A DNA stretch of 64,000 nucleotides, from contig JAHFBE010000002.1 of assembly GCA_023250205.1 (NCBI GenBank), positions 4,084 through 68,083 on the forward strand, in the 5' to 3' direction. Origin of the DNA: Candidatus Melainabacteria bacterium. GTDB taxonomy: Bacteria > Cyanobacteriota > Vampirovibrionia > 2-02-FULL-35-15. The notes beneath the pieces were generated by a model. That model was not told where the DNA came from. It saw only the letters and a list, made by a program, of their open reading frames with translations, and did no database searches. How positions within the stretch are numbered: the first letter of the stretch is position 1; every line of letters begins with the position of its first letter. Below are positions 1 to 64,000 of the stretch, in pieces. The position numbers were made by a program, and so were the translations under genes.

Positions 1-1126
1 ACTTTTCACTGTCTAGGTGTACCTGAAATGCATATGGAATCTTAACTTTAGTAAGAAGGTAATTTAAATTAGAATCAATATCTTGTTCTGATTCCTTAAC
101 CTCGACAGCTACCCAGGGCTCGTTATTTTTTAAAATTATAAAATCCACTTCACGTCCTCTAACATCCCTGAAATATCTTAATTCTGATTTTTCCCCATAA
201 ATGTCTGTTACCCAATGACATAAGCGAAGCAAGTGCATGGCTATTAGATTCTCAAATTTTGCAGAACGTTTTTCAACATAACCCCAGTCCCAAAAATAAA
301 GTTTACCTTCTTTTTTTACAGCTTTAATTTTCTTTGAGCCAAATGGAAGAATTTTAAAGCACACATAATTTTTTTCAAAGATATCAATCCAGTTTTTTAC
401 AGTCCTGAAATTTACTTCCAGGTCTTCACGCAGGCTGTTTATGGAAAGAATAGAACCTACAGTAAATGGCAGGTGTTCATGTAATACTTGCATTTTGTCC
501 AGCTCAAAAATTCTTTCCAGATCACGTATATCTTCTCTTATTAATCTTGTGCTGTAAGTTGAACGCCATCTCTGTGATTCTTGTTTTGAGCCTGAACAAA
601 AAGGCTCTGGGAATCCGCCAAGCTGTAAAAGATCTTTAAGTACGCCCTTTGCATCTTTAAAATTAGTTTCAGTTTCAAGCTCTGGAATTTTATTTATTTC
701 ATTAACTTCAAGATTTAATATTTCAGACAAAGTAAATGGATGTAACCTGTGAAAAAAATATCTACCCTGTAGTGAATCTCCTCCTCTGCTATATACATCA
801 AGTTTTGCACTGCCACTTACTAAGATTTTATGTTTGTTTCTATGCAAGTCAAAAGTACCCTTTAACCAATTTCTCCAGTTTTTGTACTTATGAATTTCAT
901 CAAAGACCCAAAGCTTAGCTTTTAAGTCCAGCTCATTGTGTTTTATAAGTCTTTTATGTTCATCAATATCCCAGTTATAATAGAACCCTTTTATCTGACT
1001 AAGTAGCTTCTCAGCCAGAGTAGTTTTCCCACACTGCCGCGGGCCTGCAAGAAGGACCATTTTCTTTTCTAAGTCCTTTTTAATGATGCTTTCTATTCTT
1101 CTTTGAATTGTAGTATTTTGTGCCAT
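1..1126 (-). CDS. AAA+ ATPase, DUF4143/COG1373-like; the C-terminus runs off the window start
   Basis: Absent from the supplied ORF track because it has no in-window stop. My translation from the ATG (complement of 1126-1124) reads MAQNTTIQRRIESIIKKDLEKKMVLLAGPRQCGKTTLAEKLL...KLWVFDEIHKYKNWRNWLKG...GRYFFHRLHPFTLSEI. It has Walker A GPRQCGKT and a Walker B-like VFDEIH. The frame stays open to position 2. Confidence 0.75.
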   Translation of the reverse strand, partial: MAQNTTIQRRIESIIKKDLEKKMVLLAGPRQCGKTTLAEKLLSQIKGFYYNWDIDEHKRLIKHNELDLKAKLWVFDEIHKYKNWRNWLKGTFDLHRNKHKILVSGSAKLDVYSRGGDSLQGRYFFHRLHPFTLSEILNLEVNEINKIPELETETNFKDAKGVLKDLLQLGGFPEPFCSGSKQESQRWRSTYSTRLIREDIRDLERIFELDKMQVLHEHLPFTVGSILSINSLREDLEVNFRTVKNWIDIFEKNYVCFKILPFGSKKIKAVKKEGKLYFWDWGYVEKRSAKFENLIAMHLLRLCHWVTDIYGEKSELRYFRDVRGREVDFIILKNNEPWVAVEVKESEQDIDSNLNYLLTKVKIPYAFQVHLDSEK

Positions 1127-1329
1127 AGTGCAAATTACAACGTTGTGATTTATACTATACCACAAAAACCTTCATCAATTTAACCTGCAATCAAAAGTTA
1201 AGCCTATAATCTGGCATTTTAAAGATGGGATTGCTCTGTCTCTACAAATACTGGATCAACGTCTTCTGCCAATGGAATGGCATTGATGCTTAGAACATAA
1301 AAAACAATAGTATAATTGAAAACAATTCA

Positions 1330-1962
1330 ATGGGTACGCTTAAGGTTAATTTAAATGATAGGGTGCAAAGGGCCCCTCGTTACACTAGCAAGTCTGTAGC
1401 AGACTATTTTGCAAATTCAAAACTTGAATGGTGGAAACCAAACAGTGAATACTATAATCAACAAACCAGAGTTATTGGACAATGGCTAAAGAAATTAAAC
1501 CCAAAATCAGTACTTGAACTTGGCTCTGGATTTGGAAGAATATCAGAATTGTTAGATAAACTGCCTGATGCAGAGTTTACATTAGTGGATATTAATAAAA
1601 AAGCTCTTGGGGTTTTAGGCAAAAAATTTCCTCACAGAGAAGTGGTAAGTAGTAATATTAGTGATTTTGCTTTTAAAGAAAAAAAACATGATCTAATTGT
1701 TGCAGTTGAAGTGCTAGTTCATATTCCTGATATTGAAGATTTAGTAAAAAAGATTCATAGCTCATTAACAGACAAAGGTGTATTAATTACATCAATTACA
1801 CCTGATACATGGTATCAAGCGAATTGGTCTAGAACACCGATAACTCACAGAGGCATTAATGAAAGAGAGTTTGAAGATTTTATCTCACAATACTTTAATT
1901 TTATTAAAATTAATAAAAGTGATAATAATCAATTGATTACTTATTTGTTAGAAAAGAAATAA
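1330..1962 (+). CDS. class I SAM-dependent methyltransferase
   Basis: 210-aa ORF with SAM-binding motif I VLELGSGFGRI, followed by DLIVAVEVLVHI (post-II/III-like motif). Confidence 0.7.
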   Translation: MGTLKVNLNDRVQRAPRYTSKSVADYFANSKLEWWKPNSEYYNQQTRVIGQWLKKLNPKSVLELGSGFGRISELLDKLPDAEFTLVDINKKALGVLGKKFPHREVVSSNISDFAFKEKKHDLIVAVEVLVHIPDIEDLVKKIHSSLTDKGVLITSITPDTWYQANWSRTPITHRGINEREFEDFISQYFNFIKINKSDNNQLITYLLEKK

Positions 1963-1964
1963 GA

Positions 1965-2687
1965 TCAGACAGTACTTACTATAAGCAATGTAATGGTTTC
2001 ATTTAATTTATTTTGTAGATAAGCTTCTCTTTTAGCAAGCCTTGCTTTTGAAAGACTTGCTGGCATCTCTATAATTTGCCTAAACTTGTTAAATTCTTTT
2101 TCGTCATATGTAGCAATAAAAGATATTTTATGTAAATCTTCTTTCATTCTTCTTGCTAAATCATTTAATGGAACTGATTTATCTAAACTTCTTGCTTGAT
2201 TTATATATTCCAGAGCTTGCTGGCAAAAATAATATTTAAGAAATAAAGATAATGTTACTTGAGATTCTTGATTTAGTTCTTTGGTACAGTTAGTAAATTC
2301 CATAAAAATATCTTCATCTTTAATGTTGTCGGAAATATTTTCTTTAACAGTTTGTGCAAGTCCTTTTGTGAAAAGAAACAGTTCCTTTTCTTTCTTATTT
2401 GTTTCTTCCTGGACTGCTTCGTAGAATTGAAGATCATGTTCTGAAATTTCTGTGGGGACAGGTTTTTTCTTACCGTTAAAGAGTCCTTTATTTGTAGCTT
2501 GAAATATTCTTGCCGCGTAATCATTCTTTGAGACTTCTCCATTCTGAATACTTACAGCAAAATTTTGCTCAATGGCTTTTTGAATTCTCAAGGCTTGTTT
2601 TCTCTCTTCTTCATCAACTCCTGTTGTTAAGTCAATAAGAGTTGTCTTAGCTATACCAAGTAAATAGGAAATGTTCTTAATGTCCAT
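1965..2687 (-). CDS. hypothetical protein, helical, no recognised motif
   Basis: 240-aa ORF lying 14 bp downstream of 2702..3844 on the same strand, so probably co-transcribed. Confidence 0.5.
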   Translation of the reverse strand: MDIKNISYLLGIAKTTLIDLTTGVDEEERKQALRIQKAIEQNFAVSIQNGEVSKNDYAARIFQATNKGLFNGKKKPVPTEISEHDLQFYEAVQEETNKKEKELFLFTKGLAQTVKENISDNIKDEDIFMEFTNCTKELNQESQVTLSLFLKYYFCQQALEYINQARSLDKSVPLNDLARRMKEDLHKISFIATYDEKEFNKFRQIIEMPASLSKARLAKREAYLQNKLNETITLLIVSTV

Positions 2688-2701
2688 TTGTTCTAGCCTT
2701 T

Positions 2702-3844
2702 TTATTTTTCCTGTGCAGGAGCGATAATGATGTGTTCTCTATCTACATCAACACAGTTTCCATCTGAAAACCAGAGCATTACGTGTCCTTCATCTGTAGT
2801 GTGGTATCCGAGATAATAACCACCAGCGACTACTCTATGATCGGAACCTTTACCAGCAAAAAACAATTCTCCAAAATCTAATTCATCAGCCTTTTTAATG
2901 TTTTCTAAGGGATTTCTTTTATCGCTTGGATAAAAATCTATTCCTGTAGTATCAAAATCGGCTTTGTATATATTTGGATCAAGAACACGGGTTAAAGGTC
3001 TAAATAAAACACCGTCACCTTTGTCATAGATTTTTTTCCCTGCAATAAGGTGGTGTCCATTTTCCTTTCCTTCATAGTTACCACTATAAATTATCCTTCC
3101 ATTTGCCATGTTTATACAAAGAGTAGGTTTTCTTACTTCTATTTCTCCCAAAACATTGTTTCCATTTTGAAAAATTGCTCCACCGTAATTTTGAGCTAGA
3201 TACAGTATCTTTGAAGTATTGTCTTTTGTTAGTGGGGTTGAAACAGAAGGGGTGACAGCTTTTTTAACCTCTTTGGGAGTCATCTTGGTAAATGTAAAAC
3301 AAGTTTCAGGATTTAATGCTACAAACTTTCCTGTATCAAACCAGAGGATAACATTGTCTCTATTTGTTTTATGATAGCCTTGGTAAACTCCTTTTGTTAT
3401 TGATTTTCCACTATCATTACGGACATGATAACTCTGTCCAACCTCGAGTTCTTCCTCTGCAAATTTTTCAATTTCAAGGAGAGATTTACTATTAATAAAA
3501 ACAGTATTTTCTTCTTCATGAAGATTTGAGCTGTCTGTATTTTTAATTGTTCTAACTACTACCCCTGTGTTAGTTCCAACGATTTTATCTGGATTTGTAG
3601 TTAATATATTATTGTTTTCATCAATGCCATTGAAAGAACCGGATACTACAATAAGCGCTCCTGTTGTTGCATTTAAACAACTTATTCGTTCTCCATTTTG
3701 AATAGTTTCACTGCTATCAATTCTTCCATTAACTACTATTAATGAACCTGATTTCTCCACTAACTTTAAAATCTCACGATTCATTGGTTTTGGAGAAAAA
3801 CCACCGGAATTACCAACATTCTGAAAGTGAACCTTTTTAACCAT
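2702..3844 (-). CDS. hypothetical protein with an internal ~190-aa duplication
   Basis: 380-aa ORF whose two halves align. ISCLNATTGALIVVSGSFNG...GVYQGYHKTNRDNVILWFDTGKFVALNPE matches TLCINMANGRIIYSGNYEG...GYYLGYHTTDEGHVMLWFSDGNCVDVDRE. Confidence 0.55.
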   Translation of the reverse strand: MVKKVHFQNVGNSGGFSPKPMNREILKLVEKSGSLIVVNGRIDSSETIQNGERISCLNATTGALIVVSGSFNGIDENNNILTTNPDKIVGTNTGVVVRTIKNTDSSNLHEEENTVFINSKSLLEIEKFAEEELEVGQSYHVRNDSGKSITKGVYQGYHKTNRDNVILWFDTGKFVALNPETCFTFTKMTPKEVKKAVTPSVSTPLTKDNTSKILYLAQNYGGAIFQNGNNVLGEIEVRKPTLCINMANGRIIYSGNYEGKENGHHLIAGKKIYDKGDGVLFRPLTRVLDPNIYKADFDTTGIDFYPSDKRNPLENIKKADELDFGELFFAGKGSDHRVVAGGYYLGYHTTDEGHVMLWFSDGNCVDVDREHIIIAPAQEK

Positions 3845-3965
3845 TTAGATCTCCTTAAATAGCTTATCTATTTTAATAATTAACTAAAATTTAGAACTGA
3901 ACAAATTATAGTATTAAAAAATTTGTTCTACAAGATGCATAGACATTTAAACATCAATTGCTAAA

Positions 3966-4517
3966 ATGGTTGAACTAACTTTAAATGAGCTAATTATGAG
4001 TGATTATATTAAACCTATTGTGGGATTTATTTCGGCAGAGGCTTTACACATAAAGCCTGAGAATAAACTGAAACAATTAATAAAAAACCTTAAGTATAGA
4101 AATCCATTTGATCCTAAAAATGATCCTGTAGTAAAACTTATGGAAACCAATAATCCTGCAGTTGTATCGCTTTTGATTGAAGCTTTAAGTGATCCAGAAG
4201 CAAATATTCGCCAGGGGGCAGCTCTTATTTTAGGTCATAAGGAAGAACACAGTGCAGTAAAATCTCTAATAGATCTTTTAGAAGATCCTGATTTATATGT
4301 TCGTGCCACAGCAGCAAATTCTTTAAAAAAGTTAAAAGATGAGAGAGCAGTTGGAGCATTAATTAAATGTTTAAATGATGTTGCTTCTGAAGTTCGTAGA
4401 TCTGCTGCAATAGCATTAAAATCCATAGGTTCATCAGAAGCCATCGAAGTTTTGAAAAAATTAGCACAAAATAACAATGACTTATCTTTAAAAGATATTG
4501 TGCGAGCGTTTATTTAA
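3966..4517 (+). CDS. HEAT-repeat (PBS-lyase-type) protein
   Basis: Tandem ~31-aa repeats: DPEANIRQGAALILG, DPDLYVRATAANSLKKLKDERAV, DVASEVRRSAAIALKSIGSSEAI. Confidence 0.7.
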   Translation: MVELTLNELIMSDYIKPIVGFISAEALHIKPENKLKQLIKNLKYRNPFDPKNDPVVKLMETNNPAVVSLLIEALSDPEANIRQGAALILGHKEEHSAVKSLIDLLEDPDLYVRATAANSLKKLKDERAVGALIKCLNDVASEVRRSAAIALKSIGSSEAIEVLKKLAQNNNDLSLKDIVRAFI

Positions 4518-4537
4518 ATTTGTAATTTATAACAGAC

Positions 4538-5437
4538 ATGCAATACACTGGTATTGTGTCAAAAGAAAAAACAAAAGATCTTATTTTCCTCCACCTGGCA
4601 GTTTTCCTTTTTGGATTCTCGGCTTTATTTGGAAGATTCATTCTCTTGTCTCCTGTTGTAATTGTTTTTGGACGTACATTTGTGGCAATGATTATGTCCT
4701 TGATTCTTTTAAAGTTTTTGAAGCAGCCCATTAAGTTAAAAGGGAAACATGACTATTTTTTATTATGTTTTAATGGTGTTTTCTTTGCTCTTCACTGGTT
4801 TACTTTTTTTAAATCAATTCAGGTTTCAAATATAGCAATTGCAGTTCTTACATTTTCTACTTATCCCGTATTTGTTACTTTTTTAGAACCATATTTCTAC
4901 AAAGAAAAAATAAGAATATTTGATATGGTTACATCTTTTATTGCACTTTTTGGTGTATTTTTAATTCTTCCAAGAGTTGAATTGAGTGATAACCTTACGC
5001 AGGGAGCACTGTGGGGACTAGCTGCAGGACTTACTTGTGCTTTTCTTGGAATTGCGAGTAAGAAGGGAATTGAAAAACATTCTGCTTTAGTCATCCCGTT
5101 TTATCAAAACCTTACAGCGGCAATTGTTGCTTTTCCTTTTGTTCTTTATATGAAACCTTTGCTAGAAGTTAGGGATGTATTACTTCTTATTTTGCTGGGG
5201 AGCTTATTTACAGCTGTTTCAGGAACTTTATATGTTAAAAGTTTAAGCACTATGAAAGTCCAGTTTGCCAGTATAGTTACTTGTCTTGAACCAGTGTATG
5301 CAATTATTTTTGCAGCGATTTTGCTAGATGAGATCCCAAGTGTTAGGACTCTTATTGGTGGAACAGTAATTTTAGGAGCTATTTTACTTGCTACTGTTAA
5401 ATCAAGACATAAAGAACTTATACTTCCAGTAAACTAA
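4538..5437 (+). CDS. EamA/DMT-family permease
   Basis: 299 aa with about 10 hydrophobic segments arranged in two similar halves. Confidence 0.65.
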   Translation: MQYTGIVSKEKTKDLIFLHLAVFLFGFSALFGRFILLSPVVIVFGRTFVAMIMSLILLKFLKQPIKLKGKHDYFLLCFNGVFFALHWFTFFKSIQVSNIAIAVLTFSTYPVFVTFLEPYFYKEKIRIFDMVTSFIALFGVFLILPRVELSDNLTQGALWGLAAGLTCAFLGIASKKGIEKHSALVIPFYQNLTAAIVAFPFVLYMKPLLEVRDVLLLILLGSLFTAVSGTLYVKSLSTMKVQFASIVTCLEPVYAIIFAAILLDEIPSVRTLIGGTVILGAILLATVKSRHKELILPVN

Positions 5438-6390
5438 TCTTCAATTAATTTGTAACCATACTTCCTTAATAAAGGAAAAGTAATTAGAGTGGAAATAAGC
5501 CTATCTTTTTTATTTAACTTTTCTTTCCACTCTTCATCAAGTTTTAACTTTACAATGCCACTTTCAAATCGATTTGGATTTCCCCATACAGAATGATTTG
5601 CTCCAAGTTTAACCTCATAATCTGAAATAAATGGAAGAGAGGAAGTTTCTTCATTAACGAGGCTCAAGATCTTTGTAATCGTTGCTTTTGGATTTAGAAT
5701 AAAGTCATCATATTTAAAAAATAAATATTTGTTCTTCATATTTTTACAAAGATGCTCAGCTGCCGTATTTCTAAGATTCCAAAGAAGAGAACTTAAGACA
5801 GGATTTTCTTGTTTCATAACTAGAGGTCGATTTTCATCCGGTTGCACAAGCATCTTTTTTTGTCTTGAATATGCAATTCCACGCGGATCTCGTACCAGGT
5901 GAATAAAATAAGGATCCACCTCCTCTATTTGACTTAATAAGAGTCCGTAAATTGGAGATTTAGATGTATCAATTATTACTCTTGAATTTGAAACATTACT
6001 TAAAGTATTTAGTAATTTACCGTGATTTTTTATGTAAAAGCTGAGATTTGAATTAATAAAACTTTTTACACCAGGCAGGAAAATGCAGGGAATATTTTTA
6101 TTTCTTAAATATTTCTCACATAATGATTTCATTTTGTCTATGTTTACATTTTCAATACCATTAAATGCTTCTTGAAAAACAGACTTCCATAAATTACATT
6201 CTTTAATAGGTGTGCCACAGCCACAAAGTCTATTGTCAGGTAAGACTTTATTCCAGATAGTTCTGATTTCTCCTCCGAAGAAGAAACCGTTGATCTCGCC
6301 TAAAATCTTTCCAAGTATAGTGCTTCCATTTCTTCCCCAGCCGGTAATATTGATTACTTTTGTTTTTTTGTTAGGGGTCATAATTAACAA
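5434..6390 (-). CDS. sulfotransferase-family protein (paralog 1)
   Basis: Contains the PAPS 5'-phosphosulfate-binding-type motif ITGWGRNGSTILG and the 3'-phosphate-type motif HLVRDPRGIAYSR. Also has a Cys cluster, CGCGTPIKECNLW. It is clearly paralogous to 49327..50259. Confidence 0.7.
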   Translation of the reverse strand: MLIMTPNKKTKVINITGWGRNGSTILGKILGEINGFFFGGEIRTIWNKVLPDNRLCGCGTPIKECNLWKSVFQEAFNGIENVNIDKMKSLCEKYLRNKNIPCIFLPGVKSFINSNLSFYIKNHGKLLNTLSNVSNSRVIIDTSKSPIYGLLLSQIEEVDPYFIHLVRDPRGIAYSRQKKMLVQPDENRPLVMKQENPVLSSLLWNLRNTAAEHLCKNMKNKYLFFKYDDFILNPKATITKILSLVNEETSSLPFISDYEVKLGANHSVWGNPNRFESGIVKLKLDEEWKEKLNKKDRLISTLITFPLLRKYGYKLIED

Positions 6391-6550
6391 TTAATGATAA
6401 ATTACCAGATAATATCTGTAAACATAAAAGATCGTTTTACAAATTATCAATTATTGTTATTAGCTTTAGAGTCTGACAACCTATACATACTGAACAACTA
6501 TTAAACTTAAATGCTATTTGTGATTAGCTTTAAGATAAAATTAAGTCTAC

Positions 6551-7582
6551 ATGAAGCTTATTCCAAACTTTGCAAGTGATAATACAGTAGGGGTTCATCC
6601 TGATATTTTAGATGCAATGCTTTCTGTTAATAATGGAAGTACTGTTGCTTATGGTGAAGATGAATATACCAAGCTAGCTGATAAAAAATTTAAAGAGTAT
6701 TTTGGAAAAAATGCAGAAGCATTTTTTGTTTTTAATGGTACGGCAGCAAATGTAATTGGCTTGAGGGGATTAACAGAATCTTTTCACTCTATAATTTGTT
6801 CTGAAATGGCTCACATTAATAGTAGTGAGTGTAATGCTGTAGAGAGATTTACTGGTTGTAAGCTTCTTACCGTTCCATCGAAGAATGGAAAAATAACAGT
6901 TGATCAGGTAAAAGAACAAATGCATGTTTTGGGAGAGCAACATCATGCACAGCCAAAAGTAATTTCAATTACTCAGGCTACTGAATTAGGAGCAGTTTAT
7001 ACTCCAAAGGAAATAAAAACTTTAGCTGATTTTGCTCATAAGAATAATATGTTTCTTCATATGGATGGTGCAAGACTTGCAAACGCAGCAGTTAAATTAG
7101 GAGGTTCACTTAGAAAAACTACTGTAGATGCCGGAGTTGATGTACTTTCGTTTGGTGGGACAAAAAATGGAATAATGTTTGGCGAAGCAGTGATTTTCTT
7201 TGATAAAAAATTATCCCGCGATTTTAAATATGTCAGAAAACAAGGCATGCAGCTTGCATCAAAGATGCGATATATTTCCGCACAATTTATAGCGCTTCTT
7301 TCAAATGACTTATGGAAAAAGAATGCAGAATATGCAAATAAGATGGCGAAATATCTGGAGAAAAGATTAAAGGAAATCTCAAAAATAAAACTGACTCAAA
7401 AGGTTGAAACAAATGGAGTTTTTGTTAGCATCCCAAAAAAATGCATTCCATTGATTAACAAGAAATATTTTATTTATACTTGGAATGAGAAAACGTCAGA
7501 GATTCGCTTAATGACATCATTTGACACAAAGAAAGAAGATGTTGATGCTCTCATTGATTTTCTAAAAAAGGTTGTAAAATAA
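6551..7582 (+). CDS. ltaE: low-specificity L-threonine aldolase (PLP-dependent)
   Basis: Motifs FASDNTVGVHPDILDAM, FNGTAANVIGL, HMDGARLANA and SFGGTKNG (PLP lysine). Confidence 0.8.
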   Translation: MKLIPNFASDNTVGVHPDILDAMLSVNNGSTVAYGEDEYTKLADKKFKEYFGKNAEAFFVFNGTAANVIGLRGLTESFHSIICSEMAHINSSECNAVERFTGCKLLTVPSKNGKITVDQVKEQMHVLGEQHHAQPKVISITQATELGAVYTPKEIKTLADFAHKNNMFLHMDGARLANAAVKLGGSLRKTTVDAGVDVLSFGGTKNGIMFGEAVIFFDKKLSRDFKYVRKQGMQLASKMRYISAQFIALLSNDLWKKNAEYANKMAKYLEKRLKEISKIKLTQKVETNGVFVSIPKKCIPLINKKYFIYTWNEKTSEIRLMTSFDTKKEDVDALIDFLKKVVK

Positions 7583-7586
7583 AAAC

Positions 7587-7961
7587 ATGAATGAAAGCAA
7601 AAAAAATATAAAGATAAATATTAATGATATTCCTTGTTATTGTTCTGTTGGAATTGCGACTGAAGAAAAGAAAATGGGACAGAAGCTTATTGTTAGTGTA
7701 AATTTGGAAATTGATTCTACAAAGCTAGCTAAAACAGATGCTATAGAAGATACAGTAAGCTATGTAGATGTATACAAAATAGTACAGCAAATCGGGCAAT
7801 CTAAATCTTTTTCCTTAATTGAATTTCTTGCAGAAGAACTTGTTTCTGGAATTTTACAGATGCCGCTTGTACTTTCTGCTAAAGTAAAGGTCTGTAAGCC
7901 TCATATACCATATAAAGATTTTCAGGGAAATGTCTCAGTTGAAGTTGAAAGAAGAAAATGA
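7587..7961 (+). CDS. folB: dihydroneopterin aldolase
   Basis: 124 aa. Has the GIATEEKKMGQKLIVSV pattern and VSYVDVY...IEFLAEEL, typical of FolB. It sits directly upstream of pabB-pabC. Confidence 0.7.
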   Translation: MNESKKNIKININDIPCYCSVGIATEEKKMGQKLIVSVNLEIDSTKLAKTDAIEDTVSYVDVYKIVQQIGQSKSFSLIEFLAEELVSGILQMPLVLSAKVKVCKPHIPYKDFQGNVSVEVERRK

Positions 7962-7967
7962 CCTCTG

Positions 7968-7999
7968 GTCATTGCGAGGAATGAAGTGACGAAGCAATC
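7968..7999 (+). repeat. palindromic-element half copy at the folB/pabB junction
   Basis: GTCATTGCGAGGAATGAAGTGACGAAGCAATC. It contains the GTG annotated as the pabB start. Confidence 0.7.
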
Positions 8000-9305
8000 T
8001 CAACCAAATAATTGCTTGAGTTCTGATAACTTAGACATAAAATTGTTAGAGGATTTAAAAAAATCGCAAATTTCCTTCTGGGTAGATAGTTCTGGTGGTC
8101 CACAAGAATTATGCAAAAGCTCATTTTATGGAGTGAATCCTAAATATTATATTTATGGCTCTTTAAATGAAATTAACTTATGTGAAAGTGAAAGCGGAGC
8201 AATTACTTTTGCTAAAGAAAACTGCTTTGATTTTTTAGAAGAGAAAATTAAGGAAGAAAAAGGAAATCCAGATGGAATATTTATAGGATATTTTGCTTAT
8301 GATTTATTTCAAGGAAATGAAAAAAGGAACTATCCTGATTTTTTCTTTGCTTATTTTGATGTCATTGTGAGGGAGAACGAAGTCCTGACGAAGCAATCCC
8401 GATCGCTTGTACACAAGTTAGATCAGGATTGCCACGCCTCACTTTATTCGACTTGCAATGACATTTTCACTTCAAATATGACTGACTCTGAATATCTTGA
8501 AAAAGTTAAACAGATTAAAGAAGAAATAAGAGCTGGAAATGTTTATCAGGTAAATCTTACTCGTGAATACTCAGCTACAGTAAAAAACATTGATGATTTA
8601 GGACTTTATCTAAAACTAAGATCAACTTCTCCAAACCCCTATGGTTGTTATTTTAAGACCCCTTTTCTCAGCATTCTTTCAAGTTCACCAGAAGAATTTC
8701 TTTATATCAATAGCAAAGAAAAATACATTAGAACACGTCCAATTAAAGGGACGTTGACTAAAGATGAGTTTGAAATAGATCCAAAGAACCAAGCTGAAAA
8801 CATAATGATTGTGGATTTAGAAAGAAATGATTTAGGCAGGATTTGTGAGTATGGAACGGTGGAGGCTAAGAAATTATTGGAAATTGAGTCATATAAGCAT
8901 TTGAATCATGTTGTTTCTACTGTAGAAGGAAAGCTAAAGTCTGACATAGGATTAAAAAAAATATTTGAGGCGTTATTTCCAGGTGGATCAATTACTGGAG
9001 CTCCAAAAATTTCAGCAATGAAAATTATAGAGAAAGTAGAACCCACAAAAAGAGGAGCTTATACAGGGACGTTTGGTTATATAAAAACAGATGGAACTAT
9101 GGACTTTAATATTTTAATTAGGACAATTTTGGTACAACCAGAACTGTCATTGCGAGTGAATGAAATGAGCGAAGCAATCCTGGACACGTTCCGTGTCACT
9201 TTCAATGTAGGTGGTGGAATTGTTGCAGATTCAAATCCTGAGAGTGAACTGGAAGAGACAAGGTTAAAAGCAGAAGGTATACTTGGAGCATTAAGTGTAG
9301 GGTAA
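7986..9305 (+). CDS. pabB: aminodeoxychorismate synthase component I; carries two in-frame palindromic-element insertions
   Basis: Chorismate-binding motifs GNVYQVNLTR, LERNDLGR, PGGSITGAPK, RGAYTGTFGY and GGGIVADSNPESELEET. The annotated GTG start lies inside a repeat half-element, so the true start is uncertain. Confidence 0.85.
   Translation: MTKQSQPNNCLSSDNLDIKLLEDLKKSQISFWVDSSGGPQELCKSSFYGVNPKYYIYGSLNEINLCESESGAITFAKENCFDFLEEKIKEEKGNPDGIFIGYFAYDLFQGNEKRNYPDFFFAYFDVIVRENEVLTKQSRSLVHKLDQDCHASLYSTCNDIFTSNMTDSEYLEKVKQIKEEIRAGNVYQVNLTREYSATVKNIDDLGLYLKLRSTSPNPYGCYFKTPFLSILSSSPEEFLYINSKEKYIRTRPIKGTLTKDEFEIDPKNQAENIMIVDLERNDLGRICEYGTVEAKKLLEIESYKHLNHVVSTVEGKLKSDIGLKKIFEALFPGGSITGAPKISAMKIIEKVEPTKRGAYTGTFGYIKTDGTMDFNILIRTILVQPELSLRVNEMSEAILDTFRVTFNVGGGIVADSNPESELEETRLKAEGILGALSVG
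8361..8462 (+). repeat. full palindromic element (102 bp) in-frame inside pabB
   Basis: GTCATTGTGAGGG...GACGAAGCAATCCCGATC...GGATTGCCACGCCTCACTTTATTCGACTTGCAATGAC. It encodes VIVRENEVLTKQSRSLVHKLDQDCHASLYSTCND. Confidence 0.85.
9146..9207 (+). repeat. shortened palindromic element (~60 bp) inside the pabB 3' region
   Basis: GTCATTGCGAGTGAATGAAATGAGCGAAGCAATCC...CACTTTCAATG. It encodes SLRVNEMSEAILDTFRVTF. Confidence 0.65.
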
Positions 9306-9306
9306 C

Positions 9307-10152
9307 ATGCTAGTTTTTCTAAATGGACAAGTTATAAATGAAGAAGATGCAAAGATTCCTATAAGCGATCTTTCATATCAGTTTGGCTATGGGCTTTTTG
9401 AAACTATTAGATGTGAACAGGGCATTCCTGTTTTTTTTGAAGAGCATTATGAAAGGCTTACTCATAGTGCAAAGGAAATTGGAATGACATTTCCTGTAGA
9501 GCAGGAAGAGATTAAAAGATGGATAAAAAATGTTTTAACTGCAAATAAACTATCTTCTGCCAGAGTGAAAATAATTATCTCTAAACGTGTTGAAGAAAAA
9601 TTTAATGTTCTTGTTATGGCATCACCATTAGAAAAACTCCCAACATCGTATTCTTTAATGACTTATACTTTGGGGAGAGACTCAAAATCAGTTTCCTTTA
9701 GGCATAAGACTACAAGCAGAGCTGATAGTTACGTTGCTTATAAAAAGGCTAATGAACAGGGCTTTAATGATGCACTGTATGTAAGTGAAAAAAATGAGTT
9801 AATAGAATGTACAAGAGCAAACGTTTTTCTTGTAATGGAAGATAAAATAATTACTCCTCTTTTAGAGAGTGGGATTTTGTCAGGTGTTACAAGAACAAAA
9901 ATTATAGAAATTCTACAAAGAGATGGTATGGAACTGGAAGAAAAGAATGTTCATAGTCTTTATTTAAATAAAGCAAAAAGTGTTTTTATAACCAATGCAA
10001 TTGTTGGGATTATGCCAGTCTCAAAAGTTAAATTTGATGACAAGGAGTATGATTTTTCAAGAGACTCAATTGTTACCAAATTAAAAAATGCTTATGATGT
10101 CTGTGTTCAAGAGTATTTAGGAAAACATATTGATTCTGTTGTTGTTCAGTAA
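9307..10152 (+). CDS. pabC: aminodeoxychorismate lyase / class IV aminotransferase
   Basis: 281 aa, starting 1 bp after the pabB stop. Has the fold-type IV pattern YGLFETIR...HKTTSR...RANVFLV...GILSGVTR. Confidence 0.72.
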   Translation: MLVFLNGQVINEEDAKIPISDLSYQFGYGLFETIRCEQGIPVFFEEHYERLTHSAKEIGMTFPVEQEEIKRWIKNVLTANKLSSARVKIIISKRVEEKFNVLVMASPLEKLPTSYSLMTYTLGRDSKSVSFRHKTTSRADSYVAYKKANEQGFNDALYVSEKNELIECTRANVFLVMEDKIITPLLESGILSGVTRTKIIEILQRDGMELEEKNVHSLYLNKAKSVFITNAIVGIMPVSKVKFDDKEYDFSRDSIVTKLKNAYDVCVQEYLGKHIDSVVVQ

Positions 10153-10362
10153 ATACTGTTAATTCAAGCACTTTTACACATTTTTTACTATTTTAAAGTT
10201 TCTATAACTAACATATGATATATGTTTTATAAAGGAAGCTTTGGATACTGATCCTTTTAAAATTTTATTTAATTAAGTTTTATAGTTCTTAAGATATATA
10301 TAATCATTGTATGTTTTAATCCTGAAGTCTTAGTTTTTTAAAGCTATTAGGAGAAAACAAAT

Positions 10363-10947
10363 ATGCTTCCATTATTTCTTGGTATAGGTACAGGGCTAAT
10401 GCTTGGTGGTGGAGGAAGTAGTGATGGTGGTGGAAGCAGTAGTAGTAGCAGTGCCACTGCCAGTTCTGTTTCAAATTCTTCAGCTACAGCTAGTCTATTG
10501 AGCGATAATACCATTTATAATTTTACTCCACCTGGAGAAGGTACACACTTAGCTACCAGTACAAATACATTATCCCCCAATCAAGATGGTTTAACATCAT
10601 GGATGGCAAACATGTTTGCCTCTTTCACAAATGGTTTATTAGATACGGTAGGAGTTACTCCGGCAAATGATGGAAATAGTACCCTTTCTCAATTAGCTCA
10701 ATTAAGCTCAGGGCGTCCAGGAAGCACTGGTCAATCAACTGATGAATCTAGTGAATCAGGGACTGTTTCTACTGGAACCAATGAATCTTCCTCAGAAGAT
10801 CCTTTTATAATAAATGGGGCAACAGATATTTTGGCTAATATGCTCTCTTTTGGAACAAACAGTCTTATACAGTTATATCGTAATTTTCAACAAAGGGATT
10901 ATTTAACATCAATCCAAGGTAGTAATAGCAGTTCAATTGAAACTTAA
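10363..10947 (+). CDS. Ser/Gly/Thr-rich hypothetical protein
   Basis: 194-aa ORF preceded by AGGAG 7 bp upstream. Low-complexity N-terminal half (GGGGSSDGGGSSSSSSATASS). Confidence 0.4.
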   Translation: MLPLFLGIGTGLMLGGGGSSDGGGSSSSSSATASSVSNSSATASLLSDNTIYNFTPPGEGTHLATSTNTLSPNQDGLTSWMANMFASFTNGLLDTVGVTPANDGNSTLSQLAQLSSGRPGSTGQSTDESSESGTVSTGTNESSSEDPFIINGATDILANMLSFGTNSLIQLYRNFQQRDYLTSIQGSNSSSIET

Positions 10948-11349
10948 TCTGTGACATCTACTACTTCGCAGACAATTTAATTAGAGCCTTTTATAGGGTA
11001 TAAAGTAATCCATTAAGTGAAAAAGGTTTATTTTAATAATTATTAGCCGCACTATTTTAGAAGAACATCTTCAGAAAGTCTGCCAAGAAGTTCTGAAACA
11101 ATACTTTCGTAAGCTATAGACTTTCTTTGAAATAAATCTCTCTCTCTTGAAGAGTATCTGGTTTGTAGACTTGCCTTGCTTTATAGGTTTCAGAGAGTAT
11201 TAGAGTAACTCTTGCTATTGGAACTAGTAAACTATCTGACAATGTATCTAGTTTACTTTTCCTGAAGTTATGTGTATTTGCAGCAAATACACATGCAATG
11301 TATGGATTATTAATAGAAAGAGATCATGTGTTTTAAGCTTTGTACTAAG

Positions 11350-12930
11350 CTAAACCCCTTTTTTTAATTTAAATTCGTCTGTTTGTGGTGCTACTTTTGT
11401 ACCTGTATTTAATGCGCTAATTAATTTATTTAGTGCGTTTAGATAAGCTTTTGCACACGCTAAAGTGATATCAGTGTTTGCAGCATGACCACTGTAAACA
11501 GCGCCGTCTTTTTCTTTTATTCTAATGGTTACTTCACCAAGAGCATCTATTCCTTCTGTCACTGACTGAACGGAAAATTCTATCAATTCATTTTGAACAT
11601 TTACAATTTTGTTTATAGCTTTATAAATAGCATCAACAGGACCAGTTCCAAGAGCAGAATCTTTTAAGAAAGTGTTATCACTTGTTCTCCTGAGGCAAAC
11701 ACTTGCAGTGGGCAAACCTGTTCCACATGCTATTTGCAGGTTTTCAAGTTCATAGTGAGAAACTGTTTCCTGGATTCTTTGTTCATCACGAACTATTGAT
11801 TCTAAATCCCTGTCCTCAACACGTTTTTTCTTATCAGCAATTTCTTTAAATCTTATAAATGCTTTATCAAGCTGTTCCTCGCTTAAGTGATATCCTAGCT
11901 CTATTAACTTTTCTTTTAAGGCATGGCGTCCTGATCGTGGACCAAGTGGTAATTTTGAAGAAAGTAGTCCTACATCTTCAGGGTTCATGATTTCATAAGT
12001 TCTTTTGTATTTTAAGAAACCATCCTGATGTATTCCTGCTTCATGTGAAAATGCATTTGCTCCAACAATTGCTTTATTTGGCTGGACAAGCATATTTGTA
12101 AGTGTACTTACTAAGCGGCTTGCTCTATAAATTTGTGTACTGTCAATGTTTGTATATAAACCAAGAGTTGGTCTTGTTTTTAAAATCATTACAATTTCTT
12201 CAAGTGAACAATTTCCAGCTCTTTCACCAATCCCGTTTATTGTACATTCTATTTGACGGGCACCATTAGTAACAGCACTTAAAGAATTAGCTACAGCTAA
12301 ACCCAAGTCATTATGACAATGAACAGAAATAATAGCTTTGTCTATGTTCGGTACGTTTTCTTTTATCCCTTTAATTATTCCTCCAAATTCAAGAGGTACG
12401 GTATAACCAACTGTATCAGGGATATTTAATGTAGTTGCTCCAGCTTCAATTACAGCCTGCAATATTTCATATAGAAACTTTGGATCTGATCTTCCTGCAT
12501 CTTCGGGAGAGAATTCTATATCATCAGTGAATTGTTTTGCATATGAGACACACTCAACAGCAATTTTTAAAACCTTGTCACGGGACATTTTTAACTTATG
12601 CTCCATATGAATATCACTGGTCGCTATAAATGTGTGAATCCTTCTTTTTTTTGCTGGTTCTAGAGCCTGAGCGGCTTTATCAATATCTTCTTTTTTTGCT
12701 CTTGCTAGTCCGCAGATTACTGGACCTGGAACTTCTTTTGAAATTAATCTAACAGCTTCAAAATCTCCCGGGCTTGAAAATGGGAATCCTGCTTCAATAA
12801 TATCTACACCAAGTTTTGCAAGCTGCTTGGCAATCTCTAACTTTTCCTGAATATTTAATGTAGCTCCAGGTGATTGTTCACCGTCACGGAGAGTTGTATC
12901 AAATATATAAACTTTATCGCTTTTATCCAT
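11350..12930 (-). CDS. leuA: 2-isopropylmalate synthase
   Basis: Motifs [14 protein letters not shown] and [14 protein letters not shown], plus a C-terminal LeuA dimerisation/regulatory region. Confidence 0.92.
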
Positions 12931-12984
12931 TTGTGTTTATTTTACCAAAAAATAATAACAGACAAAAGACTTTGCAATTATCAT

Positions 12985-13030
12985 GTCATTCTGAGCCAAA
13001 GGCGAAGAATCTCATGACGTTATGAGATCC
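12985..13030. repeat. variant half element plus hairpin between the ABC gene and leuA
   Basis: GTCATTCTGAGCCAAAGGCGAAGAATCTCATGACGTTATGAGATCC, in which ATCTCAT pairs with ATGAGAT. Confidence 0.55.
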
Positions 13031-15448
13031 TTAGGTAGTAGCTTTTCTGGCTGAAGTTGCTTTTCCTGGCTTTGATTGTTTGCTGAACTTAACTGTTTTT
13101 CCACCCCCACCTTTTTTCTCAAGTTCTGAACTGTATTCAATTAACTTTTCATCATGAGTAACACAAATAATAGTTGTTCCTCCTTTGTGGATCTTTTGAA
13201 GAATATTCCTAATTTCTAGAGCAGTTTCTGAATCGAGACCTTGTGTAGGTTCATCAAGCAGTAAGATTTTTGGTTTTGTATACAAAGCTCTTGCCAGTCC
13301 AAATCTTACTCTCTCTCCACCGGATAAATATTTAAGAGCCTCACATTGACCAACTTTTTCACCAAGGATGTCAGTGAATTGATGTAAATTTAAATATTCT
13401 AATAATTTCTTAAGAGTTTCATCATCGTCAGTAGCTTCATTATAAAAAACTATATTTTCTCTTAACGTCATCTCTGAAAATATATCAGGCTTTTGATTTG
13501 CGTAAGACATGACTGAGTAGATTGACTCATCACCATATTTTTTAACATCGGTAGTTTTAACTCCACCCTTTCCATTGCTTTCACCAATCAGAATACTGCC
13601 GTTCTCTGGTTGATGAAGTCCTGCGATGTTCTTTAGAAGAGTAGATTTTCCTATTCCTGAAGGACCGGCAATAGTTACAAAGTCACCTTGTTTAATATCT
13701 AAATTGATTCCTTTTAAAATGTTTTTGAACCTCAATCCTTTTATTGAAATATTGAAATTATTTAATTTAGAAACAGGGATTCTTCTCTTCTCTTCTTCCC
13801 CATCAGGAAGGTCAGGTTTCTCAAATTCTCCAAGGATTCTTTCCATTCTTCTAATATTTTCGCGGAGTCTGGGAAATTCTTTGCAGAGTTTATTAACCAT
13901 CTCTTTAAACGGATCACTTATTCCTTCTGAATACAATACATTTGAAAAGACAGCACCTTCTGAGATTTTACCCATCCAGTGTAGACAAAGAGAAGATAAT
14001 GCAGACAATATTTGAGTTGTACTAAATGTAAAATAAGAAGTGTATCTTAATTTTGTTTCATAGAGAAGTCTTTGCAGAGTTAGCTTATCAAGCTGATCCA
14101 TTTTATCTTTCACAGAACGTTCTATTTTTGGAGTGTTTGGAGAGGTTAATATTGTTTCTATTCCATCCTTTACTGAAGCTAATTCATTTGCTACTTTTTC
14201 TTTAGCTTTTGTTGCTTCCCTGTGTACGGGACTGATTTTACGGTTATAGGTTTTGCCTATCATGAAGGTTATAGGAATACTCAGAAGATTAATGAAAGTA
14301 AGAAGAGGATTTATAAGTGTTAAGCCGATTAAAGAAGCTCCTACAGCAATTGTCTTTGGAAAAAGAAGAGACATAGATTCAGAGAGAATGGTAATAGTTG
14401 ATTCTTTGCCACGCTCTAAACTTTCTATGATTTCGCCTAAAGATCTATCTTGTGTAAATTTATATTTATTGAAAATTAATGACTGAGAAATTCTTCTGTT
14501 AATTTTAGATCTGACATCGTTCATTAATTTTGCTTCATTTAATTCTCCCGCTAAATCAAAATAAGCAGAAATTCCATTTCCTGTAAGAAGCCCGACGGTT
14601 GGTAAGGCAATTCCATACTGAAAGAAAAAAGGAGCAACTCCCTGTATTGTGCCTGAAAGAAGGTGGCTCAACATTATTTTAGCTATCGTCCCCTTACTCT
14701 TTCCCATCTCATACTGATTCCACAGTTTTGTCATGGCAATTAGTAAACTATCTTCATCTTTTGCAGATACAATAAGCTCAGTTAAAATTTCTATCTCATC
14801 TTTTGTTAGTGGATACCTTTTTGTTAGATTTTTCAAAAGCTCATTTCTAATCTCTATCTGGTCTTCGATTTCTGCTTTATAATAGTTTGAAGCTTGAAGA
14901 AACTCATTTATATCTTGCTCAAAAGATTTTGCATTATGAATGTTTATAAGAGAATCAAAGTGAAACCAGCTTAATGCCTCAAGTTCCTGAAGCTTCTCCT
15001 CGCATAGATGTTGACTAGGTATAGCTTTTATACTTTCAATTAGATCACGAGTCCAGCTTTCTATTTTTTCACCTACTTCTTCACTTTCAATATCGATGAA
15101 TTCACGATGAGGATGATTCTCTGATACGGTTGTTTTTATTTCTATACTTTCTATAAGTTTTTGATATTTCCCTGTCAATTCTGAATTAAGTAATTTAGCA
15201 AGTGTAAAAATACTTTCTGGTTGTAATTCTTGCTCTTCTTTTACTCCATCCAATTCTGATTGATTAAATCTTTGAATGGCAAATCTTAAAGATTGTTCGT
15301 ATTCAAAAGATGTAATAGGTGAGTGGGTTTCTTTAGTAACATTAGTGGGGGCTTCTGAAGAAGCTTTTATTCTTTCAACCTCTTTTTTTATTGGTCTGAA
15401 AGAATCACTCTCAGGGTGCTTAAATAATTTTTCTACAAGTAAACTCAT
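13031..15448 (-). CDS. ABC exporter (fused TMD-NBD) with a ~250-aa N-terminal helical extension
   Basis: Walker A GPSGIGKST, signature LSGGERVRFGLARAL, Walker B ILLLDEPT and H-loop VTHD. Hydrophobic segments lie mid-protein and the C-terminal tail is basic. Confidence 0.8.
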   Translation of the reverse strand: MSLLVEKLFKHPESDSFRPIKKEVERIKASSEAPTNVTKETHSPITSFEYEQSLRFAIQRFNQSELDGVKEEQELQPESIFTLAKLLNSELTGKYQKLIESIEIKTTVSENHPHREFIDIESEEVGEKIESWTRDLIESIKAIPSQHLCEEKLQELEALSWFHFDSLINIHNAKSFEQDINEFLQASNYYKAEIEDQIEIRNELLKNLTKRYPLTKDEIEILTELIVSAKDEDSLLIAMTKLWNQYEMGKSKGTIAKIMLSHLLSGTIQGVAPFFFQYGIALPTVGLLTGNGISAYFDLAGELNEAKLMNDVRSKINRRISQSLIFNKYKFTQDRSLGEIIESLERGKESTITILSESMSLLFPKTIAVGASLIGLTLINPLLTFINLLSIPITFMIGKTYNRKISPVHREATKAKEKVANELASVKDGIETILTSPNTPKIERSVKDKMDQLDKLTLQRLLYETKLRYTSYFTFSTTQILSALSSLCLHWMGKISEGAVFSNVLYSEGISDPFKEMVNKLCKEFPRLRENIRRMERILGEFEKPDLPDGEEEKRRIPVSKLNNFNISIKGLRFKNILKGINLDIKQGDFVTIAGPSGIGKSTLLKNIAGLHQPENGSILIGESNGKGGVKTTDVKKYGDESIYSVMSYANQKPDIFSEMTLRENIVFYNEATDDDETLKKLLEYLNLHQFTDILGEKVGQCEALKYLSGGERVRFGLARALYTKPKILLLDEPTQGLDSETALEIRNILQKIHKGGTTIICVTHDEKLIEYSSELEKKGGGGKTVKFSKQSKPGKATSARKATT

Positions 15449-15539
15449 TTTAATATTTTAAAAACTAATAGACTTAAATTAGCATTTAGTAGAAAACCTC
15501 TTTTTATTTGCAGAGTATGTATAAGTGCTTGATTAAGCT

Positions 15540-17867
15540 TTATGAAACCAGTGCTAGATTTTCATTTGAACCCCATAAAATATCCTCAACTATGTCCCAT
15601 AATCTTTTCTGAATAGCATTTTGCGGCATTCTTTGTGACTGTTGACCCGTAGTAACAAGAATTTTTCCAAATCCATGTTTATTTGGATCAAAGTTTCTGT
15701 CAGTTGTAAATCCTTGTCTTTCCAAATTGTTATCAGAATATGCTCCTTTGCATTTATAGTTATAGAGGAATTCTGGGGTTAAAAACTCTATTACAGGAGG
15801 CTTGTTCCCACCCAAATGAACAATAGATGTTCCAATGATTGGGTTATATCCTCTCCACCATTCATACCCTGAAAGCCCTGCTAAAGAGCCGTTAATAACA
15901 CCAATTTTATTACTTGCCATCATATATGAAGGATGGTGATAATGACCTGCATTCATTAAATTGAGTTCTTTCATAAGAGGTCCAGTAGAAGAGCGGAGCA
16001 ATGTTGCAAACTGGTTTATTGGTAATTCGCCACTTCCTTTACCACCCCTTTCCATCATTATGTGTTGAGCCAAAACTTTATGTGCTGCTAGTTCTGCAAT
16101 GGCTGTATAAGACTTAAAGTGACTTGTTCCTGCTCTTACAGTGTCATAAGAATGAAGGGTGGTTTTGAAAGTTTTCTCAGAGGCTTCATTAAACAATATT
16201 TTTAAGAACATAGAGTGAGTTGATCCATGGCGGTCATGTCCGGAGTTCCATTCATGATTTCCCGGAGTAATGTGCACTGCTTGAAGATTGCCTTTAGCTT
16301 CATGTGGCATTTTTTCTAAGGCATCTCTTAGCATTGTGTATATAAACTCTTGTTGGGAATCTATGGTAACCAATCCCATGTTTGTATTTTCGTTTGGCAT
16401 TTCTGGATAGTTTCTTCCCTGAATAATGTCACCATTCATAAACATCATTCCCTTTTGTTTCATTAAAACTGAATGTAGGACATAGTCCATGGCTTTAACA
16501 GCAAGATCTGGTCGGGCTGTTACTGAGCCGGTTTGCCAATCAGAGAAAAATATTGCAGCGTGTGGTTCTGAAGTCTTTGCTGCAAGATTCATTAAGGTGT
16601 CATTCATAAGATGAACGGATATGCGTCCATCATCATGGAACTCTAATTGCTGTACGCCAGCAATGTTTAGTTCTCCTCTAGACTTTGCAATTCGTTCTGC
16701 TTTATCGATTTGTACTCGCGCAAAAGAACTGGAGTCAAAATTATATGTAGTCATCCCGGGAGTAGAGGTAATAAGCGTGTTTCCATGCATCAACCCAACA
16801 GAATGTTGATGGTTTTCTGTAATAAAAGCATTAGGAACTTTTTTATCTGATGCCTCCATTTGAGACAATATTGATCTTGCAGATTTTGTAGGATCTTGTA
16901 CCATGCTAGTTGCCGTTTGTCTGAACTCATGTCGTCCACTTAAGTTTGTACTTTTTCCTTTAGTTGTAAGCTCTAAATTATAGTCATCAGTTACAATTAG
17001 CTTGTCTTGTGGTCTTCCACTGTAAGGAATGTTTTCGACTTCAAGAACTTGATTTTGTAACTCAGTTAATGCTTCTCCTCTTTCAAGTCTGCCATGTGCA
17101 TCTAATAGTAAAAGATATTCTTCAATGTTTTCTTCAGCATCTCTTTGGACTTCTTCAGCTGTAGAAAGCCTGCGACCACATCGCAGCATATATTCAAATA
17201 CTACGTCCCATTGAAATTCAAAATTCCTTTGCCATAGGTGAGATTGTTGTGCTCTATCAAATGCTGCAAAACTTGTAGGCCAATCATCTCCATTTTCTCT
17301 TGCTATGCCTTCTAAAGTTCTTACGGCATCATAAGTATAGTCCTCAATAATTTTCTGATCATTGTCAGATTTGTTATAAACAACAGTGAGTCCCATCTTT
17401 TGCAATCTTTCTATAAACGCCTTGGCTTCTCCAAACTGTTGATGGACGCTCATTGTTTTTACTCTGCGATTATTCTTTTCTCTGTTTTGATAGTTCCCAA
17501 ATAAAAGTCCTGAAACTATTACTACATCTGGTCTTTCTCTTGGAGGGAGTGATTCCAGATGTGAAAGAGCTCTTTCTGCAAAATCTAAATCCGCATCTTT
17601 ATGTCCATAAAGAAGTTCTGTTAAGTGCATAACCCTCGCACTCTTTCCCTTTATATCCACATGTAATTTGTCAACTGTGCGGGTTTCGTTAAATTTTTTA
17701 TGTGCATTATCATCTTCTTTGAGCCCTTCAATGTGCTTTTGTGTAATGGTAGCTCGAAGAGTAGGATCTTCTTCAACAATTTCTTCTGAGGTCTTATTGG
17801 ATTCTTTTGGTGTCTTACTTGCTTTTATTGGTGGAACTGTTGCCGCTGTAGTTTGTGATAGTTTCAT
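15540..17867 (-). CDS. large metallophosphoesterase-like protein
   Basis: The C-terminal half carries calcineurin-type motifs NGDIIQGRN, TPGNHEWN and AGHYHHP. The N-terminal half has a degenerate copy (VVIVSGLLFGN). No signal peptide. Confidence 0.6.
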   Translation of the reverse strand: MKLSQTTAATVPPIKASKTPKESNKTSEEIVEEDPTLRATITQKHIEGLKEDDNAHKKFNETRTVDKLHVDIKGKSARVMHLTELLYGHKDADLDFAERALSHLESLPPRERPDVVIVSGLLFGNYQNREKNNRRVKTMSVHQQFGEAKAFIERLQKMGLTVVYNKSDNDQKIIEDYTYDAVRTLEGIARENGDDWPTSFAAFDRAQQSHLWQRNFEFQWDVVFEYMLRCGRRLSTAEEVQRDAEENIEEYLLLLDAHGRLERGEALTELQNQVLEVENIPYSGRPQDKLIVTDDYNLELTTKGKSTNLSGRHEFRQTATSMVQDPTKSARSILSQMEASDKKVPNAFITENHQHSVGLMHGNTLITSTPGMTTYNFDSSSFARVQIDKAERIAKSRGELNIAGVQQLEFHDDGRISVHLMNDTLMNLAAKTSEPHAAIFFSDWQTGSVTARPDLAVKAMDYVLHSVLMKQKGMMFMNGDIIQGRNYPEMPNENTNMGLVTIDSQQEFIYTMLRDALEKMPHEAKGNLQAVHITPGNHEWNSGHDRHGSTHSMFLKILFNEASEKTFKTTLHSYDTVRAGTSHFKSYTAIAELAAHKVLAQHIMMERGGKGSGELPINQFATLLRSSTGPLMKELNLMNAGHYHHPSYMMASNKIGVINGSLAGLSGYEWWRGYNPIIGTSIVHLGGNKPPVIEFLTPEFLYNYKCKGAYSDNNLERQGFTTDRNFDPNKHGFGKILVTTGQQSQRMPQNAIQKRLWDIVEDILWGSNENLALVS

Positions 17868-17960
17868 TTGTTCTCCCCCTTCTACTCAGGACTTTACACT
17901 AAGGCAATAGAATCTATCCCCTATTAAGGAAGCTCTTTCTATGAATTGTTTGCCTTGCTC

Positions 17961-18140
17961 TTGATTAAACCAAATTGTGATCTAAAAAAAATGAGTGTGA
18001 AGAATTGAAAGATTTTTTTTACTTGTTAAAGATCAAAATATGAGAATATTTTGATCTTTGTTTTCAATCTTTCTGATTTCAAGACAAAGATCTTTCAAAG
18101 TCCTTTCATTGTAAGTAAATCTTTCAATGTATGAAATGTG
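17961..18140 (-). promoter_or_regulatory. conserved upstream block, copy A (upstream of the metallophosphoesterase-like gene)
   Basis: Shares these segments with 19495-19620: TTGATTAAA[CT]CAAAT, GT[GA]AAGAATTGAAAGA (17997-18012), TTTTACTT.T.AAAGATCAAA, TTTTCAAT and GTATGAAAT. Confidence 0.45.
18028..18059. promoter_or_regulatory. perfect 14-bp inverted repeat with a 4-bp spacer
   Basis: AAAGATCAAAATAT-GAGA-ATATTTTGATCTTT. Confidence 0.4.
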
Positions 18141-18174
18141 TAAAAGTTTATCGATTAAAAAGCTGTATCTTGGG

Positions 18175-19452
18175 TTACTGAGATTTTTTCATATACTCAA
18201 GATCTTGAATCGGAATAAAATCTTCACTTTTTGGAAAGACTCCTATATCTAATCTTCTTAGATTTGTAAATGATAGAGCAGTTAATTTTCTATCTTTAAT
18301 TCTTGGTATACTTTCTTCCTCAAATCTGGATGTCCCTGTATAAAGCGGGTGAAGGAGTTTTGCTTTTGTTAGATCTGTGTTTCTGTTGAAGCCGGCAAAA
18401 AATATAATTGAATACCTATCTTCCCCTATTGGTGAAATTACTCTGTGAGGAGTTGATTTAAGAAATCCTCTTGTTAATATGTCGGCTTGATCAGCAAGAT
18501 TAACTATATATGCATCTTTTGGAGCATCAAGTCGCACCCAGCCGGTGTTTTCAGGGTGCTCAGCATCTTCGTACCAGATCTCAAGACCTGCTTTTGTTGC
18601 TGTAGGCAGTAATGTAGCAAAGTTTAGATCTGTATGTGCCAGTGTACAACTAAAGCTTTTATCTTCTTTAAGCTCATATGCTTTACAGTGTGTCAGTCGC
18701 ATTAGATTTAAATCGTTAATTTCGCCAGATTTAACATCCATTAGATTTATGAAATAATCGTCATTCAATTCTTTTCCTTCAGGGGTTAGAAATCCTTTAT
18801 TACGAAGACCTATTGCCATTGCTTTTGCAACATCTTTTGCTTGAGTATAAAGGGTGTTTACTAAAGCATCAGTTAATTTCTGAAAATCTTTTCCAAGCTC
18901 ATCATCAACATTTCTATTTTTCCCATCTGCAGTTCTATGAACAAATTCAAAAACATTTGCCTGGCTTCGGAGGACAGAATTTCCAATAGCAGATACTGAT
19001 ATTTCAGTGTCAGGGGGGACATAACCATCATTGTTGTTTGATCCTGGCGAACCAAGTTGACTTTTATAACCTACCTCTTTAGCAAAAAAGGCTCTCATTA
19101 TTTTATATGTCTCCTGAACGCTAAATGAATCAAAGTCTTTATCTTGTACAACAGCAAAACCGTATCTTTTCCAGGTATCTATCAATTTATCGGGAAAATC
19201 AGGAGTATTTTTATCAAGTATAATTTCTTGTTTTAGTTTATTTCTTATTTCATCTGCAACTGGACTGACATTGCTTGTAGCAAGTCTTTGAAGCCAGAGA
19301 TGACTTGGTTCTACATGTAAAACTGTTCCTGGATAGAGTGGATAGCTAACTTCATGAGGGGGTTGATCTTGTGGGCTTGGCGGTGTAACAGTTGATCCTG
19401 AATTTTCTGTAATAAGCTTTGGTGTTGCTGGAGTTAAAGCAGTTGTTCTCAT
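18175..19452 (-). CDS. 2-oxoglutarate/Fe(II)-dependent oxygenase
   Basis: HTDLNFATLL...GLEIWYED...WVRLDAPKDAYIVNLADQADILTRGFLKSTPHRV gives the HxD...H facial triad plus the RxS region. Confidence 0.78.
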   Translation of the reverse strand: MRTTALTPATPKLITENSGSTVTPPSPQDQPPHEVSYPLYPGTVLHVEPSHLWLQRLATSNVSPVADEIRNKLKQEIILDKNTPDFPDKLIDTWKRYGFAVVQDKDFDSFSVQETYKIMRAFFAKEVGYKSQLGSPGSNNNDGYVPPDTEISVSAIGNSVLRSQANVFEFVHRTADGKNRNVDDELGKDFQKLTDALVNTLYTQAKDVAKAMAIGLRNKGFLTPEGKELNDDYFINLMDVKSGEINDLNLMRLTHCKAYELKEDKSFSCTLAHTDLNFATLLPTATKAGLEIWYEDAEHPENTGWVRLDAPKDAYIVNLADQADILTRGFLKSTPHRVISPIGEDRYSIIFFAGFNRNTDLTKAKLLHPLYTGTSRFEEESIPRIKDRKLTALSFTNLRRLDIGVFPKSEDFIPIQDLEYMKKSQ

Positions 19453-19494
19453 AGAGTGTCCTTCCTATACTGGTTTTATAAGTGTTTTAATGTT

Positions 19495-19620
19495 TTGATT
19501 AAATCAAATAAAGAGTCAGAAAAAGTAAATGTAAAGAATTGAAAGAAATATTTTACTTATCAAAGATCAAATAATAAAAAATAATTTTCAATGTAAGAAA
19601 TGTTTGCAAAGTATGAAATA
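19495..19620 (-). promoter_or_regulatory. conserved upstream block, copy B (upstream of the 2OG oxygenase gene)
   Basis: GTAAAGAATTGAAAGA at 19531-19546, plus the other shared segments listed for copy A. Confidence 0.45.
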
Positions 19621-19850
19621 CTCTTATAGAGTGGAAGTATTTCAATAATCATTTAAAGTAAAGACTATTAATGAAAGCAATTGTAAGGAAACTGTACGAT
19701 TAGCTTTGTATGAAAAACTAAACATATTAAGGACTAAAATAAGAACAATTTAATCTATTAAGTGAAATAAAGCTAGATTACTTTTGGAAAATCTATTACT
19801 CTGTAGATAAGTGTTCTGACAATGTAGAGAAACTCTTAGTATATAAAACT

Positions 19851-20531
19851 ATGGATTTCACAATACTGATTACTGATGCTGATTCTGAAATTACTTCAGG
19901 TCTTGAAGAGGTACTGAAAGCAAAAGGATATAAAGTCCTCATTGCTCGCAGTGGAGAGCAAGCTTATAGAATTATTAAAGATGAGCTGATTCATCTGGTT
20001 GTTATGGAAGTACATCTTCCTGATATGGAAGGATTTTCGTTATGTAAAAATTTGAGAGCCGAAGGATTTACTAGTCCAATCATTTTTTTATCAGATAAAG
20101 AGTCAGAGATTTACGCAGTTATAGGTCTTGAAATAGGGGCACAGGACTATATAAGAAAACCGTTTAAGATTAATGAAGTAATCGCAAGAGTTGAACTCCA
20201 GTTAAAAAATTATATTATAAAAGCCGTTAATAAAAAAATTAAGATTAAAGATTTGGAAATTGATTTGGAGAGAAGAATAGTTACTTATAACGGGAGAGTT
20301 AAAGAATTAACTCCGAAAGAGTTTCAAATTCTGTGTAAGCTTGCTCAATGTCCACAAAAAGTTTTCTCAAGGGAAGAGCTCCTCTCTGAAATATGGGGAT
20401 ATGACTTTGTTACAAATACAAGAACACTTGATATTCATATTGGTTACCTTAGAAAGAAAATAGAAGATGAGCCACATAGACCAAGGTTATTTAGGACTGT
20501 TCGTGGTGTAGGGTATTATTTGGAAATTTAA
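19851..20531 (+). CDS. OmpR/PhoB-family response regulator with Glu at the phospho-acceptor position
   Basis: Receiver domain plus winged helix (LTPKEFQILCKLA...RTVRGVGY). HLVVMEVHLPDMEG aligns to the canonical LVLLDLMLPGMDG, placing E53 (GAA, 20007-20009) where the phospho-acceptor Asp normally sits. Confidence 0.85.
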   Translation: MDFTILITDADSEITSGLEEVLKAKGYKVLIARSGEQAYRIIKDELIHLVVMEVHLPDMEGFSLCKNLRAEGFTSPIIFLSDKESEIYAVIGLEIGAQDYIRKPFKINEVIARVELQLKNYIIKAVNKKIKIKDLEIDLERRIVTYNGRVKELTPKEFQILCKLAQCPQKVFSREELLSEIWGYDFVTNTRTLDIHIGYLRKKIEDEPHRPRLFRTVRGVGYYLEI

Positions 20532-20541
20532 TGACATTGTG

Positions 20542-22122
20542 TTAGCTATGCTCTTTAAAATTCTTTTCAAACATTTCTTGTAATTCTTTTGCTTTTTTAT
20601 CATAAGCAACAGAATCTTTCCAGGTGTTTTTTGGTTGCAATATTTCAGCAGGTACTCCCGGACATGAAACTGGAATACCAACTCCAAATATTGGATCTTT
20701 TTTTGTTTCTATATTTTTTAAACTGCCATTTAAAGCTGCTTTTACCATTGCTCTGGTTAATGGGAGTTTCATTCTGGTTCCTACTCCATAAGGACCACCA
20801 CTCCAACCAGTATTTATCAGCCAGACATCTACGCTGTGATTTTTAATTTTTTCACCAAGTAGTTTTGCGTAAACACTTGGATGCAATGCCATAAAGGGTG
20901 CTCCAAAACACGGACTAAAAGTAGCCTGAGGTTCAGTAATACCTCTTTCTGTTCCGGCAACTTTTGCAGTGTACCCACAGATAAAATGATACATAGCCTG
21001 ATCAAAAGTAAGTTTTGAAATTGGAGGAAGTACTCCAAAAGCATCACAAGTAAGCATTATGATATTTTTTGGATGACCGGCAGTCCCTTTTAGTGTCATA
21101 TTTGGAATGAATGAAACTGGATAAGAGATTCTTGTATTTTCTGTAATTTCAGCACTATCAAAATCAAGCTCTCTTGTAACAGGATCCATGACTACATTTT
21201 CAAGCATGGTGCCAAAGTGCCTTGTGGTTTCAAATATTTCAGGCTCTGTTTCTGGTGAAAGTTTAATTGCTTTTGCATAACAACCACCTTCAATATTAAA
21301 TACTCCTAGATCACTCCATCCATGTTCATCATCACCGATTAAGGTTCTCTCTGGATCTGCTGACAAAGTGGTTTTTCCGGTTCCAGAAAGTCCAAAAAAT
21401 ACAGCAACATCATTTTCATCTTTTCCGTAATTTGCAGATGCATGCATGGACATGATTCCTTTTTGTGGCAGTAAATAGTTCATTATAGAAAACATGGATT
21501 TTTTAATTTCACCGGCATAAGATGTTCCACCAATAATTATGGTCTTTTCTTTAAAATTGAGAATAATAAAAGTACCGGAATTTGTACCATGTAATTTTGG
21601 ATCTGCGTTTAAGCTTGGGGCATGTAAAATAGTAAACTCATGAGAAAAGTTTTCTAATTTCTTAGAGTCATTTTCCTGGATGAACATTGTTCCTGCGAAA
21701 AGTGCTCCAATAGCACGTTCTGAAACCAGCCTGACAGGAATTCTGTAATTCTCATCTGCACCGACATAGCAGTCTTTTATAAACAAATCTTTTTTTCCTA
21801 AATGCTCAAGAACAAGTTTTTTCAGTGTGTGAAATTTTTCTTCATCAAATGGTTGATTAACCTTTCCCCACCAGACTTTATCTGCACAGCTTGATTCTTT
21901 AACAATAAATCTGTCTTTTGGAGATCTTCCTGTAAATGGAGCAGTGTTTACTACTATTGGTCCATATTTGCTAGATAGTCCTTCGTTCCGTTTAATTGCT
22001 TCTTCGTATAGTGCTGGAATTGAAAGATTCCAGTAGATTTTTTCAGTTGATTTAATGCCAAGATTTTCTAAATTTTTACTTTTTTCCATTAAGGTTGATT
22101 TCATTTGTTCCTCCTTGAACAT
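20542..22122 (-). CDS. pckA: phosphoenolpyruvate carboxykinase (ATP)
   Basis: Motifs FFGLSGTGKTTLS, IGDDEHGW and NIEGGCYAK. Confidence 0.93.
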   Translation of the reverse strand: MFKEEQMKSTLMEKSKNLENLGIKSTEKIYWNLSIPALYEEAIKRNEGLSSKYGPIVVNTAPFTGRSPKDRFIVKESSCADKVWWGKVNQPFDEEKFHTLKKLVLEHLGKKDLFIKDCYVGADENYRIPVRLVSERAIGALFAGTMFIQENDSKKLENFSHEFTILHAPSLNADPKLHGTNSGTFIILNFKEKTIIIGGTSYAGEIKKSMFSIMNYLLPQKGIMSMHASANYGKDENDVAVFFGLSGTGKTTLSADPERTLIGDDEHGWSDLGVFNIEGGCYAKAIKLSPETEPEIFETTRHFGTMLENVVMDPVTRELDFDSAEITENTRISYPVSFIPNMTLKGTAGHPKNIIMLTCDAFGVLPPISKLTFDQAMYHFICGYTAKVAGTERGITEPQATFSPCFGAPFMALHPSVYAKLLGEKIKNHSVDVWLINTGWSGGPYGVGTRMKLPLTRAMVKAALNGSLKNIETKKDPIFGVGIPVSCPGVPAEILQPKNTWKDSVAYDKKAKELQEMFEKNFKEHS

Positions 22123-22267
22123 GGCTTATATTATAGATTATGTAACTCAAAAATCTTTATTAAGTTAAGAGTATTTTCATAAAATGACTTTATTTGACTT
22201 GGTGTATTGTAGTAAGTTAGTATTATAATTCTAAACAAATTATAAAAATATGTAATTTAAGTCTTTT

Positions 22268-22531
22268 ATGAGAAATGAAAAATTAGCTAATGCGGCTTTT
22301 GTCGTAAAACAATATCTGGAGTATATGAATTGGTCTGTATGTGGTCAGAATGTTGCACGTGCTCTGAAAAATGATACGGAACTTCAGTTACGAGTTGGAT
22401 TTTATGTTGATCCTAAAGCACTTATGCAATTCCCTGAGTCGTACTATGCCATAGCTAATTTAATTAAACTCCAAATTAGGGAAAATTCGTCAGGAAGAGA
22501 TGCAACTATTTCATTAGATGTAGCTGGTTAA
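22268..22531 (+). CDS. hypothetical small protein
   Basis: 87-aa ORF only; no motif recognised. Confidence 0.3.
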   Translation: MRNEKLANAAFVVKQYLEYMNWSVCGQNVARALKNDTELQLRVGFYVDPKALMQFPESYYAIANLIKLQIRENSSGRDATISLDVAG

Positions 22532-22577
22532 TATCTGTATAGCTACTGAATTAACTTGAAATGCTATTATTTTATCT

Positions 22578-23822
22578 GTGCCTATTTTAGTACAAAAATT
22601 TGGTGGGACATCAGTTCAGGATGCAGTTTGCATAAAGCGTGTTGCAAAAATTGCAACAGATGCTCAAAAAGCTGGATATCAGGTAGTAGTAGTAGTTTCT
22701 GCAATGGGAGACACTACGGATAATTTAATTGATCTTGCAAGAGATGTTACAAATAAACCAGATCCTCGTGAATATGATCTTCTTCTTTCTACTGGAGAAC
22801 AAATAAGTATACCGCTTGTAGCAATGGCTATCCATTCAGCTGGTGTTAAAGCTATTTCACAAACAGGACTTCAGGTAGGAATAATGACAGAAGATAGACA
22901 TGGCAAGGCACGAATCACTGAAATAAAAACTACAAAGATAAAAAAATATTTATCTGATGGAAATATAGTAGTAGTAGCGGGCTTTCAGGGAATAAGTGAA
23001 GCTACGGGAGAAATTACTACACTTGGGCGTGGGGGCTCAGATACTACAGCAGTAGCACTTGCCGTGGCATTAGATGCTGAGCGGTGTGATATTTATACAG
23101 ATGTAGAAGGGGTCTTTACTACGGATCCTGAGATAGTAAAAGATGCTTCAAAGTTAAAAAGTATTTCCTATGAAGAAATGCTTGAACTCGCAAGCCTTGG
23201 AGCTGGAGTATTGCATCCTCGTTCTGTAGAAATTGCTAAAAATTATAATATGCCTATGCGTGTCAGGAGTAGCTTTAATCCTGGGGATGAAGGTACACTA
23301 GTAAAAGGAGTTAAAGAAATGGAGTTGAATAATCCGGTGAGTGGAGTAGCATTAGATGAGTCCCAAGCAAGAATAGCAATTACAGGTGTTCCTGATAAAC
23401 CAGGAATTGCAGCAAAAGTTTTTGAATCACTGTCAATAAAAAATATTAGCGTAGATATGATTGTTCAATCTACAAGTAAAGATGGAACAAATGAAATTGC
23501 ATTTACTGTAGATAAAGATACGATAGATGATGCTATTAAGGTTACAAATGAAATCGCAAAAGATTTAGGGGCAAAAGAAGTTTCAACAGAGACAAATATT
23601 GCAAAGGTTTCAATTGTTGGAGCAGGTATGATAGGACGTCCTGGTATTGCAGCAGCTATGTTTAAAGCACTTGCAGATGCCGGAATAAATATTCAAATGA
23701 TTTCAACAAGTGAAATTAAAGTCAGTTGTGTTATTGATACAAAAGATGGTGATAAAGCAGTTAAAGCTATTCACAAGGTTTTTGAATTGGATAAATTAGT
23801 TAAAGAGAAACAAAAGGTTTAG
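22578..23822 (+). CDS. lysC: aspartate kinase
   Basis: GTG start. Motifs VQKFGGTSV, VVVVSAMGDTTD and TLGRGGSDTTAV, with tandem ACT-like regions at the C-terminus. Confidence 0.92.
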   Translation: MPILVQKFGGTSVQDAVCIKRVAKIATDAQKAGYQVVVVVSAMGDTTDNLIDLARDVTNKPDPREYDLLLSTGEQISIPLVAMAIHSAGVKAISQTGLQVGIMTEDRHGKARITEIKTTKIKKYLSDGNIVVVAGFQGISEATGEITTLGRGGSDTTAVALAVALDAERCDIYTDVEGVFTTDPEIVKDASKLKSISYEEMLELASLGAGVLHPRSVEIAKNYNMPMRVRSSFNPGDEGTLVKGVKEMELNNPVSGVALDESQARIAITGVPDKPGIAAKVFESLSIKNISVDMIVQSTSKDGTNEIAFTVDKDTIDDAIKVTNEIAKDLGAKEVSTETNIAKVSIVGAGMIGRPGIAAAMFKALADAGINIQMISTSEIKVSCVIDTKDGDKAVKAIHKVFELDKLVKEKQKV

Positions 23823-23831
23823 TGATTAAAA

Positions 23832-23915
23832 GCATTTGCCCGATTTACTCGGCAAATGCGCTCCCTGCAAGAAGAATTGGCAGAGACAAGCACAAACTTG
23901 TTTTGTGCTTTATAA
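23832..23915 (+). terminator. two hairpins downstream of lysC; the second is followed by a T-rich tract
   Basis: First hairpin: GCATTTGCC (23832-23840) pairs with GGCAAATGC (23851-23859). Second hairpin: AGCACAAA (23889-23896) pairs with TTTGTGCT (23902-23909), followed by TTATAAAG. Confidence 0.45.
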
Positions 23916-24021
23916 AGAAAAAACAAAAGATTTAGTGGTTATTTAACTCTTGAAAAGAAGAGCCTTCTTCTGATATACTAGTTTCTAAGTTTAAAAATTA
24001 TTATTTCATTAGGAGGGATTT

Positions 24022-24444
24022 ATGCCTGTAAATGCTTTATCTTCTGTAGTTTCTTTAAATACTCAAAAACTTTTTAATATTTTTAAGGATCGTAAAGATT
24101 CTGATTACACAGCGGTTCCTGATGTCAGATATAACGATATTAATCGTAATGCTGTTGTTGCAAAAGGTGTAAATGTTGGTGAAGTTGGTGAAATCCTTCC
24201 ATTAAACGTTGGGAAAGATAGGCAAATTCTTGTAAGAGTTGATCTTAGTTATGCTCCTGGAGAGAATATAGCATTAGAAATATTACCCTGTGCTGATGAT
24301 TGTCTAAATATACGAAAAAGAACCCAGGATCATCGTGATATTGCTGTAGAAAATGATAGAGCACATGCTAAGTATCCTGCACTTTATCAGGCTGCTGAAA
24401 ATTTTAATTCTGGTGAAATTGTTGAATCTAAAATAGCTTCATAG
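24022..24444 (+). CDS. hypothetical protein
   Basis: 140-aa ORF preceded by AGGAGGG 6 bp upstream of the ATG. Confidence 0.45.
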   Translation: MPVNALSSVVSLNTQKLFNIFKDRKDSDYTAVPDVRYNDINRNAVVAKGVNVGEVGEILPLNVGKDRQILVRVDLSYAPGENIALEILPCADDCLNIRKRTQDHRDIAVENDRAHAKYPALYQAAENFNSGEIVESKIAS

Positions 24445-25278
24445 TTATTTTTTAGATCTGCGCTTTTGTCTCCACTGAGATGGAGTTTCTACAATAAAAT
24501 CTTGCTTCTCCCAAATTCCAAGCATATTTTGCCTGGCATATATTTGAGCTTTTTTAAGCTTATTTATGTACTTTATATTTGGAGGGAAGTCATAAAGTAT
24601 AGCGTAGCCATTTTTTAAAAGCTCTTCGTTTATAAATGTCATTGCGAGCCGAGCAGAGCGTTGCTTCGTCTCTTTGCTACTCGCAACAAACACATACCCA
24701 AGAGTTCTTCTATAAACGTCATTTTTTTGAACATCGGTTTCAATGCAAACATTTTTATTTAATAAAAGCATAGTTAAAAAATCTTTTCCTTGAAGTCCAT
24801 AAATATTTTGATCATGTTCAAATGCGTCAATTCCAAGTAGTCTGACTTTTTTATTGTCATTGCGAGCCGAACAAAGTGAGGCGTGGCAATCCCGAGGGAA
24901 TTCATGTAAAGAGATCGAGGTTGCTTCGCCCGCCTTTGGCGCGGCTTCGTCGCTATTGCTCCTCGCAATGACAATTGTGTCTCCATCAAGCACTTTTTTT
25001 ACGATATATTGTTTGTCATCCTTTGAGCAATCGTTTTGTTCTGTCATTGCGAGCCGAGCAGAACGAGGCGTGGCAATCCCGGGAGAATTTACGTAAAACG
25101 ATTGGGATTGCTTCGCCAGGGCTAAAGCCCTTCCTCCCAATGACAAATTGTTATAATCTAAGATTGAGAAAGAAAATAAAAACAAAATGAAAAAAACTTC
25201 TCTAGCAATATTTTTAATTTTAAGCATATTCTTTTTTGCTAACAAGGCTATATCTATTATTATTGCAGATAAAGACAA
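24445..25278 (-). CDS. staphylococcal-nuclease (thermonuclease)-like protein interrupted by palindromic elements; start uncertain
   Basis: SNase-type blocks VLDGDTIVI, KVRLLGIDAFE, YRRTLGYVF and NEELLKNGYA. The ORF as given overlaps the divergent ccp start. An alternative in-frame ATG at 25047 lies inside an element terminus. Confidence 0.6.
   Translation of the reverse strand: MSLSAIIIDIALLAKKNMLKIKNIAREVFFILFLFSFSILDYNNLSLGGRALALAKQSQSFYVNSPGIATPRSARLAMTEQNDCSKDDKQYIVKKVLDGDTIVIARSNSDEAAPKAGEATSISLHEFPRDCHASLCSARNDNKKVRLLGIDAFEHDQNIYGLQGKDFLTMLLLNKNVCIETDVQKNDVYRRTLGYVFVASSKETKQRSARLAMTFINEELLKNGYAILYDFPPNIKYINKLKKAQIYARQNMLGIWEKQDFIVETPSQWRQKRRSKK
24638..24688 (-). repeat. shortened palindromic element (51 bp) in-frame in the nuclease gene
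   Basis: GTCATTGCGAGCCGAGCAGAGCGTTGCTTCGTC...CTCGCAAC. The coding strand gives VASSKETKQRSARLAMT. Confidence 0.7.
24856..24972 (-). repeat. full palindromic element (117 bp) in-frame in the nuclease gene
   Basis: Termini GTCATTGCGAG (24856) and CTCGCAATGAC (24972). The coding strand gives VIARSNSDEAAPKAGEATSISLHEFPRDCHASLCSARND. Confidence 0.85.
25043..25144 (-). repeat. full palindromic element (102 bp) at the nuclease 5' end / ccp-nuclease divergent region
   Basis: GTCATTGCGAGCCGAGCAGAACGAGGCGTGGCAATCCC...GGGATTGCTTCGCC...CCCAATGAC. Confidence 0.8.
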
Positions 25279-26194
25279 ACAGCTTTTTGAAGAAATGTCT
25301 GCAAATCCTCAAAACAATATGCAGCAAAAAGCAATTCCTATAAATGTAGTGATTATGACTATAGATCCTAAAGTTGAACTTGGTAAGAAGCTTTTTTTTG
25401 ATCCAATTTTATCCAAGACAGGAAAAATAAGTTGTGCAAGCTGTCATAGACCAGATCATGGATTTGCAGATGATAAATCAACTTCAGAAGGGATAAATGG
25501 TCAACAAGGAGATAGAAATACTCCAACAGTTTTTAATACTGTAAATTTAAAATTTCTTTTTTGGGATGGTAGAGCACAAAGTTTGGAAGAGCAGGCGCTT
25601 GGACCAATTAAAAATCCAAAAGAAATGGGGGAAACAGTAAAAGGAGTTCTGGCTAAACTAAATAAAGATCCACAATATGTAAAAGAATTTTCACAAGTAT
25701 TTGGTCAGACGCCAATTTCTACTTCACAGTTAGTCCATGCAATTGCAGATTATGAGAGAACAATAATTTCAAAAGATTCAGATTATGACAAATATATAGC
25801 AGGTAATAAAAAAGCATTGCCTGATAGTGCAAAGCGTGGAATGGATCTTTTCTTTGGTAAAGCTATGTGTGTTGCTTGCCATAAAGGCTCTGATTTTACT
25901 GACGGTGATTTTCATAATATTGGCTTACCAATTACAGATGATGTAGGAAGATCTGCTATTTCAATTACAGGAAAAGATACAAGGAAGTTTAAAACTCCTA
26001 CACTTCGTGAAGTGGCAAATACAGCACCGTATTTTCACAAAGGACAGTTTGAAACACTTGAAGCAGTAATTGCTTTTTATAATGCAGGTGGTGGACAAGA
26101 CGATTATAAAGATCCTCTTAAAAAACCCTTAAATCTAAACGACCAAGAACAAAAGGATTTAGTTGAGTTTTTAAAGTCACTTAGTGGCAGATAA
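25187..26194 (+). CDS. di-heme cytochrome c peroxidase (CcpA/MauG family)
   Basis: N-terminal signal-like segment and two CxxCH heme sites (CASCH, CVACH). Also has FWDGRA and PTLREV. Confidence 0.85.
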   Translation: MKKTSLAIFLILSIFFFANKAISIIIADKDKQLFEEMSANPQNNMQQKAIPINVVIMTIDPKVELGKKLFFDPILSKTGKISCASCHRPDHGFADDKSTSEGINGQQGDRNTPTVFNTVNLKFLFWDGRAQSLEEQALGPIKNPKEMGETVKGVLAKLNKDPQYVKEFSQVFGQTPISTSQLVHAIADYERTIISKDSDYDKYIAGNKKALPDSAKRGMDLFFGKAMCVACHKGSDFTDGDFHNIGLPITDDVGRSAISITGKDTRKFKTPTLREVANTAPYFHKGQFETLEAVIAFYNAGGGQDDYKDPLKKPLNLNDQEQKDLVEFLKSLSGR

Positions 26195-26272
26195 AAAACA
26201 AGTGTGCCTTAATCTGGTATAGCTTCTTGTTTAAACTAAAAAGCTGACATAAAATAACTAACAAGTTAAAAA

Positions 26273-27652
26273 ATGTCAGTCATATCCTCAGCATTATTAA
26301 GAGTAACGCCGTTATTTCTGTTTCTTGCACCGGCAGATGTTACTAATTTGCCATCTAATGCAGATGCAAAACCTCCTATTGCTTTAGATAAAGTAACACC
26401 TTACAAAGAAGTAGCTGGTAGAGCTAAAGTACAAAAATCTTCTGCTTATACTTTTGTAAATAAGGGATCTGGACAAGTTAAAACAGTTTTAATGGGAGTC
26501 GATTTAAGTTTTAATGGAGAACTTGTTGAACTGCAGAAGAATTTTTTAAAAGAGTTTTGCTCTAGAAATCCTCAGTCAAAAGTAATTCTCCTTTATGATC
26601 CAAGATGTAATATAAATAATATTAAGAAAAGCTTGACAGATATAGTGGTATTAAAAAATGTTTGCCTTATTCAAACTAAAGAAGGGCAATCATATAGATG
26701 GACACAAGATCCAGTTGTCTTTTTAAACAACCCAGATAAAAATGAAATTGTTGCATTATCAAATGCTAATTGTTCTTTTCCAAAGGCTCTTTTAGATTCT
26801 AATATTGTTTCAAATGTTATAACTCCAGCAAATTCTAATGTTCTTATCGATGGGGGAGATTTTAGAGCTATTGCAGGTCCAGATGGTCCTATTCTGATTA
26901 TAGGTCTTGAAAGAAAATTGATGGGAAAAAGTAGAGACCCTAAAAGTGTTATCGCTGTAATCAGTGAGTATATAAATGAGTTTAGCCTTTATGGATTTAG
27001 ACCTGAAAATATTATATTTCGCGGAGGGAACCCAGATGAAATAACTTTTAATCAGGCATTAAAAAATATGCCACAAGAAGAGTTACAGTTTTTGCACCCA
27101 TCTATTTTTATTATGGGAGATCAAGAAATTCCAACTAAATCGTTTATTGGTTACCATTCAGATCTTCAAATATTTGAGACTGGAATACGTGATAAAAAAG
27201 AAAGACCAATTCTTATGATAAGTAAACCTTTGATTTTATATGACAAACATTTTCAAGCTTTGTTGTCTAATACTAAAAATGAAGAAGAAAAGTTACAACT
27301 TAGACAAAGTCAAAAATGGTGGAACAATATTTATGAAAAAGAAAATAAACGATATATTGATAGAGGCTTTTCGGTACGACCTTTACCCTTTGGTGAAATA
27401 ACTAAAAAAGATGATAGAGGCGTTTGCTTGGTTAACTATACAAATGTAGTTTCTAATACGAACTTAAATAAGAAAAGAGAAATTTACTTGCCAGTGCAGG
27501 GAAATGATCATTACTTTGATGTGGAGGCAATAAATGTTTATAGAAATGTCTATGGAAATAGTGCTGACATTATTCCCGTTATAGGAAGTGAGCAAATGGG
27601 TCCTGATTGTGGACTTTTAAATTGTTTATTTAATGTCGTAGAACGACAGTAG
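26273..27652 (+). CDS. hypothetical secreted protein
   Basis: 459-aa ORF with a hydrophobic N-terminus. There is only a weak resemblance to guanidino-modifying (pentein) enzymes, in IDGGDF and the C-terminal GLLNC. Confidence 0.45.
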   Translation: MSVISSALLRVTPLFLFLAPADVTNLPSNADAKPPIALDKVTPYKEVAGRAKVQKSSAYTFVNKGSGQVKTVLMGVDLSFNGELVELQKNFLKEFCSRNPQSKVILLYDPRCNINNIKKSLTDIVVLKNVCLIQTKEGQSYRWTQDPVVFLNNPDKNEIVALSNANCSFPKALLDSNIVSNVITPANSNVLIDGGDFRAIAGPDGPILIIGLERKLMGKSRDPKSVIAVISEYINEFSLYGFRPENIIFRGGNPDEITFNQALKNMPQEELQFLHPSIFIMGDQEIPTKSFIGYHSDLQIFETGIRDKKERPILMISKPLILYDKHFQALLSNTKNEEEKLQLRQSQKWWNNIYEKENKRYIDRGFSVRPLPFGEITKKDDRGVCLVNYTNVVSNTNLNKKREIYLPVQGNDHYFDVEAINVYRNVYGNSADIIPVIGSEQMGPDCGLLNCLFNVVERQ

Positions 27653-27667
27653 TATAATATTCTCTGT

Positions 27668-28480
27668 ATGACATCAAATAATAAATTAGCTATAGTTGCT
27701 GGGAATGGAGAACTTCCAGTGCTTCTTATAAAATCTGCTCAAGAACAGGGTTTTACTACTTGTGCTCTTGCTGTTACTGATGAGGCGAAATATAAACTTG
27801 AAGGATTATGTGATAAGGTTTATAGATTTTATCCCGGACAAATCACGAAAATGTTAAATTGCATTAAGTCTGAAGTAATCCACCAAGCTGTTTTTATAGG
27901 AAAAGTTCCAAAGCTAGATTTGTTGCGGAATCTTCATAAGCTTGATTGGTTAGCAATTAAAAATCTAAGCAGACTTTCAAATTTAAATGATGACTCTATC
28001 CATGACTCAATAGTTAGTTTACTTAAACAATATGATATTGAAATCCTTCCACAGACCAAGTTTTTAAAGCATTTATTTCTAGAAAAAGAAGTTTTAAGTA
28101 AAAGAAAACCAACTCTTGAAGAAAGAGTGGATATTGAATATGGGTTTGATGTGGCAAAGAAAGTTGCCAGCCTTGATATTGGACAGACTGTGGTAGTTAA
28201 AAATAAAATGATTTTAGCTGTTGAAGCTATAGAAGGAACAGATGAAGCTATTAAAAGGGGATGCTCACTCTCAAAAGGAGATGTGATAGTGGTAAAAGTC
28301 TCAAAACCTAATCAGGATGAGCGTTTTGACATACCTACAATAGGGGAAAGAACTATTCATTCTTTGGCAAATAATGGTGGTGGCATCTTAGCTTTTGAAG
28401 CAAATAAGACAATTGTTACTGATAAAGAACAGTTAATTACCCTGGCAAACAAATTAAATATTTGCTTAATTGCTATTTGA
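27668..28480 (+). CDS. lpxI: UDP-2,3-diacylglucosamine diphosphatase LpxI (DUF1009)
   Basis: Motifs LAIVAGNGELP, LDIGQTVVVKNKMILAVEAIEGTDEAIKRG and ERFDIPTIGERTI. Confidence 0.82.
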   Translation: MTSNNKLAIVAGNGELPVLLIKSAQEQGFTTCALAVTDEAKYKLEGLCDKVYRFYPGQITKMLNCIKSEVIHQAVFIGKVPKLDLLRNLHKLDWLAIKNLSRLSNLNDDSIHDSIVSLLKQYDIEILPQTKFLKHLFLEKEVLSKRKPTLEERVDIEYGFDVAKKVASLDIGQTVVVKNKMILAVEAIEGTDEAIKRGCSLSKGDVIVVKVSKPNQDERFDIPTIGERTIHSLANNGGGILAFEANKTIVTDKEQLITLANKLNICLIAI

Positions 28481-28483
28481 GTT

Positions 28484-31090
28484 TTACTTACATTTAATCG
28501 TGTCATTTAGATCTATAGATCCATCATTTTTATTTGCACATGTAAGCTTTTTGCTATAGCAAGAAGCCAAATTGTCAGGATTTGAACATGTTGGGGTTAG
28601 TCCACGAGAACAAACTGCTTTATTGTTCTCTGTACATCTAGGAGTGCCTCTACTTGCCAGATCAAATGGACAGATGCATTTGCATGCTTGTTTATCTTCC
28701 CTGCAAGAATTAAAGCGTTTTCCTGATGGACAAAGTTTTTTAGTGTTGCAGGATGTGGTATCTTCGTCAGATGATCTGAGAATTCCAGTAGTGCAATATG
28801 CTGAGTTTACACTTAAAACTGTGCTACTTACATTCCTACATCCAGGACCAGATAAATCATTTACAAAACCTAATGATGAACCGCAGGTTGGGATGTTTGT
28901 GCTGCTGTTTGTGCAAAGAGGGGATCCAGTATTGCACATGATAGAGCCATTGGAACAGAATGGAGAAGCATTTGGAAGTGCGCAGAATTGAGAAATTTGA
29001 CCTGAACAATTTGGTCTTCCACGGCAGGGATCAATGACTACGCATACCTCACCATTTCTACATATAGCAGAACCACATTGAGCAGTTGAGCCACTGCTTG
29101 AGGATGAAGTAGCACATGGGTCAACTAAATAATTTATAAGAATACATTGATTGCCTAGGCAATTGTATTTTTGGTAAGTCATACCGCTTGGACATGTACC
29201 TATTGGACAATTGCTAGATACTGTACATGAAGGACCTCCACTTGAAGAACTTGTAGAACATGGAACAGGATTATTTGCAATGGCGAGAACACTGTTTTTT
29301 GCAGATTCAAGAGCAGTGAATACAGTATTTGAATCTGAGTTATTTATTCCAGGAACAGGTTGTAGCCCCTGGGTATTTGGATCATAATCATATTCTTGCC
29401 CAAGCCTAAGAGCTGTAAGCAGACCCTCATAATTAAAAACCTTTTCCAGATAAACATTAAAATTTGGATTAGTATCCAGGCAGATATTTATAGAAGAAAT
29501 AGAAGAGTAAAAGCTTTTAGATCTGTTTAAATCGTTCAGATAAAGTTTAACCTTAGCTATTTCTGCTTTTACAAGGTTTGGATCACTCAAGCCGTTTGGG
29601 TTTTGAAGAGTAGTTAGCCCAGAGACTGCACAGGAGAGAGTTTCCCCTGCAAATATTGCAGCTAAAAGATATTGTAAGTCACCAATTCTTATGTTTGCAA
29701 CAGTTATTTTTGTGTTGATTTCAGCAAGTCTGTCTACTATACTCATATTTACGGTGTATGGGCTTAGTGGAATTGGGACAATGGAGTATCTAATATTAGA
29801 AACAGGCTCTAGAGAGTCTGCATTCCCGGAGATATTTAATGTTCTGAATGATCCTTGGCATGGATTATTGATTGGAAATGAACAATCTATGTCACTTTGA
29901 AGTGCTTGAATTGTAAGCCTTTCCTGAGTTAGAACAGAGAACATATATGCAGAATTAGAAGCATTATTACCATAAACGCCAATACCTGAAACAGCTTGAA
30001 TCCCAGGAGTGCTTGGATCTGCATCAAATTCTTGTCCAAGATAAAGAGCACTTATTAACCCTTCAAGATTAACTATAAATCGTAGTTTAGTATTAAAAAA
30101 TATATTAGTAACTAAACAGAATTTAAAACTTGAGAAGCTTGTCCAGAAATCTCTTACATTTGTTATTAAACTTATATAAGAGTTTATTCCATTAATGGCA
30201 TTGGTAACTTCAGATAGGCTTGAATTATTAACCCCGGAAACTACACATGGTTTGGTTGTGTTGTTTATAATGGCATTTTTTAGATTTTCAAGAACAGTTT
30301 TTCTTTCATTTGCAATTGAAAGTTTTGTATTTGCTTCACTTACTCTGCTCTGAGGACTAAATGAGTTTGTGTATGGGGATAATGGAATTGGCACTAATGA
30401 ACAATTCCCTGGACAATTTAGTGTTCCACAGCCAGTCTGACAACCATTCTCATCTCTTGGAATATTTATATAAGTACAACTTGTTGGAGGAGCAGGGCAT
30501 GGTGGAGGATTACACTGACAACTTAACGTTCCACAGCCAGTCTGACAGCCATTCTCATCTCTTGGAATATTTATATAAGTGCAACCTGATGGTGGAGCAG
30601 GGCATGGCGGAGGGTTACATTGACAGCTCAATGTCCCACAGCCGGTTGGACAACCATTTATATCCTTTGGAATATTTATATAGGTACAGCCTGTTGGTGG
30701 AGCAGGGCATGATAAAATCGGACAAATAACTGGTTCGCAATATGCACATTGTGAGCAGGTTTGAGGAACAAGCTTATATCCAGGTTGGCATAGAGGTATT
30801 ACCTGAGGACATACAACACAATTACTCGTTGTACAAGTTACTGAACCGGGAAAAATAGAAAGAGAAGTTCGACAACTTGGCCCAAAAACATTACTACAAA
30901 TTACCTCGCCGCTTTTTCCTCCACTACAGATAGGAGTTCCACTAGGCACACAGGTTGGGATTCCGTTTGAACAGGAAACATCTGCTGAAAACACAGGGAT
31001 AAAGCCTTGAATTATAAAAACATAGAGGGTAGAAATTACTATTATTGATGACCTTAAATAATTAAGAATAAGATTCTTATTAAACTGCAT
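28484..31090 (-). CDS. Cys-rich secreted array protein (868 aa from the internal ATG; fifth in transcription order)
   Basis: The track ORF (28484..31324) overlaps the upstream gene. The ATG at 31090 has AGGAGGG 8 bp upstream and gives the signal-like N-terminus MQFNKNLILNYLRSSIIVISTLYVFIIQGFIPVFSA. The protein contains 3 repeats of 35 aa, 2 repeats of about 150 aa, and a C-terminal 18-Cys module. Confidence 0.7.
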   Translation of the reverse strand: MQFNKNLILNYLRSSIIVISTLYVFIIQGFIPVFSADVSCSNGIPTCVPSGTPICSGGKSGEVICSNVFGPSCRTSLSIFPGSVTCTTSNCVVCPQVIPLCQPGYKLVPQTCSQCAYCEPVICPILSCPAPPTGCTYINIPKDINGCPTGCGTLSCQCNPPPCPAPPSGCTYINIPRDENGCQTGCGTLSCQCNPPPCPAPPTSCTYINIPRDENGCQTGCGTLNCPGNCSLVPIPLSPYTNSFSPQSRVSEANTKLSIANERKTVLENLKNAIINNTTKPCVVSGVNNSSLSEVTNAINGINSYISLITNVRDFWTSFSSFKFCLVTNIFFNTKLRFIVNLEGLISALYLGQEFDADPSTPGIQAVSGIGVYGNNASNSAYMFSVLTQERLTIQALQSDIDCSFPINNPCQGSFRTLNISGNADSLEPVSNIRYSIVPIPLSPYTVNMSIVDRLAEINTKITVANIRIGDLQYLLAAIFAGETLSCAVSGLTTLQNPNGLSDPNLVKAEIAKVKLYLNDLNRSKSFYSSISSINICLDTNPNFNVYLEKVFNYEGLLTALRLGQEYDYDPNTQGLQPVPGINNSDSNTVFTALESAKNSVLAIANNPVPCSTSSSSGGPSCTVSSNCPIGTCPSGMTYQKYNCLGNQCILINYLVDPCATSSSSSGSTAQCGSAICRNGEVCVVIDPCRGRPNCSGQISQFCALPNASPFCSNGSIMCNTGSPLCTNSSTNIPTCGSSLGFVNDLSGPGCRNVSSTVLSVNSAYCTTGILRSSDEDTTSCNTKKLCPSGKRFNSCREDKQACKCICPFDLASRGTPRCTENNKAVCSRGLTPTCSNPDNLASCYSKKLTCANKNDGSIDLNDTIKCK
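30410..30711 (-). repeat. 3 x 105-bp coding tandem repeat
   Basis: Encodes CPAPP[TS][GS]CTYINIP[KR]D[IE]NGC[PQ]TGCGTL[SN]C(QCNPPP), three times. Confidence 0.8.
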
Positions 31091-31229
31091 ACTACACCCT
31101 CCTGTACTTGCAATAAATTTTTGTTGATATTTTTTAACTAATGGATTAGAACAAATGTTTCTTAAGAAAACTTTAAAGTAGACATTAAAATAAATTAATG
31201 TTGTGAAATTAATGGTTAGTACTAAATTT

Positions 31230-32909
31230 TTATTCTGGAGCACATCGCAAAAGTTGTGCCTTGCATTCAACAGCTCTCTCATCATCTCTACAACAATCTG
31301 GTGTTTTTTGAGGGTATCCTGCAATGCATTTTGGTTTATAGTCTGAGTTTGTACAATAGGCCTTTAGTCCATTTGAACACTTGACTTGTCCACTTACAGA
31401 GCAGAAAGCTTCTCCTTGTAAATTTGCGATTGGTTTAGCCTGCTTCCCTACTTCTGATTTCAAAGTAAATAGCCGTGATGAAATTCCAGCAGCAGTTGAT
31501 ACAACAAGTGTTGCATCTGTTTTTTGTGAGACTACGCTAAACGGAAAATCCAGAGTTATTCTCATTTCTGTTCCACCATTAAACACAGATACTTTTTTAA
31601 TTTCTGCTTTCAAAGTTGACGGGAAAATTGTGACATCAGTATTAGATGTTCCTTTTGGACTTTGAATAAAATTTTCTTCATTGTTGCTATCAGTGTATAA
31701 AAACGACATTCCAATAAAGTTATCTCCTCGTACACTTAAAATAACTCTGTTTTTGTTTTTGCTTATTGTGATTCTTGTAATTAATGGTTTTGATACATGC
31801 CTTCTATTTATTCCTTTTCCTTTAAAGACAGATATTTCAAATGGAATGACGATGTAAATAACTCCGTTTAGAGAAGTTCCATCACTAAGATTTAATCCGA
31901 ATCTTGTTTCTCCTCCTTTTATACTGTCGGGAATCGATAAACTTAAAATGTATCTTTCCGGTTGACCTGATATCGGTGTAACTATAAAAGGAACATCTTT
32001 GAATACAAATCCAGAACTGTCTTTTAAATCTACAGAAGCTATGGTTGTGCCAGGATTATCAGATGGAAGTTTAACTTCAAATGAAGGATTTGAACCTACG
32101 TATGCAAAGCCGGATTTATTAGCAAAATCATCAGTTACAAGAGGGAGTTCAACAACATCAGGTAGCTTCGGAGTTGAAACCACATCAATAGAAACTGTTT
32201 GAAATTCATTTCCTTCAGGAGTGACATCAGGAGAAGGGCATGATATTTTAAGTTCTGGTTTACAGGATAGTGAAATGCCATTAGATTTGCAACATTCGAT
32301 AACATTGGAAGGGTAACCAGGAAGACATTTTGGAGCGTATGTTTCATCAGAGCAAACCGCAAGTGCTCCACCAGAACAATAAACGAATTCATCCTTACAG
32401 TATGCCCCGATATCAACTGATCCTGAAGATGAGCTTGATGATGATGTGCTTGTAGAAACTTTGCAAATAGGAAGTTCTGATTTGCAGTCAAAAGATATTC
32501 CATTATTTTTACAACAGTCAATTACATTTTCAGGAAAGCCAGGCAAGCAAGTTGGTTTATATTCTGAATTACTGCATGTGGGGGTAAGACTTCCTGTGCA
32601 GGAAACAATTCCACCCGAACAAAACACTTTACTATTGTTTGTGGACGTTGTTGTTCCAGAACTTGAAGAAGAGCTGCTGCTTGATGAAGATGAGGAAGAA
32701 CTAGAGGAGATGCCTCCACCAGAAGAAGAGCTGGAACTTGATGAACTAGAGGATGAGCTGACTTGAAATAATAATTGTTGATCTGGATTTGAATTAGCAA
32801 ACGAGGATAAAGAAGAAGAGCTTTGTATTATTAAAGATGCTATAGATATACTAAGTACTAATAGAATCCTTGCTTTATTTGTCAGTGTTATATTGTTTTT
32901 ATAGAACAT
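31230..32909 (-). CDS. Cys-rich / poly-Ser secreted array protein (559 aa; fourth)
   Basis: Signal-like N-terminus and poly-Ser runs. Carries three copies of a ~52-aa 8-Cys module and a beta-rich region shared with the 714- and 889-aa paralogs. Confidence 0.7.
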   Translation of the reverse strand: MFYKNNITLTNKARILLVLSISIASLIIQSSSSLSSFANSNPDQQLLFQVSSSSSSSSSSSSSGGGISSSSSSSSSSSSSSSSSGTTTSTNNSKVFCSGGIVSCTGSLTPTCSNSEYKPTCLPGFPENVIDCCKNNGISFDCKSELPICKVSTSTSSSSSSSGSVDIGAYCKDEFVYCSGGALAVCSDETYAPKCLPGYPSNVIECCKSNGISLSCKPELKISCPSPDVTPEGNEFQTVSIDVVSTPKLPDVVELPLVTDDFANKSGFAYVGSNPSFEVKLPSDNPGTTIASVDLKDSSGFVFKDVPFIVTPISGQPERYILSLSIPDSIKGGETRFGLNLSDGTSLNGVIYIVIPFEISVFKGKGINRRHVSKPLITRITISKNKNRVILSVRGDNFIGMSFLYTDSNNEENFIQSPKGTSNTDVTIFPSTLKAEIKKVSVFNGGTEMRITLDFPFSVVSQKTDATLVVSTAAGISSRLFTLKSEVGKQAKPIANLQGEAFCSVSGQVKCSNGLKAYCTNSDYKPKCIAGYPQKTPDCCRDDERAVECKAQLLRCAPE

Positions 32910-33020
32910 AGTTTTTGCTTAAATAATGAGATTTAATAAAGTGTCCATATAGATTATGGCATAAGTACAAGGGTACTTTTCAAGGGTTTTATTTTTTTTT
33001 AAGATCTCTAAAAGCCACTA

Positions 33021-33042
33021 AAGGCGCTAAATTTAGCGCCTT
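33021..33042 (-). terminator. hairpin downstream of the 714-aa array gene
   Basis: AAGGCGCTAA-AT-TTAGCGCCTT. The flanking T-run is weak. Confidence 0.4.
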
Positions 33043-33090
33043 TAAGGAAATTAAGAATTTCTTAATTCTTGGTTAAATAGATCCCTTAAC

Positions 33091-35235
33091 TTAAGGTCCT
33101 ATATAAACTGACTTTGATACTGTACCAGAAGGAGTAGATATAACTATTACTATATCTGAACCTGTTGGTATTCCATCTTCCGAAGTGAGACTGAATTTCA
33201 GGAAATCTCCACTTGGGGAAACTGAAATATCATTTGCTTCTAAGTTAAGACTTGATGGATAAACAGTTACATTGGTATTTGGATCATTTGAAGGATTTAC
33301 TACAAACTTTGTACTGTTGTTTTCTTCAAAGAAGAATGCTTTACCGACGAAATACTTACCTTTTATAGTGAGGTCAATATTATCACTGCTAACATTTGAA
33401 TTAACTCTTAAAACAGTTGGTTCAAATACTGGCTTTGTGCTTCTCTTCTTGCCACTAAACACTTTAGCTTTTAGAGGAGAAACTATATAAATTACACCAG
33501 CATAAGAATTTCCGTTATTTGTAATTAATGCAAATCTTAATTCACCATTGCTTACTTTGTTTGGGATTGACAGACCAAGGATGTAAGTATCATTGCTTTC
33601 ATCAACTTTACTGAGAGTAAATGGAACTTTCTTATAAATACTTCCATTTGAGTCTTTTAAGTCAACAATATTTATTTGAGAATTTAAACCTGAAAGGTTA
33701 ATTTCAAATGATGGATTGGAACCAGAATATGCAACTCCAGCTACACCAACGTAGTTGTCTGGAATTAATGTTCCTTCGTTAGTATTTGGAAGATCTGGGC
33801 TAGAAATAATTTGTACTGAAACATCGTCAAATTCATTTCCAACTCCGTTAAATATTCTTGATCCACCGGATGAAGAGCTAGATGAAGATCCCCCACTACT
33901 TGAAGAAGAGGAAGAACCAGATGAACTGCTTCCACCAGAAGATGAGCTAGATGAAGATCCACCGCTGCTTGAAGAAGAGGAAGAACTAGATGAACTGCTT
34001 CCACCAGATGAAGAGCTTGAAGAAGAACCTCCACTACTTGAAGAAGAGGAAGAACTAGATGAACTGCTTCCACCAGAAGATGAGCTAGATGAAGATCCAC
34101 CACTGCTTGAAGAAGAGGAAGAACTAGATGAACTGCTTCCACCGGATGAAGAGCTAGATGAAGATCCACCACTGCTTGAAGAAGAGGAAGAACCAGATGA
34201 ACTGCTTGATGAGGTAATACAGTAAGGAATTCTCGCGGTGTGATCGGTATTATTATGGCAGTAAGGCGTACTGTTTAGACACAGGAATGATTCACTACCA
34301 GTACAGTCAGGGATTGTTCCTGAAGAGCAATAAGCTCCGCTTGTGCAGGAAGGTTGAATACAATTTGGAGTTCTTGCTGTTCCAATTGGAGAACCATTCA
34401 TAACACAATATGGCATAGAATCAACGCACTGATAAGTTTCACTAGCTGTACAGTCTGGAATAAATCCTCCATCACAGAAAGAACCATCTCCCATACAGGC
34501 TGGAGACACGCAGTTTGGTACTCTGCAAATTTGAGTACTACTATCAAAACAACAAGGAATATCGCCTACGCCACCAATACATTTAAATCTTTCAGGGAAA
34601 GTACAATTTGGAACAAGTCCTGGCATACAGAAACTTCCACTGCTTGAGCATGTAGGGATTATACAATTTGGAGTTCTTTTATCAAAAGTAGTTTTATTTA
34701 TACAAACAGGAGTTTCCATTGTTGTACCAATACAGTTGAAATCTTCATTAGAAGTACAATCTGGGATATAGCCGTTTGAGCAAAATGTACCAGTTGAACA
34801 AAGTGGTGTAGAACCAGAAGATGAACTTGTTGTAGAAGAAGAAGTTGTAGATGTAGAGGATGTTGTAGATGATGTAGAAGATATCTGAGAACAGATAAAA
34901 GTGATATCAGGTCTGCAATTAAGAGCGATGCCAGTGCCTCTACAACATTCAATTGGTTGAAAATTTGGATCGCCAAAGCATGTTGGTATGTAATTTGGAT
35001 CTGCACAGCTTACAGTTAAACCACTGCTACATTGAGCCATTCCGCTAACGCAGAATACACTGGTTTGAATTATCTGGGCATCGGCCTGAAATGAACTTTT
35101 TTCAAAGTCAGGAACTGAAAATAAATTTTTAAAATTGAAATTAAATGAAGATAAAACAGTTAAGTTAAGTACAATTATCAAAAATAAGCTAACTGTAAGC
35201 TTAAAAACTTGAGCTTTATTTGACGATCTATTCAT
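33091..35235 (-). CDS. Cys-rich / poly-Ser secreted array protein (714 aa; third)
   Basis: Signal-like N-terminus, one 8-Cys module, four ~50-aa Cys repeats and a ~119-aa Ser/Gly linker. The C-terminal ~250 aa are shared with the paralogs. Confidence 0.7.
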   Translation of the reverse strand: MNRSSNKAQVFKLTVSLFLIIVLNLTVLSSFNFNFKNLFSVPDFEKSSFQADAQIIQTSVFCVSGMAQCSSGLTVSCADPNYIPTCFGDPNFQPIECCRGTGIALNCRPDITFICSQISSTSSTTSSTSTTSSSTTSSSSGSTPLCSTGTFCSNGYIPDCTSNEDFNCIGTTMETPVCINKTTFDKRTPNCIIPTCSSSGSFCMPGLVPNCTFPERFKCIGGVGDIPCCFDSSTQICRVPNCVSPACMGDGSFCDGGFIPDCTASETYQCVDSMPYCVMNGSPIGTARTPNCIQPSCTSGAYCSSGTIPDCTGSESFLCLNSTPYCHNNTDHTARIPYCITSSSSSSGSSSSSSSGGSSSSSSSGGSSSSSSSSSSSSGGSSSSSSSGGSSSSSSSSSSSSGGSSSSSSSGGSSSSSSSSSSSSGGSSSSSSSGGSSSSGSSSSSSSGGSSSSSSSGGSRIFNGVGNEFDDVSVQIISSPDLPNTNEGTLIPDNYVGVAGVAYSGSNPSFEINLSGLNSQINIVDLKDSNGSIYKKVPFTLSKVDESNDTYILGLSIPNKVSNGELRFALITNNGNSYAGVIYIVSPLKAKVFSGKKRSTKPVFEPTVLRVNSNVSSDNIDLTIKGKYFVGKAFFFEENNSTKFVVNPSNDPNTNVTVYPSSLNLEANDISVSPSGDFLKFSLTSEDGIPTGSDIVIVISTPSGTVSKSVYIGP
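33859..34215 (-). repeat. about 5 x 69-bp coding tandem repeat (Ser/Gly linker)
   Basis: Encodes (GG S7 GG S12)n over roughly 119 aa. The DNA units are visibly near-identical. Confidence 0.8.
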
Positions 35236-44176: not shown

Positions 44177-44710
44177 ATGGGTAACTTTAATAATTTTGGT
44201 GCTACAGGAATGAATTCTGCATTGGAGAGAGTTGCAGAAATTTCAAAGCGTGTTCATGAGCTTGAAGTTACAACTAAGCAGAATGTAAAAACCTCATTTT
44301 CAAATGTAATGCATAACCTTTCGACTGGTTTATTTAAACAAAAACTAGAACCTCATATACAACAAATTGCAAAAGAAAATAACATCGATCCGAAACTTAT
44401 AAAAGCAGTCATTGAACAAGAGTCAGGGTTTAACCCCAATGCAGTTTCCAAAGCAGGTGCGTTAGGGCTAATGCAACTAATGCCAGGGACAGCTCAGGGA
44501 CTAGGAGTTAAGGACCCATTAAATCCTATAGAAAACATAAGGGCAGGTACTAAATATTTATCTTCTTTACTAAACCGTTACCAAGGTAATGTAACTTTGG
44601 CTCTGTCAGCGTACAACGCAGGACCAGGGAACGTAGAAAAATATAAAGGTGTCCCACCATTTGCAGAAACAAAAAAATATGTAGATGGAGTAATGAGTAA
44701 ATTAACATAG
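44177..44710 (+). CDS. soluble lytic transglycosylase (SLT domain), flagellum-associated by context
   Basis: Motifs [28 protein letters not shown] and AYNAGPGNV. Confidence 0.8.
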
Positions 44711-44730
44711 GCCCAAACAAGGAGAAAGAA

Positions 44731-45051
44731 ATGAACAACTTCGCACCACAAAATTTTAAAGGCATGCTTCCAGGAATTCCCGGGATTCCTCAAATTCCTA
44801 CATTGCAAGGTGGAGTTAGTCTTGGTGGTGGAGGTCAGTTTAAAGATATTTTAGGTGGAATGCTTGGTAAAGTAAATAATATGATGAATAGATCAGAACA
44901 ATTAACTGAAGCTGCTGTAACTACAGGTAAAGTTAATCTTCATGAGGTTATGATTGCAATGGCTGAAGAAGAAGTTGCTCTTGGTTTAACTACTCAAGTA
45001 GCAGGTAAGTTCATCAGTACAGTAGAAAAATTAACACAAATGCAAGTATAA
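44731..45051 (+). CDS. fliE: flagellar hook-basal body protein FliE
   Basis: 106 aa, with the C-terminal sequence LHEVMIAMAEEEVALGLTTQVAGKFISTVEKLTQMQV. Confidence 0.75.
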   Translation: MNNFAPQNFKGMLPGIPGIPQIPTLQGGVSLGGGGQFKDILGGMLGKVNNMMNRSEQLTEAAVTTGKVNLHEVMIAMAEEEVALGLTTQVAGKFISTVEKLTQMQV

Positions 45052-45103
45052 AGATAAGAAGCTTTAGGTTCGAAGTTCATGGTTTGAGGTAAATAAGGAA
45101 TAT

Positions 45104-46726
45104 ATGGCAACAGAGCAAACACAATTAAATCCTCAAAATGTCCAGAATGCAATGGCAAATCTTGGACAAAACAGAAGAATGGTTTTAATTGGTGCTGGTG
45201 TTATAACCGTTATTCTTACAATAGTTATTATAGTCTTTGCTTGGTCACACAGTCAGGATAAAGGGGCTCAAATTGAATTAGTTAAAAGAATTGATCAAGG
45301 CAGAGCATTTGAAGTTGTTTCAAAATTAAGATTAAGCAATATTGAAGCAAAAATAACTGATAGTGATTTACCAGGAAAGGTACATGTTCAAGTTTATCAA
45401 AAGGATTTTGATGGAGCTGCTCTTACATTAGCAAGAAGTGATTTACTGCAAGAAGATGGTTTTAATTTGTTTGATAAAAGCGATTGGGCTGCATCAGATT
45501 ATGATAAAAGAATAAAAATGATGAGAGCTGTCAATGGTGATCTTTCAAGAATTATTAGTAGAATGACAGGAATTAAATGGGCTACAGTCCGTGTAAATAT
45601 TCCTGAACCACAATTATTTAGTCAATATCAAGCTCCAACTACTGCAACTGTACAAATTGAGTTGCCAGATTCAGATTTAAAGTTAACAAGGACACAGGTA
45701 AGAAGTGTTTTAAATCTACTTGTTGGATATGTTCCTAACCTTCAAAAAAATAATATTTCAGTTATTGATACAAACGGGGAAACATACTCATCAGTTGAAA
45801 CAGAAGAAGTTGCAGCTAGTGAAATTATGGAAGAACAAGAAAGAGTAAATAAAGCAGTTCAAAAGAGAATTGAAGAGTATCTCCAACCATTGCTCGGTTC
45901 AAATGGATACATTGTAAGAGTAAGTTCAGAAATCAGCAGAAAGAAAATTGAAGAATCAGCTACTACCTTTGCTAATGGAGTAGTAGGTCAAGAACAAGTT
46001 GGTGATGAAAGATTAGGTGCAGGATCTTCAGAAGGTCAAACAGTTGGCCCTGCTGTTCCTGGCGCAGATGGCAGCAAGAGTTATGAAAGAACCAATAGAG
46101 TTACCCAAAGATATCCAAGCTTTAAACAAAAAACTGTTAGCACCCCACCAGGATCAATTTCAAAGATTTCAGTTGCAGTTGCTTTAAACAGTGATTTACT
46201 TCCTAAAATTTCAGTTAAACAGTTACGTGAAGGTATTGCAGCAATTACAAGTCCTAACACAACTGTTAGCGATATAAAAATTACTGTAGCAGAGTTTGCA
46301 ACACCAGGCGGAAAAATTTCTTCAATAAAGAAACCTTCTCAATCTTTTAGTATGCCAAGTATAGCTTCAGTTACTGACTTGTTTAAAGGTATGCCAAAAT
46401 GGGCTGGAATAGCAATAGCAGTATTTGGTTTCTTAATTGTAATTAATTCATTTAGAGGCCCAGCAAGACAGCCACAACAAGTACAAAGCACAGTATCTCA
46501 AATTAACCAATCAATGCAAAAGCAACTTCAGAGACCTGAAACACAAATGTTGAAAGCACAAACACAAACACAGGCTCAAGCACCAATTGCAGAACTTACT
46601 GCTCAGCAGCCAGACTTAACAGGGATTTTAACAGGGCTGAAAGAAGCTGCTGTTGAAAAACCCGAGTTTTTAGCAAGTAAGCTTCAAATCTGGTTAGAAG
46701 AAGGTTCACAAGCAAGCAGAGTTTAA
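45104..46726 (+). CDS. fliF: flagellar MS-ring protein FliF
   Basis: 540 aa. N-terminal TM segment, a YscJ/FliF-type ring-building region (WATVRVNIPEPQLF...ATVQIEL) and a second TM segment near the C-terminus. Confidence 0.85.
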   Translation: MATEQTQLNPQNVQNAMANLGQNRRMVLIGAGVITVILTIVIIVFAWSHSQDKGAQIELVKRIDQGRAFEVVSKLRLSNIEAKITDSDLPGKVHVQVYQKDFDGAALTLARSDLLQEDGFNLFDKSDWAASDYDKRIKMMRAVNGDLSRIISRMTGIKWATVRVNIPEPQLFSQYQAPTTATVQIELPDSDLKLTRTQVRSVLNLLVGYVPNLQKNNISVIDTNGETYSSVETEEVAASEIMEEQERVNKAVQKRIEEYLQPLLGSNGYIVRVSSEISRKKIEESATTFANGVVGQEQVGDERLGAGSSEGQTVGPAVPGADGSKSYERTNRVTQRYPSFKQKTVSTPPGSISKISVAVALNSDLLPKISVKQLREGIAAITSPNTTVSDIKITVAEFATPGGKISSIKKPSQSFSMPSIASVTDLFKGMPKWAGIAIAVFGFLIVINSFRGPARQPQQVQSTVSQINQSMQKQLQRPETQMLKAQTQTQAQAPIAELTAQQPDLTGILTGLKEAAVEKPEFLASKLQIWLEEGSQASRV

Positions 46727-46904
46727 TTTATAGTATCTAAAGTAACTAAGCTTATATTACTAAGTCATATGAATTAAAAGATAATAAGCACTATAATTTT
46801 TACTATAGGGATAACCACAAAACCCTTTATTTATAGCCTTTTCCGATGACCCTGAATTATAGTAAATGGGAATATGAATTATATGAGACTGTAATAAAAA
46901 GTCT

Positions 46905-47321
46905 TTGTTTTCTATTAGGATAAATATAATGGTAGTTTTATCAAAAGACATCAAACTGTTAACTCTTTCGCTTATACTGCGTACAATGCCAAAGGAGCAA
47001 CAATCATTGCTTTTGGCTCATTTTTCCCCTGATGTTGTTAAAGCGTTGTCAATGATTGAGCAGACAACAGGATCGGATGTTGAAAAATTGGATTGGACTC
47101 CTTTATATCAAACATGGCCGGAACTTACAAAGATATTGAGAGATTGTAAGGAAGAAATTAAGATGCAAAAATTCCATTCAGTTTCAAATGAACAAAGACC
47201 TAAGATTAGAGAATATATGCAACTGAAACTTGGTAAACAAAGAAAAGGAGCACCGGTATTTTTGACCCAGAGTATTATGAAAGTTGTTGACCAGTATTTA
47301 ACCGAATTAAAGCATAATTAA
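46905..47321 (+). CDS. hypothetical 138-aa protein occupying the position normally held by fliG
   Basis: ORF only, too short for a FliG of ~330 aa. There is a 178-bp non-coding gap after fliF. Confidence 0.4.
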   Translation: MFSIRINIMVVLSKDIKLLTLSLILRTMPKEQQSLLLAHFSPDVVKALSMIEQTTGSDVEKLDWTPLYQTWPELTKILRDCKEEIKMQKFHSVSNEQRPKIREYMQLKLGKQRKGAPVFLTQSIMKVVDQYLTELKHN

Positions 47322-47441
47322 GAATGAAATAAAAATCTAACATTAATAAAAAGGAGATACAGCAGAGAATATGGCAAATGCGATCCAATAAAGGGGATTG
47401 ATAGACTGAAGCTTCAGCTTGTCTGAAGCATTATAAAAAGA

Positions 47442-48884
47442 ATGCTTATAAAAAAGAGAAAACTTGCAAGCATAAATGGTAACAAGGGTACTGCTAAGAT
47501 TTTGCAGCCAGAGCATGGTGAAGCTGCAAGGGCAATGCAAATTGAGATTCAAAAAGCAAAGGAAGAAGCAAGGCAAATTAAACATGAAGCTCAGCTTGTT
47601 TTAGCTGAATCAGAGAAAAAACTAAAAGAAGCAGAAACAAGAATAAGAGAAATAATTGTAGCTGCAAATCTTGAAGCTAAAAACATTAAAGAAAAGGTTT
47701 ATCAAGATACTTTAGCATCAGCAAATCAAGAAGCTGAATTAATTCGTGAACATGCAAAAATTCTCTTAAAACAACTTTTTAATGTGAAAAAAGAAGCACT
47801 AACACAGGCACATAATGAGATTATAAAAATAGCTTTGGATTTGGCTGAAAAAATCATTAGATATAAAGTATCAGTTGATCCAAATGTTCTACAAATACAG
47901 GTTGTTGAAGCGATTAAAAAAGCTACTGCTGATGCAGATAGAGTTCAGGTGTTTGTACATCCAAATGATTTAAAGGTTCTTGAGGAGAGTATTCCTGGTA
48001 TGGAAAAACTCTTTCCTTCAGGAGTGGATATAGTTGCTCTTGCAAATGACTCAGTTGATCCAGGGAGTTGCATGATTGAGACTAAATCTGGTCAACTGGA
48101 TGCGAGATTTTCCACACAGTTGCAGTCACTTACTGGTTTAACTGAACATCTGGAAGTTATTGAACCGCAGATTGAAATAAATGAAGAAATCCCTGTTGTT
48201 GAAGCAGCTGCAGAAAAATATGTCCCTATTCAGGAAGCTTCATTTGCAGAAGTTGAAGAAAACTTGCCACAATATATTATTCAAGATGAACAAAGGCAAG
48301 AACAAGAAGAGTTAACGGTTACTGAGAAAGAAGTATTAGAGAAAGAGCTTTTAAGTGATGAAGAACCTTTAATTCTTAATGAAGAGGATAATACTTTTCC
48401 ATTTATTTCAAATGAACAATTAATATCACCGACTACACCTCTTGAACTGGAAGATGAAGAATCGATTATCAAAGAAAATATAAATGAACCAGAGTTGATA
48501 GAAGAAACAAATATTCCTGAGGCAGTAATTAATAATATTGAACAAGAAATAACAGTTTCAGAAGAAGTTGTTCAAAGTGTTGAACCAGAGCAAGTTGAAC
48601 AGATTGAACAGAATAGTATTCAAATAGAAAATCAAGAACCAGTTCAGCAAAGAAAAAAGCTAAATGTTGGTCCTGTTCCAGAAAGAACAAGAGAAGAGGC
48701 TGAAGAACTGGATGAAGGTTTAGTCCTTGAATATGAAGAGGATTCTGAGGAAGAAAAGAAAGAAATTAAACCGACAAACATATTAAAACCAAAAAAAACT
48801 CAATCATCTGGAATTTCAGAGATTGCTTCAGAATTGGAAGAAAACCCTGAATGGAAAGATATTGTGGAAGAAGATGAGGAGTAA
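47442..48884 (+). CDS. fliH: flagellar assembly protein FliH with a long acidic C-terminal extension
   Basis: FliH/subunit-E-like coiled coil, then ALANDSVDPGSCMIETKSGQLDARFSTQLQSL. About 250 aa of Glu-rich sequence follow. Confidence 0.7.
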   Translation: MLIKKRKLASINGNKGTAKILQPEHGEAARAMQIEIQKAKEEARQIKHEAQLVLAESEKKLKEAETRIREIIVAANLEAKNIKEKVYQDTLASANQEAELIREHAKILLKQLFNVKKEALTQAHNEIIKIALDLAEKIIRYKVSVDPNVLQIQVVEAIKKATADADRVQVFVHPNDLKVLEESIPGMEKLFPSGVDIVALANDSVDPGSCMIETKSGQLDARFSTQLQSLTGLTEHLEVIEPQIEINEEIPVVEAAAEKYVPIQEASFAEVEENLPQYIIQDEQRQEQEELTVTEKEVLEKELLSDEEPLILNEEDNTFPFISNEQLISPTTPLELEDEESIIKENINEPELIEETNIPEAVINNIEQEITVSEEVVQSVEPEQVEQIEQNSIQIENQEPVQQRKKLNVGPVPERTREEAEELDEGLVLEYEEDSEEEKKEIKPTNILKPKKTQSSGISEIASELEENPEWKDIVEEDEE

Positions 48885-48981
48885 CTTTGTATAGATTTAA
48901 TTAGTATCTTGATATTGAAATCTCTCTATATTCTTTAGTAGAATCAATCCCTATCTTAGTAAAAAATTATAGGAGATAATT

Positions 48982-49323
48982 ATGATTTTTATGATAATGC
49001 CAATTAGTGAGATGGTAAGAGTTGTACGCCCAGGTTCTTTTTCTAATAGTATGTTAAGAAAAGGAGCAGAGATAGCAGGTGGGACTAAGGAAGTAATTGA
49101 AAGAAGTCTTTTACCAAACAATGATAGAGCTAGGCTTGAAATTCTTGAAGCTACTCAAGGCATAGAAATTATAAATATTATAGTAAATGAAAAGAATGAG
49201 CTTAAAACTATTGATGTTTCGCTTACTTCAGCTATTACAAGAGCTTTAGTCTCTATGGATCATAAAGGTTTACAAAGACCTTTTGTATATAATGACGGAT
49301 ATGTTATTCAGCTTAACTTTTAA
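48982..49323 (+). CDS. hypothetical protein
   Basis: 113-aa ORF with AGGAG upstream. Confidence 0.4.
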   Translation: MIFMIMPISEMVRVVRPGSFSNSMLRKGAEIAGGTKEVIERSLLPNNDRARLEILEATQGIEIINIIVNEKNELKTIDVSLTSAITRALVSMDHKGLQRPFVYNDGYVIQLNF

Positions 49324-49326
49324 AAA

Positions 49327-50259
49327 GTGATAAAAAAAATAAAAGTTCTAAATATTACTGGTTGGGGAAGAAGTGGAAGTACAATCCTTGGCAATGTTTT
49401 AGGAAGTTGTGAAGGGTTTTTCTTTGGTGGAGAAATTAGAAATATATGGAAACAGTCATTATTAAACAATAGATTGTGTGGATGTGGGGTTCCATTAAAA
49501 GAATGTTCTTTCTGGCAACAAGTTTTTGATAAAGCCTTTGGCGGGATTGATAAAGTTAATGCTGATGAAATTATTAAAAAACTAGAGCTTTCTTATTATT
49601 CAAGATTTGCTCCTGTGAAATTGTTACCTTGTGGAGAGAGATATTTTAAATCTAAAGCACTTTCTGTTCCTGAAATGGAGAAATTATTTATTGAAATTCA
49701 TGAAGCCTCAAACTCTAGGGTAATTGTGGATACTACTAAATCTCCAATATATGGTTATTTACTTTCTCTTATGGGTAATCTGGATGTCTATGTTATTCAT
49801 TTAATACGAGATCCACGAGGAATAGCTTATTCCAGGAAAAAGAAAATGCTTCAGCCAGATAAAGACCAGAAGGTTTACATTGAAAGATTTAGCTCTTTTG
49901 ATAGTTCTTTAAAATGGGATGTTAGAAATATATTTTCTGAACTTTTATGGAAAAAAAATAGAAATAAATATTTAATGATTAGATATGAAGATTTTATTGC
50001 AAAGCCAAAGGAAACTATAAGCAGTATTTTAAACTTTATCTCAGAGTCTGATGCCTCTATGCCATTTGCCTCTGATAATGAAGTGGAGCTTTCTATAAAC
50101 CACTCTGTATGGGGGAATCCTAGCAGATTTAATATGGGGAAGATAGAGCTTAAACTAGACAATGAGTGGAAAACTAAACTAACCGGATTTGATCGATTTG
50201 TTTCAACAACATGTACTCTTCCATTACTTTCTCGGTATGGTTATAGGATAAAGAGTTAA
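49327..50259 (+). CDS. sulfotransferase-family protein (paralog 2)
   Basis: Motifs ITGWGRSGSTILG, CGCGVPLKECSFW and HLIRDPRGIAYSR. Collinear with 5434..6390. Confidence 0.7.
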   Translation: MIKKIKVLNITGWGRSGSTILGNVLGSCEGFFFGGEIRNIWKQSLLNNRLCGCGVPLKECSFWQQVFDKAFGGIDKVNADEIIKKLELSYYSRFAPVKLLPCGERYFKSKALSVPEMEKLFIEIHEASNSRVIVDTTKSPIYGYLLSLMGNLDVYVIHLIRDPRGIAYSRKKKMLQPDKDQKVYIERFSSFDSSLKWDVRNIFSELLWKKNRNKYLMIRYEDFIAKPKETISSILNFISESDASMPFASDNEVELSINHSVWGNPSRFNMGKIELKLDNEWKTKLTGFDRFVSTTCTLPLLSRYGYRIKS

Positions 50260-50272
50260 TATAATTTTTCCT

Positions 50273-50373
50273 GTCATTGCGAGGAGGGGCAAAGCTCCGA
50301 CGAAGCAATCCCGATCTAACTTGCGCAAATTGTTTGGGATTGCCACGCCTCACTTTGTTCGGTTCGCAATGAC
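50273..50373. repeat. full palindromic element (101 bp), intergenic between the sulfotransferase and purL 3' ends
   Basis: GTCATTGCGAGGAGGGGCAAAGCTCCGACGAAGCAATCCCGATC...GGGATTGCCACGCCTCACTTTGTTCGGTTCGCAATGAC. Confidence 0.85.
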
Positions 50374-50386
50374 GCGGTACAAAACA

Positions 50387-52726
50387 TTATTGACTTATTA
50401 TATTACTTAGAGAATTTGCCCAGATTTGCTTTAACTCAAGAGCTTTAGTTTTAAGATTTAGTGATTTAATCTCTATGTTTTCTTTAACAACCTCACCAAT
50501 TATTTCGTATGGGCAATTGTTTTCCTTTAAGTATTTTTCTGTTTCTGTAAGATTATTTTTATCAAGACTAATAACTATCCTACTTTGAGTTTCACCGAAT
50601 AATAGGGAGTCTAGTCGTACTAAATTAACATTATCTGCCATGTGAGATTGCTTCGTCGCTGCTTTGCAGCTCCTCGCAATGACAGAAGCATCTAAAATAA
50701 ATCCTACGTTATTAGCAAATGCACTTTCACAAAGGGTTATAAGTAATCCTCCTACAGAGCAATCATTTGCGGATTTAATCAGTTTATTTTTGATAAGCTT
50801 TCTGACTGAAGACTGAACTCTCTTTTCCAGATCAAAATCAAGCTCAGGTACTTTACCTTTTATACTTTTTGTGCGTAAGTAAAGATATTCTGAAGCACCA
50901 ATTTCATCTTTTTGTTTTCCAAGCATGATGAGGATGTCCCCAGAAGTTTTAAATGAATGATCAATTGTAAGTTCGATATCATCAATATAGCCAACCATGC
51001 CAATTACAGGGGTAGGCCATATATCTGTTCCATTTGATTCGTTGTATAAGCTTACATTTCCACCAGTAACAGGAGTATCAAATTCAAGACATGCTTCTTT
51101 TATTCCTTTTATGGATTCGGATAGTTGCCAGTATATTTCTGGCTTTTCAGGGTTTCCGAAGTTTAAATTATCAGTAAGAGCAATAGGAAGTGCTCCTGTA
51201 CAGGAAATGTTCCTTGCTGCTTCAGCCACTGCTATCTTTGAACCCAGATAGGGATCAAGATAAACATAAGCTGAATTGCCATCACATGTTGCAGCTAGAC
51301 CTTTTGTTAAAGAAGCATGAGACATGAGACATGAAGCATGATTGTCTTTTCCTGTTTCCTGCTTCGTGCTTCGTGCTTCTGCCTTTATCCTTATCAAGCC
51401 TGCGCTGCCACCAGGTTTGATGACAGTGCTTGTTTGTACCTGGTGATCATACTTTGAATAAATCCATTTCTTAGAGCATATGTTTGGCGAAGCAAGCAAC
51501 TCCTTTAAGGTAGGTAAAACTTCTTCTTTTTTTATGTCTGGAATTGAGTTGGGATTAAATTTTTGATTTTCTTTAAAGTAAAGAGGTTCTTTCTTTTCTC
51601 TTTTATAAACAGGGGTATCATTTACAAGAGCGCTTGCATCCATATCGACAACAATTTTATTTTTGTGTTTGACGACTATTTTTTTTGTATTAGTTATTTC
51701 GCCTATTTGAATGCAGTCAAGCCCCCACTTTGTAAAAACAGCATTGATATTTTGTTCAAACCCCTTTTTTACAACAAACAACATTCTTTCCTGAGATTCA
51801 GAAAGCATGTATTCAATTGGTGTAAGCTCGGTTCTTACAGGGACTTTATCAAGATCAACTTCAATCCCTACATTTCCTTTTGCTGCCATTTCTGATGTAG
51901 AACAGGTTAATCCAGCAGCACCCATATCCTGAGCAGCTACTATGTAGCCTGTTTTAAAAGCCTCAAGACAGGCTTCTATTAAAATCTTTTCAGTAAAAGG
52001 ATCTCCAACCTGAACAGCAGGTCTGTCTTTATGGCTATCTTCTGTTAGTCCACTACTAGCAAAACTAGCTCCACCAAGTCCGTCTCTTCCAGTCTTTGAA
52101 CCTACATAAAAAACAGGATTGCCTGATCCACTTGCATTTGATTTAACTATTTCATTAGTTTCAATTAATCCAATAGCCATAGCATTTACAAGAGGATTTT
52201 CATTATAAGTGGGGTAAAAATAGGCTTCACCACCAATATTTGGAATTCCAGTGCAGTTTCCATAATGTCCTATTCCGCTTACTGCACCAGGAAACAAAAA
52301 TCTGGAACGAGGTAGATTTAAATCTCCGAATCTTAAACTATCAAGAACTGCTATTGGTCTTGCGCCCATAGTGAAAATATCACGTAAGATTCCACCAACT
52401 CCAGTTGTTGCTCCTTGGAAAGGCTCTATTGCTGTAGGTCGATTATGAGATTCAATTTTAAAGGCAATTCTTATCCCATCCCCAAGGTCAACTACGCCAG
52501 CATTTTCTCCAGGCCCCACTAAAACATATTTGTTTTTTGTAGGAAGTTCTTTTAACAGTGCTTTTGAATCTTTATAACAACAGTGCTCTGACCACATTAC
52601 GGAAAACATATGAAGCTCAACTTCATTAGGTTCTTTTCCGATAAGCTCTACTATTTTTGAATACTCATCAGAAGTAAGTTTGAGTTTGGCTAAAAGCTCT
52701 TTGTTTATACTTACACAAGTAGTCAT
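50387..52726 (-). CDS. purL: phosphoribosylformylglycinamidine synthase subunit PurL; carries in-frame repeat insertions
   Basis: Motifs FSVMWSEHCCYK, ESHNRPTAIEPFQGATTGVGGILRDI and DMGAAGL. Confidence 0.9.
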   Translation of the reverse strand: MTTCVSINKELLAKLKLTSDEYSKIVELIGKEPNEVELHMFSVMWSEHCCYKDSKALLKELPTKNKYVLVGPGENAGVVDLGDGIRIAFKIESHNRPTAIEPFQGATTGVGGILRDIFTMGARPIAVLDSLRFGDLNLPRSRFLFPGAVSGIGHYGNCTGIPNIGGEAYFYPTYNENPLVNAMAIGLIETNEIVKSNASGSGNPVFYVGSKTGRDGLGGASFASSGLTEDSHKDRPAVQVGDPFTEKILIEACLEAFKTGYIVAAQDMGAAGLTCSTSEMAAKGNVGIEVDLDKVPVRTELTPIEYMLSESQERMLFVVKKGFEQNINAVFTKWGLDCIQIGEITNTKKIVVKHKNKIVVDMDASALVNDTPVYKREKKEPLYFKENQKFNPNSIPDIKKEEVLPTLKELLASPNICSKKWIYSKYDHQVQTSTVIKPGGSAGLIRIKAEARSTKQETGKDNHASCLMSHASLTKGLAATCDGNSAYVYLDPYLGSKIAVAEAARNISCTGALPIALTDNLNFGNPEKPEIYWQLSESIKGIKEACLEFDTPVTGGNVSLYNESNGTDIWPTPVIGMVGYIDDIELTIDHSFKTSGDILIMLGKQKDEIGASEYLYLRTKSIKGKVPELDFDLEKRVQSSVRKLIKNKLIKSANDCSVGGLLITLCESAFANNVGFILDASVIARSCKAATKQSHMADNVNLVRLDSLLFGETQSRIVISLDKNNLTETEKYLKENNCPYEIIGEVVKENIEIKSLNLKTKALELKQIWANSLSNIISQ
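50644..50683 (-). repeat. palindromic-element half copy in-frame in the purL 3' region
   Basis: GAGATTGCTTCGTCGCTGCTTTGCAGCTCCTCGCAATGAC. The coding strand gives VIARSCKAATKQSH. Confidence 0.7.
51309..51385 (-). repeat. second type of in-frame insertion in purL: an imperfect palindrome with heptamer periodicity
   Basis: GAAGCATGAGACATGAGACATGAAGCATG...CCTGTTTCCTGCTTCGTGCTTCGTGCTTCTGCC. It encodes KAEARSTKQETGKDNHASCLMSHAS. Confidence 0.55.
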
Positions 52727-52770
52727 AGGAAAATTATAACTTAGTATGTCATTAAAAACTTTTCACACCT

Positions 52771-52784
52771 GTCATTGCAATGAC
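52771..52784. repeat. minimal 14-bp perfect palindrome made of the two element termini
   Basis: GTCATTGCAATGAC, lying between the purL start and the SirB1-like gene stop. Confidence 0.5.
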
Positions 52785-52791
52785 ATTTAAT

Positions 52792-53646
52792 TTATAGGCT
52801 TTTCTTTATAAGATGTACATAGTTTTCAAGATACTCTTTTAACTCAAATTGCTCACTATTTTGATAAATATTAATTAGATTTTGTAACATGCGAATTATA
52901 ATTTGTCTGTTAGTTGGACATGATAAATACTCATCCTGCCAGATAAGTTTTAAAGCTTTTATTCTTTCTTGACAAATAGACTTTGTGATTATTTCCCCCT
53001 GATTAAAAGGATCAATAATAATTGGCTCAAGAACGTCCTTGTATTGAACTAGAAAGTGAGCAGGCATATTCATTCCGGTAAAAGGCAAATCAATTCTTTT
53101 TGTGACCAGGAGATAAATCATTGAAAGTAAAATCGGATTTCCTGTTTTATTATCAATTACTTTATTAATAAAACTATTTTCAGGAGTGTAATAGTTCTCT
53201 CTATTTCCTTTAAATCCAAGTTCCATAAATAAGAAATGATTTATTTCATTTATTATTGAAGTTGGATCGCTGTTAAGTTTGATTTTTTTTAGATTGGTTG
53301 TAATAGAATTAGCCCAGGTGGTTATCTGTTTAGAGTAATGGCTAGTATCTAATAGGGGATCTTCAAACATTGCAATCATAAAGACACCTTCTTCAAGATC
53401 GTTTAAAGCGCTTTTGCTCCATTTGTCAAAATCTATTTTAAGTTGTTCTCTTTTTATCTTGTAGATGAGTTCAAGAAAGTTTTTTTGTAATTCAATGTCA
53501 TCTAAAGGTATTTCATTTCTTATGTCCTTGAGAACTTTTATATCAAATGTTTTAATTTGCTCTTCAAGAAGTTTAAGAGTTCCATCATCAGGCGACTTCA
53601 ATAATTTTGCTATTGCTTTAATTTCAGACTTTGGTAAGGTTTTCAT
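52792..53646 (-). CDS. SirB1/UPF0162-like transglutaminase-like plus TPR-like protein
   Basis: GNPILLSMIYLLVTKRIDLPFTGMNMPAHFLVQY is typical of this family. Confidence 0.55.
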   Translation of the reverse strand: MKTLPKSEIKAIAKLLKSPDDGTLKLLEEQIKTFDIKVLKDIRNEIPLDDIELQKNFLELIYKIKREQLKIDFDKWSKSALNDLEEGVFMIAMFEDPLLDTSHYSKQITTWANSITTNLKKIKLNSDPTSIINEINHFLFMELGFKGNRENYYTPENSFINKVIDNKTGNPILLSMIYLLVTKRIDLPFTGMNMPAHFLVQYKDVLEPIIIDPFNQGEIITKSICQERIKALKLIWQDEYLSCPTNRQIIIRMLQNLINIYQNSEQFELKEYLENYVHLIKKSL

Positions 53647-53793
53647 TTTTTGCTTATCTACCTTATAAATTGGTTACTCGGAAATATTATACTAGCCAGA
53701 TAGTAACAGTTTTTTATAGCTATTTAGTCTACTATAATTCTAAAAGCAAAAAAGGCGCAACCAATGCGCCCTTTTTGTTAAATGCTTTATACA

Positions 53794-53979
53794 TTACTCG
53801 GCTGGTTGTTCTTGAGCGGGTGTTTCTTGTTGAGCAGGTTCACTGCCTTGTTCTTGTGCTTTTTTTGCACATTGACAACAACAACCAGTTAGAACAGCTA
53901 TTAATTGGATTGTTAAGACTGTGATTAAAAATTTTTTCATTTTTACTCCTTTTAAACTAAAAAGGGTTTGATTTAACAA
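53794..53979 (-). CDS. small lipoprotein
   Basis: Signal peptide plus lipobox (VLTGC), then a Gln/Glu/Pro-rich tail. Confidence 0.5.
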   Translation of the reverse strand: MLNQTLFSLKGVKMKKFLITVLTIQLIAVLTGCCCQCAKKAQEQGSEPAQQETPAQEQPAE

Positions 53980-53997
53980 ACCCTTTTTAGAATTACG

Positions 53998-54303
53998 TTA
54001 TTGACCTGCTGGTTTTTCTTCAGCTGGAGCAGCCATTTCTGTAGTAGCTGGAGCAGCATCCATTGCTGTTTCTTCAGCTGGAGCAGCCATTTCTGTAGCA
54101 GCTTCTTCAGTATCTTCTGCTTCTTCAGTGCCTTCTGCTTCTTCGCCGTCTTCTTCAGCAGCATCTTCAGTTGCTTCTTCGCCAGATTCTTGTGTTTCTT
54201 CTTCTGGTGCTTCTGTTTCTTCTTGTGGTTTTGGTGCAGCACATGCGGTCATATAGACCATTAACACTACTGCATAAAATAACAACGTAAGTTTCTTTAA
54301 CAT
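53998..54303 (-). CDS. small acidic lipoprotein
   Basis: Signal peptide plus lipobox (YMTAC), then a Glu/Ala-rich tail with TEMAAPAEE occurring twice. Confidence 0.55.
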   Translation of the reverse strand: MLKKLTLLFYAVVLMVYMTACAAPKPQEETEAPEEETQESGEEATEDAAEEDGEEAEGTEEAEDTEEAATEMAAPAEETAMDAAPATTEMAAPAEEKPAGQ

Positions 54304-54469
54304 TTATTTATCTCCTCTTTCATAAACTTGTTCATTACTGACAGGCTAATAATTTTTAACATACTTATTGTAGCTTAAAATTTTTCTAGAAAAACTTTCG
54401 TTATATTTGTATAACAAGATGTAATACGTAGTATTTTATATTTGATTTGTAATATTGAGATAATAATAC

Positions 54470-55369
54470 TTAGTCAATTGTAGTTTTAGTCCATACTAAT
54501 GGTTCTACTGTCTTTCCCAGCACATATATTCCCCAGTGTAGATGGGGACCACTTGCTATTCCTGTACTTCCTACTTTACCAATGGACTGTCCTTTTTTTA
54601 CAAGGTCACCTTCTTTTACTAATACAGAGCTTAAATGTAAATATCCAGTTACTACTCCATGTCCGTGATCAATAAAAATACAATTTCCATTCACAACAAA
54701 ACCTTTAGGGACTAGACCAACTAAAATTATTTTTCCACTTTCTGGGGCTTTTATAATGCTGCCTTGAACAGCTGCAAAATCAAGTCCTTTGTGAAAATAT
54801 CCTGGATTAATAACACCATTTACTCTTCTTTTAACGCCGTAAGCTGTAGATAGTGGCCCATTTGAAGGAAAAGAAAATTTACCGCTCCAGAATTTTTTAT
54901 CACTATAAGTATTTAATGCTTTGCCAACCAGATCTTTTTCAACTCTACTTGCCTTTAGTTCAGATACTGTTTTGGGTAAAGTTAGATCTTGAAGAGGGTA
55001 TTTTGTATCTTTAACAGTTAAGTTAATTTTTTTTGCCTGACCCTTATAGAAAATTTCAATTGGATAAGTCCCTGGTTTGTAATCAGCACTTATTGGAATC
55101 AGGGTTCTATACCAGCTTTCTGATAAGTTAAAGACAGGAAGCTTTGTTTTTTCAAAGAAAATCTTTGGAGTACTTTTGTCTTCAGAGGACTTTGTGATTT
55201 TTACTGATACCGTATCTCCAAGACTTGCAATTTCTGGTTTTACAACTACTTCAAAAGGGTCAGGATTAGCCTTAGACAAATTGCAACAAAAAACAAGCAA
55301 ACAGAGGATAAAAATAAAGCCTAAATGAAATTTATTTAATATTTGTTTAAGAGTTTTAATTTTTTTCAT
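54470..55369 (-). CDS. M23 family metallopeptidase
   Basis: Motifs HKGLDFAA, IDHGHG and GPHLHW, with an N-terminal signal/TM segment. Confidence 0.88.
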   Translation of the reverse strand: MKKIKTLKQILNKFHLGFIFILCLLVFCCNLSKANPDPFEVVVKPEIASLGDTVSVKITKSSEDKSTPKIFFEKTKLPVFNLSESWYRTLIPISADYKPGTYPIEIFYKGQAKKINLTVKDTKYPLQDLTLPKTVSELKASRVEKDLVGKALNTYSDKKFWSGKFSFPSNGPLSTAYGVKRRVNGVINPGYFHKGLDFAAVQGSIIKAPESGKIILVGLVPKGFVVNGNCIFIDHGHGVVTGYLHLSSVLVKEGDLVKKGQSIGKVGSTGIASGPHLHWGIYVLGKTVEPLVWTKTTID

Positions 55370-55555
55370 AACTCTACTATTTTATCTGGGCCTTAATCTA
55401 TTGTCTTGAATCAAAAAGGGATGAAATTTCTATTGCTAAAACTATATCCAGTGTGTATTCTTTATAGGTAAGAGCCCCTTATTTCAGATTTGCCCTAGTG
55501 GTAATATATTAAAGCCTATTTAGATAAAATATAATTTCAGGCCAGGAATACATAT

Positions 55556-56521
55556 ATGTTAGATCAAGAAAAATTAGCTCGTGAAGAAGTTTTAAAGAAA
55601 CTATCTATCAGTGAAGATACTTTGTCTTTATATGAACATGAGCTAGAAATGGAACACGACCCGGGTATTGGTGGGTTAGAAAATTTTACATCTGAAGATA
55701 TTGATTCAATTCAAACTTTCCATAAACTTCGTGAATCAGGACTTACATTTAATGAAATAAAGCTTTTATCGTCCTTTTCAGAAATTCTAAAAACTATTGA
55801 TTTTGAAGGACAAGAAAAATTAAAAGGAATCCTATCTTTATCTCCTGTATACAGATTAAAACAATCATTAAATTTGGCTCGTCAAGAACTTGATGCTATT
55901 AAGTCAAAAGCAAAAGAACTGGAAGAAACTTTAAATAGAGAAATATCCATTAGAACTTTACAGCCTTCTGAAACAGTTGCAGCATTGCAATCAGAGCTTG
56001 ATGCAAAACAGAAAATTATTAATAGCTTAGATCGAAAATTATCAGAAGCTTTGTCTAAAAATGGACAGCCACAAATAAAAGGCAAGAAGGCAAAAGAGCT
56101 TTATCAGGTTATTACTGAAAAAGAAACGGAAATCTCTGAAATAAAAAAGAAAAGTGAAGAATTAACAAATGAATTAAGTAAGAGTAAGGAACATGAATTT
56201 GAGCTGTCAGAGAGAATAGATCTGATGGAAGATGAAATAGCTGAAATGGAATTAGAAATTGAAGAAAGATATCATGAGCAAATTTCAAACTTAAGAGAAC
56301 AAATAGAAGGATTAATTGAGAAAAAACAAAATGAATGGGACACTTTCTTTTCTAAGACAGGTGAGCAACATAGAAAAGAGTTGTTAACTCTACAAAGAAA
56401 ACATGAGCAAGAGATCTTAAGATTAAAACAAGTCATTAAAGAACAAACTGAAGAAGTCGAAGAATTAAAAATGATTAGAAATCCTCTTGCTGGGCTGCTC
56501 AGGATGGGTTCAAGAAGATAG
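55556..56521 (+). CDS. coiled-coil protein with an N-terminal MerR-like HTH
   Basis: FTSEDIDSIQTFHKLRESGLTFNEIKLL, followed by about 230 aa of heptad-rich Glu/Lys sequence. Confidence 0.5.
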   Translation: MLDQEKLAREEVLKKLSISEDTLSLYEHELEMEHDPGIGGLENFTSEDIDSIQTFHKLRESGLTFNEIKLLSSFSEILKTIDFEGQEKLKGILSLSPVYRLKQSLNLARQELDAIKSKAKELEETLNREISIRTLQPSETVAALQSELDAKQKIINSLDRKLSEALSKNGQPQIKGKKAKELYQVITEKETEISEIKKKSEELTNELSKSKEHEFELSERIDLMEDEIAEMELEIEERYHEQISNLREQIEGLIEKKQNEWDTFFSKTGEQHRKELLTLQRKHEQEILRLKQVIKEQTEEVEELKMIRNPLAGLLRMGSRR

Positions 56522-56546
56522 TTTATACAACCAATAATGTGTGTTC

Positions 56547-56646
56547 ATGGGCTTACTTTTTTCTCACCCATACCCTTCGCTACACTTGTACGCTTAGTGC
56601 TTCCAACGTTTCGCTTTGGGTATGGGATTCGTTTATATAAGCCCAT
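56547..56646. repeat. 100-bp nested inverted repeat between convergent genes
   Basis: Outer arms: ATGGGCTTA (56547-56555) pairs with TAAGCCCAT (56638-56646). Inner arms: CCCATACCC (56567-56575) pairs with GGGTATGGG (56618-56626). Confidence 0.6.
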
Positions 56647-56716
56647 TTTGTCAGAAAAATGCTATATTCCCATAAAGGCACTTTTGAGATGAGTTCCAAT
56701 GACGCAACTAGTTAGA

Positions 56717-57424
56717 TTACTCTATGGACACACCCTGAAAAATTGATATTACCTCTGTAAGATTATTTACCAGATAATCTGGTTTTAATATTTCTAATTG
56801 TTCTTTAGATCTAATTCCTCTTGATATGCCTATAACTTTTCCATATTTTGCTAGTCTGCCTGCATGAATGTCTGTTTCAGTATCTCCGATAATCCAAGTG
56901 TCTTGTGCAGATAAATCGAGTTTATTTAATGCACTAACTAATAAGATTTGTTTTTCCTGAATATCATTTGTTATTTTATGATTATCGTTTAAACAAAAAA
57001 GATGATCATCATCTAGGTACTTGCTTAATTTGAATTGATTAATTGCATGTAATAACTGCTTTTGCCTTCTTAAAGTTACTATAAAGAAAGTGATTTTTTT
57101 TGATTTTAAGTATTCAAAGGTTTTTAGAATATCATCAAATAGCCTATCTAGCTCTAATAAATCAGTCCTAAAAGATAGCTCTTTCCTTGCCTCTGCAGAG
57201 CTTTTTGAGTCATTTGTCCCTAATCCGCTCATCAAACTTATTTCAAAATCAGTTATTCTGTTTCGTTTTAGATCCCAAAAGACCTCTTTTGTTAAAATTT
57301 GATTTTTATTAGAGTTAGTACCTTTTAAACTTCCAAGATATGCACGATAATATCTCTCAGAAACATCTATGATAGGTCCATCAAAATCAAAACATAAATT
57401 CATTTTACTTTTTTTTAAGTTCAA
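56717..57424 (-). CDS. HAD-superfamily hydrolase
   Basis: Motif I FDFDGPIID and motif IV GDTETDIHAG. Confidence 0.75.
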   Translation of the reverse strand: MNLKKSKMNLCFDFDGPIIDVSERYYRAYLGSLKGTNSNKNQILTKEVFWDLKRNRITDFEISLMSGLGTNDSKSSAEARKELSFRTDLLELDRLFDDILKTFEYLKSKKITFFIVTLRRQKQLLHAINQFKLSKYLDDDHLFCLNDNHKITNDIQEKQILLVSALNKLDLSAQDTWIIGDTETDIHAGRLAKYGKVIGISRGIRSKEQLEILKPDYLVNNLTEVISIFQGVSIE

Positions 57425-58364
57425 GACAAGCTTGAACTATCCTCTGTCAATTTATTCCACAGGATTGGATTTGGTGGGTAAACCACTCAAATCCTTTAGT
57501 TGCAAGTCTATTTTAATTTCATTTCTCATTTTACTTTGCTTATTACATCTATTATTTAATCATATACCAGCGTATGCAGAAAATAAAAATGTTACCAATA
57601 TACTAATACCCAAAATTCAAACCAAATTAAAACAATATCCTGGTCTTTTTTGCGGTGTTTATATTAAGCCAAGCTGGACAGATAACTATATAAATATAAA
57701 CGGTGATAGTGTGTTTCCTGCCGCAAGCCTGATTAAGATTCCAATAGCTGTTATCCTTCTTCAAAAAATTGATAAAAAAGAAATTTCCTGGGACAAAGTT
57801 CTTACTTTGAAACATTATCATTATGCTTCTGGTGCTGGGTATCTCCGTACAAGAAAAATTGGGACAAAGCTTACTCTTAGAGAAGCATTCAGATTAATGC
57901 TTACTATAAGTGACAACACTGCAACAAATATGATTATTGATGTTCTAGGTGGAGTAACTGCTACAAATAAACAAATATCAAAACTTAAATTAAAAAACAC
58001 AAAACTTGTTAGCTGGCTTGGAGATTTTAAAGGGACAAATAAGACCTGTCCTTGTGATTTAGCTAATTTACTTGAAAGATCTTTAGAAGGAGAGCTTTTA
58101 CTTAAAAGCTCAAGAAAAGTTTTAAAAAGTACATTATTAGATGTTCAAAATAAATCTCTAATAAAAAATGGGCTTGGCAGGTATACAAGATTTGCGCATA
58201 AGACAGGAACAATTGGCATTTGTGTGGGTGATGCAGGAATTATTTACTTTCCGTTTGGAAAAAAAGTGGCCATTTCAATCATTGTAAAGAGACCATTTAA
58301 TAGTTTAAATGGTCAAAAGATTATTAGAGAAATAAGTAGATTGATTTATGAATATTTGGGATGA
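57369..58364 (+). CDS. class A beta-lactamase-related serine hydrolase; the start is probably downstream, near the GTG at ~57473
   Basis: SxxK (ASLIKIP), SDN (TISDNTATN) and KTG (HKTGT) motifs. The ORF's 5' end overlaps the divergent HAD gene start. Confidence 0.6.
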   Translation: MIGPSKSKHKFILLFFKFKTSLNYPLSIYSTGLDLVGKPLKSFSCKSILISFLILLCLLHLLFNHIPAYAENKNVTNILIPKIQTKLKQYPGLFCGVYIKPSWTDNYININGDSVFPAASLIKIPIAVILLQKIDKKEISWDKVLTLKHYHYASGAGYLRTRKIGTKLTLREAFRLMLTISDNTATNMIIDVLGGVTATNKQISKLKLKNTKLVSWLGDFKGTNKTCPCDLANLLERSLEGELLLKSSRKVLKSTLLDVQNKSLIKNGLGRYTRFAHKTGTIGICVGDAGIIYFPFGKKVAISIIVKRPFNSLNGQKIIREISRLIYEYLG

Positions 58365-58397
58365 AATAAAAGTCGGATTTGTAAATAACCTTTTAAT

Positions 58398-61300
58398 TTA
58401 GTAAACACCAGCGCCAGATTCACAGCTACCATCAATAAAATCAATTCTATCGAAGATACGATCGTTTACAGTAGGATTGTCGTTAGATTTGACATAGCCA
58501 TTAGCAAAATCTTTTAAAGTTCCTTCAAAGAGAGAGTTGTTCCCTCCAAGCCAAAATTCATGTTCAAGTCCACCTTCTTTAAACCAAGCATTGTTAATAG
58601 GTTGTTGCCCAGCCATTACTTGTTCAGGTCTTATACTGCGACCATGACCATGGAAGTAGAATGCTAATTCAATTTTTGCATTTGGATTATTAGTACGAAG
58701 CGTTCTTGCTGTGGTTAGGGTAGCATTTATCTTTGTTTGAAGCGCCATAACATCTGGCAAAGTGTCTCCACTAACATCGTAAATAGCGACATTGTTTGCA
58801 GGATAATTTAACCTGTTTCTAAGAATATGCTCTATATAAGCAACAGTTTTCTCTTTAATAAATCTTTCTGCTTCTGGATCAGGACCCTGTATTATACCCA
58901 GTGCTTGTGCTATATCAGAAATAAAGGAAAAAAGAGGTGGCTGATTGTTTTCTCCCTGGACTGTTCCCTTAATAATTATTGCAAATCTATACACGGGTGA
59001 TGCTGGATTTGGTGGAACTCCCCAGGAAGGGCTAGAGGGTATTTGTATAGGCATAGGGGGTTGAAATGCTTTTCCAAGGTGTGCAACCCAGTTATTCAAT
59101 GTATTTTGAAATGCATCACTTAAATTCCCACTGGAATTAATTAAGCGTGAAAACAAAAATAATGGGAATGGATCTACAAAATTTGCATGATAATAGGGCT
59201 TATATGTTCGATTGCTTGGGGGACCATTTTGAACAGAAGCCACCATAAACTCATAGTTTAATGAACCTGCATTTCTTCTGCCAAATACTTCATTAACAGG
59301 ATCAATAGGACCATCTATACCCGCAATATCAGGCCAAAAGTTTGTTCCCATTGTAATAGCATTTTCATAATCTGTTAATGCCTGAGCTGGTGATATCATT
59401 GCAGCCAATAAGTCTGCTCTATTGTTATAACGAACTCTTACCCAGTTGCCATTACCACCAGCTTGGGGAGGTACAGGAGGAAACATTAATGTTAGATCTC
59501 TTGGGAACCACCCGGCATATGCAAATAAATGTTGCCAAGTAGCAGCATAATATTTTGTAGTAGCTTGAGGCCAGCGTTTTAGTAAGCTATCTCGTTCATT
59601 AATAGTTAAAGATATGTACCCTTGCATGTTGTATGTTTCACGATTCTGAGCATCAGTAATAGGACTAAGAACAGTATTAATAATCTCAAGCCAGGGTTCA
59701 AGTTCAGGAGGAACAGGCTGATAGTGAATAGCCTGATCTCTAGCTTCTAATACAACGCAGTTATTTAATTCTTCAGGAGGCAAACTGCATAAACTACTAC
59801 CTGCTGAAGGATCGCCGTCATAATATGCATATATTAAGTCTTTTACAAAAGAAGAACATTGTGCACAATTACTACTTAAGTCAAATACATCTATATGCCT
59901 AGTAATATTAGGTGGTTCAACTTGTGGTGAACTTAAATAAGGACAGCTTGCAGAAAGTGTTTCAATGGTAGCTCCTCTATTAAAAATACTTTCTTCAACG
60001 CCATCATCTAATTTAACTGTCAGATCTGCTGGTAGTAAACAAGAATTGTTAGATTCAAATCCTAATGCGGCTTGAAGCGGACTAATTGGAGCATCATCAG
60101 GGACATCATCTGGTTCATGAATACACTGCGGTGTTCCTGAACCATCATCAAAGCATTTAAATCCCTCGGGACAATTAATTTCTTCACAGACATTAGTTGT
60201 TGCTGTGTAAACATTAACAGGATTATCATTTGTGTTTAATGTAGGAGTTAGTTCTTGCGTAGGTTCAGTCTCTGCTAAGGATGAAGCAGTAGGTTCAGGA
60301 GTAGTTTCGCTATTGTCTGGTTGAAGATTTTCTGTATTAGTAGTTGGTTGTATCTCTGGAATAATGGTTGAATTAGGAGTTTCTGCTGGTTGTTCGGTAG
60401 TTGTTGTTGTTGAAGCAGGTTCAATAGGATTATTTTCAACGGGAGGAGTAACAGTTGTATCAGTTGATAAGGTTGTTTCAGTACTTGTTTCAATTGTAGG
60501 GAGTGACTCAGGGGTTATAGAAGGAGCAGGTGTTATTGTAGGTTCTGTAGGTTGTTCAGTAGTAAGATCTATGGCAGATAGAACACATTCGCTATTTATA
60601 CAGATCAATCCTTGTAGACAATCAGCATTAGTAACGCAAGATGCATTTCCAGTCCCTGGTGAAGAACCTAAGCTATCACTGAGTCCTGGTTGCGTTTCAG
60701 TAGTGGTTGTAGATTGAGTTTCGGTGGTGGTAATAGTTCCAGGAGAAGGTTCAGGAGCAAGTGTTGGTTCAGTTGATGGTGAATGTGTAGATCCGGTTCC
60801 GGGCAATATTGCTGTTTTAGTTTGAAATATGGCGTAATCATTATAAAAATTTTTAAAAGCAGGTTCTGCTATAGGTACTACTATTACATCAAAATTTGTT
60901 TTGTCTTTAAGCCAATCTTGCAATTTAGGTAAGATGTCTTCTAACATTGGTTTTTGAGAAAGAGCAATTCTCCTGTCAAAGTTTAGAGAGTTAATAAATG
61001 TATGAAATGAAATAACCGCATTATTACCAAACTGATTGACTAATCTTTCACCTAGCGGGCTAAGGTATTTACCATCAAAACTCTGTACTGGTTTCTTTGC
61101 GGTATGGCTATTTCCATAATATATAAGAGCTTTAAAATTAGTTGTTGCTTTAGAAATGTTTATAACATTTTCTTCTATTGTGTCTTCTCTCAACTTCCTT
61201 GGGATAAATTTATATAAATCATCATCAAGAGCAACAACATCAGTATCTATACAATTAACTTTTAATCCTGCCTTTTTTGCTGCAATAACTAATGGGATGA

Positions 61301-63545
61301 AATCCACATAGATTTTTCCTAATAACTGGGGTTTAATTTCTTCTTCTGATCTGGTGAAATCTGTATTATCAATAATAGTTTGCCTCTTTTTCGGTTGCTC
61401 AATTAGAAGGTGTGTAAGACCTTCATTCTTTAAACTTGCAAATAATGTAGCTAGCTTGTTTCTAAAAGTATCAAGTTCAGCAATGTGATACTCACCTATC
61501 AACAATACTTTTACTTCTGGTTTTTTAACCTGCTCTATAAGTATGTCCTTTAAAGGCTTAGCAGTTGCTTTTATATGATCTATTATTTCTTTAAATATTG
61601 CATCTTTTTCTTCATCTGTAAAATCTTTAAATGGTTTTTGTTCAACATAAAGTGTGGACCTAGAACTTGTATAAAACTCACCTTCTTCTTCTGTTCCAAT
61701 AAGACAATCACTACTGTCAAGTGGACATATAGCAAACAAGTCTTCAGTCGGCTCAGGAGTAGTTTCGCTATTGTCTGGTTGAAGATTTTCTGTATTAGTA
61801 GTTGGTTGTATCTCTGGAATAATGGTTGAATTAGGAGTTTCTGCTGGTTGTTCGGTAGTTGTTGTTGTTGAAGCAGGTTCAATAGGATTATTTTCAACGG
61901 GAGGAGTAACAGTTGTATCAGTTGATAAGGTTGTTTCAGTACTTGTTTCAATTGTAGGGAGTGACTCAGGGGTTATAGAAGGAGCAGGTGTTATTGTAGG
62001 TTCTGTAGGTTGTTCAGTAGTAAGATCTATGGCAGATAGAACACATTCGCTATTTATACAGATCAATCCTTGTAGACAATCAGCATTAGTAACGCAAGAT
62101 GCATTTCCAGTCCCTGGTGAAGAACCTAAGCTATCACTGAGTCCTGGTTGGGTTTCAGTAGTCAAAGCAGTAGAGGTAGATTCCTGAGATATGGTCTTGG
62201 TATTTTCTGTTGATTGAGTATTTGAAATAGGTTCAGTAGTAGTAGGTGTTGGAGGAGGAAGTGTCTCACACAGACAAGTATCACCGATACTTTGACAGGT
62301 TTGTCCTTCTGGACAACTACCTTCACTGCACTGCGGAAAAGCAGTTTGATCACAATCAGTAAAAGGTGCAGGACGAATCAACCCATCTTCATTGCATAGT
62401 CCATAATCAACAACTCTTCTATCAGTTCCTGTGCAATACTCTCTTGGCATTAAGGAGATTACTCTGACTGTCTCACTGCCACTAGGAATATCTAAATTAG
62501 TAAAATCGTCAGGGAAACCAATCTGAGAAGAAGGAGGATAAGGAAGAGGAGAATAATTGTATTCACAGCACACTCGTATGGGAGGAGAAAGCACGGCAGT
62601 AAAATCATTTGTAATTTCTTGTGTGGGTATTATTTCAGCTGTTGTTGTTGATTCAGAAGTTATAGGACTTTCGGTAGTTATAGTTGATTCTGGGAGTGTA
62701 TCTGAGTTAGTAGAAGTAGATCTTGTTGGTTCATAGATAAAAGCTTCTCCTGCAATACCGGGATTAATAATTTGAATTTCCTCAAGCTGAGACTGAGAAG
62801 ATTCAGTAGTAGTAGTTTCAGTATTTGGAATATTAGTAGAACCAGAATCATCAAGAGGAAGATAGCAAGTGTTTCCAATATACTCTCCAATCTCAGAATC
62901 ATTGGGGTTGAAGGAACATGTACACCTGACGCCTTCTGGAAAGGTTACTCCAGGACAACGACAAAACCTATCTTCTTCTATAGAGCCAGTACATTGAACT
63001 ACTTCATGTGATTGCCGAATTAAATCTAATACTAAACAACTACCTCTACAGACACTCCTATCTGTGGGGTTTTGTATAGGATAAATCACATCGCAACAGG
63101 TGTTACATCTAGCTCGGTTTGGAATATTAAGACACAAAGCACCACATGCGGAATTAGGAACAACTCGACCAGATCTATTTCTTCTTCCAGTCCCATTTAT
63201 ACAATCTTCTTCTGTTTCCATAAATCTTTCTGTGGGTACACTCATTTCCATGATGTCTATATTGGTACTGGTAAATTCGCCAGTGAGATCAGTAGAAAGA
63301 TTATATCCAGGATACTCACAGCAGATTAGTGGTGGTGGTGGCGGAACAATGAATGCTGTTGGATTTAGTTTGGAATCATCATCAGTAGTAGTAGATTCTA
63401 AAAATATGTCTGAATTAGTAGAAACTTCAGTGCATAACTTAATTTGATCCTTTGCATGGGCCGGATAACAATTCATAAACAGTGAATTCTCAGTGCAAAG
63501 TGAGAAAAAAAGGATAAATATAAATCCGAATAAGAATTTTTTCAT
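58398..63545 (-). CDS. 1715-aa secreted modular protein: Cys-rich N-terminal modules, Thr/Pro/Glu linkers, a central GExH domain and a large C-terminal domain
   Basis: Signal-like MKKFLFGFIFILFFSLC and two CCEY-containing Cys modules. A block of about 136 aa (ASCVTNADCLQGLICINSECV + T/P/E linker) is duplicated. VLLIGEYH lies between the two copies. Confidence 0.75.
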   Translation of the reverse strand: MKKFLFGFIFILFFSLCTENSLFMNCYPAHAKDQIKLCTEVSTNSDIFLESTTTDDDSKLNPTAFIVPPPPPLICCEYPGYNLSTDLTGEFTSTNIDIMEMSVPTERFMETEEDCINGTGRRNRSGRVVPNSACGALCLNIPNRARCNTCCDVIYPIQNPTDRSVCRGSCLVLDLIRQSHEVVQCTGSIEEDRFCRCPGVTFPEGVRCTCSFNPNDSEIGEYIGNTCYLPLDDSGSTNIPNTETTTTESSQSQLEEIQIINPGIAGEAFIYEPTRSTSTNSDTLPESTITTESPITSESTTTAEIIPTQEITNDFTAVLSPPIRVCCEYNYSPLPYPPSSQIGFPDDFTNLDIPSGSETVRVISLMPREYCTGTDRRVVDYGLCNEDGLIRPAPFTDCDQTAFPQCSEGSCPEGQTCQSIGDTCLCETLPPPTPTTTEPISNTQSTENTKTISQESTSTALTTETQPGLSDSLGSSPGTGNASCVTNADCLQGLICINSECVLSAIDLTTEQPTEPTITPAPSITPESLPTIETSTETTLSTDTTVTPPVENNPIEPASTTTTTEQPAETPNSTIIPEIQPTTNTENLQPDNSETTPEPTEDLFAICPLDSSDCLIGTEEEGEFYTSSRSTLYVEQKPFKDFTDEEKDAIFKEIIDHIKATAKPLKDILIEQVKKPEVKVLLIGEYHIAELDTFRNKLATLFASLKNEGLTHLLIEQPKKRQTIIDNTDFTRSEEEIKPQLLGKIYVDFIPLVIAAKKAGLKVNCIDTDVVALDDDLYKFIPRKLREDTIEENVINISKATTNFKALIYYGNSHTAKKPVQSFDGKYLSPLGERLVNQFGNNAVISFHTFINSLNFDRRIALSQKPMLEDILPKLQDWLKDKTNFDVIVVPIAEPAFKNFYNDYAIFQTKTAILPGTGSTHSPSTEPTLAPEPSPGTITTTETQSTTTTETQPGLSDSLGSSPGTGNASCVTNADCLQGLICINSECVLSAIDLTTEQPTEPTITPAPSITPESLPTIETSTETTLSTDTTVTPPVENNPIEPASTTTTTEQPAETPNSTIIPEIQPTTNTENLQPDNSETTPEPTASSLAETEPTQELTPTLNTNDNPVNVYTATTNVCEEINCPEGFKCFDDGSGTPQCIHEPDDVPDDAPISPLQAALGFESNNSCLLPADLTVKLDDGVEESIFNRGATIETLSASCPYLSSPQVEPPNITRHIDVFDLSSNCAQCSSFVKDLIYAYYDGDPSAGSSLCSLPPEELNNCVVLEARDQAIHYQPVPPELEPWLEIINTVLSPITDAQNRETYNMQGYISLTINERDSLLKRWPQATTKYYAATWQHLFAYAGWFPRDLTLMFPPVPPQAGGNGNWVRVRYNNRADLLAAMISPAQALTDYENAITMGTNFWPDIAGIDGPIDPVNEVFGRRNAGSLNYEFMVASVQNGPPSNRTYKPYYHANFVDPFPLFLFSRLINSSGNLSDAFQNTLNNWVAHLGKAFQPPMPIQIPSSPSWGVPPNPASPVYRFAIIIKGTVQGENNQPPLFSFISDIAQALGIIQGPDPEAERFIKEKTVAYIEHILRNRLNYPANNVAIYDVSGDTLPDVMALQTKINATLTTARTLRTNNPNAKIELAFYFHGHGRSIRPEQVMAGQQPINNAWFKEGGLEHEFWLGGNNSLFEGTLKDFANGYVKSNDNPTVNDRIFDRIDFIDGSCESGAGVY
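60295..60704 (-). repeat. 410-bp direct repeat, copy 1 (inside the 1715-aa gene)
   Basis: Identical to 61753-62162 except for one mismatch (60693 C versus 62151 G). The shadow ORFs 60364..60717 and 61822..62187 translate identically for about 108 aa. Confidence 0.9.
61753..62162 (-). repeat. 410-bp direct repeat, copy 2
   Basis: The offset from copy 1 is exactly 1458 bp, which is 486 codons. Confidence 0.9.
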
Positions 63546-63702
63546 AGGTTATCCCTGAAAGGCATCCTTCAGTCATATACCTCTACCGGAAGCTGGTTAA
63601 TCAGGAGTTGCAAAATAAGGGGTTATTTATGGAATTAGTAGATTAATACTATGTAAGGTTTAAAATGGCTACCCCTTTTTGATAAGATTTTATGGAATGC
63701 AA

Positions 63703-64000
63703 ATGATTAAATCAAAAGTACAACCTATTCTTTGGAAAGAAGACAAGATTCTTCTTTTAGATCAGAGAATATTACCTTATGAAAAGAAATATCTTGAAAT
63801 CACATCATATAAAGAAGTAATAAAAGCAATTCAAAATATGACACTTCGTGGAGCACCGTTAATTGGAATTGCTGCTGCATATGGGATGGCTTTGGCTGTA
63901 AAAGAATTTGGTACTGAAAATTTAAAAAATATTGCTGAAGAAATTAAGCAATCCCGCCCAACAGCAATTAATCTCAAATGGGCAATTGATTTGATCTTGA
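63703..64000 (+). CDS. mtnA: S-methyl-5-thioribose-1-phosphate isomerase (partial; runs off the window end)
   Basis: My translation: MIKSKVQPILWKEDKILLLDQRILPYEKKYLEITSYKEVIKAIQNMTLRGAPLIGIAAAYGMALAV...SRPTAINLKWAIDLIL. Confidence 0.85.
   Translation, partial: MIKSKVQPILWKEDKILLLDQRILPYEKKYLEITSYKEVIKAIQNMTLRGAPLIGIAAAYGMALAVKEFGTENLKNIAEEIKQSRPTAINLKWAIDLIL

What the first reader, a model, noticed from the sequence alone, without database searches (positions are those of the whole stretch)
8361..8462. ~100-bp palindromic element family inserted in-frame in housekeeping genes (RPE-like behaviour)
**The family.** Elements have inverted termini GTCATTGCGAG / CTCGCAATGAC. They also carry an internal pair, GACGAAGCAATCCC / GGGATTGCCACGCC. 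I found at least 10 copies in this window:
- 7968 (half copy)
- 8361-8462
- 9146-9207
- 12985 (variant)
- 24638-24688
- 24856-24972
- 25043-25144
- 50273-50373
- 50644-50683
- 52771-52784

**Length and frame.** The intergenic copy is 101 bp. Copies lying inside ORFs are 102, 117 and 51 bp, all multiples of 3, and contain no stop codon.

**Orientation.** In pabB (plus strand) and in the nuclease gene (minus strand) the full copies have the same orientation and frame relative to the coding strand. They give near-identical peptides: VIVRE..TKQS...DCHASLYSTCND and VIARS........DCHASLCSARND.

**Interpretation.** In-frame colonisation of protein genes by palindromic repeats is the hallmark of Rickettsia palindromic elements. 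Seeing it here in pabB, purL and an SNase-like gene suggests an independent family with the same behaviour.
Basis: partly seen in the sequence, partly recalled or inferred. Interest (0 to 1): 0.7.

Follow-up and report, generated by a model that had tools for sequence, protein, structure and literature searches.

The report
Hairpin repeats inserted in-frame in genes
A family of about 100-bp hairpin-forming DNA repeats has landed in-frame inside working genes (pabB, purL, a nuclease) of an uncultured Melainabacteria genome; it belongs to a known, widespread repeat superfamily that includes some Rickettsia palindromic elements, and elsewhere the same repeat flanks a small GIY-YIG nuclease gene.

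Summary
The window holds nine copies of one palindromic family (terminal motif: 12 hits against 0.38 expected) and one copy of a sister family.

Six copies lie in-frame and stop-free in pabB, purL and an SNase-like gene. DNA from a syntenic relative and alignments of close orthologs show empty sites, or a different repeat, at the same positions. The sites are linkers and beta-hairpin turns.

The claim of an independent family is not. Each element is a head-to-head dimer of YGTC-tagged hairpin units, the architecture of the CGTC-tagged REP superfamily (Di Nocera 2013), which includes Rickettsia RPE-4 and RPE-6 and Neisseria dRS3. The same sequence occurs in many bacterial phyla.

In 65 of 76 metagenomic loci, a 95-aa GIY-YIG nuclease gene sits between the two halves of this repeat. 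That is the IS-like layout described in 2025 for Ssn single-strand nucleases, although this repeat fails the published Ssn-related motif (SRM) search pattern.

Best reading: these are non-autonomous REPIN/MITE-like derivatives, probably mobilised by an Ssn-type nuclease, that survive in genes only where they fall in-frame in permissive loops. This is a new member of a known kind, of moderate interest.

The parts
7968..8003 (+). Single A-type half unit (GTCATTGCGAG-N-GACGAAGCAATCTC) between the folB stop codon (7959-7961) and pabB. It contains GAGGA-N5-GTG; the GTG at 7986 is the first start codon of the pabB ORF.
   Evidence: E 4e-10. It is conserved almost base for base in the syntenic relative L121. 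In six orthologs the listed protein starts inside it (MTKQSQ / VTKQSR).
8361..8462 (+). Full A-B head-to-head dimer, 102 nt. It lies in frame 1 in the PabB interdomain linker and encodes VIVRE..TKQS..DCHASL..CND.
   Evidence: DNA fold -18.7 kcal/mol, z -3.5. In L121 the same nucleotide position holds a different (NTS/CGTC-1-like) dimer. The AF2 model has pLDDT below 50 for residues 140-146 and 154-162, inside this segment.
9146..9193 (+). Truncated copy (A half plus a remnant) in frame 2 (SLRVNEMSEAIL). It sits in the hairpin before the VTFNVGGG strand of PabB.
   Evidence: There is a 16-aa gap in PabB 4grh and a 48-nt gap in L121. Full-length versions occupy the same site in P0122, P0123, P0125, P0128, P0158 and P0159. 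pLDDT is below 50 at residues 397-403.
12985..13040 (+). Copy of a sister family (GTCATTCTGAGC..GAAGAATCTC), intergenic.
   Evidence: It is absent from the orthologous intergenic region of L121.
24638..24688 (-). Internally deleted mini copy, 51 nt, in-frame in the SNase-like gene (..SSKETKQRSARLAMT..).
   Evidence: There is a 12-aa gap opposite it in S. aureus nuclease. Ortholog P0241 has a full-length copy of the same family at this site, and distant orthologs have none.
24856..24972 (-). Full A-B dimer, 117 nt, in frame 1 in the SNase-like gene, between DGDTI and KVRLLGID.
   Evidence: DNA fold -26.2 kcal/mol, z -3.3. Orthologs P0242, P0244 and P0245 lack it.
25043..25144 (-). Full A-B dimer, 102 nt, in frame 2 (SLGG..LAMT), between the predicted signal peptide and the SNase domain.
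   Evidence: DNA fold -26.3 kcal/mol, z -5.6. The segment is largely absent from orthologs that share the N-terminal signal-like sequence.
50273..50373 (+). Full A-B dimer, 101 nt, intergenic, between the convergent sulfotransferase and purL genes.
   Evidence: z -2.7; E 5e-9.
50644..50683 (-). A-type half unit in frame 1 in purL (VIARSCKAATKQSH). The net insertion is 60 nt (about 50634-50693).
   Evidence: There is a gap in T. thermophilus PurL 3viu. It is absent from all close orthologs aligned. There is a 60-nt gap in L123. One search gives E 6e-11.
52771..52784 (.). Minimal palindrome GTCATTGCAATGAC (tags and outer stem only), intergenic, upstream of purL.
   Evidence: Whether it is a deletion remnant is an inference.
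7986..9305 (+). Host gene pabB (aminodeoxychorismate synthase component I type).
   Evidence: Pfam Chorismate_bind 1.3e-76; PDB 4grh 1.2e-57.
24445..25227 (-). Host gene encoding a secreted SNase-fold nuclease homolog.
   Evidence: Pfam SNase 2.7e-17; orthologs.
50387..52726 (-). Host gene purL.
   Evidence: Pfam AIRS, AIRS_C and FGAR-AT linker; PDB 3viu 5.9e-196.

Best explanation
**What the elements are.** They are gene-less head-to-head dimers (REPIN- or MITE-like) of a YGTC-tagged hairpin repeat. The family falls in the CGTC-tagged REP / Ssn-related-motif superfamily.

Each half unit reads: (T/C)GTC tag, then ATTGC, then GAG, then a small variable hairpin (often with a GAA loop), then CGAAGCAAT, then a CC/CT tail. 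Two halves face each other across a variable loop.

**The likely autonomous form.** In other bacteria that loop holds a roughly 95-aa single-domain GIY-YIG nuclease gene. This is the layout reported for Ssn single-strand-DNA nucleases, which cut ssDNA just 5' of their hairpin repeat. The short copies in this window are most likely non-autonomous derivatives, spread in trans through single-stranded DNA hairpins without target-site duplication.

**Why they sit in genes.** In this Melainabacteria lineage many copies landed inside genes. The copies that persist have a net length that is a multiple of 3, contain no stop codon, and fall in a linker or beta-hairpin turn. They are presumably translated as extra surface peptide, and they then decay by internal deletion.

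**What is shown:**
- the family and its architecture;
- the in-frame insertions;
- the empty sites in relatives;
- the loop positions;
- the spread across phyla;
- the lack of target-site duplication;
- the nesting of the GIY-YIG gene.

**What is inferred:**
- mobilisation by the nuclease;
- translation of the inserts;
- neutrality of the inserts.
For: **Family and architecture.**

**The segments are insertions.**
- Ortholog alignments.
- DNA empty sites.
- Gaps in PDB homologs.
- AF2 model with a confident core (pTM 0.81) and low-confidence inserts.
- An independent assembly, 99.93% identical over 8.3 kb, carries the same copies.

**Lineage-wide colonisation.** The focal-family peptide signature occurs in 21 of 62 melainabacterial PabB orthologs against 1 of 58 (a false positive) in other phyla. 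For PurL the figures are 3 of 45 against 0 of 75.

**Superfamily features.**
- The -1 base is T or C in 96% of 179 full elements.
- 13 of 14 intact termini in the window have T or C at -1 (my count from the sequences).
- The outer stem starts with AT, and the units form head-to-head dimers.
- Target-site duplication is not above the control.

**Nuclease link.**
- A GIY-YIG gene lies inside the loop in L115 and L043 (Pfam GIY-YIG).
- Of 76 metagenomic loci of this GIY-YIG clade that could be judged on both sides, 65 have the 5' motif upstream and the 3' motif downstream. The single-side counts are 71 of 78 and 73 of 78.
- The B-type half lies on the 3' side of the gene (13 against 3), which matches the A-to-B orientation of the window copies.

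**Length modulo 3.** Gene-less copies elsewhere are multiples of 3 in only 31 of 104 cases. All four genic full or mini copies here are multiples of 3, and the intergenic copy is 101 nt.

**Literature.** PMC3733652 and PMC11893778.
Against: - No GIY-YIG gene lies in the 64-kb window (tblastn). Whether the source genome has one is unknown.
- The published SRM search pattern matches none of the window halves (0 hits).
- The half unit does not have the 8-9 bp stem and 4-5 nt loop of the four described CGTC families, so membership is by architecture rather than by the published definitions.
- Only a minority of copies have a clear inner hairpin: a stem of at least 4 bp in 28% against 7% of shuffles.
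- Transposition by Ssn-type nucleases has not been demonstrated by anyone; the 2025 paper raises it only as a hypothesis.
- Retention of the inserts in mRNA and protein was not tested.
- Different families sit at exactly the same nucleotide position in the window and in L121. Simple random insertion followed by selection does not obviously explain this.
Confidence: 0.7

Rival explanations
1. The repeats are REPINs or BIMEs mobilised by a RAYT (an IS200/IS605-type tyrosine transposase) or by another, non-dedicated transposase. On this view the GIY-YIG gene is only a passenger or a user of the repeats.
For: - The head-to-head dimer layout, the hairpins and the absence of target-site duplication are also REPIN properties.
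- Di Nocera et al. suggested that CGTC repeats might be moved by a broad range of transposases.
Against: - The tag is YGTC, not GTAG.
- Clustering ORFs within 250 nt of the repeat in the 120 genome loci gave no recurrent neighbouring protein family apart from repeat-derived spurious ORFs.
- The gene nested between the halves is GIY-YIG in 65 of 76 loci.
- Di Nocera et al. found no RAYT gene flanked by CGTC units.
Confidence: 0.1
2. The copies do not transpose. They spread and are exchanged by recombination or gene conversion between existing hairpin repeats, or arise by hairpin-primed repair. Hot spots then reflect overwriting of a resident element.
For: - Different families occupy the identical nucleotide position in pabB in the window and in L121. 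Almost every melainabacterial PabB ortholog carries some repeat-derived peptide in that linker.
- The families share the terminal TGTCATT...AATGACA sequence.
- The window copies look old and eroded.
Against: - Clean empty sites in close relatives (48 nt and 60 nt) require de novo insertion at new sites.
- The family is present in many phyla at unrelated loci.
Confidence: 0.1
3. The inserted segments are selected functional additions to the proteins, or the hairpins are RNA-level regulatory elements (terminators or translation pauses), rather than tolerated selfish DNA.
For: - The 7968 half unit is nearly identical in a relative that is 87-88% identical overall. It offers an SD-like GAGGA and a GTG start for pabB.
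- The intergenic copy lies between convergent genes, as is typical for REPs (PMC3733652).
Against: - Presence, absence and family identity vary freely among close orthologs.
- The peptides are low-confidence in the model.
- The same DNA is read in different frames in different genes.
- There are no Pfam or NCBIfam hits for the peptides and no Rfam family.
Confidence: 0.06
4. The host genes are pseudogenes, or the inserts are spliced out (intron- or intein-like), so nothing extra is made.
For: None directly. Nothing in the sequence alone rules out removal at the RNA level.
Against: - The ORFs are full length with strong domain matches. By my reading of the alignments, the PIKGT motif of PabB is present, and the SNase residues aligned to the S. 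aureus catalytic residues are kept except for a Thr-to-Ala change.
- The elements are far smaller than group I or II introns, and no Rfam family matched.
- No intein-type domain was hit.
- Insert lengths are multiples of 3 and free of stops. That would be unnecessary if the inserts were removed.
Confidence: 0.03

Closest known systems
CGTC-tagged REP superfamily (Di Nocera, De Gregorio & Rocco 2013, BMC Genomics 14:522; PMC3733652). It includes Rickettsia conorii RPE-4 and RPE-6 and Neisseria dRS3.
   Same: - Terminal CGTC/TGTC tag.
- Stem starting with AT.
- Short C-rich tail.
- Predominantly head-to-head dimers.
- Presence in several phyla.
- Copies inside ORFs that encode 20-30 extra residues.
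- Sister copies in relatives of this genome encode the CGTC-1 and CGTC-4 peptides listed in that paper.
   Different: - The core sequence is ATTGCGAG...GAAGCAAT.
- The outer stem is only 5 bp, followed by a purine-rich internal loop and a variable inner hairpin. The described families have an 8-9 bp stem and a 4-5 nt loop.
- Its peptides (VIAR, HCE, TKQS, LAMT) do not occur in the supplementary files held for that paper, which include its list of intragenic repeats.
- Melainabacteria are not named in the passages of that paper that I read.
Ssn nucleases and their NTS/SRM repeats (Nat Commun 2025; PMC11893778).
   Same: - A roughly 95-aa single-domain GIY-YIG gene flanked on both sides by inverted YGTC-tagged hairpin repeats, giving an IS-like repeat-gene-repeat layout.
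- Hundreds of gene-less copies in some genomes.
- A wide phyletic spread.
   Different: - The repeat fails the published SRM pattern HGTCWYN(0-2)YYVSBRH... (0 hits).
- Membership of the nuclease in cd10448 and its ssDNA cleavage activity were not testable here.
- None of the passages retrieved from that paper deals with in-frame colonisation of genes.
Rickettsia palindromic elements in the classic sense (RPE-1 and others; Ogata et al. 2000; Claverie & Ogata 2003; cited from my own knowledge).
   Same: - Palindromic repeats of 100-150 bp.
- In-frame insertion in housekeeping genes at surface positions.
- Decay by deletion.
   Different: - A different lineage (Melainabacteria).
- No hit of the encoded peptides to any NCBIfam or Pfam model.
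- The family here is not lineage-restricted.
REPINs and RAYTs (Bertels & Rainey 2011; PMC3116915).
   Same: - Two inverted hairpin units separated by a spacer, about 100 nt in total.
- No target-site duplication.
- A single associated nuclease gene flanked by the units.
   Different: - The tag is YGTC, not GTAG.
- The associated gene is a GIY-YIG nuclease, not a HUH tyrosine transposase.
- The GIY-YIG gene is 65-80% identical across phyla. This hints at horizontal spread, unlike the mostly vertically inherited RAYTs.

Membership tests
CGTC-tagged REP superfamily | Unpaired terminal tag CGTC (or TGTC) at the head of each unit. | tested here: met
   13 of 14 intact termini in the window have T or C before GTC (my count). 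Across 179 full elements from many phyla the -1 base is T in 58% and C in 38%.
CGTC-tagged REP superfamily | A stem of 8-9 bp starting with A-T pairs and a loop of 4-5 nt. | tested here: not met
   The stem starts ATT.../...AAT but is only 5 bp (ATTGC/GCAAT). It is followed by a purine-rich internal loop and a variable inner hairpin. This fits none of the four described families.
CGTC-tagged REP superfamily | A short unpaired tail (consensus CCA) and predominant head-to-head dimers. | tested here: met
   Tails are CCC, CTC or CCT in the window and commonly CCAG elsewhere. All full copies are head-to-head dimers.
Ssn-related motif (SRM) repeats | Match to the published SRM search pattern HGTCWYN(0-2)YYVSBRHN(0-5)WNVSBRGN(0-2)RNCYNB. 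| tested here: not met
   There are 0 matches in the window, and none of 11 half units match. The positive control NTS does match.
Ssn-related motif (SRM) repeats | The repeat flanks a single-domain GIY-YIG gene of about 94 aa on both sides. | tested here: met
   L115 and L043, and 65 of 76 metagenomic loci. This was shown in other genomes, not in the window.
Ssn-related motif (SRM) repeats | The nuclease belongs to CDD family cd10448 and cuts ssDNA next to the hairpin. | not testable with these tools
   Only Pfam GIY-YIG membership and a weak match to UPF0213 protein 1zg2 could be shown.
Rickettsia palindromic elements (RPE) | A palindromic repeat inserted in-frame in protein genes at positions tolerated by the fold. 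| tested here: met
Rickettsia palindromic elements (RPE) | Sequence membership in a named RPE family. | tested here: inconclusive
   The focal-family peptides hit no NCBIfam or Pfam model. Only sister copies resemble the RPE-4 and RPE-6 peptides.
REPIN/RAYT | A GTAG tag and an associated RAYT gene. | tested here: not met
   The tag is YGTC. The nested gene is GIY-YIG. No recurrent neighbouring protein family other than repeat-derived ORFs was found.
Classical MITE (DDE transposon derivative) | Terminal inverted repeats together with a target-site duplication. | tested here: not met
   Terminal inverted repeats are present, but direct repeats at the flanks are no more frequent than in re-paired controls.

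The most novel reading that the evidence does not exclude
The GIY-YIG-bearing form (YGTCATTGCGAG..GAAGCAATC - 95-aa GIY-YIG gene - GATTGC..CTCGCAATGACR) is an active, horizontally spreading insertion sequence of a new mechanistic class. Its 'transposase' would be a single-strand-specific GIY-YIG nuclease, and the roughly 100-nt dimers would be its MITEs. The finding of different families at exactly the same nucleotide position in orthologous genes would then reflect hairpin-targeted homing or overwriting, not independent random hits.
Probability: 0.3. Interest if true: 0.8.

Novelty: new member of a known kind. Interest (0 to 1): 0.45.

Why it matters
**Protein-coding palindromes beyond Rickettsia.** The finding extends the 'protein-coding palindrome' phenomenon, best known from Rickettsia, to Melainabacteria, the non-photosynthetic sister group of cyanobacteria. 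The same few loops of PabB, PurL and a nuclease are hit again and again by several related repeat families.

**A candidate mobilising enzyme.** It links an unnamed but extremely widespread repeat to a specific clade of GIY-YIG nuclease genes nested inside it. Translations of this repeat (VIARSEATKQS, SLRAKRSNP, HCEERSDEAI, DCFASLAMT, LLRFARND) appear as spurious ORFs in the genome loci examined. In 2013 the CGTC-type REPs were said to lack a dedicated transposase.

**Practical consequences.**
- The published SRM search pattern misses this family.
- Such inserts inflate protein lengths.
- In the few cases seen here, contigs end inside these repeats.
- They can supply start codons to gene callers.

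Tried and rejected
- **Rfam.** The whole window at gathering threshold, and 24600-25180 at E up to 10, gave no family. There are no tRNAs.
- **Pfam and NCBIfam on the encoded peptides.** No hits, so a direct RPE-domain assignment could not be made.
- **Full-text search for the DNA strings.** Only unrelated primer matches turned up. No paper links Melainabacteria with palindromic repeats.
- **Exact look-up of the window's PurL.** This failed at first and later succeeded through P0001.
- **Recurrent neighbouring genes in the 120 genome loci.** Clustering gave only repeat-derived spurious ORFs, and a strict GIY-YIG regex found one locus. The association became clear only after searching from the nuclease side.
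- **Covariation of the inner hairpin.** Hairpins are enriched but present in a minority of copies. I therefore do not claim a conserved structured RNA.
- **GIY-YIG gene in the window.** None was found.
- **Supplements of the Ssn paper.** These are not held, so their motif list and the SsnA sequence could not be compared.
- **A private, lineage-specific family.** I considered this and rejected it.
- **Target-site duplication.** I considered this and rejected it.
Full report
**1.

The 11-mer GTCATTGCGAG, allowing one mismatch, occurs 12 times in the window against 0.38 expected. The inner motif occurs 5 times against 0.03 expected.

A profile HMM built only from copies found in other phyla recovers all of the window's copies (E from 6e-11 to 8e-3) and finds no others. 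The census for the focal family is therefore nine loci:
- 7968
- 8361-8462
- 9146
- 24638-24688
- 24856-24972
- 25043-25144
- 50273-50373
- 50644-50683
- 52771-52784

There is also one copy of a sister family at 12985.

The full copies fold as long single-strand hairpins, at -19 to -26 kcal/mol with DNA parameters and z-scores from -2.7 to -5.6.

**2. Anatomy.**

Each full copy is a head-to-head dimer of two half units.
- The A half is (T/C)GTC-ATTGC-GAG-[variable segment]-(G)ACGAAGCAAT-CC.
- The B half is the same frame with GCGTGGCAAT in place of CGAAGCAAT.

All four full copies in the window are A-B heterodimers.

With a length that is a multiple of 3, two of the three frames are open at both termini (VIAR...RND and SLR...LAMT). 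The third frame ends in TGA. The B-to-A orientation carries stops in more frames.

**3. The host genes and the organism.**

The genes are a PabB-type chorismate-binding enzyme, PurL and a secreted SNase-fold protein. The closest PurL and PabB relatives are metagenomic proteins. Those that carry names are labelled Candidatus Melainabacteria, and cyanobacteria follow at about 53% identity.

An independent ENA assembly (L204) is 99.93% identical over 8.3 kb and carries the same elements. The copies are therefore not an artefact of one assembly.

**4. The genic copies are insertions in permissive sites.**

Evidence from solved structures:
- PabB 4grh has a 16-residue gap opposite the 9146 copy.
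- T. thermophilus PurL 3viu has a gap opposite VIARSCKAATKQSH.
- S. aureus nuclease has a 12-residue gap opposite the 24638 copy.

Evidence from close orthologs:
- PurL proteins at 83-88% identity lack the purL copy.
- PabB P0121 (83%) lacks both internal pabB copies.
- SNase orthologs lack the 117-nt copy after DGDTI.

Evidence at the DNA level:
- The syntenic relative L121 (87-88% nucleotide identity) has a clean 48-nt gap at the 9146 site.
- L121 also has unrelated sequence at the 12985 site.
- L123 has a 60-nt gap at the purL site.

An AlphaFold model of PabB is confident overall (pTM 0.81). Its pLDDT falls below 50 at residues 1-21, 140-146, 154-162, 346-348 and 397-403. All but 346-348 fall within or around the three element-derived segments.

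The sites are:
- an interdomain linker and a beta-hairpin in PabB;
- a loop in PurL that varies in length among orthologs;
- in the nuclease, the region after the signal peptide and the two stretches after DGDT and after YVF. These align to the two classical beta-hairpin turns of staphylococcal nuclease (alignments; the turn assignment is from established knowledge of that structure).

By my reading of the alignments, PIKGT in PabB is retained, and the SNase residues aligned to the S. aureus catalytic residues are kept except for a Thr-to-Ala change. The genes look functional.

**5. The phenomenon is lineage-wide, with hot spots.**

Of 62 melainabacterial PabB orthologs, 21 carry peptide signatures of the focal family and 10 carry those of sister families. 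Among 58 orthologs from other phyla there is a single false positive. For PurL the counts are 3 of 45 against 0 of 75.

In the PabB linker almost every melainabacterial ortholog has some repeat-derived peptide, in different frames and from different families (VIAR.., HCEE.., CHPEQSEGSH.., SCES..HGND).

In L121 an NTS/CGTC-1-like dimer (GTCATTCCTGCGAAAGCGAGAATC...GGATTCCC...GGGAATGAC) starts at the same nucleotide as the window's 8361 copy. Random insertion followed by selection does not fully explain this coincidence. I leave it as an open point; homing or in-situ replacement are both possible.

Truncated copies correspond to full-length copies at the same site in other orthologs:
- The window's pabB copy encodes SLRVNEMSEAIL, while P0128 has SLRANEMSEAIP...PPRNDTFR at that site.
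- The window's 51-nt SNase copy corresponds to the full copy in P0241.

This shows decay by internal deletion.

**6. The family is not private to this genome.**

They come from:
- Alphaproteobacteria (many of them Bradyrhizobium)
- Gammaproteobacteria
- Chloroflexota
- Patescibacteria
- Bacteroidota
- Nostoc
- Planctomycetota
- Omnitrophota
- Helicobacter
- other groups

The same dimer architecture is seen throughout.

Across 179 full elements:
- The base before GTC is T in 58% and C in 38%.
- The outer flanks are pyrimidine-rich on the 5' side.
- There is no target-site duplication above a re-paired control.
- Gene-less copies are 73-135 nt long, with only 31 of 104 being multiples of 3.

Against that background, the four genic full or mini copies in the window (102, 117, 102 and 51 nt) are all multiples of 3, while the intergenic copy is 101 nt. 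That is what purifying selection on insertions would produce.

The variable segment forms a perfect stem of at least 4 bp in 28% of distinct copies against 7% of shuffles, and of at least 6 bp in 7% against 0.2%. There are many different stem sequences, and GAA is the commonest loop. This is suggestive of a structural constraint, but it is not universal.

**7. A nuclease gene lives inside the element elsewhere.**

In L115 and in L043 a 95-96-aa ORF with a Pfam GIY-YIG domain lies exactly between the two halves of a full element. The titles name L043 as Planctomycetota and the L115 protein as from a Firmicutes MAG.

I searched metagenomes with these two proteins, which are 59% identical to each other. 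The search returned 80 loci.
- Of the 76 loci that could be judged on both sides, 65 have GTCATTGCGAG (at most 1 mismatch) within 150 nt upstream and CTCGCAATGAC within 150 nt downstream.
- The single-side counts are 71 of 78 and 73 of 78.
- In most of the loci printed, the stop codon directly abuts the 3' half.
- When the dimer is heterotypic, the B half lies 3' of the gene (13 against 3). The A-to-B orientation of the window copies therefore corresponds to the gene's direction.

This GIY-YIG clade is very large: 8000 scored candidates, all with E at or below 1e-5. It is 65-80% identical across named phyla, including Nostoc, Roseiflexus, Dehalococcoidia and Desulfobacteraceae.

No such gene lies in the window.

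**8. Comparison with what is known.**

Di Nocera et al. 2013 (PMC3733652) defined CGTC-tagged REPs by these features:
- a CGTC or TGTC tag;
- stems starting with AT;
- a CCA tail;
- mostly head-to-head dimers;
- presence in five phyla.

They equated CGTC-1 and CGTC-4 with R. conorii RPE-6 and RPE-4 and with Neisseria dRS3. They listed intragenic copies, and they concluded that CGTC REPs lack a dedicated transposase.

A 2025 paper (PMC11893778) reported the following:
- The Neisseria repeat (NTS, CGTCATTCCCGCGMAVGCGGGAATCYRG) and related 'SRM' repeats flank a 94-aa GIY-YIG gene, ssnA, in many phyla.
- SsnA cuts single-stranded DNA just 5' of the hairpin.
- The repeat-gene-repeat layout resembles an insertion sequence.

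The window family shares the tag, the AT-start stem, the tail, the dimer layout and the nested GIY-YIG gene. It differs in two ways. It fails the published SRM pattern (0 hits, with a positive control that matches). It also lacks the 8-9 bp stem and 4-5 nt loop of the four CGTC families.

I therefore file it as a new member of that superfamily. It works like the RPE-4/RPE-6 type of in-frame REP. It is not an independent invention.

**9. Verdict.**

The behavioural interpretation is supported, and the 'independent family' part is not.

The most likely mechanism is non-autonomous hairpin-repeat dimers, mobilised through single-stranded DNA by an Ssn-type GIY-YIG nuclease and retained in genes only where they are in-frame in loops. 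I give this about 0.7 overall. The identity of the elements and their status as insertions carry higher confidence than the mobilising enzyme.

Novelty is that of a new member of a known kind. Interest is moderate.

Noticed in passing
window 51300-51385 (minus strand, inside purL): A second, unrelated palindromic in-frame insert: AGAAGCACGAAGCACGAAGCAGG...CATGCTTCATGTCTCATGTCTCATGCTTCT, encoding AEARSTKQETGKDNHASCLMSHASLT. It is absent from the close relative (38-nt plus 4-nt gap in L123). A similar 'SHASCLM' peptide occurs in PabB ortholog P0143. It looks like another repeat family that colonises loops.
   Followed up: partly
window 7968-7990: The half unit upstream of pabB contains GAGGA, five bases, then GTG (7986). 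This is an SD-like motif plus a start codon. In six melainabacterial orthologs the listed PabB protein starts at the equivalent position (MTKQSQ / VTKQSR). The repeat may donate translation start signals, or may mislead gene callers.
   Followed up: partly
L121 10330-10420 versus window 8361-8462: At the very same nucleotide of the pabB linker, the relative carries an NTS/CGTC-1-like dimer in place of the window's family. This points to repeated hits on one site, or to in-situ replacement of one repeat family by another.
   Followed up: partly
L123 1-95 and 2340-2456: The relative's purL contig begins and ends inside CGTC-1- and CGTC-4-like repeats. One is GTCATTCCCTGGCTTGACCAGGGAATC, which I translate as VIPWLDQGI; R. 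conorii RPE-4 gives VIPWLDHGI. Assemblies seem to break at these repeats.
   Followed up: no
PurL orthologs P0004, P0010, P0012, P0015, P0016, P0023 (alignment A1, columns 487-535 and 745-765): The same two PurL loops hold other short repeat-like peptides in other Melainabacteria (RGEVTSPL, CRDGETARRRDGET, VETRLIAS, RMNPAPTT). They resemble translations of GTAG-type REPs. This was not checked at the DNA level.
   Followed up: no
L121 11630-13222: The relative has an extra 530-aa HATPase_c gene between pabB and the class IV aminotransferase gene. The window lacks it.
   Followed up: no
window 25187-25227: The SNase-like gene (start at 25227, minus strand) and the plus-strand ORF starting at 25187 would overlap by about 40 nt at their 5' ends. 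One of the two start codons may be miscalled.
   Followed up: no
window 28500-40000 and 60287-62044: Several very large ORFs here have acidic (E/D/L/P) and cysteine-rich tandem repeats with periods of 69, 105 and 192 nt. Two 300-nt segments that are 99% identical lie 1458 nt apart inside the 1715-aa ORF.
   Followed up: no
L134, L043, L113 (loci from other phyla): A solo GTCATTGCGAG tag followed about 10 nt later by a complete unit recurs, for example CCGTCATTGCGAGCCCTATTACCGTCATTGCGAGCGAAGCGAAGCAATC. This may mark nested insertion, or cleavage and rejoining next to the tag.
   Followed up: no

Follow-up and report, generated by a model that had tools for sequence, protein, structure and literature searches.

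A near-identical in-frame spacer repeat brackets a predicted hydrolase domain in a secreted modular protein of a melainabacterium

A lineage-specific, multi-domain, secreted protein of 1715 aa, encoded by a Caenarcaniphilales-like melainabacterium, carries two almost identical spacer copies that bracket a predicted hydrolase domain. A very recent in-frame spacer duplication or gene conversion is the probable explanation for this arrangement, its instability being most likely a by-product of accretion. In a base-by-base comparison at an offset of 1458 bp (486 codons), the two copies were identical at 409 of 410 nucleotides [Table 1]; positions are given in the window, which is the whole stretch of 64,000 nucleotides that was analysed. 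The same pair was recovered by a repeat search of the window, and blastn with the repeat unit returned exactly two copies (100% and 99.76%). The copies are non-adjacent, in an A-B-A layout, and the window holds no array of several units. A match of 410 nt at 99.8% cannot have arisen by chance. The initial annotation had described a near-perfect 410-bp direct repeat with one mismatch, had placed both copies in one 1715-aa ORF exactly 486 codons apart, had read in each copy a small Cys motif (SCVTNADCLQGLICINSECV) followed by a Thr/Pro/Glu linker, and had proposed that the duplication was very recent or that gene conversion was ongoing. The three comparisons bear out the repeat, its placement in the ORF is confirmed, the translation agrees with the motif and linker, and the near-100% identity together with the sharp edges implies that the duplication or conversion is very recent.

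The single mismatch (60693/62151) is at the third base of a Thr codon (465/951, ACC vs ACG) and is synonymous; it lies 12 nt from one edge, so that the perfectly identical core is 398 nt. At the protein level the identity extends over 139 aa (462-600 = 948-1086), since Glu-Pro-Thr is the same in both copies in the three codons that straddle and follow the downstream edge of the DNA repeat (GAG CCG ACT vs GAA CCT ACT, two of the three differing synonymously). Beyond the repeat edges, the paired flanks resemble each other no better than shuffled sequences do, and the similarity drops abruptly on both sides. For the downstream flanks, 139-362 of 500 shuffles reached or exceeded the observed alignment score; for the upstream flanks it was 19-79 of 500, a marginal result that is due to the shared Thr-rich composition.

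Table 1. Modules of the 1715-aa protein and its neighbouring genes, with positions in the window.
Feature	Residues	Window positions	Strand	Basis
ORF holding both repeat copies	1-1715	58398..63545	-	ORF list, translation
Probable Sec signal peptide (MKK, hydrophobic stretch, AHA/KD)	1-31	63453..63545	-	read from translation
Cys-rich domain 1, starting ..LICCEYPGY..	72-235	62841..63332	-	translation
Cys-rich domain 2, starting VCCEYNY.., ending in 4-Cys knot CSEGSCPEGQTC..	325-430	62256..62573	-	
Repeat copy nearer the N-terminus (4-Cys knot at 62040-62099)	462-598 (protein identity to 600)	61753..62162	-	
Unique segment between the copies (1048 bp, about 347 aa)	~599-947	60705..61752	-	
Folded core of the bracketed domain	640-915	60801..61628	-	HMMER, Pfam via homologues, PDB profile, AF2, Foldseek
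Repeat copy nearer the C-terminus (4-Cys knot at 60582-60641)	948-1084 (protein identity to 1086)	60295..60704	-	
Additional, diverged 4-Cys knot CEEINCPEGFKCFDDGSGTPQCI, immediately preceding the C-terminal domain		60120..60188	-	
Conserved C-terminal domain (~565 aa)	1152-1715	58401..60092	-	three homologues
Beta-lactamase-family gene, neighbour		57369-58364	+	
IF-2B/MtnA-family gene, neighbour		from 63697	+	

The protein may be viewed as a string of domains (two Cys-rich domains, a TIKI-superfamily hydrolase domain and a conserved C-terminal domain) with spacers between them. The repeat copy on the N-terminal side encodes an S/G/T-rich lead, the 4-Cys knot and a linker of 98 aa, among them 28 T, 17 P and 13 E. 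Compared with small disulfide modules, the knot gave sub-threshold similarities only (Dumpy DPY, E=0.0066; Dickkopf_N, E=0.24). Units of a knot and a P/T linker recur at aa ~406-430, 483-600, 969-1086 and 1120-1150, the tripeptide EPT is common in the linkers, and the homologue P0004 has an analogous knot (CTLDADCPPDSACSDSQCV) at the same position before the C-terminal domain. Because such spacers recur throughout, the duplication or homogenisation of one of them is an ordinary by-product of modular evolution. Family searches with the two Cys-rich domains found no match, and a homologue search with the N-terminal 409 aa found none. Between Cys-rich domain 1 and the beginning of Cys-rich domain 2 there is a weak similarity (31% over 100 aa, E=3e-4), which makes these regions an apparent internal duplication that is older and diverged. 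The initial annotation had called the product a surface protein; its signal peptide is visible, and no anchor, lipobox or sorting motif was seen by eye, so that we can at most infer the surface location.

The claim that the repeats bracket one discrete domain of ~350 aa proved correct, as the 347 aa between them (601-947) hold a short Cys-containing lead (ICPLDSSDC), a TIKI-like domain and a Thr/Pro/Ser tail. An exhaustive HMMER search with the bracketed domain gave 69 remote homologues, the best of them at an E-value of 1e-17. The near-invariant columns of a 40-sequence alignment are all present in the window protein (GE685xH687, E716, R786 and GxxH814), the motif residues being G684-E685-Y-H687, E716 and G811-N-S-H814. 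Among the 39 aligned homologues, 27 match Pfam Cofac_haem_bdg (best 8e-12) and 12 match Erythro_esteras; the window domain's own sequence reached no Pfam or NCBIfam model, and the evidence for its superfamily membership is therefore transitive. Searched against the PDB, the family profile matched RRSP (E about 1e-11) and HopBA1 (1.4e-8). The AF2 model of aa 601-925 had a pLDDT of 84.6 and a pTM of 0.83, with values below 50 for the first ~33 and the last ~8 residues. It predicts an alpha/beta fold in which a parallel beta-sheet core is flanked by helices, as in this superfamily, and the top 20 Foldseek matches were all superfamily members (HopBA1, RRSP, BcR135/136, EreC, the PMT C-terminal region and ChaN; E-values of 9e-8 to 7.5e-4, query-normalised TM-scores of 0.34-0.50). 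The 2His/2Glu and GxxH motifs align with LIGEVH, ..GLE and YGKAH of RRSP, which cannot cleave Ras without these Glu and His residues (PMC6254334). Modelling and profiles thus place the bracketed domain in the TIKI/ChaN/erythromycin-esterase superfamily with a predicted intact 2His/2Glu site, and the bracketed unit is probably a complete enzyme domain that is predicted to be active.

HopBA1 and the C2 (catalytic) lobe of RRSP are the nearest solved relatives, sharing the alpha/beta fold. The spacing of the motifs is nearly equal to that of RRSP: E-x-H is followed at +31 (+30 in RRSP) by the second Glu and at +98 (+100) by the second His. The RRSP matches span only residues ~290-442 of the 478-aa construct, which is the C2 lobe, and orthology with RRSP is ruled out since the catalytic lobe alone matches. 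In the RRSP family the four-helix bundle of the N lobe, a membrane-localisation domain, and the C1 subdomain are required for activity. The window domain, in contrast, is without both; it is about 276 aa long, and in the AF2 model its lead is disordered and no additional lobe is seen. The context also differs, as the bracketed domain is inside a Sec-secreted modular protein and not in a MARTX or type III effector.

Close relatives of the 1715-aa protein are limited to its C-terminal domain, the hydrolase domain having remote ones only. Three homologues of the C-terminal domain were found (46-68% identical by BLASTP, 673-765 aa long), giving a family of about four known members. All three have a signal peptide, and their Cys-rich N-terminal modules differ from one to the next; the N-terminal part therefore evolves by module swapping or accretion. 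The domain ends in the invariant motifs GHGRS ... SCESGAG[VI]Y. Hydrophobic strands precede GHGRS and SCESGAG, and 7 further residues after the Cys complete the protein. Sequence and profile searches of the domain against Pfam, NCBIfam and PDB gave no match, and its AF2 model, a weak one that predicts a beta-alpha-beta pattern, was unusable (pLDDT 36.6). As a lead, the two motifs resemble the His-Gly ... Cys dyad of clan CD cysteine peptidases, which is carried on a caspase-like alpha/beta fold. A metagenome scan with the C-terminal family alignment returned contigs of already known members only.

Exact look-up gave no identical entry for the 1715-aa protein or for its neighbour, and a homologue search with the full-length protein returned the query alone. 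This search overlooked the C-terminal relatives found later, evidently being swamped by low-complexity words. No relative was found when genome and metagenome contig collections were scanned with the full protein, and the whole protein or pieces of it gave nothing significant against Pfam, NCBIfam and PDB sequences. The beta-lactamase-family and IF-2B/MtnA-family genes abut in L001 and L002, the nearest two genomes, and the 1715-aa gene is absent there. GC3 and codon usage are host-like in every segment of the gene, by which a fresh foreign origin of the bracketed domain is ruled out.

As to how the A-B-A arrangement originated, one spacer module, consisting of a 4-Cys mini-knot and an extended, Thr/Pro/Glu-rich linker of ~100 aa, would have been duplicated or homogenised within the gene and thereby come to stand on both sides of the hydrolase domain. 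The alignment of flanks against shuffles decides for neither duplication nor conversion. The lack of significant residual homology in the flanks favours a fresh copy over gene conversion, to judge by the sequence, and the short synonymous-only stretches that border the 398-nt core (the 11 nt before the mismatch and the Glu-Pro-Thr codons given above) hint at an older paralogy. As an origin in one step, a simple tandem duplication can be rejected, for its product would be A-B-A-B; to arrive at A-B-A takes a dispersed copy event, a conversion, or a Campbell-type single-crossover insertion of an A-B circle, the last of these being possible. Transposon insertion was likewise rejected: a target-site duplication would be much shorter than 410 bp, there is no transposase, and the inserted piece would be a protein domain in frame. 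As parts of the protein, the two spacers would most likely serve as flexible tethers only. At the DNA level, owing to their identity, RecA-dependent or replication-slippage recombination could act on the 1458-bp unit (the hydrolase domain and one spacer), judging by the geometry and by experimental analogues, and the outcome would be an in-frame deletion product of 1229 aa or a tandem amplification. Such instability would most likely be a by-product of a gene growing by module accretion and not an evolved reversible switch.

Conceivably, the identical spacers are kept so that subpopulations shed or amplify the hydrolase domain of an exposed protein, giving heritable in-frame variants of length and function. 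The geometry fits this reading (410 bp of identity, copies 486 codons apart and a product of 1229 aa left cleanly in frame), as does the nature of the bracketed unit, a complete domain that is predicted to be an enzyme and probably active. Several further repeat-rich orphan genes share the contig, events would be frequent enough to count in a population (PMC4627823), and in-frame repeat-mediated variants of an exposed protein have precedents in cagY (PMC2194252) and the periscope proteins (PMC8201768). The persistence of such an unstable structure could also reflect selection keeping it. Nevertheless, we consider this reading unlikely. There are two copies only, known systems rely on many-repeat arrays, and none of the relatives found carries the repeat, so that they give no view of its maintenance over time. 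A deletion leaves one copy and is irreversible within the lineage; the process is therefore loss (or amplification) and not switching, and searches of protein and contig collections turned up no second allele or orthologue. Hence, of what the initial annotation proposed, the clean in-frame loss or duplication of 486 codons follows from the geometry and agrees with experiments on similar substrates, whereas the "ready-made on/off switch" is unsupported. We give little credence to a maintained recombination cassette, by which cells without the TIKI-type hydrolase domain, or with multiple copies of it, in the secreted protein would appear at high frequency.

An assembly artefact, either a wrong A-B copy number or a chimeric path through a collapsed 398-bp node joining strain variants, is improbable. 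The contig looks metagenome-assembled and is the single contig on record, and the sole mismatch is confined near the edge, where a k-mer still reaches the unique flank, which is the pattern expected of a graph path passing twice through one collapsed node. Nevertheless, the unique segment borders on the repeat at either end, so that the A-B-A adjacency is in the data whatever path is chosen, and the ORF is open across both junctions over its 1715 codons. The bracketed segment is moreover a complete domain with host-like codon usage, and other long, near-identical internal repeats were resolved in the same contig (e.g., 69-nt units at <=98% identity), which shows that the assembler coped with repeats. 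It is more improbable still that the spacers are kept alike by selection and repeated conversion, for instance as paired binding or glycosylation modules around the enzyme domain: the only difference is synonymous and the amino acid identity runs past the DNA identity by three codons through synonymous changes, but a low-complexity Thr/Pro/Glu linker constrained as protein would not keep all its third positions identical over 398 nt, one synonymous difference out of one has no statistical weight, and EPT is frequent in these linkers anyway.

If the structure is real, modular protein evolution has been caught at a very early stage, with one synonymous change between the spacer copies, and the copying of a spacer across an enzyme domain has made that domain an in-frame unit that can be deleted or amplified. 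The setting is a poorly studied lineage of non-photosynthetic cyanobacteria, and the protein combines eukaryote-like cysteine knots and mucin-like linkers with a predicted TIKI-type hydrolase domain whose relatives include the catalytic lobes of bacterial effectors. Should length variants exist in the population, repeat-mediated variation would extend from stalk length to whole catalytic modules, and if the cassette reading were true, there would be heritable variation at the level of an enzyme module, as against the known variation in stalk length or on/off state. Without such variants, the locus would be an ordinary recent intragenic duplication.

Near-identical tandem repeats occur in surface proteins of variable length, such as the alpha C protein of group B streptococci and the M proteins. 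A substrate with nearly the same geometry as the melainabacterial gene (410-bp repeats, 1,048-bp spacer) was built in Deinococcus radiodurans, where 438-bp direct repeats lying 1,479 bp apart gave a median deletion frequency of 6.5e-4, lowered about 4.8-fold by a single mismatch; the D. radiodurans substrates delete spontaneously and in part independently of RecA (Ithurbide et al., 2015; PMC4627823). That substrate is a laboratory construct in a phylum other than that of the melainabacterium, and for a Helicobacter pylori substrate (358-bp repeats, 850-bp spacer) values more than 10 times lower are stated in the same paper. Across comparable engineered repeats, deletion runs at roughly 1e-5 to 1e-3. 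In natural genes, cagY of H. pylori likewise has intragenic direct repeats and encodes an exported or exposed protein; it carries very many repeats in two repeat regions, with variants seen within hosts (Aras et al., 2003; PMC2194252), whereas the melainabacterial gene has two copies only, which flank a unique, predicted enzymatic domain. In the "periscope proteins," DNA-identical units encode stalk or spacer modules, and a recombinational change in length has been proposed (Whelan et al., 2021; PMC8201768). The melainabacterial gene shares with cagY and the periscope proteins the near-identical in-frame repeats in coding sequence, and differs in having exactly two of them, non-adjacent, in place of an array of several units. 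In periscope proteins, head-to-tail arrays of folded repeat domains tune the length of a stalk by their copy number, while recombination between the dispersed A-B-A repeats described here would remove or multiply a catalytic domain.

The 410-bp direct repeat of the window (Table) is real: a spacer module has recently been duplicated, in frame, so that one copy stands on either side of a TIKI-type hydrolase domain. When the window was compared with itself base by base at an offset of 1458, the identity run extended over 410 nt with one mismatch (60693/62151), the same pair was recovered by a separate repeat search of the window, and blastn with the unit as query returned exactly two copies in the window (100% and 99.76%), a match far beyond chance which confirms the near-perfect repeat as written in the initial annotation. 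The in-frame spacing claimed there also holds, as both copies lie within one ORF of 1715 aa at a distance of 486 codons. The sole mismatch falls on the third position of a Thr codon (ACC, codon 465; ACG, codon 951) and is therefore synonymous; residues 462-600 are identical to 948-1086. At or just past the downstream DNA edge, both copies encode Glu-Pro-Thr (GAG CCG ACT vs GAA CCT ACT), with two of the three codons differing synonymously. The perfect core is 398 nt with abrupt edges, and outside the repeat the similarity of the flanks is no greater than that of shuffled sequence: 139-362 of 500 shuffles scored at least as high as the downstream flanks and 19-79 of 500 as the upstream flanks, the latter being borderline, as expected of flanks that share Thr-rich codons.

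Coordinates of the repeats and genes discussed in the text (window positions)
Feature	Position	Strand	Description
Repeat pair	60295-60704; 61753-62162		410-bp direct repeat
Host ORF	58398-63545	minus	1715 aa
C-terminal domain	58401-60092	minus	aa 1152-1715 (~565 aa); conserved in homologues P0002, P0003 and P0004
HAD gene	56717-57424
FliF	45104-46726
FliH-like	47442-48884
Sulfotransferase-family gene	49327-50259		after the flagellar genes
Cluster of large ORFs	28484-40048	minus	946, 559, 714, 889 and 466 aa
Tandem repeat	30412-30726		105-nt units x3
Tandem repeat	33836-34275		69-nt units x5-6, up to 98% identical
Tandem repeat	39177-39790		192-nt units x3
Segments common to 714-aa/889-aa ORFs	34344-34643/37506-37805; 34840-35081/37993-38234		79-84% identical
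84-nt element	24847-24930; 25034-25117		two copies, 187 bp apart, 81% identity
Staphylococcal-nuclease-domain ORF	24445-25278	minus

The perfect core and abrupt edges point to one very recent copying event, in agreement with the very recent duplication or gene conversion proposed initially. The observed layout is A-B-A (A, repeat copy; B, unique segment between the copies), which leaves dispersed duplication of the spacer, gene conversion that would have overwritten an older spacer across the domain, or insertion of an A-B circle by a single crossover. The absence of significant flank homology favours a fresh copy; conversion of a pre-existing spacer is hinted at by the recurrence of spacers at each domain boundary and by the differences beside the core, which are all synonymous. 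An assembly artefact behind A-B-A is improbable, since both ends of B adjoin the repeat, so that the A-B-A adjacency must exist in the data, the reading frame is uninterrupted across the two junctions, and other near-identical repeats are resolved in the same contig; copy number is the chief assembly risk. A single tandem duplication would yield A-B-A-B and is rejected.

On translation, each copy consists of a short Ser/Gly/Thr lead, a four-Cys motif (SCVTNADCLQGLICINSECV) and a 98-aa linker in which Thr (28), Pro (17) and Glu (13) predominate, which bears out the Cys motif followed by a Thr/Pro/Glu linker noted earlier. The Cys motif, or knot, matched small disulfide modules only below threshold (Dumpy DPY, E=0.0066; Dickkopf_N, E=0.24). 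Kindred units of knot and Pro/Thr linker recur at aa ~406-430, where the second N-terminal Cys-rich domain ends, and at aa 1120-1150, immediately ahead of the C-terminal domain, where the homologue P0004 also has the same kind of knot; the repeat therefore belongs to the spacer modules that are standard in this protein.

The 347 aa between the copies (residues 601-947) had no direct match in Pfam, NCBIfam or PDB sequences. HMMER, run exhaustively against 1.84 billion representative proteins, retrieved 69 remote homologues (E 1e-17 to 1e-3, ~30% identity), most of them stand-alone proteins of 260-330 aa. When the window domain and 39 of these were aligned (40 members), the near-invariant columns were G84, E85, H87, E116, R186, G211, H214 and D303, all retained in the window protein (G684, E685, H687, E716, R786, G811, H814 and D903). 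Pfam matches among the members were to Cofac_haem_bdg (27/40; described as 'Haem-binding uptake, Tiki superfamily, ChaN'), Erythro_esteras (12/40) and TraB_PrgY_gumN (3/40), and the family profile matched the solved structures of RRSP (E 7e-9 to 9e-12) and HopBA1 (1.4e-8). The AlphaFold2 model built with this alignment was confident (pLDDT 84.6, pTM 0.83) and structured over ~40-315 of the modelled piece (aa ~640-915), and its best 20 Foldseek hits were all superfamily members (HopBA1, RRSP, BcR135/136, EreC, PMT C-terminal region and ChaN). The 2His/2Glu motif of RRSP (Glu-3900, His-3902, Glu-3930, His-4030) is essential for activity and common to TIKI-family enzymes (PMC6254334). The window domain has these residues, spaced nearly as in RRSP, but not the N lobe and C1 subdomain of RRSP, which rules out orthology. 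On these results, the bracketed unit is a complete, probably catalytically competent TIKI-superfamily hydrolase domain. Among its homologues, P0006 has Trp at many family-Gly positions and its locus (L089, 8001-8876) does not translate to the query, which suggests that this lineage reads UGA as Gly and was translated with a different code. The stand-alone P0010 (L086/L087) lies among Bro-N, KilA-N and DNA-methylase genes, a phage-like or mobile-element context.

The host protein appears to be giant and secreted, and it has close relatives for its C-terminal domain only. It starts with what looks like a Sec signal peptide, and two Cys-rich domains follow, each starting ..CCEY.., for which family and homologue searches found no homologues; their weak mutual similarity (31% over 100 aa, E=3e-4) indicates an older internal duplication. 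BLASTP gave three relatives of the C-terminal domain (673-765 aa, 46-68% identical). All three carry a signal peptide and a Cys-rich N-terminal module that differs from one to the next; none has the repeat or a TIKI domain. The family is thus very small in the protein collections searched (four members including the host protein), and a JGI contig adds just a second copy of one known homologue. The C-terminal domain profile had no PDB match and its AF2 model a pLDDT of 36.6; the invariant end of all members, GHGRS ... SCESGAG[VI]Y, may recall the His/Cys dyad of clan CD peptidases, only as a lead.

Neighbours of the gene are bacterial (PurL, a transglutaminase-like gene, M23 peptidase, MerR-like regulator, HAD hydrolase, a beta-lactamase-family gene, FliF and FliH), and the flagellar genes fit a motile melainabacterium. 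PurL shares 80% identity with its counterpart in a 'Candidatus Melainabacteria' MAG (L001) and 73% with the one in a 'Candidatus Caenarcanales' MAG (L002); the remaining matches are all cyanobacterial (~50%). In these two nearest genomes (L001, 3750-5844; L002, 2326-4329), the beta-lactamase-family gene directly adjoins an IF-2B/MtnA-family gene, and the 1715-aa gene, which in the window lies between the two, is absent from this syntenic site and is thus lineage-specific. Its GC3 and codon usage, bracketed domain included, are host-like. The HAD gene is found in L002, with no match in L001. Elsewhere in the window, the ORFs of the tandem-repeat-bearing cluster had no Pfam match except Laminin_G_3 in the 889-aa ORF, and an 84-nt element (..GTCATTGCGAGCCGA..GGCGTGGCAATCC..), with both copies inside or beside the staphylococcal-nuclease-domain ORF, could be a small dispersed repeat or MITE-like element.

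At the protein level, the repeat copies probably act as flexible tethers. At the DNA level, recombination or slippage between them would remove 486 codons, leaving a protein of 1229 aa that lacks the hydrolase domain, or alternatively duplicate the 486-codon unit. Spontaneous deletion is known from comparable substrates: in Deinococcus radiodurans, 438-bp repeats placed 1,479 bp apart delete at a median of 6.5e-4, values for a Helicobacter pylori substrate are more than ten-fold lower, and one mismatch cuts the frequency about 4.8-fold (PMC4627823). No second allele is on record in the protein and contig collections searched; a deleted allele in the sample would be invisible in the contig because its junctions with the outer flanks are already present. 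There is no evidence for programmed variation, and the 'on/off switch' of the initial annotation is the wrong term, since domain loss is irreversible within a lineage. The repeat is a further example of a known phenomenon, that of repeats within the genes of modular exported proteins; its dispersed, domain-bracketing layout is unusual. Realistic versions of the switch idea would be loss or amplification that is inherited, as with the cagY repeats (PMC2194252) or variable-length surface proteins (PMC8201768).
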